Shown here: positions 1 through 64,000 of the stretch, piece by piece
How positions within the stretch are numbered: the first letter of the stretch is position 1
Layout of the letters: each line of letters begins with the position of its first letter
Source of the DNA: the human T2T-CHM13v2.0 reference genome, Homo sapiens
Reading direction: 5' to 3' (one strand)
Assembly: GCF_009914755.1 (NCBI RefSeq)
Contig: NC_060933.1
DNA: 64,000 nucleotides
Program-made: the position numbers and the translations under genes
The notes under the pieces: model-generated
Told to the model about the DNA's origin: nothing
What the model saw: the letters and a program-made list of their open reading frames with translations, nothing else
Database searches by the model: none

Positions 1-336
<336 letters not shown>

Positions 337-2410
337 CTAAATTTAAAAACTGACAGAAAAGGGATTCAAAATAATGTTCTTAAAGAAGTGCAACAAGATA
401 CAAGAAAATACAGATAGACAATGCAATGAAATCAGAAATGCAATTGACAATATGAATGAAAAATTCAACAAAGAGATAGGAATCATAAAAAAAGAACCAA
501 GCAGATATCCTGCAGCTGACAAATTGAATGAATGAAATTAAAAATAAAAACTAACAATAGAGAGCTTCAGCAGTGAGTCTGATCAAGCAGAAGAAAAAAG
601 AAATCTCTGAACTTGAAGATAGGTCATTTGAAATTAGTAAGAGGGAAAGAAAAGAAATAATTAAAAAGAGTGAAGAAAAGCCTTCAAGAATTATGGAGCA
701 TGATTAAGCAAAAAAATATTTTATGGGTGTCTAGAAGGAAAAGAGAAGGGAAAAGGTATAGAAAATCTATTTAATAAAGTAATAGCTGGAAAATTCCCAA
801 GTCTGGGGAGAGATGTGGACATCCAAATCCAAGAAGCTCAACAGTCCCCCAATAGATTCAACCAAAAAGGTTCTCCCCGGGACATGTTATGGTCAAACTG
901 TCAAAAGTCAAAGAGAAGAGAAAATTCTAAAAACAGCAAGAGAAAAGCATCAAGTCACATATAACAGAATCCCCCGTTAGACTGAAAGCAGATTTCTCTG
1001 CAGAAATTTTATAGACCAGGAGAGAATGGAATGGAATGGTATATTCAGAGTGGTAAAAGGAAAACAAAAAACAAACTGTCAGTCAAGAATACTATACCCA
1101 GCAAAGCTATCCTTCAGAAATGAGGGAGAAATAAAGTCTTTCCCAGACAAGCAAGAAGTGAGGGAATTCATCACCACTAGACCAGCCTTACAAGAAATAC
1201 ACAAGGGAGTCCTACATCTGGAAGCAAAGACATGATAATTACTATCGTGAAAACACACAAAAATATAAAACTCGCTGGTAGAGTGAGTTTCACAAAAGAG
1301 AAAGAGAAAATAATCAAACCTTACTATTACAGAAAACCACTAAACCGTAATGATAAATAATGAGAGGAAGAAAGGAAGAAAAGATATACAAAACAACCAG
1401 AAAACAATTAACAAAATGACAGAAGTAAGTCCTACCTATAAATGATAACCTTAAATGTAAATGGATTAAATTCCCTCACTTAAAGTATATAAACTGGCTG
1501 AATAGATTTTTTAAATGACCCAACTATATACTGCCTACAAGAAGCTCACATCATCTATAAGGACACATATAGAGTGAAAGTAAAGGGATGAAAAACATAC
1601 TCCACGTAAACAGAAACCAAATTGAGCAGGAGTGCTATACTTACATCAGACAAAGCAGGCTTTAAGTCAAAAACTCTGAAAAGAAGCCCAGTGTGGTGGT
1701 GCATACTTGTAGTCCCAGCAACTTGGGAGGCTGAGGTGGAAAGATTGCTTGAGTCCAGGAGTTCAAGGTGGTAGTGTGCTGTGATTACACCTGTGAGTAG
1801 CCACTACACTCCAGCCTGGGCAACATACCAAGACCCCATCTCTTTAAGAAAAAAAATTTTAGGGCAAGGAATGTCATTATATAATGATAAAGGAATCAAT
1901 TCAGCAAGAAAATACAACAATTGTCAATATATATGGACCCAACAGTAGAGCACCCAGACATACAAAACAAATATTATTAGATCCAAAAAGAGAGATAGAT
2001 TCCAGCACAGTGTCATTTGCGGATTTCCGTACCCTATGCTCCGCATTGAACAGATCATCTAGACAGAAAATCAACAACAAAAAACCCACATTGGCTTTAA
2101 AGTGCCTTTTAGTCCAAATGGACCTAACAGACATTTCCAGAACTTTTCATCCAACCATTGCATGGTACACATTAGCTGCTTCATCACATGGAAGATAATC
2201 TAGGAGAGATCAGATGTTAGGCCACAAAACAAGTCTCAACAAATGTAAAATAATTGAAATTGTATCAAGTATTTTTTCTAACAATAATAAAATAAAACTA
2301 GAAATCAGTAACAAGGGGAGCTTTTGAAATTGTACAAATTCATGAAAATTAACATTCTCCTGAAAGACAAATGGGCCAAGGAAGAAATTAAGAAGGCAGT
2401 TTTACAATTT

Positions 2411-3098
<688 letters not shown>

Positions 3099-3368
3099 TC
3101 ATGATAACTTGAACCAGGGGCAGGGTAGGTGGAGAAGAAACATAGCATGCCAAAACTTATGGGATACAGTAAAAGCAGTATGAAATGGGAATTTTATAGC
3201 AATAAAAGCCTACATCAGAAACACACAAAGATTTCAAATAAATGACTTAATGATGCATCTCAAGGAACTAGGAATAAAACCCAAACCAGGCCGAAAATTA
3301 GTAGAGGAACAAAAATAATAAAGATCAGAACAAGAGCAAAAAGAAACAATATTGAGATGAAAACATTA

Positions 3369-3723
<355 letters not shown>

Positions 3724-3979
3724 CTAGATTAAGCAAGAAAATATGCAAATAAATAATTCAGAAGTAAAAAAGGAGACATTACAACTAATATCATAGAAAT
3801 ACAAAGGATCATTAGTGACTATTATGAACAACTGTACACCAACACATTAGAAAACCTAGCGGAAATGGATAAATTCCTGGATGCATGGAACCCACCAAGA
3901 TTGAACCAAGGAGAAAAGAAAACCTGAACAGACCAATTACTGTAATGAGATTGAATCTGTAATTTAAAAATCTCCCATC

Positions 3980-4373
<394 letters not shown>

Positions 4374-7079
4374 CTAGAAAATTGAAGAGGAGGGAATTCT
4401 TCTAAACTCATTCTACAAGACTAGCATTACCCTAATATAAAAACCAGAGAAGGACACAGCAGAAACAGAAACAAAAACAAAAAACACTAGAAAGAAAAAG
4501 GAAACTATAGGCCAATATTTCTGATGATCGTAGATGGAAAAATTCTCAAGAAAAATAGTATTTTGTAGTAATTAGTAGTAACTGAATCCAGCAGCACATT
4601 TTAATTCACTGTGATCAAATGGGATTTATTCCTGGGATGTAAGGATGGTTCAACATAAGTAAACCAGTAATCAACATAATACATTACATCAACAGAATGA
4701 AGGACAAAAACAATATTATCATCTCAATAGACACAGAAAAAAATATTTGATAAAATTCAACATCCCTTCATAGTGAAAACTCAACAAGTTAGGTTGGAAG
4801 ATACCTCAACACAATAAAGGTTGTATATGACAAACCCACAGCCAACATCATACTGAATGGGGAAAAGATCTACAACAAGAAAGGATACCCACTTTCACAA
4901 CTTTTATTCAACATAGTACTGGAAGTTCTAGCCAGAGCAGTTATGTAAGAAAAAAAATAAGCCGCATCCAAACTGGAAAGAAGGAAGTCAAATTGTTCCT
5001 GTTTGCAGACAACATGTCTTATATATAGAAAACCCTAAAAGCTCCACCAAAAAATCCTTAGAACTCATAAAGTAATTCAGTAAAATCAATGTACAAAAAT
5101 CAGTAGTGTGTCTGTATACCAACAACAAACTAGCAGAAAAGAAATCAGTCTCATTTACAATAGTTACAAAAGAAATAACTAAGGAAGTGAAAGATCTCTA
5201 CAAAGAAAACTATAAAACATTGATGAAAGATACTGAAGAGGACACACAAAAAATAGAAAGACATTTGATGCTCATGGATTGGAAGAATTAATATTGTGAA
5301 AAGGACCATGCAGATTTAATGCAATCCCTATCAAAATACCAATGACATTCTTCATAGAAATATAAAAAAAATCCTAAAATTAATACAGAACCACAAAAGA
5401 CCCTGGATAGCTTAAATAATCTTGAGCAACAAGAAGAAAGCTGGAGGCATCACACTACCAAACTTTGAAACAGCATGGTACTGGCATAAAAACAGAAACA
5501 TAGACCAATGGAATAGAATAGAGAACTCAGAAATAAGTATTTGTATTTACAGCCAACTGATTTTTAACAAAAGCACCAAGAACATTTATTGGAGCAGGAC
5601 AGTCTCTTCAATAAACGATGGTAGGGAAACTAGATATCCACATGCAGAAAAATGCAGCTCAACCCCTATCTCTCGCTATTTACAAAAGCCAACTCAAAAT
5701 GGATCAAAGACTTAAATGTAAGACTCAAAACCATGAATCTACTAGAATAAAATACAGGGAAAACACTTCAGGATATTGGTCTGGGCAAAAATTGTATGGA
5801 GAAGACCTCAAGAGCACAGGCAACCAAAGCACAAATAGACAAATGGGGTTGCATTTCAGTAAAAAGCTTCTGCACAGCCAATGAAATAATCAACAGAGTG
5901 ACAACTTGCAGAATCAGAGAAAATATTGCAAACTATTTATCTGACAAGCTATTAATATCCAAAATATACAAGGTGAAACTCAACCCATCAGCAAAAAAAA
6001 AAAAAAAAAAAAAAAATCAGATTAATAAATGGGCAAATGAACTGAATAGACATCTCTCAAAAGAAGACATACAAATGGCCAGCTGGTATAAGAAAAAGTG
6101 CTCAACATCTCTAATCATCAGGGAAATGCAAATCAAAACCACAGTGAGATACCATCTCACCCCAGTTAGAATGGCTGTTATCAAAAACACACAAAAAAAA
6201 TAACAAATACTCATGAGAATGGAGAGAAAGGAGAACTCTTATACACTCTTGGTAGGAAGCCTCCTCAAAAAACTGAAAATAGAACTACTGTGTGTGATCT
6301 AGCAATTCCACTACTGGGTATATATCCAAACGGAGGGAAATCAATTATGTCAGAGATATCTGGGCTCTCATGTTTATTGCCATACTATTCACAGTAGCCA
6401 AGATATGGAATCAACTTAAGTGTCCATCCACACATGAATGGATTTTTAAAATATTTTCCTTATACACAATGGAATACTATTTAGCCATAAAAAGAATGAA
6501 ATTCTGCCGCTTGTGGCAACATGGATGAGCTTGGAGGTCATTATGTTAAGGTAAATAAGTCAGGCACAGAAAGATAAATATTGCATGTTCTCACTCATAT
6601 GTGGAAGCTAAAAAAAAATTGCTCTCATAGAAGTGGAGAGTGGAATAGTGGTTACTAGAGGCAGGGAAGGTTAGGAGGATGGGGGATAGCCAAAGGTTGG
6701 TGAACGGATACAAAAGTACAGCTAGACAGGTGAAATAAGTTTGAGTCTTCTGTATCACTGTAGGGTGACTATAATTAACAACAGTTTGTTGAATATTTTC
6801 AAATATTTCAAATATTTTCAAATAGGAGAGCAAATTTTGAATGCTCCCAACACAGAAATAAGTGTTTGAGGTGATGGATATGCTAATTACTGTGATTTGA
6901 TCATTACACATTTGTATACATGTATCAAAATATTATACTGTACCCCATAAATATATGCAATTATTACATGTCAATTAAAAAAATAATGAAAGCAAAACAA
7001 AAATTTATAAGAAAGAAATGGGCAAAGGGATTGAATTTAAAAAAAGGAACTGAATAAGTAAAAATAAGTAAATAGCTCC

Positions 7080-8162
7080 TATGGGGGGAACCAGCCCCCA
7101 GTATTTCAACATAGGTTCTTTTCTATTTTTCCTAAGTGTCGGCTGGTCTGAGAAATAAAGAGAAAGAGTACAAAAGAGAGAAATTTTACAGCTGGGCCTC
7201 CGGGGGTGACATCACCTATTGGTAGGTTCTGTGATGCCCCTTGAACTGCAAAACCAGCAAGTTTTTATTAGGGATTTCAAAAGGGGAGAGGGGTACAAAC
7301 AGGGAGTAAGACACAAAGAGCACATGCTTCAAAGGGCAATAAAAGATCACAAGGGCAGAGAGGCAGAGCAAGATCACAAGGCCAGGGTGAAATTAGAATT
7401 ACTGATGAGGTTCCATGTCCCACTAGGCACTCATTGTCTTGATAAACATCTTAACAGGAAACCTGGTTTGAGAGCAGACAACCGGTCTGACTAGAATTTG
7501 CCAGGCTGAAGTTTCCTAATCCCAGCAAGCCTGAGGGCACTGCAGGAGACCAGGGCGTATTTCATCCCTGGTCGTCAACCACATAAGGCACACAATCCCA
7601 GAGCAGCAGTCTGTAGGCCTACCCCTGGGAATGCATTCCTTTCCCAGGGTTATTCCTTGCTGGGAAAAGAATTCAGCAATATTTCTCCTATTCGCTTTCT
7701 GCAAGAAGAGAAATATGGCTCTGTTCTGCCCAGCCCTGCAGGCAGTCGGACCTTATAGTTATCTCCCTTGTTCCCTGAAAATCGCTGTTATCCTGTTCTT
7801 TTTTAGGATGACCAGATTTCATATCGTTCAAACACACATGTTTTACTAACAATTTGTACAGATAACGCAATCATCACAGGGTCCTGAGGTGACATACATC
7901 CTCAGCTTACGAAGATGACAGGATTAAGAGATTAAAGTAAAGACAGGCATAGGAAATTATAAGAGTATTGATTGGGGAAGTGATAAATGTCCATGAAATC
8001 GTCACAATTTATGTTCAGAGATTGCAGTAAAGACAGGCATAAGAAATTATAAAAGTATTAATTTGGGGAACTAACAAATGTCCATGAAATCTTCACAATT
8101 TATGTTCTTCTGCCGTGGCTTCAGCCGGTCCCTCCGTTCAGGGTCCCTGACTTCCTGCAACA
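7080..8162 (-). mobile_element. MER11 solo LTR (HERV-K11/HML-8)
   Basis: Minus strand starts TGTTGCAGGAAGTCAGGGACCC; internal repeated cacaatttatgttc blocks; perfect 6-bp TSD AGCTCC at 7074-7079 and 8163-8168. Confidence 0.9.
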
Positions 8163-8279
8163 AGCTCCTGCACAGCCAGTGAAATAATCAACAGAGTGAC
8201 AAGACAACTTGCAGAATCAGAGAAAATATTGCAAACTATTCATCTGACAAGTGATTAATATCCATTTCTCCAAATACAA

Positions 8280-11410
<3,131 letters not shown>

Positions 11411-11726
11411 AACCCAAATTGTTGGCCCGTAGAGTCCAAACTGTTAACTGCACGTCACGGATTTCATGGAAGGCCAGTCTGAGAGGGAAAGACAATGTGA
11501 TCACAGAGAGGAAGGGAGGGAGGGTCATGGACAGGAAACTCCGGGGCCTGAAATAGGGCAAGACACTAGCATGTGGATTCCAGAACCCCGTGAAGGCAGG
11601 AAGTCTTGGAAGTCCCATGGGGAGAGCAGATCGGGCATGTGCTGGTCAAATCAGAGTGACCCCTGCTATCCTGAGAGCTTCACACACACTGGAGAGTGGT
11701 GGGGGGCGGCGGGGAGGGCAGGCTGA

Positions 11727-11894
<168 letters not shown>

Positions 11895-14389
11895 TAAGTG
11901 AGCCGTGGTGCTCTGTGGTCCTTGGGGGTGGTCCATGCCCATAGATCTTGGGATGGGCCTGGTGGCTTCAGACATGTTTCAAGTGAGCACCCCCTCAGGT
12001 TTTGGTTTGGGGCCTAGGGATCTGTCCTGTTTCGTGTAGAGCAGCAGTGATGTCCCCTCCGAGCAGCACCTCCCTTTTCCATCTCGTGTGCCTTCGCGCA
12101 GTGGCCCGGACTGCATAAAGTGATAAGGGTCTTTTGAGACCTTGAGTTCAGTTCCTTGGGAGGTACCAGGAGTCATGGAAGGTTTTCAAGGGGCTTGTGA
12201 GACTCAGGTCTTCTGCTGAAATTTACTGTCTTCTTTCAAGGCCTGTCATGTGAGGGCTCATGGAGGGCTTGTGGGAGGGTGTGTGGAGACAGCACAGCCA
12301 TAGCGTCCTTGTGAGACTCGATGTAGGGTTTTAGGACATTCTCCCTAAGGGGCTCAGGAGTCTCCCTCTGCTCTTTCTTTTGGGGACAGGGGCCAACATG
12401 CACCTCTGTGTCCCCAGCCCAGGCTGCATATAGTGTGGGTGCTTGGTGAACTTTTTTGACAGATGAGCTACCAGGAAGGCTGTAGTGTGTTTAAGACCCT
12501 TGTCTATCATCTGTCATCGTGGGAAAGGTTTACTTGTTTCAAAGGCGAGGGGTGGTGCCTTTCCAGACAGAGGAGGAGTCGCATGAAGGGCATGGTTTGG
12601 GTCAGAAGGTGAAGCTGTTTGAGATCAGGATCCATGGGGGTCCCGTACAGCATGGCATCTCAGCAGGGCTGAGAGCTCATTCGGGAAGGAAGACAGGTCA
12701 GGCAGCATGGCTTCTCCATCTTTCTGTTTGTCCATTCCTTCCATCACTCGTTCCTCATTTACTTGCTCGCTCACTCACTCAAGCAATGTCTACTGTGGGC
12801 TGCTCCCTGCAAGGCCACTAGGCCTGCTAGCACCTCACTCACAGCGTGTGCCCGGGAAATGATCGTGGATGAGCAGCTCTCAGTGAGTGCGTAGACATCC
12901 ACCACTCCCCGTGCCCTAGGGGGATGAGGGAACCGTGGGTGCCACCGAGGCCTGCCTTCTCTCTCTGAGCTCCTCAGCCTGCCCAGGCCCCCTCGCACTC
13001 CTCTGCCCCCAGTGCCCTTACTGGGGGAGGGCCGGCAGGACGTGGTCAGACCCCTCATGGTGAGGTCCTACTGCCCACAGAGCTCCTGGGTTCTGCCTGG
13101 TTTTGCTTAAACTGCAGCTCAGCAGAGGGAGCCCTCCACAGACACAAAAGGCCTGGGAGCCCGACTAGACTTCCCCACCCTCCTTTCCACTCAGCCTCCC
13201 CGGAGCACCCCCACCTTCCTAGTGAGGATCCAGAGGGTGCTGCACGGGCCCTTCCCAGTCTGGACAAGGTCCAGAGCCACTGGCAGCATCGGGGGCCCTG
13301 GGATGGGGCCTCTCCTGTCCAGGCTCTTCCAGGCACACAGCATCTCTGTGGGTGTTTTTCATTTGAGTCGGAAATATACAGTTTTTACGCAGTGCAAAAC
13401 AGACGTAGAGATTGTCTGTGTTTCACAGTGTATATGACAATTTCCGTGGCTTGCGAGAACCCTGTCATGTCCGATGCAGCAATATGTTTGCCCTGTGATA
13501 CTTACTTCATGCTGGGAGGGACAGGCTCAGGCACATTCACACAGGACCTGTGGTCAAGTAAGCCCAGTCGACCTGGGGGAGACTGACCACATTGAAGACC
13601 TAGACCTTGTTAGGCAAAGGGCAGGAGAGACTCCAGCCGAGGCAGGATTTAGGTGAATTCTAGGCAGGTCACCCTGAATGTGTGGTTTAGAGAGTCGCTG
13701 CTTTTTCTGGGTGTATTTTTTCTGGAGGAGACTGTGTTGCAGAAAACAGAGATACTTTATAGCATGTAGTTAGTACTGAAGGGCAAAGGCAGATCAACAA
13801 AGGCCTGTGAGAGGATGACAACATTCCCCAATCTTTATGAGCTACGCCCGGGCCTTCCACAGTCAGCCGCCGGCAAGAGCAGAGGCAGGAAGAACGGGAA
13901 GTGGACTTGGGCCAGATGGCAGCTTGGTTACCATGCACAGTGGTACCATACCAAAGCCAGAGTCTCAGAGCAGGGGTCCTTAGAAGACATAGGCAGTCGG
14001 GGATGTGAGAAGTGCTTACTGAAGAGTAAACAACAGAATACAGGCCTCACCCCAGAGATAGCACGCACAAAATAACACACAAAACCTGCGGGCCTTGAGA
14101 TAGCACAGACGTGACCTGTGAGCAACACATGATTCTGCCCCCACGAGCAGCCTGGGCTCACCCTACGTAGTCCAAGATGGCCAGGACAGGCCGAGGGGCC
14201 CAGCAGAGGCAGCTGAGCAGATTGGGCCTGGATCCTGTGTCCTGAGCAGAGCACAGGGCACCTTGAGCCTTTTTGGTAGCCTCTGTGACAAACGCAGTGA
14301 TGTAGTCATTTCCCAGGGGACCACTCTATGGCTCCTCGTTCTTTGGGAGAAACTTTGAAACAACAACAAAATTTTATGAGATTTCCTGA

Positions 14390-15037
14390 GTTGTGTGTGC
14401 ACATGTGTGGTGCACAAACAGGACATGTGTGCATGTACATGGCTGTGTTGTGTGCGTGTTTGCACAGTGTGACCACATGTGCACTCTGTGCATGTGTACA
14501 TGTGTGTTGTGCACGCATGCACACAGATGTCTACATGTGTGTTTTGTGCACATGTGCATGCACAAGGCGCGCACGTGTGTGCATGTTGACGTTTGTGTGT
14601 GCACATATGATTGTATATATGTGTGCCTGTGTGTATATGTGTGCAAGTGAACTGAATGTGCGTGCATGCCTGTGTGGTTGTATGTGGATGTGTGTATGAA
14701 TGACATGTGCACCTGTGTGTGCATATGCCCATGTGTGCATGTGTGTGCCTGTGGATGTGCACATGCCCGTGTGTGCCTGTGGTGTGCACGTGTCTGTGGT
14801 GTGCACGTGCCTGTGTGTGCATGTGCCTTTGTGTGTGTGCCACCGTGGTGCGTATGTGCCTGTGTGTGCCTGTGGGTGTGCACGTGCCTGTGGTGTACTC
14901 GTGCCTGTGGTGTGCATGTGCCTGTGGTGTGCATGTGCCTGTGGTGCGCATGTGCCTGTGTGGGTGTGCATGTGTGTGCCTGTGGGTGTGCACATGTCTG
15001 TGGTGTACACGTGCCTGTGGTGCGCATGTGCCTGTGT
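14390..15037. repeat. TG/CA-rich low-complexity tract with ~17-bp GTGCATGTGCCTGTGGT-like units
   Basis: Alternating purine-pyrimidine sequence; source of His/Thr- and Cys/Val-rich spurious ORFs. Confidence 0.9.
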
Positions 15038-16385
15038 CGGTGGATTCTGAAGGCACGAAACTGTTCACCCTGGTGCTGCTTTTCCCAGCCTTCCTATTGT
15101 TGTTGCTTCAACCCTGTGGTGTGAAGCCTGGTGACTTGAGAGGAGAATTGCAGTCACACTTCTTGCAGCAATCTGGCTGCTCATTTCTGTGTCCACCCAT
15201 CTGTCTAATAACATCTCCTGGGCATCTGCCATGTGCTGGGGCAGGGGCCCAAAGGTGAAACAGGCACATGCTGTCAGAACACTCAGCCAGGCTTGGCAGT
15301 GAGACCACATGGTGACTGTAGCTCAAGGCCAGGGCATTTCTGAGGAAGGAGAGGCCATGTCTGGCCTGAAGAATGAGAGGAGGTGCCATTTGAGCTGAAC
15401 TTAAAGGAATAGGAAGGATTGAGCACTAGAGAAATAGGATGGATTGAGCTGGGGATGGGAGGTGGGGCAGAGGGAAGAGGGAGGCCAGGTGGCTTCTGTC
15501 AGGCTGGAGAGGAGAGTGCATTGCAGAGGGGCTGCAAGGAAGGCTGAGACCGTTTGAGAAAGGCATTGAAATTGGTTGAACAAGTCGCTTTGATTTTGCG
15601 TTGTAGACAGTGGGCTCAGTCCTTGCATCGAGGAGTGATGGTGTCAGGCCCACACTTTCCACCTGGGCTTGATGGGCAGGGACAGCTGGGGAGGGTGGGG
15701 GGTCTCACGTGTGTCCAGCCCCCCGTGGTGGTCCCTTGGCTGCCACAACCTTAGCAAACATCTTTGGTGAGGCCGAGGTGGGGCTTCCTGTTTCTTCCCT
15801 TTTACAGAAGGAAATTCAACATGATTTGGAGCTGATTGGACCGAGGGGGCTACACTGTAGGAGAGAGGAGCATTGGTGGTGATCCAAGGATGCCAGCCTA
15901 CGATGAGAGGAGGTCCTTAGCTGGACCAGGGCTTCCAGGGGAGGACACAGAGTGTTCAGGGAGACAGGGTCAGTCAGGAGGCAAATGGGTATGGGCCTCT
16001 GAGGTTGCTGTGATAGAGAAGCAGACCTGCCTTGCTGTGGTGGTGAGAAAGCCAGGCGTCAGAGGGTTTGGCTGACCTGGGAGGCCCAGGGAGCATCGTC
16101 ACTCAGGGAGTGAGAGGAAGAGCTGACCGAGAGGGAGGGGCAGGGCAGTGTTCTGTGTGGAGCGGCTCCTGCACACATCGGGCTCCGGAAATTTCGCTGG
16201 GGTTGCCACACCTCCCGGGGAGCTCCAAGCCCCAGTACCCCGGCGAGGTGCCACCTGTCCAGTGCACCCCTCACCTCCGCCGCCACGCCTGCGCGAGGTC
16301 GGTCTTCCCATCACAGGCTGGGCGGGCGGGAGGGTCGGGCTCCATCCTGCCTTTGTTGCCATAACCTGTGACATTTCCTTTCCAG

Positions 16386-16482
16386 TTGCCGGATTCATTA
16401 TAAGGATATGTACAGTTTGTTGCGTTGTATTGCGCCACCCGTTGGCTTAGGGAAGAACTGCCCTCGTAGGTTGGCCTACAAG
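16386..16482 (+). CDS. CACNA1B: CACNA1B mutually exclusive exon 37a
   Basis: tttccag|T...AAG|gtttgc; 97 nt, phase fits exon 36; encodes [32 protein letters not shown], paralogous to e37b; not in ORF track in this frame. Confidence 0.93.
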
Positions 16483-17992
16483 GTTTGCAACTTCAGAGCC
16501 TCCATCCAACATACTTCCCTGCCCGAAACGCACACAGCACACACTCCCTGCCTGGTTTGGGAATGACGACGCCTCACCTTTCTTTCCTCCTGTCCTGCCC
16601 CGCACTCCAGCCTCCTGGACGCTTTGGTTCCCTGTCTAATCTCCCCTGACCCTTCTAGCTGGCTGGGGACAGGCAGCCTTTTGAGAGTGCACAGAAAGCT
16701 TTCTGGTTGGGATCAGCTAGCTGGGTGGGAGATGGGGGCTAGGTCCCTCCTGCATCAAGGAAGCAGCCGACTTGCCCGGTTTTTCCTCCGAGCTCTCGAG
16801 AGTGAGCTGATGGTCAGGCCAAAGGCCGAGGGCCCCAGAGGAAGGGAGCACGGGCACAGGCCTCCCAGGAGCAGCCGTCCTCTGGGTTGGAAGAGCCCAG
16901 TAACCCAGTGGCTCTCCAGTCCCTGGGGGAGGAAAGGGCAGAGGCAGAGTGGGGGCCAAAGACAAGCCGTCCTGCTTTGCCTCTGGAGTGATGCGCTCAG
17001 CTCAGCCAAGGAGCCCCTGGTCTGGAACCGTGGGAGGAGGGCAAGGCCCCAGGGCAGATCCATCTGCCAGGAAGAGGCTGTCCCCTTTCTCTCCTGGGCC
17101 ACCTGAATCTGGCTGTGTCTCTAGGACCCCAAGCCCACAGGCAGGTGTCCCAGGGTTGGAGGTAGGCCCCAGGCCTCGTGGCCTCTCTACTTGGGAAGAC
17201 TCTGTCATCGGAGCCTTTAGGTTCCTAGATCCTGCAACCTGCCCCTTTGCTGTCAGAGCTGGTGCAAGGTGGCCCCAGGCCATGTCCTGCCAGCTCCTCC
17301 CCCCTCCCGCAGTCTCCCATTTCCCACCCAGCCCTGAGCCCCAGCAGCAGCCCTGCCCTGGGCTGGCCTCGGGCGTCTCTGGGCTTGAAGCAGGACTTGC
17401 CCCAAGGTTAGGTTTTGGCTGTACAGCTTCAGGGCTCCCTGTTTAGTTTTCTGGTTTGTTTCAGATCTTCTCCACCTTTTTAGCCTCTAGCCTCACTTGG
17501 AAGCAAATCTGACCGTGAGGAAAGCTGATGTCTCTGCCGTGGTTCTCAGCCACTGCCTCATCTGCCACCTGACCCTGCCTGCCAGCTCTTCTGGCAGGGT
17601 GGACCAGCTCTTTTCTGATTGGCATTCACTGTGATTTTTAAAAGAGTAAAATCAGAAATTATCAACCCAAAGCCGCCCCGATGCAGCCCTTCCTCACCCC
17701 TCCATGTTCATTAGCTCAGACGCCACCCCCGCCCACTGCCCCGCGTGGGGCTGGAGTGAGGAGGTGAGGCTCGGGGGTGGGGGGCCAGGAGGGGGTCAAG
17801 CCAAGCAGAGAAATCCCTCATTTTATTTATTTTGATTTTGGGCTTTGAATCCGACACTTTGATTAACTGGCTCTGTTTTCTTGTCTGCTTCCTCCCTGCC
17901 CCTACCCCGCTCCCCTCCCCGCTCCCCTCCTGCTGCCGCTCCTCCTGTGGACCACCCCACTGTGCCCTGGCCTCGCTGGGACGGGTTTCCAG

Positions 17993-18089
17993 TGGGCGCA
18001 TCAGTTACAATGACATGTTTGAGATGCTGAAACACATGTCCCCGCCTCTGGGGCTGGGGAAGAAATGCCCTGCTCGAGTTGCTTACAAG
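17993..18089 (+). CDS. CACNA1B: CACNA1B mutually exclusive exon 37b (major form)
   Basis: tttccag|T...AAG|gtagac; 97 nt; [32 protein letters not shown]. Confidence 0.97.
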
Positions 18090-20980
18090 GTAGACCCTGA
18101 CCCTGCAACCCGCCCCCCAGGAGGCTGTGTGTGCTTGCTGAGGGGTGCTTGCTGGCTCTCCCAGCTCCTCTCCCTTTCAGGGTGCCCGGCTGTCTGTCTG
18201 CCGCTCTGCTGTGCGCCCCCGGCTGCCTCACTGTGTCTTTCTCTTCAGCCCCATCCCAGCTTCCTTCCCAGACAGAGGGATGTGGCCACCATGATGTCTC
18301 ACTGGCCTCTTGTCCCCACAACCTGAGCTGCCCCCTTTGAGAGCCCCCTGGAGGCTCAGGAAGACAGAACTAGACCCTCCTCCCTGCCTTTTCTCCCTCC
18401 CTTCCTTTCCTAGGAATGAGGGGACAGACCACTTGTTTGACAGAGATTGTTTTTGTTCTGGGCTCAGAACAAAGCCCTAAGCCCCTGGTATGGATGGAGC
18501 TGTCCAGCCCTCTGGGTCTGGCCCTGGGGGCAGGTGGGGCCTGCAGGGCCTCTGGTGCTTCTGTACAACCCCCTCCCCAGCTCAGCAAGTGCAGAGGCTC
18601 TCTGGGCCCAGGCTGCAGTCTCCAGGGACTTTCTAGGCTCCATGGTGGGGAAGAGGCACTGTGGCACTGAGAAGGAAAGGGGTGCTGGGGAGAGGCATCT
18701 TGCTATTATTCCTGGGGCCTCAGAGGGCTGCTGGAGGATGGGGATGGCCTCGGGGCCCAGGAGTCATGGGATGCTGAGTTGCCAAGAAGGGGGTAAATCG
18801 AGGGATGCCTCCAGGCCTCCCTCCTGGGTGGGCAAGCAGATCACATGGCCCAGCCCTAAAACTGTTCCATCTGCCCAGCTGTCCCCAGTCCCACCTCATA
18901 CCCTCCATGTGTAAGCACCTTCGTTCCCCCAGCACCCACCCACCTACTCAAGAGCCCTCCTGAGGCCCCCACTGCTCTCCGGCAAACGGCCTGTGGTTCA
19001 GCCAACACGTGCCTAGAGCTTTTCTGATCCTCCCTGAGGAAGACTTTCCTGAGTCTGTCTGAGGAAGCTTCCTGCCAGAGCTTTCCTCTCTGGTGCTGTG
19101 GACAGCTGTTGTCCACACTGGCTCTGTGCCCTGACTCTAGGTCTTTGTCACCCGACTCAGTGCAGCCTGTGGGAGCCAAGTGGCTCCTCCAAGCCATCCT
19201 CAGCCCCTGCCCTGCCCCTGCATTGTGCCTGCCTGGGGGTTCTGCATGCAAGGCTGTAGCTTTGTCCCCAAGAAGGAGAGCTCTGTCCACACTTGGCGCC
19301 GGGGCAAGCAGGCAGGGCCATGATGGAGCAGCCTTTGGAGCCCCACCCAGCTGTGCTGGCTGACTCCAAGGTTCTGGGCATGGAGAGACCAAGGGAGGCC
19401 TCAGGGTGGGGGCAGAAGGGCCAGATGAGCTGAGGAGGGTCCAGGAGATGCCCAGAGCACTGCACCTTGGAGGGCCCAGGGCAGAGACACCTGTTTGTTT
19501 GCCCTGGCCTTGCCTCTTGGCTTCTTCCTGAGATTCTTGGCCCTTTGGGGCCTGGAGTGGGCTGATGGCACCCCTGGGGAGGGCAGCCCTCCAGTGCCCT
19601 GGGCGGAGCTCTTCCTTCTTGTAAATCACCTGCCTGCTCTGCCCTCACTGCTATCCCCAACGCCCCCCAACGCCTGCCCTGTGGGAGAGGAATTCCTTGG
19701 CCTCTCACACCGCCATTCATGCTGGTCTGCAGGGATGCCATTCTCCGGGAAGCCGTTTACTCCTGTTGTGCTGCACACACATGCTGTGCAAAGCCCTGGG
19801 ACTAGGACTGGACGTGGCAAGTGGGGCTTTGCCAGCATTCGGGGCCAGAGTCAGGCTCATGTCTCCAGCCCGGCTTGCATCCACACCCCACTAGCTATTA
19901 GGCTGAGGACTCTGGATTTGGGGCCATGATGCTAGGGGCAGGGCTGTATGGCCCTCCCTAGAGAAGAGGCTGCCCTGCCACAGGTTGCAGGCTTGGGCAA
20001 GGACAGGCAGACCCTGGGGAGGAGCTCCTGTCTCTAGCTGGACAGTGCTCCTGGGGCTCCACTTGGCCAGCTCCTTGCTCCCCACGCTCAAAATATTCCA
20101 GGCACACTTGAGATGCATTTCCTCCTTGGGGCCTCTTCAGTTCTTAGAGCCTGGGTCTCTGGGCAGCACTGGCTGGGGCCAGAGGACTGTGGTGCAGACA
20201 CGAGCTCGTCTCCAGCTGTTCTGTCCCTGAAAACTGGCAACAGGCTGTCCACCTGAGAGGGAGACGGAGCAGAGCTGCAGGACACTGCCCCAGCCCACTC
20301 TGAAGTGTAGCAGCCTCAGCCTGCAGCCCTGGGAAGTCCCATCTGTTCCTGTCCTTCCAGCAGCAGGAGCTGCCTTGCGCAGAGATGGGCTCTGCCTTTT
20401 AGTGACATCGAGCATCTCTCCCAGGCCTCATGCTGGGTGGTGAGAGGCAGAAGCCTCACTGGACCTGAGCTAAAACCAGGATGTCACCTGTAGGGGCCCC
20501 CACTGGGAGCTGGGCCCCAGAGAGGCACCCTGGACCACCTACTCCTTGTCCAGATGATCGAAGTGGTGGGAGGAGAAGATGGGGGTGGGCAGAGCAATGA
20601 GCACAGGGACCTCTTCTGTCTGTGGCTGCTGCTCCTCCTCCCCAGCCAAGGCTACACTCCTACATTCAGCCACAGGCAGGGGTCCCTCAGGGTGAGGAGG
20701 TGGCTGTGCTTTCAGAGGGATCAAGGCTCCAGTCTTTACCTGGAGTTCTACTTTTCTGCAGCCAGGAGGGTCCTCAGCTAGATTTGTGGGGCGGGGAGTC
20801 CAGGGGAGAGTGTGAATGCTGGCAAAACTCCCACCCGCCCCACCTCACTCAGGCCTAGGCACCTGCAGGCACCACCACTGGGATGCCCAGCCCAGCATCC
20901 AGGGACCCCATCATTGCGTAGTCTTGGGGTGGGGGGTGACCCCAGCAGGCCTGGCCCTGACCGGCCCTGCTTGTCCCTAG

Positions 20981-21089
20981 CGCCTGGTTCGCATGAACAT
21001 GCCCATCTCCAACGAGGACATGACTGTTCACTTCACGTCCACGCTGATGGCCCTCATCCGGACGGCACTGGAGATCAAGCTGGCCCCAG
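20981..21089 (+). CDS. CACNA1B: CACNA1B exon 38
   Basis: ccctag|CGC...CCAG|gtgagc; 109 nt; RLVRMNMPISNEDMTVHFTSTLMALIRTALEIKLAP. Confidence 0.97.
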
Positions 21090-21769
21090 GTGAGCAAGGC
21101 AGCCTCGGAAGGAGGGCCCTGGACCCAGGGATGTGCACCTCCGCCCTCAGTGTCAGCCCCAGGAGGACACGCAGGGAGGAGGGTGAGGGGCCAGCTGTGT
21201 CTGGAGGGGTCTGAGGACAGCTGCACAGGATACCCACCCTGGGGCACTGGCTTTTTCGCCTGGTAACCGTCTGCACATTAGCACTGCAATGATCCCATTT
21301 TCAGGTAAGGAAACTGAGGCATGGTGAGATTTCATAAATTGCCCAGGTAATTCAGAGCCAGCTGGTGGTGGAACCAGGACACAGCCTGGTCAAGCCTCAC
21401 CACAGCCAGCGCCCTCCCTGGGGACGAGCCTGCATGCCCTTGGCCCCCTCCCATAGTGAGCCCATCCGGTCTTTCCCTGATCTGATGGACAGTACCACAG
21501 AGCGATGCCAAAGCAAGGAGAGAAGGAGCCTGTAGTGTGTTCTTCCCCACGTCCACCTTCCCCACCACAGAGGAGATTACAGCCCCAGAGGGCCCTGCCC
21601 CAGCCCCACCCCCCTGCGTCTGCCCCATCTCCTGCTTTGTGTGCCAAGCCTCACTTACGTCTCCCCAAGGGTGCCGTAGTGGCAATGCCATACTGTTTCT
21701 TGCCCTGTCTACTGGGTTATTTGTGTCAGCATATAAACACCCGATTATTTCCTCCATCTTCAAAAAGTT

Positions 21770-26950
<5,181 letters not shown>

Positions 26951-27682
26951 AAAGGTGAATCCAATTATTTTATTCCTCTGCTCAAAACCCTCCACTGCCT
27001 TCCCTAACCCTCCTGCCCACCCCTCCATCCACCCTGCCCCGAGGCCTCCCTGGCCCTTCGGGTGACACAGCAGGGCCAGTGTACTCGGGGGCTCCTTTTA
27101 CCTTCAGGGCACACAGGCCTCCTCGGGAGACTGATGGCCGTCCTGTCCACAGCCGCAGCCCTGCTGATATTCCCCTTCCCCGCTCTGCTCTCCTTGCCTT
27201 GGCACTTTGCACTCTCCGGTACACTTTTTTTTTTTTTTACTTATTACTGCTTTATTGGTAGACTAAAGCGTTGTCAACTCCAGAAGGGAAGTTTTTGAGA
27301 GTTTTTTGGTAAATATTGTTGAATGAATAGATGAATGCCTGGAGTGCTGCCATCTTCCTCCTAAATCCTCATTGCCCGTCCCATGCACACACGAACGTGC
27401 AGTGCACATGCATGCACACACGTCGGACACACACGTGTGCACATGAGGTGGTTGCCCTGCTCACCTGCCTCCTCCTCTGGGCAGACTCGCAGCAGGGAGG
27501 GCTGTGAGCAGCTTCTGCATCAGCGTTTGTTCCCACTGCACCCTCCTTCCAGCACCGTCTGTACCCCATCTCCGCCTACACCATTCATCTCCCCACCTGC
27601 ACCAGCTCTGCCCCATTGGCGGCTGCAGGGCTGCTCCTAACATCTCTGTCTTTTCCCCTTCCCCACCATCATCCTGGTGCAG

Positions 27683-27790
27683 CTGGGACAAAGCAGCATC
27701 AGTGTGACGCGGAGTTGAGGAAGGAGATTTCCGTTGTGTGGGCCAATCTGCCCCAGAAGACTTTGGACTTGCTGGTACCACCCCATAAGC
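27683..27790 (+). CDS. CACNA1B: CACNA1B exon 39 (pre-IQ)
   Basis: gtgcag|CT...AAGC|gtaagt; 108 nt; (A)[35 protein letters not shown]. Confidence 0.96.
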
Positions 27791-28066
27791 GTAAGTGTGA
27801 GGGTGAGAAATGCCCCCAGCCCCCACCTTTACTGTCCCACCCAGAGTGGCTGGAGGGCTGTGGAGGTGAGGGTGAGGGATGAAGGGCAGGCCACCTTGGA
27901 GAGGTGGGCTCACCTCCTCATGAATCTGCCCTCAGCTCCAACCAAGAGAGCCCTGGGTGGCAGAGGAGCTGCAGAGATGAGCGTGGGTTTGTTGTGTTGA
28001 GCTCCTGGTGTGTGGAATTTATTTTTTTTAAATCCAGAGGAAAGGCAAGAGGGGATCCCACAGGGA

Positions 28067-29348
28067 TGTGAGGGAGTGCGGTGAGATGCCCAACTCCATC
28101 TTGTGAGAGACGTGAGGGAGCGCGGGGAGGTGCCCAACTCCATCTTGTGAGAGACGTGAGGGAGCGTGGGGAGGTGCCCAACTTCATCTTGCGGGAGACG
28201 TGAGGGAGCACAGGGAAGTGCCCAACTCCATCTTGGAGAGGTGAGGGAGCACGGGGAGGTGCCCAACTGCATCTCGTGGGAGACGTGAGGGAGCGCAGAG
28301 AGGTGCCCAACTCCTTCTTGTGAGAGACGTGAGGGAGCACGGGGAGGTGCCCAACTCCATCTTGGAGACGTGAGGGAGCACGGGGAGGTGCCCAACTCCA
28401 TCTTGTGGGAGACGTGAGGGAGCACGGGGAGGTGCCCAACTCCATCTTATGGGAACGTGAGGGAGCGCGGGGACGTGCACACCTCCTTCTTTTGAGAGGC
28501 ATGAGGGAGTTCGGGGAGGTGCCCAACTCCACTGGGAGGTGCCCAACTCCATCTTATGGGATACATGAGGGAGCACAATGAGGTGCCCAACTCCATCTTG
28601 TGGGAGACGTGAGGGAGCACGAGGAGGTGCCCAACTCCAACTTGTGAGAGACGTGAGGGAGCACGGGGAGGTGCCCAACTCCATCTTATGGGATACGTGA
28701 GGGAACACAATGAGGTGCCCAACTCCATCTTGTGGGAGACGTGAGGGAGCGCGAGGAGGTGCCCAACTCCATCTTGTGGGAGACGTGAGGGAGCGCAGGA
28801 AGGTGCCCAACTCCTCCTTGTGGGAGATGTGAGGGAGCGCAGGAAGGTGCCCAACTGCATCTTGCGGGAGACGTGAGGGAGTGCCGGGAGGTGCCCAACT
28901 CCATCTTGTGGGAGACGTGAGGGAGCGCAGGAAGGTGCCCAACTCCTCCTTGTGGGAGACGTGAGGGAGCGCAGGAAGGTGCCCAACTGCATCTTGCGGG
29001 AGACGTGAGGGAGTGCCGGGAGGTGCCCAACTCCTCCTTGTGGGAGACGTGAGGGAGCGCAGGAAGGTGCCCAACTCCATCTTGTGGGAGACGTGAGGGA
29101 GCGCCGGGAGGTGCCCAACTCCATCTTGTGGGAGACGTGAGGGAGTGCCGGGAGGTGCCCAACTCCACCTTGTGGGAGACGTGAGGGAGCGCAGGAAGGT
29201 GCCCAACTCCATCTTGTGGGAGACGTGAGGGAGCGCCGGGAGGTGCCCAACTCCTCCTTGTGGGAGACGTGAGGGAGCGCAGGAAGGTGCCCAACTCCTC
29301 CTTGTGGGAGACGTGAGGGAGCGCAGGAAGGTGCCCAACTCCATCTTG
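28067..29348. repeat. 44-bp VNTR in CACNA1B intron 39 (~29 copies)
   Basis: Unit GTGAGGGAGCGCAGGAAGGTGCCCAACTCCATCTTGTGGGAGAC with variants. Confidence 0.95.
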
Positions 29349-29662
29349 CTTTCTGGGGAGGAGACACAGGAAGGGCCCTGCATTAAGCAGGTGGGGATGG
29401 CCTCAGCCCGGTCTTGAGAGGCCTCAGGAGGAGTCAGGGCAGTCAGGAGGGCCAGGTCAGCATCTGGAGGAGCCCTAGGTAGGCCAAACTCCTGGTGGCC
29501 GAGCCCCATGTTCTGCCTGAGAGCCCTCTGTCCCAGTGCATTTCCAGGAGTCTTTGTGGGGGGCGAGGGAGGGGCGGCTGTTTCCTCACCTTACTTCCAT
29601 ACCTTGTTTCCGTGGATCCTCTGCCCCCTTCTCCGAATCTCAACTCCTGTGTTCTTTTCCAG

Positions 29663-29775
29663 CTGATGAGATGACAGTGGGGAAGGTTTATGCAGCTCTG
29701 ATGATATTTGACTTCTACAAGCAGAACAAAACCACCAGAGACCAGATGCAGCAGGCTCCTGGAGGCCTCTCCCAG
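29663..29775 (+). CDS. CACNA1B: CACNA1B exon 40 (IQ-like calmodulin-binding domain)
   Basis: ttccag|CT...CAG|gtagct; 113 nt; (P)DEMTVGKVYAALMIFDFYKQNKTTRDQMQQAPGGLSQ. Confidence 0.96.
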
Positions 29776-30836
29776 GTAGCTGGCGGCCCTCAGTTTTCCA
29801 GGAAAACTGTGATGCCTCCGAGGCTCTGGCATCCTTCGGGGGGTTGACGACGGGGGAGATGCACACCATTCTTGGAAAAAGTATCTCAGAAGGAAGATGA
29901 AAGATTCTTGCAGCTACCTCTCTGGCCCCCAGAGTCAGAAACTACACACAGCCTTTATGCTTTCCATGAGCTGGCGGTACTGGGCAGCTCCTGACATAGA
30001 AAGTCAGCACTCAGGGCCAGAAGTTGAGGGCTGGGCTGGGCAGTGTCATGGTTGTTATGGGGTGGAAGAGAAGAAGATGTGAAGACCATTTGAGGAGGAT
30101 TGTTTGGAGAGGTGAAAGGAGAACTGTTTTCCCTTCACACAGAGAGCAAAGAAATTCAGATAGGTACAGGATCATTGTCTGTTCTGCTCTTGCCTTTGAC
30201 TGAGATGATTTGGGGACCCATCTTCCCGATGTCGTCCTTCCCACACAGCCGTGTCTTCGGTGACCATATGTAGTCTGTCTGCTGGAAAATTGTCTAGATG
30301 TCCAGGGCTTCTGGGGACATTGACCTAGTCCTCAGATGGAGAATATGTGGTGCTCAGGCCACACCTTCCATTCTCACACCTGGGGTAGACATCACTAATC
30401 CATGCAGCAGTCTTCCCCAGCCCTGAAATCTCGGAATTTTGCTCAGCCCAACCCTAACCCTAACTCCTACCAGCCAATTCAAGGTGATGATTAGATGGAA
30501 TATTGTTGCCACCTGTAATCTGGTCCAATCCCCTAGTTGTGTAGACAGGGAAACTGAGGTTTTGAGAGGTGACATGGCTTTCCTGAAGTCACTGACAGGC
30601 AAGGTTTTGAGGAGATGCTGTAAGGGTCCCCTGGCTTGCTTCACTGTTTTGGTCACATGCTCATATTTAGGGACATATCAGGGAAAGTAAGCGGCCCCTT
30701 GCTAAGGGGAAAGAGCCCTTAGGCTGGGCTTGAACATGACCTGGCTTTTGCCCCATGCCACATGGTCAGAGCAGGTCACAGAGGCCACATTGCAGGCCCA
30801 TTGGAGCTCTTTCCCTTCCCTTTGCCTCCTTTGCAG

Positions 30837-30964
30837 ATGGGTCCTGTGTCCCTGTTCCACCCTCTGAAGGCCACCCTGGAGCAGACACAGCCGGCTGTGC
30901 TCCGAGGAGCCCGGGTTTTCCTTCGACAGAAGAGTTCCACCTCCCTCAGCAATGGCGGGGCCAT
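30837..30964 (+). CDS. CACNA1B: CACNA1B exon 41
   Basis: ttgcag|ATG...GCCAT|gtgagt; 128 nt; MGPVSLFHPLKATLEQTQPAVLRGARVFLRQKSSTSLSNGGA(I). Confidence 0.95.
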
Positions 30965-33231
30965 GTGAGTATCCAGATGCAGGACATAGCTGGACAGGAG
31001 GAGGTCCAAAGACAGTAAAGGGGGAAGCAGACATCCCATTTCCTCAACCTCCCTGGCCCTCACTTCCACTGGCCTCTGGGTTCACCAGCTTGGAGGCACC
31101 TGAGGGGCGTGTCTGCCATCCGACCCTGCACTTGGGCCCTTAGCAACCCTCCAAGGACAGAGAGCCCCTAGGCCACATCTCAGTTCTCAGGGGCTGGCTT
31201 TGCTACAGATGCTTGTTGTACTTGCTGCCTGAGAGCAGTCAAGGGCTCTTCCTTTGCTGGGTTTCTGTGGCAGACTTTAAAATCGTTTCATGTGACATTA
31301 GACAGGTGCTTCATCGAACCCGCCTTCCTAACAGCACTTAGACCACCACGTCCCATTCCCAACACACGCACCTGCTTCCCTTTCAGACAAGAGGCCCCTG
31401 CCCCTGCTCCTCATCGGCCCTCCGTGCCAGCAGACGCTGAGATTCCACCTCCATCTCCCACCCCTTTCTGTCAGTGGCCTTCTACTGCTCTGATCTTTCT
31501 AACCCCGTAAGGCACTTTTCCTCTCAGATCTCCACTTTGGTACTGATTTCTGAAGCTGTTATATTTTGTAAAGAAATTGGTAAGGTTCTTTTGTATCACT
31601 TAACTCTTGCCACAATATTTCCGGGTAACAAATCACCCAGAAGCAGGTGACTTACAAGAACCATCACTTTTTCCCACTGTGGCCCAGAAAAGTGTGCTCC
31701 CAAATCTCAGGACCCAGATCCTGGGGGCTGACTCCCGAGCCGCTGGCAGCCCCCCATTCCCACACTGCTTTCAGCATGCTGTTGAAAACCTTCCTTGCAT
31801 TTAAAGTCCTGATTCTGACTGTATGTGCAGGTGGGAGGAGATAGTGAGGTGTCTGGGGTTTATCTAAGCCAGGCTTTCAGCAGGAAATTGAGCTTCTGTT
31901 ATTTCTGTGATGGTAGTTTCTACCTAAATCAATTACAACTCCAAGTCAGAGAGCACCCACTCAGACTGGGTCTGGTGAGGGTATTTATTGAGCCATTTAG
32001 TGAGCGGGTTGAGCACACCTCTGGCCTTGGACGTGGTGTTATTTCAGGGTTAGCGGTGCATTAGGAGCCAGCTCCGGTTCTCCTAACCACCCCTCCTCTC
32101 AGCACCAGCCTGCCACTGCGGCCGCTCTGTGCCTGGTGCCAGCAGGGGCTGCAGTGCCCCAGACAGCATGGAAGGAGAGCTGCTTGCAACTCTCAGAAGA
32201 CAAAGGATGGGGCTTCTCAGAAGCCCCAGCAACCACCAGTGTGTCCTTCTGCCATCTCTGCGTCCACTGCTGTGGTCAGGGTGTGGTCCATTTAGACTAT
32301 CAGGCTCCAGTCTGAGCTCAGAGTGATCAGTGCCACTCAACCTGCATGACTAAGAATGTAGTCTTCAGTGTTTCACTGAATGTGAGAATGAGCACTCACC
32401 CGAACACATTCCATGCCAGTTGGGAGATAAGTGATGAGAAATACCAGTGCGGAAGTATCTCCGGGTGGGGCTGTTGGGGCAGGCGTATGGGGAGCATGTG
32501 TGGGGTGGCCTCCGCCAGAAGGCTGCACCCCAGCAGAGAGCCGAGGGATGGAAGGGCTCATTGTGGCTTGGGGTGGGGGGTCAGAGAAGTAAGGAGGAGC
32601 CACCGGCAAGGGACCCCTGAGGGAGGAAGCCCCTAGAGGAGGAAGCCCAAAGAGTCCCGGGCGAGGCCCCCTACCCCCCGTCCCAGCCCGTCCCCTCCAT
32701 GACAGCTTTGCCCTCATCTGTCCCAGCCTGTCCTCTCCATGACAGCTTCTCTTGCTGTCTGCTGGCATAGGCAGGACTTCTTCAGCTACTGTCCTAATGC
32801 AGGCTGTACACATGCGGCCCCACTCCTTCCCAGGATAGTCCTGTGTGGCAAGGACAACCCCTGCTCCCACTTCACAGATCAGCCTCTTGTCCAGAGGGGC
32901 GGGTGACGGACCCAGGCCCCCCTCAGACTTGAGCACTGTGGGCTGTAAGCTGGTGCTCTGCATCCTCTCTGCCACTCTGAATCCCTTCTTGCTCTGACCC
33001 TGTTTTGGATCCATGTCCTTTGATGAGGCTTTGCCTGGGTCCAGCGTGCACAGGCCACGTTGGGGCTCTTGTGCCCAAAGGAGGGCTCAATTCAGTCCAG
33101 AACAGGGTGGCCAAACCCCCTGACCTCTGCTGCATGTGTTGGAGACGCCTGGCAGGTTGAAGCACCAGGCTATTGGTAAGGCACCTGCAGTCTCTGACCC
33201 TACAGGAATCTGTTTGTCTTCTCTGCCACAG

Positions 33232-33367
33232 ACAAAACCAAGAGAGTGGCATCAAAGAGTCTGTCTCCTGGGGCACTCAAAGGACCCAGGATGCACCCCA
33301 TGAGGCCAGGCCACCCCTGGAGCGTGGCCACTCCACAGAGATCCCTGTGGGGCGGTCAGGAGCACTG
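33232..33367 (+). CDS. CACNA1B: CACNA1B exon 42
   Basis: ccacag|A...CTG|gtgagc; 136 nt; QNQESGIKESVSWGTQRTQDAPHEARPPLERGHSTEIPVGRSGAL; phases consistent with neighbours. Confidence 0.94.
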
Positions 33368-33387
33368 GTGAGCACTCCCGGGGGCTA

Positions 33388-33806
33388 GTGAGACTGGGTT
33401 GGGGGATGTGTGAACAGGGATGGGGGATGTTTGAGACTGGGGTGGGGGACGTGTGAACAGGGATGGGGGATTTTGAGACTGGGGTGGGGAACATGTGAGA
33501 CTTGGGTGGGGGACGTGTGAGACTGGGGTGGGGGATGTGTGAGACCAGGGTGGGGGACGTGTGAGACTGGGGTGGGGGATGTGTGAACAGGGATGGGGGG
33601 TGTGTGAGACTGGGATGGGGGATTTTGAGACTGGGGTGGGGGACGTGTGAGACTGGGGTGGGGAACATGTGAGACTAGGGTGGGGGACATGTGAGACTTG
33701 GGTGGGGGATGTGTGAGACCAGGGTGGGGGACGTGTGAGACTGGGGTGGGGGATATGTGAACAGGGATGGGGGGTGTGTGAGACTGGGGTGGGGGACGTG
33801 TGAACA
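33388..33806. repeat. 21-22-bp G-rich VNTR in CACNA1B intron 42 (~19 copies)
   Basis: Unit GAGACTGGGGTGGGGGACGTGT alternating with GAACAGGGATGGGGG variants. Confidence 0.93.
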
Positions 33807-33937
33807 GCAGTGGGAGTTAGGTGAGACTGAGATGGATTTGGGTGAGACCCCAGTGCCTCATGGAGTGAGTCCGGGGTGGGATCAGATGAGTCCGCGGTGC
33901 CTTGTGTGGTGGGACTAGGTGAGTGCTGTATCCACAG

Positions 33938-34054
33938 GCTGTGGACGTTCAGATGCAGAGCATAACCCGGAGGGGCCCTGATGGGGAGCCCCAGCCTGGG
34001 CTGGAGAGCCAGGGTCGAGCGGCCTCCATGCCCCGCCTTGCGGCCGAGACTCAG
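33938..34054 (+). CDS. CACNA1B: CACNA1B exon 43
   Basis: ccacag|GCT...CAG|gtaggt; 117 nt; AVDVQMQSITRRGPDGEPQPGLESQGRAASMPRLAAETQ (Cav2-conserved GRAASMPRL). Confidence 0.95.
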
Positions 34055-35450
34055 GTAGGTGGTCTGGGAGGGTCCAGGCCCTGGGCTGGGCAAGTGGGGG
34101 GTGGGGAAGTGGGGCTGTGGCTCTGGGCCTCCTGCAGGTGAGGAGAGCTGGGGTAGAGAGGCTGGGGTCCATGTGTGGAGCTCTTTGCTGAGGCAGGAGC
34201 AGGCACCCCGGGCAGTCCTGTCTGGGCGCCGACAGAGGTGCAGCCTGGACGCCTTCAGCCCCTGAGGCTTCTCCAGAGGGTGGGTCAGGTCCGGTAGAGG
34301 ACAGCTGTGCCTGTTCTCAGCCTCCTATTAGGGGCCATGGGGCATAGGGGCCCCCACTCTGGCTCAGCCACGTTCTGTTCCTCCTTTCCGGGGCTCTACT
34401 CCCTGAGACAACCCCCACTCTCATCCAGAAAATTTCACCGACACCTCAGTCCCCTCTCCCGCCCGTGGTTCTGCGGAGGACCCTCCCTGCTCATGGGCAG
34501 TCCCTGGACTACTTTTCTACCCAGCTCCTTGCTGGGCTCGCCTCTTTCTGGGACATGCACACTGGATTCAGGAAGAGGAAGCTCTGGCCCCATGTGTTTC
34601 CCGGGGGAGGCTCCTTCCACAAGGACACTGGGAGGATCGCCCCTCCGAGGCCAATCTGGGAACACTGTGCCCCGGCCTCCGAGGCCTCGGAGGAGCTGCA
34701 GGGCCTCACCTGCAACATGAGCCTGCTTCAGTTGGCCAAAAGTGACCGGAGCCCCCGTGCCAGCCCTGTCCCTCGGCCGACCTGGGCTGTGGAGCTGTGG
34801 ATCTGAACCTCGTCCGTGGCTCGTCTCCCATCCCACTGCTGTGGCCAGCAAACCCTTTTCCTCTCCTCACTGCCTCTCCTCCCTCTTAGGGTTTTCTCCT
34901 CTTCCCACCTGTCCTTCCTCTCTTGTCTCTTTCCCCGCCCAGTGGTACCCTCCTGGGTGCTGCCTGGTGGGTGGGTGCAGGCTGAGCCTCCCTGCAGCCT
35001 GTGCTGGGGCCTCCTCCTTCACACACGTGATGCATTGGCGGCTGTGGGTGAGTTTACCTGGGAGGGCCTACCCGTCCCAGGTGTCTTCACGGGTCCTGAT
35101 TCTGGCCGTGGAAGCAGCTCGGGAGCCAGTCCACCCCAGACGCACCAGGCAGAGTGATCCCATTGCAGCCAGCAGAGGCGTCTCTGGTTTCCACTCAGGG
35201 TTCTTCCAACCAAGCCAGCCACCTCTCTCTTCCTGGCACGACACATGGGATGGGGCGGGGACTCAGGCACTGTCTGCCCCCAGCCTGCCCTCCTGGGCTA
35301 CCATTTCAGGCCTGGGTCCTTCTGACTGTGAGACCAGGATGGGGGGCGTGTGGGCCTGCTGTCTGGCCTGCTCCACCACCCACTTCCATGCCTGCATTCC
35401 CGCTGACCCTGGTGCCTCCCCTAGGCCCACTCTCAGTCCTTTGCCCACAG

Positions 35451-35658
35451 CCCGTCACAGATGCCAGCCCCATGAAGCGCTCCATCTCCACGCTGGCCCA
35501 GCGGCCCCGTGGGACTCATCTTTGCAGCACCACCCCGGACCGCCCACCCCCTAGCCAGGCGTCGTCGCACCACCACCACCACCGCTGCCACCGCCGCAGG
35601 GACAGGAAGCAGAGGTCCCTGGAGAAGGGGCCCAGCCTGTCTGCCGATATGGATGGCG
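35451..35658 (+). CDS. CACNA1B: CACNA1B exon 44 (His tract)
   Basis: ccacag|CCC...GGCG|gtgcgt; 208 nt; PVTDASPMKRSISTLAQ...SHHHHHRCHRRRDRKQRSLEKGPSLSADMDG. Confidence 0.95.
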
Positions 35659-35916
35659 GTGCGTGCGGAGGGGCCCGGGGAGTCCTTCGGGGAGCTATGG
35701 CCCGAGTCAGGGGGTCCAAGCGGCCCATGGGGGACCCTCTTCCTTTGTGGGCCTCGTGACCCCATAACCAGCCAGAGCAGGGTGGGACTGAGGCCCAGGC
35801 CCTAACCCTCACCCTAGCCTCCCCTGGCACCACCTGAATTCTGTCCTGCTGGGCCCGGGGGTCAGGGGTCCCTGCCTTGGGCCTGGCCGTGCTAACTTCT
35901 TCTCTTCCCTGGCCAG

Positions 35917-36167
35917 CACCAAGCAGTGCTGTGGGGCCGGGGCTGCCCCCGGGAGAGGGGCCTACAGGCTGCCGGCGGGAACGAGAGCGCCGGCAGGAGC
36001 GGGGCCGGTCCCAGGAGCGGAGGCAGCCCTCATCCTCCTCCTCGGAGAAGCAGCGCTTCTACTCCTGCGACCGCTTTGGGGGCCGTGAGCCCCCGAAGCC
36101 CAAGCCCTCCCTCAGCAGCCACCCAACGTCGCCAACAGCTGGCCAGGAGCCGGGACCCCACCCACAG
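35917..36167 (+). CDS. CACNA1B: CACNA1B exon 45
   Basis: gctaac branch-like site, ggccag|CA...CAG|gtaaga; 251 nt; (A)PSSAVGPGLPPGEGPTGCRRERERRQERGRSQERRQPSSSSSEKQRFYSCDRFGG...PHPQ. Confidence 0.95.
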
Positions 36168-36755
36168 GTAAGAGGAATAGGTGGAGAGGTCAGGGCCCAG
36201 CTGCCTCTCCTCGGCCCAGCACCCCTGTCCCACAGGCTCCTGCCTCTCCCCAGGGCCTCGCTGCTGCCCTTTGTCATTCCCAGCAACCCAAGGGCCGGGC
36301 GCTCCCCTCTGTGCCCTGTCCCGGAGCCCACGTCTGCAGCCTACCCCAGCTGTGTTCTCATCAAGCTCCTGCCTGGGTCACCCTGGGACAGTGGTTCTGC
36401 GTCCTATCCACTTTCGGACCTGGGCCCCCAAATACTCGCCTCTCTCTCGGTCACTTAACTCTCCTTCCCTGACTGTGGTCGTTGGGCTTTTGTTCTGTCC
36501 TTTTCCCTGGCCCCAGCCTGTCCCTTCCCATCACCTGCTCTCCCCAACCCCATTCCTGGGCCTGACCCTGACCATCGCCCTCCCCCGCACACAGGTGCCT
36601 GTTGCCTCCCTGGTCACCGCAGCCCGTTGTCCCCCATTGCCTCCCTCTCTCCTCCCATCCCCCCAGGCACCTGTGTGTGATGTGCTCTGTCTGTTGGTTC
36701 GGCTTTTTTTTTTTTTTTTTTTACCTCTGATTTGTTCTGGTCCATTTTCATGTAG

Positions 36756-37286
36756 GGCAGTGGTTCCGTGAATGGGAGCCCCTTGCTGTCAACATCTGGT
36801 GCTAGCACCCCCGGCCGCGGTGGGCGGAGGCAGCTCCCCCAGACGCCCCTGACTCCCCGCCCCAGCATCACCTACAAGACGGCCAACTCCTCACCCATCC
36901 ACTTCGCCGGGGCTCAGACCAGCCTCCCTGCCTTCTCCCCAGGCCGGCTCAGCCGTGGGCTTTCCGAACACAACGCCCTGCTGCAGAGAGACCCCCTCAG
37001 CCAGCCCCTGGCCCCTGGCTCTCGAATTGGCTCTGACCCTTACCTGGGGCAGCGTCTGGACAGTGAGGCCTCTGTCCACGCCCTGCCTGAGGACACGCTC
37101 ACTTTCGAGGAGGCTGTGGCCACCAACTCGGGCCGCTCCTCCAGGACTTCCTACGTGTCCTCCCTGACCTCCCAGTCTCACCCTCTCCGCCGCGTGCCCA
37201 ACGGTTACCACTGCACCCTGGGACTCAGCTCGGGTGGCCGAGCACGGCACAGCTACCACCACCCTGACCAAGACCACTGGTGCTAG
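36756..37286 (+). CDS. CACNA1B: CACNA1B terminal exon 46, long C-terminus (alpha1B-1)
   Basis: atgtag|GGC; [13 protein letters not shown]...[10 protein letters not shown] (proline-rich RIM-BP site)...HPDQDHWC-stop (DxWC PDZ ligand); TAG at 37284-37286. Confidence 0.97.
36943..37167 (+). CDS. CACNA1B: CACNA1B terminal exon via internal acceptor, short C-terminus (alpha1B-2)
   Basis: ccttctccccag| lies exactly 187 nt downstream of the main acceptor; shifted frame [16 protein letters not shown]...GLPTCPP-stop agrees with the known alpha1B-2 tail. Confidence 0.85.
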
Positions 37287-39900
37287 CTGCACCGTGACCG
37301 CTCAGACGCCTGCATGCAGCAGGCGTGTGTTCCAGTGGATGAGTTTTATCATCCACACGGGGCAGTCGGCCCTCGGGGGAGGCCTTGCCCACCTTGGTGA
37401 GGCTCCTGTGGCCCCTCCCTCCCCCTCCTCCCCTCTTTTACTCTAGACGACGAATAAAGCCCTGTTAGAGGATGCGGCTCTCTCTGTCCCCTTCCTGTCC
37501 TGCCTTCCTGGGTCTCGTACCACACACCAGACCCTAAACCGCAGGCTGCTGTGTGTGGCTGAGAAGGACCCAGGAGTCCAAATCCCGTGTCCTGGGACTC
37601 AGCATCCAGCATGGGTGCTTGGAGCCGTTGTGAGGAGCTCTGCGTCCTGTGGGGAGCACCCTTCACGTGGCCGTGCGGCACAGAGAAGCAGGGCCCACCT
37701 GAAAGTGCGCCGAGACCTCGGGACGGAGGGGATGGGGAGGGGGACACAGTCGTGGCTTGTGCAGCCCGCCAGTGTCAGCGAATGCTCACTCAGGCAAGCT
37801 CTGTCCTCCCTGGACACCGTCAGCCCCACAGGAACCGAGCTGGGAAGTGTTCTTGCTGTGGTTGTGATTTTTAATTGCAACACCTCTCATTCTTGTCACT
37901 TCTATATACGTGATGTAGAAAAAATGGAAAACCAGAAAAATGGGGAAGGAAATGTTCACATAACTTTAAAAAATCAAACCTGTGAAAGAAAGATGTCAGC
38001 TTTTTGCCACGTGTCTTTGTGGCTTATGCGAGGAGACTCCCTGTGCAGCCCTGTCCGGTCCAGGTGGACGTAGACGGCCCCTGGCTCTGCTGCTCTTGAC
38101 CAAGTGCCTGACCGCCAGGCCCTCACACCCAGGCTCCTGGGCACTGTGGTGTGAGGCGAGGCCTCGGGATCCATCACTGCAGGATGTTGTGAAAAGTACT
38201 CGCGATGGCAGCCAGGTAGCAAGCCCTTGCCAGTGGAGAGCACTGGATGTCATGGTGGCAAACAAGGCAGCCATTTGCTGTCCTCCTCCCACGAGTGGAA
38301 GGGGTTTCCAAGGAAGCCACAGGGCAGCTGACCACGTGCTTGTGTGAGGCATTTTCAGTCTGTTCTGCATATGATTCTCAGGGCACACTCTGTGGTATGT
38401 GAAATAGGTTTCCTTCCACATACAGCAGAAGAGAGGCAAAGGCTGGTAGGAAGGAGGAAGACATTGGCTGGGGGCTTGGATGTGGGGCCGTCAGGGCAGG
38501 AGGGAGGAAGCCCCAGCTGGAATGAAACTCAGAGCAAGTGACCGAGGGAGGACACGGCTCCTGCCACTGAGGCCGGGCACCTGATGCCCAGCACTGTCCT
38601 GGCGCCAGACACAGGGAGCAGGCAGTCAAGTGAGGTCTGACCCCCATGGCCACGCTCAGGAGAGAAAGACCATGCTCAGGACACTGTCCAAGGTGCACAA
38701 GATGCTGGGAGGTCCCTTGTTTGGTGAAGAAAGGGAGCATTTAGAGCAGTTGATGGTGGTGTGTCCTCCGTGTTCTGAAATTCCAGATGATCTGTGTTGG
38801 ATTCTTGGCTTCTACCCCATGATTCTCCTCAAAGAAATTGTGTGTGATGTGTGTGTGTGTGTGTGTGTGTGTGTCTGTGTCACAGGAGATGCAGTGCCTG
38901 TACAGGTGTGTTCAGTGTGTGGATGTCATTAACCCATAGGGCTATGCAACAAAAGACACATTTAATAGAAGTAAAACACACAAGACCGCTGCCTGGTCTC
39001 GGGGTTCAGCATGATTGTGACCAAACCTTTTTATAGAATTTCCTTACCTGAAGGCACAACACTCTGAAACTTTAAAGATAACAGAGTATTTTATTCCAAT
39101 AGAATAAACCAGGAATCTCGGACTGTGCATGTGATCACTGTGCTCCTGTTGCAAAGTAGAAGGATGTGTATTTTGACACTGACGTTTTGTCTCTTGTTCC
39201 CCAGCCCCCAGCCCATGTTATCTTGGGTGTCGAATGTGTCCATTCCATGCAGAACCACAGCCATTTCCCCAGGCAGTGTTGGGTCGAGAATCCACTTTTC
39301 TAAACCCACACAGCCTAGCTGGCTTGTCTAGACTCTTCTAGGCATTGGAATTGATGAAAACTACAGGGAGCGGGGAAAGGAGACATTATGTCTTGTTTTC
39401 CTGACTTTGGGTTTTGTTTCTCACTGTGTCTTCTCCGGCTATCATATATGTCCCCTGAATCTCATAGTGAGCTGCCAAATTTGAAGTGCATCACCCAGTT
39501 GTCTGCATCTGGAACCAGTCAAGCAGTGGCTGTAGTTTGAACAAGTTATGTGTGCATGTAACATATATACATATATACATATATACAAGTATGTGCATGA
39601 TAATGTATATCTTCGTACTTTTTGATACAATGTATTCATTTGTTAATTTTTAATTATATTTGATATAAATCAAAGGTTTGTTGCAAAACTTTATATTTAA
39701 GAAGTGTTAAAAAAAAAAAAAAGTCCCAACCATGCAACACAACTGGGACCTACTTAAAAAGAAATTCTGTGATTGACTAGTTTGCTGCCTGAGTCATATT
39801 TATCAGCCAAACTTTGGATTCTGCTGTTGTTTCTACAATGACATTTTGTATGAAGCAAAGTCCTTGAATTAAAATAAAAACTTAGCAAAAAATCAAAAAC
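37287..39900 (+). other. CACNA1B: CACNA1B 3' UTR (end approximate)
   Basis: Unique, repeat-poor sequence after the stop; (GT)n at ~38840-38880; AU-rich distal part; ends after ATTAAA/AATAAA at 39868-39878. Confidence 0.8.
39868..39878 (+). terminator. Distal polyadenylation signal of CACNA1B (overlapping ATTAAA and AATAAA)
   Basis: gaattaaaataaaaa preceded by TTTTGTA upstream element, followed by GT-rich sequence. Confidence 0.75.
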
Positions 39901-39980
39901 AAAACCCCACCATGCTGCCATTGGTATATGCAAGGGTGTGGGCCTGGGGTGCACTGCTAGGAGGGGTCAGAAGAAAGTGA

Positions 39981-40352
<372 letters not shown>

Positions 40353-40418
40353 TGAGAGTGTGGTGAGGATCAAGGGAGGCACTTGGCAGGAGGAGGCAGA
40401 TTCAACTTCCCTGGGGAT

Positions 40419-40471
40419 CAGGGTTAGGGTTGGTTAAGATTACAGTGGTGGGTTAGGGTTGGGGTTGGGTA
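40419..40471 (+). repeat. Short degenerate telomere-like patch
   Basis: cagggTTAGGGttgg...gggTTAGGGTTGGGGTTGGG. Confidence 0.5.
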
Positions 40472-40546
40472 GAGGAGGTTCTGGGAGGCTGTGTGAGTTT
40501 GGGGCACAGAGCTCCTCTTAAGATGCCCCAATAATCATTCGCTCTG

Positions 40547-41090
40547 CTGTTAAAATGTTAGGATATTGCTAGCTACATGCTGATAAGGACAAAGGGGACA
40601 TCCTTAAGAGAAACCTGGCACCATAAGTACAGATTAGGGCAGAGAAGGACATTCGAAAGAGATAGGCAGGCACAGTAGGTACAGACATGACCACTGTAGG
40701 ACCTTCCTGGAGTGGCAGGAAGGAGCCCAGCCCCAGCAGTGGAATCACACTGATCACTGCACATATGTGTCAGCCAACAGTGAGGGGGTCCCACAAGCCT
40801 GGGTGGGGCAAGTCAGGGATCTAAGGAAGGAGCAGGAGAACCAGACAAAGAAAAGAGGTGGAGACTTGAGGAATGTGAAGAAGTCCAACATAAAACTCCC
40901 TGCTCAGGACCCTGGGGCTGTGTTCCTGCAGATCAGCCCCACTTCTCCCTTGAGGCATACTTATTTTTTCTACAATAAGCTCTTTACACTATATTTCTTT
41001 TCAATGAAGTTATCTGCCATCTTTGTACTGCCTCTTGGTGAGAATCTTTCTTTCAAGTTAGACAAGAACTGGGACATCAGGTCTCCCCAG
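40547..41090 (+). mobile_element. ERV LTR-like element (family uncertain; resembles subtelomere-associated LTR60-type)
   Basis: TG start, TATA-like cataaaa, poly(A)-like region and U5-like tctttctttcaagttagacaagaac end. Confidence 0.5.
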
Positions 41091-41539
41091 TATTAGCTCC
41101 ATTTCAGTTTGAATTTGCAGAATTGATAGTGCTGAACAACCTGCACTCCAACTTTAAGTGGTGTAGGAAGAGGCCAGCAGGGTCAGACCCTGAAAACAGA
41201 CCAGCCACGTCTCCCAGGTGGACGCAGCGGGTTCTCCACGAGCGTGACTTGGGGATTTACGGCACTGAGACCGTGCTACCCACCCCCCCTTAAAAATCCC
41301 TCGTGGCTCCCAGTTGCCCTGAAGGGGAATCCCAAACTCTTCAGAGGCAGCACATGCTGGTGGGTGAGAGTTGGGAGCCTGAGTCCAAGTTCCAGCCTGG
41401 CTGCTATCGGCTGTGTGACCACTGGCAACTCGCCTAACCTCTCTGGGCCTCACGGGCTCGTTGGAGGATGTGGTGAGAGAATGACCGAGATGAGCTTAGC
41501 ACAGTGCTGGCCACACTGTCGCTGTTCAATGCCAGGTGG

Positions 41540-43560
41540 CTGTGGCAGCAACAGGGCCCTGCAGTGTCTCCAGCCGCCAGCAGGGTGCGTGCCGCCACTA
41601 CACTGGGAGCAAGAGGGCCCTGCAGTGCCCCCGGCCGCCAGCAGGGGGCGCGAGGCCATGACACCGTGAGCAAGAGGGCCCTGCAGTGCCCCCGGCCGCC
41701 AGCAGGGGGCGCAAGGCCATGACACCGTGAGCAAGAGGGCCCTGCAGTGCCCCCGGCCGCCAGCAGGGGGCGCAAGGCCATGACACCGTGAGCAAGAGGG
41801 CCCTGCAGTGCCCCCGGCCGCCAGCAGGGGGCGCAAGGCCATGACACCGTGAGCAAGAGGGCCCTGCAGTGCCCCCGGCCGCCAGCAGGGGGCGCAAGGC
41901 CATGACACCGTGAGCAAGAGGGCCCTGCAGTGCCCCCGGCCGCCAGCAGGGGGCGCAAGGCCATGACACCGTGAGCAAGAGGGCCCTGCAGTGCCCCCGG
42001 CCGCCAGCAGGGGGCGCAAGGCCATGACACCGTGAGCAAGAGGGCCCTGCAGTGCCCCCGGCCGCCAGCAGGGGGCGCAAGGCCATGACACCGTGAGCAA
42101 GAGGGCCCTGCAGTGCCCCCGGCCGCCAGCAGGGGGCGCAAGGCCATGACACCGTGAGCAAGAGGGCCCTGCAGTGCCCAGGCCGCCAGCAGGGGGCGCA
42201 AGGCCATGACACCGTGAGCAAGAGGGCCCTGCAGTGCCCCGGCCGCCAGCAGGGGGCGCAAGGCCATGACACCGTGAGCAAGAGGGCCCTGCAGTGCCCC
42301 GGCCGCCAGCAGGGGGCGCAAGGCCATGACACCGTGAGCAAGAGGGCCCTGCAGTGCCCCCGGCCGCCAGCAGGGGGCGCAAGGCCATGACACCGTGAGC
42401 AAGAGGGCCCTGCAGTGCCCCCGGCCGCCAGCAGGGCGTCCACACCGGGCCGAAGCGAGGGTGAAGCCCGCGTCCTCCTCGGCACAGACCCGGGGGGCAC
42501 CGCCTCGCTTTGGGACAACTCGAGGCCATGGTGAGTAAAATCCTTCCTGTTTGCAGCCCTGACTACTGAGGGTTAGAGACCAGTAAGCGGGGTCGGTGTG
42601 GGAAACTGGAAACCAAAAGCCCCTCTGAATCCTGCGCACTGAGGTTCTCCCCACCCAAGGCGAGGCGGGCGCAGTGCGAGGTCTACACCGCGGCCTTGGA
42701 ACACAAATGGAGCGTTCCTAATGCAGATATGCCTCCCGAAATACGAATGTGACACTCGCAGTGCTCAGGTAACAAACACCTGTAATGCTAATGCGCTGCC
42801 TCAATACAAAAATGTTAATATGAAACCCCATGCTCCCCACACGGCCCCGCAGTCCCCGCTCACAATAATCAACACTGACATAATCAAAACTAACGTAGCC
42901 TCCAGCTGCTCACAGCTGCTGCTGAGCTGGAGCTGCCTCGGGCTTGGCCTCCACAGTGGAGCTTGTTGTCGTATCTGCTTCACGGACGTGGAATTGACAC
43001 AGTTGTTTTAAAAAGTAGCTTACTTCCCAATAATTCCATACTTTCAGGAAACTTGCAGCGGTAGTGTGGAGTTTTCTTTCTCTTTTCTCTCAGATTCCTC
43101 AGCGGTTGTTGCTGAGCCAGATCTGCATCTCACAGAAAACACCCCAGTGTTTTTCACCCAAAACAGGGACCCCTCCCAGGTAAGCGCCAGGTGACCCCAG
43201 CGCAGGAGGCCACGTTTCTACCTGAGGGTCGTGTCCGCAGGCCCGTTTCACTTCGCAGCCATCATGGCTGGGTGGAAAATGTCTCTTTCCATCTGGGTCC
43301 AGTTTTCCTTTTCTGGAGCCTTCGCAGAGTTGAAGAGCAGAGCTGCCCCCAGCCTGGGTCTGCACAGCGGTTCCCCCTGGGCAGATGCAGACGCCGCACT
43401 CCAGGTGGGAACTCGCAGCCTCCGGCAGTGCTCCGCACAGCGAGTTCCCCGGAGGAGCACAGACCCACCCACACCCCACAGAGACCTCAGGGTGATTGCG
43501 ACAAAACTCTCCTTTACAAACAAGTCTCATCCCATCACTCTTCTTATTTAACTTTAACGA
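41540..43560 (+). repeat. TAR1 telomere-associated repeat, q-arm orientation
   Basis: 61-bp units, one 37-bp-repeat-like unit (gcgtcctcctcggcacagacccggggggcaccgc ~42470-42503), then typical TAR1 body (aaaatccttcctgtttgcagccctg..., cacaataatcaacactgacataatc). Confidence 0.85.
41611..42437 (+). repeat. 61-bp tandem array, 13 full units each with a CTCF consensus
   Basis: Unit AAGAGGGCCCTGCAGTGCCCCCGGCCGCCAGCAGGGGGCGCAAGGCCATGACACCGTGAGC; starts every 61 bp from 41611 to 42160, three 60-bp units (42160, 42220, 42280), then 42340 and a partial at 42401. Confidence 0.95.
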
Positions 43561-44113
43561 TGGTTTCCCACTGGCATCAGAACAGGGGTCGCAGAACTGA
43601 CCTGGCCCCCAGTCCCTGAGCGCTCCCACCTGCTGCCCTCTCCCGCCCAGCCCAGCCCAGCTGCCTGCGTTGCGGCCTCCACCTGCAGGGACACAGCAGG
43701 CTCTCGGGAGTCTTGGGAACTCTATGCACATCCAACACCCTCTTATCAAATACTCTTAAGATTCTGTCTACCTAGATCCTTCAAGTCACAGCGGTTATGA
43801 TGTCTAACAACACAAATGTTCTGACGTGATTTTTTTAGACCAAAAAAAAAATGTTTGGTAGATCATATGTGAGAATCACCCTTAATTTATAAATCAAGGA
43901 AATAGATACATAAAAGCAGAGTCCATATTTGGGATAATCAGTAAAGAAAAATAAAATCTCAACGCAGAATGAAAGGCAGAGGGCACCATTGATCATTGAA
44001 ATTTCATAAGAGTTTACTGGACAGAATATTACCTTACTATATTCTCCAGCCCTGTGTGTGTGTATGTGTGTGTATATCACACATATACCAGTTGCAAAAA
44101 ATTTCAGGTTTAA

Positions 44114-44438
<325 letters not shown>

Positions 44439-44480
44439 TACTCATGTTTACTTCATTAGTCAATACGGTTGATTAAGAAG

Positions 44481-44619
44481 TTAGGGTTAGGGTTGGGGTT
44501 AGGGTTAGGGTTAGTTTTAGGGGTTAGGGTTAGGGTTAGCTTTAGGGGTTAGTGTTGGGGTTTAGGGTTAGGGTTCGGGTTTGGGTTTGTGTAGTGTTAG
44601 GGCTAGGGTTTGGGTTAGG
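44481..44619 (+). repeat. Interstitial degenerate (TTAGGG)n telomeric tract
   Basis: About ten perfect TTAGGG plus TTGGGG, TTCGGG, TTTGGG, CTAGGG variants over 139 bp. Confidence 0.95.
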
Positions 44620-44722
44620 AGAATTGCTTGAACCTGGGAGGTGGTGGTTGCAGTGAGCTGAGAGTGTGCCACTGCTCTCCAGCCCAGGCGACAATGGGAG
44701 ATTCCGTCTCAAAAAAAAAAAA
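44617..44722 (+). mobile_element. 5'-truncated Alu right-arm fragment joined to the telomeric tract
   Basis: aggagaattgcttgaacctgggaggtgg...gtctcaaaaaaa starts inside the last TTAGG. Confidence 0.9.
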
Positions 44723-44804
44723 AGGATAGTAATACCTACTTTTAACAGTCATGAGCAACATTTTTTTTTAATGTGGGTCACTTCTTTATTTTTCTGATTG
44801 CTAG

Positions 44805-44932
44805 AGCCATGTCTCAAATGCAAACATCCTCGTGCTTACTTCATGCAGCTTCAGACTCGCTCTGCAGACGAGCTGATGACCACCTTCTACAAGTGCTGCA
44901 ATTCTCAGGGTGGACACTGCTGTAGGGATTAG
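44805..44932 (+). pseudogene. Unprocessed POLR3K (RPC10/C11) fragment: last coding exon with acceptor, followed by 3' UTR-like sequence
   Basis: tttttctgattgctag|AG CCA TGT...GAT TAG translates (E)[41 protein letters not shown]-stop; POLR3K ends [42 protein letters not shown]; no upstream exons in window. Confidence 0.92.
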
Positions 44933-45249
44933 GACTAGGATGGCCCAGCTGCTTCAGTGTGTGCTTACCTTGTCCCTTGGGGTAGATGCTTAGCTGGCAG
45001 TGTGAATCGTGTATCCTGAGGGTCTTTGCTGGTGTGGTGGAAAGACAAACCTTTTGAGGTGAAGAGCCAGGGTGTCAGGAAATGTGGCCTATCTGCTAGT
45101 CAGAGTGGATGAAGTCATGAATGTTGGGGAGTTTTTCTGTATGGGTAGGAGACGGAGACCCATAACTAAGTATGTGCTGTTTAAAGTCCTGTTCCTTCAT
45201 CTTCTACATTTATTGGCAGTTGACATTCCCTTACTCCCAATCAATACTA

Positions 45250-47820
<2,571 letters not shown>

Positions 47821-48354
47821 CAACTTCGATATGTTTTTTATAGGCAATTTTAAAAAAAATTTAATACTTCTTTATTTTTTTTGAATTTAACCTCAGAATG
47901 TGATTATAGGCAAAATTCAAAATGTAATAATAATTGAGTTTAATTTTTGTAATGTGGGTCTATTACTGAGAAGAGTGGATGCCATTTTGCTTAATTGGGG
48001 TTCACAGTTAATGTTCCCTGTCATCGAAATCAATTGCAAATGTGCATCTGTGAATGCTGGTTACGTGCAGGAGAGCAAATGAAGTACACCATTGACACCA
48101 CTGAAAGAGTCAATAGATTCACCACTGACAATGGATTCAGATATTTCCCACAGAGTTCTTGCTGATGAATAATACAGAGAAGCAGGTGTGGTGGCTCACA
48201 CTTGTCATCCTAGCACTTTGGGAGGCCAAGGTGGGTGGATCACCTAAGGTCAGAGGTTCGAGACTAGCCTGGCCAACATGGCAAAACCTCATCTCTACTA
48301 AAAATACAAAAATTAGCTGGGCATAGTGGTGCATGCTTGTAATCCCAGCTACTC

Positions 48355-49332
48355 TGTGGGGGAAAGGAAGAGAGATCAGACTGTTACTGTGTCTATGTAG
48401 AAAAAGGAAGACATAAGAAACTCCATTTTGATCTGTACTAAGAAAAATTCTTCTGCTTTGAGATGCTGGTAATCTGTAACCTTAGCCCCATCCCTGTGCC
48501 CACAGAAACATGTGCTGTGTTGACTCAAGGTTTAGGGGATTTAGGGCCGTGCAGGATGTGCTTTGTTAACAATGTGTTTGCAGGCAGTATGCTTGGTAAA
48601 AGTCATCGCCATTCTCCATTCTCCATTAACCAGGGACACAGTGCACTGCGGAAAGCCGCAGGGACCTCTGCCCAAGAAAGCCTGCGTATTGTCCAGGTTT
48701 CCCCCCAGTGAGACGGCCTGAGATATGGCCTCGTGGAAAGAGAAAGACCTGATCGTCCCCCAGCCCGACACCCATAAAGGGTCTGTGCTGAGGAGGATTA
48801 GTGAAAGAGGGAGGCCTCTTTGCAGTTGAGATAAGAGGAAGGCTTCTGTCTCCTGCTCGTCCCTGGGAATGGAATGTCTCGGTGTAAAACCCGACTGCAC
48901 ATTCTATTTACTGAGATAGGAGAAAACTGCCCTGTGGCTGGAGGTGAGACATGCTGGCGGCAATACTGCTCTTTACTGCACCGAGAGGTTTGTGTAAAGT
49001 CAAACATAAACCTGGCCTACATGCACATCCGGGCACAGCACCTTTCCTTAAACTTATTTATGACACAGATTCCTTTGCTCATGTTTTCCTGCTGACCCTC
49101 TGCCCACCATTACCCTATAGTCCTGCCACATCCCCCTTGCCGAGATAGTAGAGATAGTGATCAATAAATACTGAGGAACTCAGAGACCAGCACCGGTGCA
49201 GGTCCTCACTTGCTGAGCGCCGGTCCCCTTTTCTTCCTCTATACTTTGTCTTTGTGTCTTATTTCCTTTTCTCAGTCTCTTGTCTCCATCTTGCAAGAAA
49301 TACCGACAGGTATGGAGGGGCAGGCCCCTTCA
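48355..49332 (+). mobile_element. HERV-K (HML-2) solo LTR, LTR5B-like, inserted into an Alu
   Basis: TGTGGGGGAAAGGAAGAGAGATCAGACTGTTACTGTGTC...GGGGCAGGCCCCTTCA, 978 bp, AATAAA 49163-49168; Alu halves at ~48182-48354 and ~49339-49460; degenerate TSD CTACTC/TTACTT. Confidence 0.92.
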
Positions 49333-51618
49333 TTACTTGGGAGACTGAGGCAGGAGGATCACTTGAATCCGGGAGGCGGAGGTTGCAGTGAGCCAAAACC
49401 ATGCCACTGGACTCCAGCCTGGGTGATAGAGTGAGACTCCGTCTCAAAAATAATAATAATGATGATGAAGCAGTGAAAAACCGTACACTTTAAGCACTTT
49501 ATGATTTCACAGTCTTCATACATTTGTCCACCTAAGCTTGTTCCTGATCCACACATGCTTTTACCACTGCCAGTTTTAACACATATTAGTAGATTCCTGT
49601 TTTGCTGCATTAGTTTTCTCAACTTTGGTAATATTCTTGCTGCAGTTGTTGGTTTTCTTTTTGGAGACAGGGTCTCACTGTCACTCAGGTTGGAGTACAC
49701 TGGTGTGATAACGGCTCACCACAACCTAAACCTGCCGGGCTCAGGTGATCCTCCCACCTCAGCCTCCCAAGTAGCTGGGACTACAGGCGTGGGCCACCAT
49801 GCCCGGCTAATGGAGGGGGAAGGGCTGAGCTTGTCTGAAGACCCTCCCGTGGGTGTGGCAGAGCCTGTGGTCTGAGGCAGGGGTCCAGCTGCAGAGCAGC
49901 CCACAGCTTCGCAGTGGCCCAGGGAACCAGGGCAGGCAGGCCGTGGGGCCCAGTGCCTTCTGGGCCAGGCCTTGATGCTGAGGCCATGGAATAGGTGCGG
50001 CTCTGAGAAGGGACCAGAGTGACCATGGGCTGAAGGCTATGTCCACAGACCCAATGTGGCAGAAGCTGTGCCAGGCAGTGATGTCAGCCAGGCTCCCTAG
50101 CAGGTCTAGGGATGTCAGGGGCAGCTCTGTCCCAGGTGGCAGACACTGGTTTCCCCTCCTGCTCTCACAACTGTCCTGTGACCGGGTGTTGTCTGAGCTG
50201 TGGTGAGGCCTCCCTGGTGACATCCAGGAGCAGGGAGCATGTGGGTGGGGGGTGTGTGCACCTGCCCTGGCTGCCTGGCCCTGTGGCCAAGGATGGGGGA
50301 AGGCACTCCGCCTGCAGCTCCACCCCATTTGTAAAGCACTGTGTGCCTTCTGCTGGGGCATGTGCTGAGGGTGCCTCGCAGGCACTCCCCTCGGGAAGTT
50401 CACAGGCTTGTGTAGAAGCTGGTGGAAATGTGCTAAGAAGAGGTGTCAGGAGCCAGATATTGGGCAGGTCCCAGGTCTCTGAGCCTCAGTTTCTTCATCT
50501 GTAGGAGGGTGGTAACCCTGCCCTGCTCAGCTTACCAGGTACAGCTGTGAGTTTTCAGTGCAGAGGAAAAGCAGAGCCCTTCCCCTCAGATGGCCATATT
50601 GCCTTGTTGCTGTACCCAACTTTCCAGTGCTCCCCCAGGGGGTGTCCTGGCCTCCTCCTTTGTAGCTCTCAGATGTCACATGTGGGTCCTGCCGTACCAT
50701 CCCCTCTCCCTGTCTTGAAACGAGGCCTGCTGAGCTTGAAGCCACCCCACTCCATGCTCTCAAGCCATCTGCTCCTGGGTTAGCTTGTGGCTGGCCTGGC
50801 CTGATTCTACATAGATGTGGGTGTTTCTCCAGTGCTGGGGCAGCGGTTGTCCATTCTGGGGCCTGGGTCAGCTCTCAGCTATGGCTGTTGTGCCTGTGCT
50901 TCCCCAGGTCCTTGTGGTCACTCCAACCCTGCCCTCAGATATCCTAAGAGCAGGCTGACTGTCTTCCCCATTCCTACCTTTCCAGTAACTGTTGCACAAA
51001 GGGACAGACACTGCTGCAGAGAGCTTGCCACAGTGTTTCATGCTGCGGCTGGTGGTTCCAGGCTGCACGCTCCATTCTAGAAAGGGTGAGGATTACTGAT
51101 CATCAGTCTTAACAGGGGACTGTCCTATGGGTACCTGGATACGCTACCGGGAGTGGGGCAGAGTGGGGTTAGAGTAGTGCCTGATGCCCGTTGAGGGTGT
51201 GCGGGTTCCTTAAGAGTGTGCACCCTGTAGCCAGCACGTATGTCTGTTTTTTTTCTTCTCCTTATCACTAATCAGCCTTTGGTAACCAGGCTGGCCCTGC
51301 TTCCTGCCTACGGGCTATGGGTGTACCGTCTGGAGCTGCAAATGGGGTGATGGGGCATCAGTAGCCTTCCCACACCCAAGAACTTCCTGACACTCAGCGC
51401 CTCATCTCCAGCCAACCTCTGGCTCCCCCAGAGATCCTGGGACCCAGGCCTCACACTCCAGCAGGGGGGGGTCTTCGTCCTTCTGGTGGTGCTCTCCTTT
51501 GGAGGTACCGTCGAACAGGGGTGCAACAGATAGAATTCAGGAAGTGCCATCTGTTGCATGGATACCCTGCTGCCACCCTTGTCCACCTTCCTGGGGCAGA
51601 TCCTGGGATGGGTCTTTA

Positions 51619-51970
<352 letters not shown>

Positions 51971-54082
51971 ATAGAGGTTGTCTATGTGACTCTGGGCAAG
52001 TGATTTCTCCTCCTTCCCTTCTTGGGATTCAGCTCCTTGCCTGTGAACAGGGACAGTGCTTCTCCCTTACAGAGCTGTTGTGAGAATTAAAGTAGAAAAT
52101 GCACCTGTGGTGGTTGTTGGTAGTGAGTGGTTCCCCCGATCCCGACTCCCCTGCAGGATGGGGCCTGGGCCCAGGCACAGGGGATGGGCTGGCAGAGGAT
52201 GCCTGTCCCAGAGAGGAGCCTTCTTGGCAGACGTGGAGATCTAGCTGAGTCAGAGTCCAGGATCTAAGTTTGAGGGTGCATCTTACAGCCTGCAATCATG
52301 AGTCTTTGGCAGGGTCAAGCGGCCTTTCTGAGCTTTAGTTCCTTATCAGTAAACCCTGGGCAGTGGTGCCCAGCATCTTTCACAGGACACCATGTGAGTG
52401 CAGATGGAGATCCACTGAGCACTCTGCTAGGGAACAATTCATGGGGAGCACCCCTCCAGAGAGGGATGGCTCGCACAGGCCCTCAGCCCAGCCCCTTGCA
52501 GGCTGGACCTTGGAGAGTGAGGCCCTGAGACGAGACATGGGCACCTGGCTTCTGGCCTGCACCTGCGTCTGCACCTGTGTCTGCTCGGGAGTCTCTGTCT
52601 CAGGGGATGGACAAGGTGAGGGCTGGGCACTAGTGTCTGTATGAGGTGGGTGGAGAACTAGGGTATGTTTGGGGGACTGGGTTGTCCAATGTCGAGCCCC
52701 TAGGGAAAGGTTTGGCCCAAACTGTGCTGGGGCATGTCCTCTAGGGGTCAGCCTGGACCTCTGTCTCTAGTCTCTCTTCCTTTACCTCCCTACCTCCGGT
52801 CCCTGGACCGACCCTTCCTTCACCCTCTTGACACCTCTCTGGTTCTGACTTGCCCATGTACCATGGGTCAGAGCCCATCACTTCCCAGGCCTCCCAGTGC
52901 TTCCCTGGACAGATTCTGGGGTCATTCACTGGTGACTGCCCTGCTAGGATGTCAGCTGTCGGATCCCCCCCAACCCCCCAACTCAGCTCTCTTCTGAAGC
53001 ACTCACTGTGGGCTCCCAGCCGTCACTGTCTCCAGGGCCAAGGGCTGGAACCTCCACCTGCCTCACCAACAACATTCTCAGGATTGATTGCCACTGGTCT
53101 GCCCCAGAGCTGGGTCAGGGCTCCAGCCCCGGGCTCCCCTTCATCAGGTGAGGGTGGAGGGCCATGCCCACCTGGATAGGGATGAGGGTGAGGATTGCAG
53201 CAGCTGCACCAGGATAGTGTAGCAGCCCCGTGGTGCTGACACATGCCCTTTTCAGCAACCAGGCTGCTGGTGGCACACAGAAGTGCATCTGGCAGGGCAG
53301 TGAGTGCACTGTAGTGTTGCCGCCCAAGGCAGCACTCCTGCCATCTGACAATTTCATCATCACTTTCTACCACTGCGTGTCCGGGAGGGATCGGGTCAGC
53401 CTGGTGGACCTGTAGTACCTGCCCTGGAGACACGGTGAACAGCAGCTATAGGCCTGGGGCAGGGCCCCTTGGCAAGAACATCCTGGCTGCCTGGGGGCTG
53501 GGAGAAAGGCCCTGCAGCCTGCGACCCCCGTGGCCCAGTAAGTGTTCTCAGTCCCTGCCAAGTAAGATCCAGGGCTGGGGGCAGGCTTGGCCCCTGGGAA
53601 GGGAGGGTCCACGTGGTTACTGCAGGGGCCAAAGGAAGTCACTGCTGTCCTGTCCCGCCTGGGGCTTTTCTGGACCAGTCTCCCAGTGAGGTGTCTGGTC
53701 TGAGAGGGTCTTGACCATGCCCCTTGGGAATCTTTCAGATCCCCAGTCTTGGGTGTGCTGACTGACACACCCAGACCCATGGGGCTTCAGCCTTACATGG
53801 ATTCTCTCTGTTCCTGTGAAGCTGGACCCACTCTGACTTGCAGAGCACGTCATCTCGCCACTGCATCCTGACCTGGAGCCTCAGTCCTGCCTTGGAGTCA
53901 GTGACCACACTTCTCAGCTATGAGCTGGCCTTCAAGAGGCAGGAAGAGGCCTGGGAGGTAACACTTTGGCTGGCTTTTCTCCTGGGGGCCTCTCTCCTGG
54001 GAGCAGCAGTCCAGGGCAGACTCCCCACTCTAAATAAGGCGAGGTCAACTTGGAGTGATGAGGAGGGGAGGAACTGGAGCCA

Positions 54083-54555
54083 GGTGTGTGTGTGCACACA
54101 CAGGCTGACATTTACATGTGTGTGCTTCATGTGTGTGTATGTGAGTAGGGTGAGTGTGCCTGTGTCTCTGTGTGTGCACATAAGTGTGGTAAGTGTGCAT
54201 GTGTTTATGTGTGCACTTACAAGTGTGCCCATGTTTGTGTTTGTAAGTGTACATATGAGTGTGTCTGCACCTTGTGTTTGTATGTGTGAGTGTGCACATG
54301 GGCATGCCTGTGTGTACGTGTATGTGAGTGTGGTGAGTTGCTTCTGTGCACACACTCGTGTATATGAGTGTGCATGCAAGTGTGCCTGTAGACATGTTTG
54401 CCTGTGTATGCATATTTGTATTTGTGGGCAAACGCTGTATCTGTGTGTGAGTGTGCCTTCTCTGTGTGTGTGTGTGCACGTGAACATGGCGAGTGTGCCT
54501 GTGTGAACACAGGTGCATTCATGTATGTGTTATGTGAGCGTGTGCGTGTGTGTAT
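54083..54555. repeat. GT-rich low-complexity tract in IL9R-pseudogene intron
   Basis: Imperfect (TG)n. Confidence 0.85.
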
Positions 54556-57500
54556 TCTCAAGGGCTGAGGGACCCAGCCCCACCTTCAGCACCTGCCAAC
54601 TGTCGCCACCCCCACAGCGGGCCCAGCGCAGGGATCACATTGTCGGGGTGACCTGGCTCATACTTGAAGCCTTTGAGCTGGACCCTGGCTTTATCCTTGA
54701 GGCCAAGCTGCGTGTCCAGACGGCCATGCTGGAGGATGACGGGGCACAGGCCGGTGGAGCGAGGGGAGCCAGCCCGTGTGCTTCCAGGCTCCCCAGAGAC
54801 AAGGTGGGCGCTGCTATGGCTGCCGCACTTCCAGAGTCTGGGCTGGGTGTCCCCCACTCCCTTTCAGCCTCCTGGAAGCCCCTCCCTGAGGCAGCCATGT
54901 CCCAGTTGACCCCCTTCCTCTGAAGGTCTGAGGTCTGCAGGGAGGACACAAACACCTGCCAACTCTGGGGCTTCCTGGGAACCTGTAGTCAGTGGCTCCT
55001 GTTAGGAGTGAGGGTGGCAGGGCTGCACACCAGGGCTGGGCTCCTGCCTGGAGGCTGGACATGACCTCAGTGTCCTTAATGGGGGCTGGACTGACCCTTG
55101 CGCACTGCAGTGCTGAGACGGCCCAGGGACTTTATGACCCACCGTGTGGCAGATGGGAAGAGTGAGGCCCAGGAGTGTGGTTCACACAAGGTCCTTCAGC
55201 AGGTGACACAAACCTCCAAGGCCCATCACAAGGTCCTTCAGCAGGTGACACAAACCTCCAAGGCTCATCACAAACCTTCCACTTTGGCCCAGGGCACTAA
55301 AGGGCGCACCTTTGCCAGGTGGGTTTGGGGGGAGCCTCCTGGCACTGAGGCTGCTCACAGCCCTGGGCCCTTCCTGCCCACGGACCCTCTGATCCCACCC
55401 TGGGGGTGGCCAGGCAACACCCTTGTTGCTGTGTCCATCTTTCTCCTGCTGACTGGCCCGACCTACCTCCTGTTCAAGCTGTCGCCCAGGTAGGTGGCTG
55501 ATGTGTGCGTGTGTGTACATGTGTGAGCGGGCAAGAGTGTGCATGTTAGTGTATGTGTGCAGATGTGTGACTGTGTGCATGTGTGAGTGTGTGGTGGGTG
55601 GGCCGTCAAGGGCCGCCCTTGTCTGGTTCCTCCCCTCCCCTCTCCACTGCCTGGTCCTGGATGGGGTGGGCTTTTCGAGTCTCCACCCTGGTCCAGAAGA
55701 GGGTTCTCAACTTGCCAGGGGAGAGCAGGGAAGGGGGGTCTGAGGCAGAGGCTGAAGATAAGGGCAGCTTGGTCCCGACCAGTCCCAGAGTCACCGAGAT
55801 CAAGAGCCCGGGGTCCTAGTCTCCTGCCTCTGGAGGAGCTTGGTTTGTTCATTTGTTCAATGTTCTACAAAAGGACAGTTGGGGCATCTGGTGTACACAG
55901 GACCCTCTTCTCACCCTGGCCGATGCCTTAGAGAACAAGATGGACAAGGACCCTCCTTAAATAAACCATCACGCCTCATGCACCACATGTCAGGTTACAA
56001 GAGGGAGTGCAGGGGCCATGTCAGGCGGAGGATGTGAGGAAGAGGGTGTGGGGAGAGGGGTGTTGGGTGGGGCTAAGCGGGAGGGTGCTTGGCTTCTCCT
56101 TGGAGCAAAGGAAAGTGTGAAACTGTGTAATACGACCTAGTTTATGTTTTGAGGAATGGATTGCTGGGAAAGGGGACATGGGGGACCTGCTGGAGGCCAA
56201 TGGGGGCCAGTGGGGTGCCCACAGGGAGATGATTTGGCGTGAGCCAGTGAAAGAAGTGGAGATAGAGCAAGGTGGAGGGAATTGCAGGGTCTTAGGGGGA
56301 GAAATAGAGGGGACGTGTGGCTGGATGAGATACGAGCGGTGACCCCTGAGGTGGGGAAATGGGGCACAGCCTTGCGGGGAGGTTGGCGAGGTCTATTTGC
56401 ACCTCTTGGGTTGGAGCCCCAGGTGACATCCTTGTGGGAGGGTCACTGGATCCTTGGCAGCAAGTCAGGTGCTCAGGGAGACACTGGGTGGGGTGGGAGC
56501 CACAGACGTGCTGATGGCAAAGACAGAGTTCCTGGAGGTGCGGCTCCCTCCGCCGGCTGAGGATCTAGCTGACAACTCCCCGTTCTGAACCCGCCATCGC
56601 AGCTCATGCTGTAAAGGACGCGCGCCTCAGTATAAGTCAGTTCTATGCGGCCATTAGGCAAGGAGGCCCAGTTGGGTCCTGCCCTGAGAGTGGGTTGGGA
56701 TGTGATGAGATGGGAGAGAGGCAGTGGCAGGGACGAGGTGGGCGGACCTCCTGCTGATGGAAGGAAGCTCAGCCTCTGCAGTGACCTCAGGCCACCTGGG
56801 TCCCCATAGGCCTCTGACTGGCCTCTCCTGGCCTCAGGGTGAAGAGAACCTTCTACTAGAATGTGCCCTCTCTAGCAGTGTTCTTCTAGCCCCTCTACGG
56901 TGTGCACAATGGGAACTTCCAGGTGTGTGCAGAGACCACGGCAGGGCGTCGGGGGCAGGTGTTGCCCAGAGCTCTGGCCTGCCAGAGATGTTGGCTTTCA
57001 TGAGGGTTGGCGGCCAGTATGGGAAACTTGTCAGTGCTTGGAGCCTTTTCTGTATATTCAGTGTATTTCAATTTATACGCTGTGTCTCCAGTGGGGAAAA
57101 ACTAGCTTTATTCTCCGTTACTGATTTTTCTTTTTGTTCTCATGTCTCCAGTTCCACTGTTGATGGAAAAATGTAAATTTCTCATGACTTATCTCTGTCC
57201 CCTCTGGTTTGCGGCTGTCTGCACCCACCATGTGCCTCACCTCCTCCTTCTGCGAAGGTGTCTGTCCCTTGGCTGTGGGGAAGGGTCTGTGGTGTGTGCG
57301 CTGCCCTTGGGGCTCTCACTGCCTCTGGGCTCCTGCTCTGCCTGGTCCCCTGGTCCCCTGGTCCCCTGGTCCCCACAGATCGCATGCTGGCACCACAGCT
57401 GTGGAGTGGGCTCTGCAATTCCCCGTCTGTGGCCCTGTTGGGCCCCCACAGCCCAGGAACCAGTGAGCAACTTGGGGGTTGCATCAGCCCCTCCCCTCCC

Positions 57501-58266
57501 TGCTGGGCTGGCGGTTCATGCCCCCTGGGTGGGAGGAGGGGGAGAGGGAGGGCTCCATTGAATGGTCTCTGGTTGTTCCCCTCAGACTCCTCACTTTGGG
57601 CAAAGGACAAGAAGCAGTGAGGGCCCCTCCCTGGGGTCTGGGCCAAGCTGACCCCTCTTCTCCAGGATCTTCCCTCCCTGTGCCCTAGGGCATCCCTGGG
57701 CCCTGTGCAGCAAGGATGTCCCTTCCACACCGCGGCTCCAACTTACTATGCAGAAAAATCCTTTTTTCTCTCAATGAGGAGCCTAGTTTTCAAGATTTTT
57801 GTCCAAATGTTCAATTTGAACCATAAACCAGGCACCTGGCTCTTCACAGAGTCTCCCCCTTTCCCCAAGGTGGTAGGTGTGACTGTCACGAGCCTGGGCA
57901 GCCTAGTACAAGGCTGAGCAGGGCACAGATCGCGACTGTCCCCTGGACTGTCATCCTGTTGCAGGCACCAGCCCTTCCCTAGAGAATCAGGGCACCTGCC
58001 AGGGGTTATTTAGACCCGCGGGTGGGGATCTGGTGCCGTAGGTTTGTCTCCAGGGAGCAGTGCAGTGACAGAGGGTGTGTTGTGTGTTTAGGGAGCAGTG
58101 CAGTGACGGAGGGTGTGTTGTGTGTTGTGCATGGGATGGAGGTTCCTGGTCTCACCAAGGGAACAGCTTCCTTTTGGAGGCGGGGGCCGCCTGTGGCCCC
58201 ACAGAAGGATCCAGGTCTGCTCGCCTTAGCCCAGTGCTTTGAAAGTCACCAGTCCTGACAGCGACT

Positions 58267-58539
58267 TGTGTGTGTGTGTGTGTGTGTTTGTGTGTGTGTC
58301 TGTGTGTATGTCTGTGTGTGTCTGTGTGTGTTTATGTGTGTGTGTTTGTGTGTGTCTGTGTGTGTATGTCTGTGTGTCCGTGTTTATGTGTGTGTGTCTG
58401 TGTGTGTCTGTGTGTCTGTGTGTGTTTGTGTGTGTATGTGTGTGTCTGTGTGTATCTGTGTGTGTTTGTGTCTGTGTGTGTTCGTGTGTGTGTGTTTGTG
58501 TGTGTCTGTGTGTGTTTATGTCTGTGTGTTTGTGTGTGT

Positions 58540-58597
<58 letters not shown>
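58267..58597. repeat. Compound (GT)n/(GTCT) microsatellite, ~330 bp
   Basis: Interrupted GT repeat ending in a pure run. Confidence 0.95.
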
Positions 58598-58598
<1 letters not shown>

Positions 58599-59789
58599 GG
58601 GAATGCCCAGTCTCTGCAGCTGCTGAAAGGCCCTGAGGCACATGCTGTCAGGAGCTGGCTCTGTCCTGGGCAGATATCACCATCTGTACCTCGGTTCAGG
58701 CTGCCGTGGGCACCAGGTCCTGTGCTGGGGGAGTGCTGAGAGGCCTGAAGGGATTCAGGGTCCCGTGATGAGGCTGGGCTGGCACATGGAGGAAAGACAG
58801 AATGTCCAAGACACAGGCGCTGCTTGGCCTCTGGGTGTGGACCTCAGGAGGGCTTCCTGGAGGAGGAGGGATGCTGGGCTTGCCAGAAAGGAGGCAGCTG
58901 CTCCCAGGATGAGTTCTGAACATGCTACCTGAGCCCTTCCCTCCTCCTGCACTCTGTTCCAGACTCGGATGGGAGGCCCACAGGGCCGGTGTGCTGTGAG
59001 CCAGGACTGTGCTGGCACCCGACGAGGAGCCTTGGAGCCCTGCATCCAGGAGGCCACTGCACTGTTCACCTGTGGCCCAGCGGGTCCTTGGAAATCTGTG
59101 GGCCTGGAGGAGGAGCAGGAAGGCACTGGGACCTGAGCTCAGAGCATGTGCTGCCAGCAGGGTGTACAGAGTGGAGGGCACAGCCCCTTGCCTATCTGCC
59201 ACAGGAGGACTTGGCCCCCACGTCCCCCACCAGGGCATGTTACTCCCTTCCGTCCTTAGCAAGGCTTGGTCCTGGATGTCCTGGGTCCCTGACTTGCCAG
59301 ATGAATCATGTCCATTTTGGGAAAATGGACTTAAGTCTCCGGAGCCCTTGTCTGGGACTGAACCTCCTGAGAATGGGCCCCTAGCAGTGGTTGGAGGTCC
59401 TGTCTGGATGGAGGCTCAGGGGCAGCTTCAGGGAGAAAGGATCCCTCCGCTCAGTGCCTGTGGGGAGCAGCCTCTACCCTCAGCATCCTGCCCACAGGTT
59501 CTTCCTTCCGCTGTCCCTTTTCTTTATCCCTGGCCTCTCTGAGAAGAGGGGTGTGGTCTCTCAGCTGTTCCACCATCATCCCCTTAAAGGGCCAGCCTGG
59601 GCCCAGTGTACACAGGTAAGGCACCATGACCACCTGGTGTGACCTCTCTGTGCCTTCCTGAGGCACCTTTCTAGAGATTAAAAGGGGCTTCATGGCTGTT
59701 CCAAAGTGCTGATGGCTGGGAAGAGGGGCCAGAGGAGGAGTGAGGGGTGAGGTTTGGCCAGCCCTAGGCTTTCTGGGCTCTAGGGACAG

Positions 59790-60270
59790 CCTGGTGGATG
59801 CTCAATGACAGTTTCGGGGACAGCAGGGTGGAGGCTCAGGGGCAACTCCAGGGACAGCAGGGTGTAGGCTCAGGGGAAGCTCCGGGGACAGCAGGGTGGA
59901 GCCTCAGGGGCAGCTCCGGGGACAGCAGGGTGGAGCCTCAGGGGCAGCTCCGGGGACAGCAGGGTGGAGGTTCAGGGACAGCTCTGGGCTAAGGTAAGGG
60001 TGGAGGCTCAGGGGCAGCTCCGGGGACAGCAGGGTGGAGGTTCAGGGACAGCTCTGGGCTAAGGTAAGGGTGGAGACTCAGGGGCAGCTCTGGGGACAGC
60101 AGTAGTGGAGGCTCAGGGACAGCTCTGGGCTGAGGTCAGGGTGGAGGTTCAGGGGCAGCTCTGGGGACAGCAGGGTGGAGGCTCAGGGACAGCACTGGGC
60201 TGAGGTCAGGGTGGAGGCTCAGGGGCAGCTTCATGGACAGCAGGGTGGAGGTTCAGGGACAGTTCCCGGG
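59790..60270. repeat. ~30-bp G-rich minisatellite downstream of IL9R pseudogene
   Basis: Unit GGGGACAGCAGGGTGGAGGCTCAGGGGCAGCTCC-like, ~15 copies with a higher-order two-unit pattern. Confidence 0.9.
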
Positions 60271-60478
60271 AGGCCAGAGCCCTCATTCCTCCTTGTCCTC
60301 ATCCTCCCACTTGCTCCTAGAAACTGAGAGATGAGGCTGGAGCTCCCAGTCAGTGCTGGAAATGACCATCCAGCAGTGATGGTGGCCTGTGAAGGGTCCT
60401 GCTTCTGTCCTCAGCCTCTCATGGGGTGGGTTTGAGGGAGAGCTGTGGTCTGGAGAGAGCGGCAGATGGAGCAGAACG

Positions 60479-63083
<2,605 letters not shown>

Positions 63084-63114
63084 ATCTTCTTTGATTACTA
63101 TCTCAATGAGTTCC

Positions 63115-63725
63115 CGTCAAGGCTGGGGATGGCGGGCTCCATTTCAGTCGAAATTTCCAAAATATCGGCCTGGAAAAATCCAGACGCTGATTTTTAGAGA
63201 TTCTCCAGAGCTGCCGCGAGGGGGCGCCCGGCCCTGCCAAACCCTGAGGGCTGCGCGCGCGAACCGTGTCCGAACCGCACGGCGGCGGCGTGGGGCGTCC
63301 ACTGTGAGGACGGAGCTTCCTCTCCTCAGCACCCACCCCGGAGGGGCCGGGGCTTCGGGACACCTGGGGCCACGTCCGCTGTGAAGACAGGGAGACGCTC
63401 CGGGACACCTGGGGCCGCCGAGGAGAAAGTGAGAAAAAGGCTTTCTGCCCCCGCTGTGAGTGCCGCGGAGCGAGCGCGGCGCGTTTCCCGTCTGGCCATT
63501 TGTACCCGGACTTCACTTTGTACCAGCGTCCCTTCATGGAGGCTTGGGCGGCTCACCCCCAGCACAGGACAAGATGCCGGTTACGGATGCGATTTTGTTT
63601 CTGGGGAGAGACCCTGGTCCCGGGAGAAGCGGAGGAACGTGGAGACGCCGTTGTGCCGTCGGGCGGTCTGGAGGTTGGGGACTGGCAGGGGCCACAGCCT
63701 GAGGCCGAGGTAACAGACGCCCCCT
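63115..63725 (+). promoter_or_regulatory. CpG island, candidate promoter/first exon
   Basis: Dense CpG; CTCF-like CCGCGAGGGGGCGC at 63214-63227; donor-like GAG|GTAACA at 63709/63710. Confidence 0.6.
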
Positions 63726-63727
63726 GA

Positions 63728-63936
<209 letters not shown>

Positions 63937-64000
63937 TAACGTAGTGGAAACAACACAGGAAAATGGAAAAGTAGCACATTATCATGCTCAGGGCACTGCA

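What the first reader, a model, noticed from the sequence alone, without database searches (positions are those of the whole stretch)
41611..42437. Homogeneous array of 13 co-oriented CTCF consensus sites 1.7 kb after the CACNA1B poly(A) signal
Seen: each unit carries CCGCCAGCAGGGGGCGC; units are almost identical while flanking TAR1 is diverged, and three adjacent units share a 1-bp deletion, indicating recent stepwise expansion. Known: the 61-bp subtelomeric repeat binds CTCF/cohesin at TERRA promoters, where units are usually fewer and more diverged. Inference: a copy-number-variable, CpG-methylation-switchable boundary insulating a neuronal channel gene from subtelomeric chromatin, possibly also a Pol II termination roadblock. 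The 29-bp TERRA-promoter repeats are absent here.
Basis: partly seen in the sequence, partly recalled or inferred. Interest (0 to 1): 0.7.

Follow-up and report, generated by a model that had tools for sequence, protein, structure and literature searches.

The report
Amplified CTCF array in telomere relic
An old chromosome-end repeat stranded just behind the brain calcium-channel gene CACNA1B has multiplied one unit into 13 near-identical, same-direction matches to the binding site of the insulator protein CTCF, has a twin on chromosome 18, and likely acts as a one-way chromatin barrier, though binding is untested.

Summary
The array is real: 13 exact, co-oriented CTCF cores at 41635-42380 in 61/60-bp units. 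It is the 61-bp repeat of an interstitial TAR1 relic 225 kb from the 9q end, which lacks about 0.5 kb of the 29/37/46-bp promoter island and carries a 361-bp templated insertion.

New here: (1) one unit type was amplified, pairing a 21.5-bit core with a perfect upstream (ZF9-11) motif at the 8-bp register; 1 of 192 units from 25 other TAR1 copies is that good. (2) A twin with 12 cores lies on 18p, in a duplication that starts 437 bp past CACNA1B and excludes the gene. (3) The methylation-sensitive core position 2 is CpA, not CpG, so a direct CpG switch is unlikely. (4) An unrelated 53-bp minisatellite 2.2 kb behind the FAM20C poly(A) signal has the same design.

Extended, CTCF-bound 61-mer arrays beside internal telomere-like repeats are already in print. 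Binding, methylation, allelic variation and any effect on CACNA1B are untested. Verdict: new variant of a known kind, moderate interest.

The parts
39873..39904 (+). CACNA1B poly(A) signal (AATAAA) and annotated 3' end
   Evidence: hub annotation
40341..63900 (.). Segmental duplication shared with chr18:229134-252544 (inverted); proximal breakpoint at 40341, where the 18p copy abuts 7 telomere-type hexamers
   Evidence: long blocks 96.5-98.7% identical, one VNTR-containing block 93%
40414..40470 (+). Degenerate telomere-like hexamers proximal to TAR1
40507..41182 (+). TAR1 proximal part, 79-83% identical to other TAR1 copies
41183..41544 (+). 361-bp insertion matching non-TAR1 DNA at C9:141625205 (95%) and C22:23960753 (91%); stands where the first 61-bp units lie in other TAR1 copies
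41547..41607 (+). Older-type 61-bp unit with a weak core (9 bits)
41608..42397 (+). 13 amplified units, each an upstream CTCF motif + linker + strong core (20.8-21.5 bits)
42157..42336 (+). Three 60-bp units; the missing base is in the linker between upstream motif and core (8 to 7 bp)
42398..42452 (+). Terminal unit: left half like the amplified unit, right half resembling the last unit of canonical TAR1 arrays
   Evidence: by eye
42460..42899 (+). TAR1 distal part, resuming at the last 46-bp-like unit; about 0.5 kb of CpG-rich 29/37/46-bp DNA of L027/L030 is missing before it; 42437-42900 has CpG o/e 0.80
44480..44619 (+). Degenerate interstitial telomere-like repeat, 23 hexamers, 77% match

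Best explanation
The array is the 61-bp repeat of an old, interstitial TAR1 chromosome-end relic in which one unit carrying a full two-part CTCF match was amplified to 13 co-oriented copies, and it likely binds several CTCF molecules in most cell types and would stop cohesin arriving from the telomere side. Shown: TAR1 origin, unit anatomy, loss of the promoter island, 18p twin, orientation. Inferred: amplification and shuffling by unequal exchange or gene conversion, before or across the 9q/18p duplication; occupancy; a one-way barrier at the proximal edge of the duplicated subtelomeric block. It is predicted to be insensitive to CpG methylation at the level of base read-out. It probably arose by ordinary minisatellite turnover, not for CACNA1B.
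For: Cores score 20.8-21.5 bits (p 2-5e-8) with the recalled MA0139.1 matrix; the next best site in the 64-kb window scores 16.2. All 13 have a 0-mismatch upstream motif, 10 at the 8-bp register, the same register as the IL3 insulator probe, where that motif was required for insulation. TAR1 61-mers bind CTCF/cohesin, including an extended 7.3-copy array beside an internal telomere-like repeat. TAR1 tiles show very high CTCF ChIP ratios. Terminal TAR1 copies carry 2 or more CTCF on one fibre. Insulation rises with the number of strong tandem sites, in cited experiments and in Akita. ZF1 sits on the 3' side of the core and loops extrude on that side, which here is distal. Core C2 is followed by A.
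Against: No occupancy, methylation or contact data for this locus were seen. Most interstitial TAR1 repeats lack accessibility and CTCF occupancy in CHM13, and TAR1 is largely closed in HG002. The array is GC 74%, CpG o/e 0.48, and has lost the island that might keep it open. A CpG-to-TpG variant in 3 units on 18p suggests germline methylation at some time. No reverse motif of 12 bits or more lies between the array and 10 kb past the window; the further 190 kb were not scanned. A VNTR inside CACNA1B is listed as an eVNTR for TUBBP5, across the array, which may be linkage. Akita dosage tests used 180-bp spacing, not 61. Two preprints state that the CTCF N-terminus faces away from the telomere at TAR1, the opposite of the structural reading.
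Confidence: 0.52

Rival explanations
1. Inert minisatellite: the array is methylated and nucleosome-covered in most cells. Its strong motifs are a by-product of GC-biased turnover of an old TAR1 unit and do nothing.
For: Most interstitial TAR1 repeats are unbound. The promoter island is lost. 7 of 10 differences from the family majority are A/T to G/C, as GC-biased conversion or CpG retention would give. Core triples are not rare: 62 hits against 47 for the reversed control pattern. No RefSeq functional element is listed here (hub table). The locus was not among the eVNTR rows seen (that file was cut and one file was not searched).
Against: The amplified unit is in the top 1 of 192 for core plus upstream motif. 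A weaker internal array is bound. Position 2 is not a CpG. Multi-mapping to 18p and within the array would hide it from short-read annotation (inference).
Confidence: 0.3
2. One reading: a copy-number-variable, methylation-switched boundary that tunes CACNA1B by shielding it from subtelomeric chromatin. The switch could be indirect (nucleosomes, linker CpGs) or by neuronal CpA methylation at core position 2.
For: The array sits 1.2 kb distal to the unique/duplicated junction and its orientation blocks extrusion from the distal side. There are 4 CpGs per unit. CpA at positions 2-3 can be methylated. Precedent: CTCF-site number in the HRNR VNTR tracks predicted folding and nearby expression.
Against: There is no CpG at the sensitive position. 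The twin on 18p has no CACNA1B. The promoter is about 248 kb away (hub table). No allele or eQTL data were found.
Confidence: 0.1
3. Termination aid: a wall of bound CTCF 1.7 kb past the poly(A) site slows Pol II and limits read-through into the subtelomeric pseudogenes.
For: Position and sense orientation. The FAM20C array has the same layout, 2.2 kb past AATAAA. IL3 sites with the upstream motif are reported to block read-through.
Against: Two cases only, one of them found by a motif search without a genome-wide background. The 18p twin has no matching gene end upstream. No transcription data were available. The listing showed no paper on this locus.
Confidence: 0.08

Closest known systems
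TAR1 61-29-37 TERRA promoter (Nergadze 2009 and Deng 2012, seen only as citations; Le Berre 2019, PMC6600276)
   Same: Same 61-bp family, same orientation towards the telomere-type strand, CpA at core position 2.
   Different: Interstitial (225 kb from the end); the 29/37-bp island is missing; units are homogenised (99% against 65-72%); 13 cores of 20 bits or more against 0-3 per copy.
ITS-adjacent extended 61-mer arrays (Stong 2014, PMC4032850)
   Same: Internal, next to telomere-like repeats, near a duplication boundary, longer than terminal arrays; CTCF/cohesin-bound in that study.
   Different: 7.3 copies with a CpG-rich 23-mer and a Pol II peak there; 14.6 copies of one unit and no 29/23-mer here.
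CTCF-bearing VNTRs and macrosatellites (HRNR VNTR, PMC10234305; DXZ4, D4Z4 and the 1q23 tRNA VNTR from search listings)
   Same: Tandem copies multiply CTCF sites; number is proposed to tune folding.
   Different: DXZ4 and the tRNA VNTR have kilobase units; here one two-part site fills about half of each 61-bp unit.
Tandem insulator sites with the upstream motif (IL3 +2.9 kb, PMC12885311)
   Same: Upstream motif plus core at the 8-bp register; tandem copies.
   Different: Those were tested in reporter assays and are conserved across mammals; this array is untested and repeat-derived.

Membership tests
TAR1 telomere-associated repeat | Homology to subterminal TAR1 on both sides of the 61-bp array | tested here: met
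   79-83% over about 680 bp proximal and 75-82% distal. The family name rests on position next to terminal repeats and on the papers; no repeat library was run.
TAR1 telomere-associated repeat | 61-bp units with CTCF-like cores, oriented towards G-rich telomere-type repeats | tested here: met
   telomere-like tract at 44480-44619
61-29-37 TERRA promoter | 29-bp (NRF1) and 37-bp CpG-island repeats after the 61-bp array | tested here: not met
   about 0.5 kb absent. TRF also finds no 29-bp array in L005 and L006, so the loss is not unique.
61-29-37 TERRA promoter | Within about 3 kb of a terminal telomere tract | tested here: not met
   Contig length 150,617,247; the array ends 225 kb short of it
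Two-part (upstream + core) CTCF site | Strong core match | tested here: met
   13 of 13 at 20.8-21.5 bits with a recalled matrix
Two-part (upstream + core) CTCF site | Upstream motif at the common register (5-bp linker + 3 bp before CCA) | tested here: met
   10 of 13 on 9q and 6 of 12 on 18p at 8 bp; the others at 7 bp, within the 7-10 bp range but not the common one; chance rate 0.00025 per site
CTCF insulator / loop anchor | CTCF and cohesin occupancy in cells | not testable with these tools
   No ChIP or Fiber-seq data; figure S10B of the Dubocanin preprint may hold it, but only the legend was readable
CTCF insulator / loop anchor | Convergent partner site or insulation in contact maps | tested here: inconclusive
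   No reverse motif of 12 bits or more distal to the array in the window or the next 10 kb; the remaining 190 kb were not scanned
Methylation-sensitive CTCF site (H19 type) | CpG at core positions 2-3 | tested here: not met
   C2-A3; CpG only at 12-13; meaning
VNTR (polymorphic minisatellite) | Unit number differs among human alleles | not testable with these tools
   One haploid genome; the paralogues differ, 14.6 against 13.6 copies; no row for the locus in the supplements searched

The most novel reading that the evidence does not exclude
The human genome holds a small class of 'CTCF minisatellites': 50-60-bp units that each encode a full two-part CTCF site, amplified to 12-15 co-oriented copies about 2 kb behind a poly(A) site (CACNA1B, and independently FAM20C). 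They act as copy-number-tunable one-way walls for cohesin and read-through Pol II. Single-base linker variants would switch the ZF9-11 contact unit by unit, and short-read ChIP would miss them through multi-mapping.
Probability: 0.15. Interest if true: 0.72.

Novelty: new variant of a known kind. Interest (0 to 1): 0.42.

Why it matters
If bound, these are among the densest strong CTCF clusters in the genome under the patterns searched. They form a natural dosage series at 61-bp spacing, with a control twin on 18p that lacks the neighbouring gene. That makes the question of how site number, spacing and upstream-motif register set barrier strength testable in existing pangenome and Fiber-seq data. 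If unbound, they show that 13 near-perfect sites can stay silent once the TAR1 island is lost. A role in CACNA1B regulation is possible but has no support yet.

Tried and rejected
Structured RNA: no Rfam match in 39000-46000. Special DNA hairpin: three units fold no better than shuffles, z -0.80. TERRA-type promoter: rejected, the island is missing. Uniqueness of the array: rejected by the 18p twin and the chr7 minisatellite. 'Thirteen motifs imply selection': rejected as an argument, since they are one amplified unit and the reversed control gave 47 against 62 hits. Source of the amplified unit: the unit tree had too few columns and did not place it with support; the closest canonical units are 82% identical. 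Shared origin of the chr7 array and TAR1: blastn found no alignment between the two arrays. Published data on this locus: none in the listings of searches, or in the supplements searched. The Stong supplements and Deng 2012 could not be read, and bioRxiv supplements and all figures were not seen, so peak tables there may already cover it. Motif triples were searched only at 38-68 bp period; longer periods were not searched.

Full report
Observation. The window holds a 61-bp tandem array at 41547-42436 (14.6 copies, 97% match). Splitting on a fixed anchor gives 15 units: one older-type unit, 13 near-identical units with the exact 17-mer on the + strand, and a partial terminal unit. A search allowing one mismatch finds the same 13 and none in 100 shuffles. 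The first strong core is 1,731 bp after the annotated CACNA1B end; AATAAA is at 39873. Three adjacent units are 60 bp; two are identical and the first has an extra C>A.

What surrounds it. A search of the own genome with 40400-43000 gave 74 matches from 40 scored of 210 candidates, so the set is a lower bound. The proximal flank 40507-41182 is 79-83% identical to TAR1 copies at many chromosome ends and a few internal sites, and the distal flank resumes at about 42460. Relative to L027/L030, about 0.5 kb of CpG-rich 29/37/46-bp DNA is missing between the array and that point, and no 29-bp unit is detectable. A 361-bp insertion (41183-41544) matches non-TAR1 DNA on chr9 (95%) and chr22 (91%) and stands in place of the first units. 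Degenerate telomere-like tracts lie on both sides, at 40414-40470 and 44480-44619. The chromosome end is 225 kb away. This is an old, rearranged chromosome-end relic; roughly 20% divergence suggests tens of millions of years (inference from recalled primate rates).

The twin. Window 40341 to at least 63900 is duplicated, inverted, at chr18:229134-252544. The flanks next to the array differ by 10 of 1,205 and 8 of 964 bases, which suggests a duplication or last exchange a few million years ago (recalled rates). The breakpoint is 437 bp past the CACNA1B end. Before it, the six longest matches to chr18:220-290 kb are about 320 bp at 81-86%, Alu-sized. On 18p a short telomere-type tract abuts the breakpoint, which suggests 18p was the recipient; no outgroup was available. 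The 18p array has 12 strong cores, and 6 of 12 units are 60 bp, interspersed. One 60-bp variant is shared with 9q, one is private and is a CpG-to-TpG change. 48 of 156 cross-chromosome unit pairs are identical. So the amplified unit predates the duplication or moved by conversion, and units have been shuffled since.

How it differs from other TAR1 arrays. Inner units are 98.9% (9q) and 97.4% (18p) identical pairwise, against 64.6-72.3% in 11 other loci with 6-11 position-specific units (11 of the 25 loci were used there). With the JASPAR MA0139.1 matrix, recalled from memory, sites of 20 bits or more number 13 and 12, against 0-3 in each of 25 other loci. Each 9q unit also has a perfect upstream motif; it is 8 bp from the core in 10 of 13 units and 7 bp in the 60-bp units. 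The 8-bp register is that of the IL3 insulator probe and the common '5-bp linker' form; the upstream motif gave 3-fold stronger binding and was required for insulation there (PMC12885311, passages and Introduction). Among 192 units from 25 other loci, 18 reach 20 bits and 1 also has the upstream motif in register. The family majority scores 16.4 bits; the amplified unit differs from it at 10 positions, 7 of them A/T to G/C. GC-biased turnover or CpG retention can therefore explain the strong motif without selection.

Genome-wide context. An exact two-part pattern gave 37 hits: 13 on 9q, 11 on 18p and 13 single sites with a 6-bp linker. Pairs of strong cores at 54-69 bp period gave 46 hits, 23 of them in these two arrays; the others are 6 single TAR1-type pairs and 17 in clusters on chr14, 15 and 16 (IGHV-type, label recalled). 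A looser triple pattern gave 62 hits against 47 for the reversed control and revealed chr7:363,137-363,929: 15 copies of 53 bp, 13 cores of 20 bits or more, each with an upstream-like motif (1-2 mismatches) at 8 bp. It lies 2.2 kb after an AATAAA behind the last Fam20C-family exon, in sense orientation, and does not align to this array.

Mechanism. ZF3-7 read the core, ZF9-11 the upstream motif and ZF1 the 3' side (PMC10484683, passages). Loops extrude on the N-terminal, downstream side. All 13 sites would thus face the telomere and stop cohesin coming from the duplicated block. Barrier strength rises with the number of strong tandem sites (PMC11828424, passages and section 12), though tested at 180-bp spacing. 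The core has CpA at positions 2-3 and CpG at 12-13. Methylation at 2-3 blocks binding and at 12-13 slightly enhances it, and Le Berre drew the same conclusion for subtelomeric sites (PMC6600276, passages). A direct CpG switch is therefore unlikely; indirect occlusion or neuronal CpA methylation remain open.

Against this reading. Most interstitial TAR1 repeats lack CTCF occupancy (bioRxiv 2022.05.09.491186, passages and legends), and TAR1 is largely closed in HG002 (PMC13174434, passages). No reverse partner was found in the next 31 kb, and 190 kb were not scanned. An intronic CACNA1B VNTR is an eVNTR for TUBBP5 across the array (PMC10234305, one supplement row). Both preprints give the opposite N-terminus direction for TAR1, which I could not reconcile.

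What is known. Stong 2014 (PMC4032850, passages) describes a 7.3-copy 61-mer array beside an internal telomere-like repeat with CTCF and cohesin peaks, and CTCF/cohesin enrichment at such sites in general. TAR1 tiles are strongly CTCF- and BORIS-enriched in K562 (PMC5007689, passages and 2 of 29 supplement rows). A 9q IL9R duplicon block is listed by Ambrosini 2007 (PMC2323237, passages). CTCF-site dosage by a VNTR is proposed for HRNR. CTCF at CACNA1B exon 37a is a separate, known site (PMC7124252, passages). PMC10589630 (passages) had nothing on TAR1. I found no description of this homogenised array in the listings of searches or in the supplements; subscription papers, figures and the Stong supplements were not visible.

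Verdict. A real and unusually clean variant of a known element: a TAR1 member, not a TERRA promoter, predicted to work like a tandem two-part CTCF insulator. Occupancy is the open step and can be settled from existing long-read data. Interest 0.42.

Noticed in passing
G000:C7:363137-363929 (L041:338-1130): 53-bp minisatellite, 15 copies, 13 strong CTCF cores each with an upstream-like motif at 8 bp, 2.2 kb behind the FAM20C AATAAA in sense orientation; no alignment to the TAR1 array.
   Followed up: partly
window 41183-41544: 361-bp templated insertion matching C9:141625205 (95%) and C22:23960753 (91%); the donor pair may be the 9q34/22q11 duplicon near ABL1 and BCR (recalled, not checked).
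   Followed up: partly
window 28068-29348: 44-bp, 29-copy VNTR in a CACNA1B intron; it matches by length, motif and position the eVNTR listed for TUBBP5 in sun-exposed skin.
   Followed up: partly
window 59783-60271 and L032 (chr18:232760-233422): 34/70-bp VNTR overlapping the annotated silencer; 14.1 copies on 9q, 19.1 on 18p.
   Followed up: no
L034-L035 (chr18:258983-265460): 68-bp satellite array (87.5 copies) followed by a 79-copy telomere-like tract, proximal to the 18p copy: an older chromosome end of another type.
   Followed up: no
window 33388-33829: G-rich 22/43-bp VNTR between CACNA1B exons 33232-33367 and 33938-34054.
   Followed up: no
L003-L027 (25 TAR1 copies): The strong cores point towards the telomere-type strand, so by the crystal structure the CTCF N-terminus faces the telomere; two preprints state the opposite.
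   Followed up: partly
window 63211 and G000:C9:150415555: The same 16.2-bit forward CTCF motif recurs in a locally duplicated segment, also twice on 18p.
   Followed up: no
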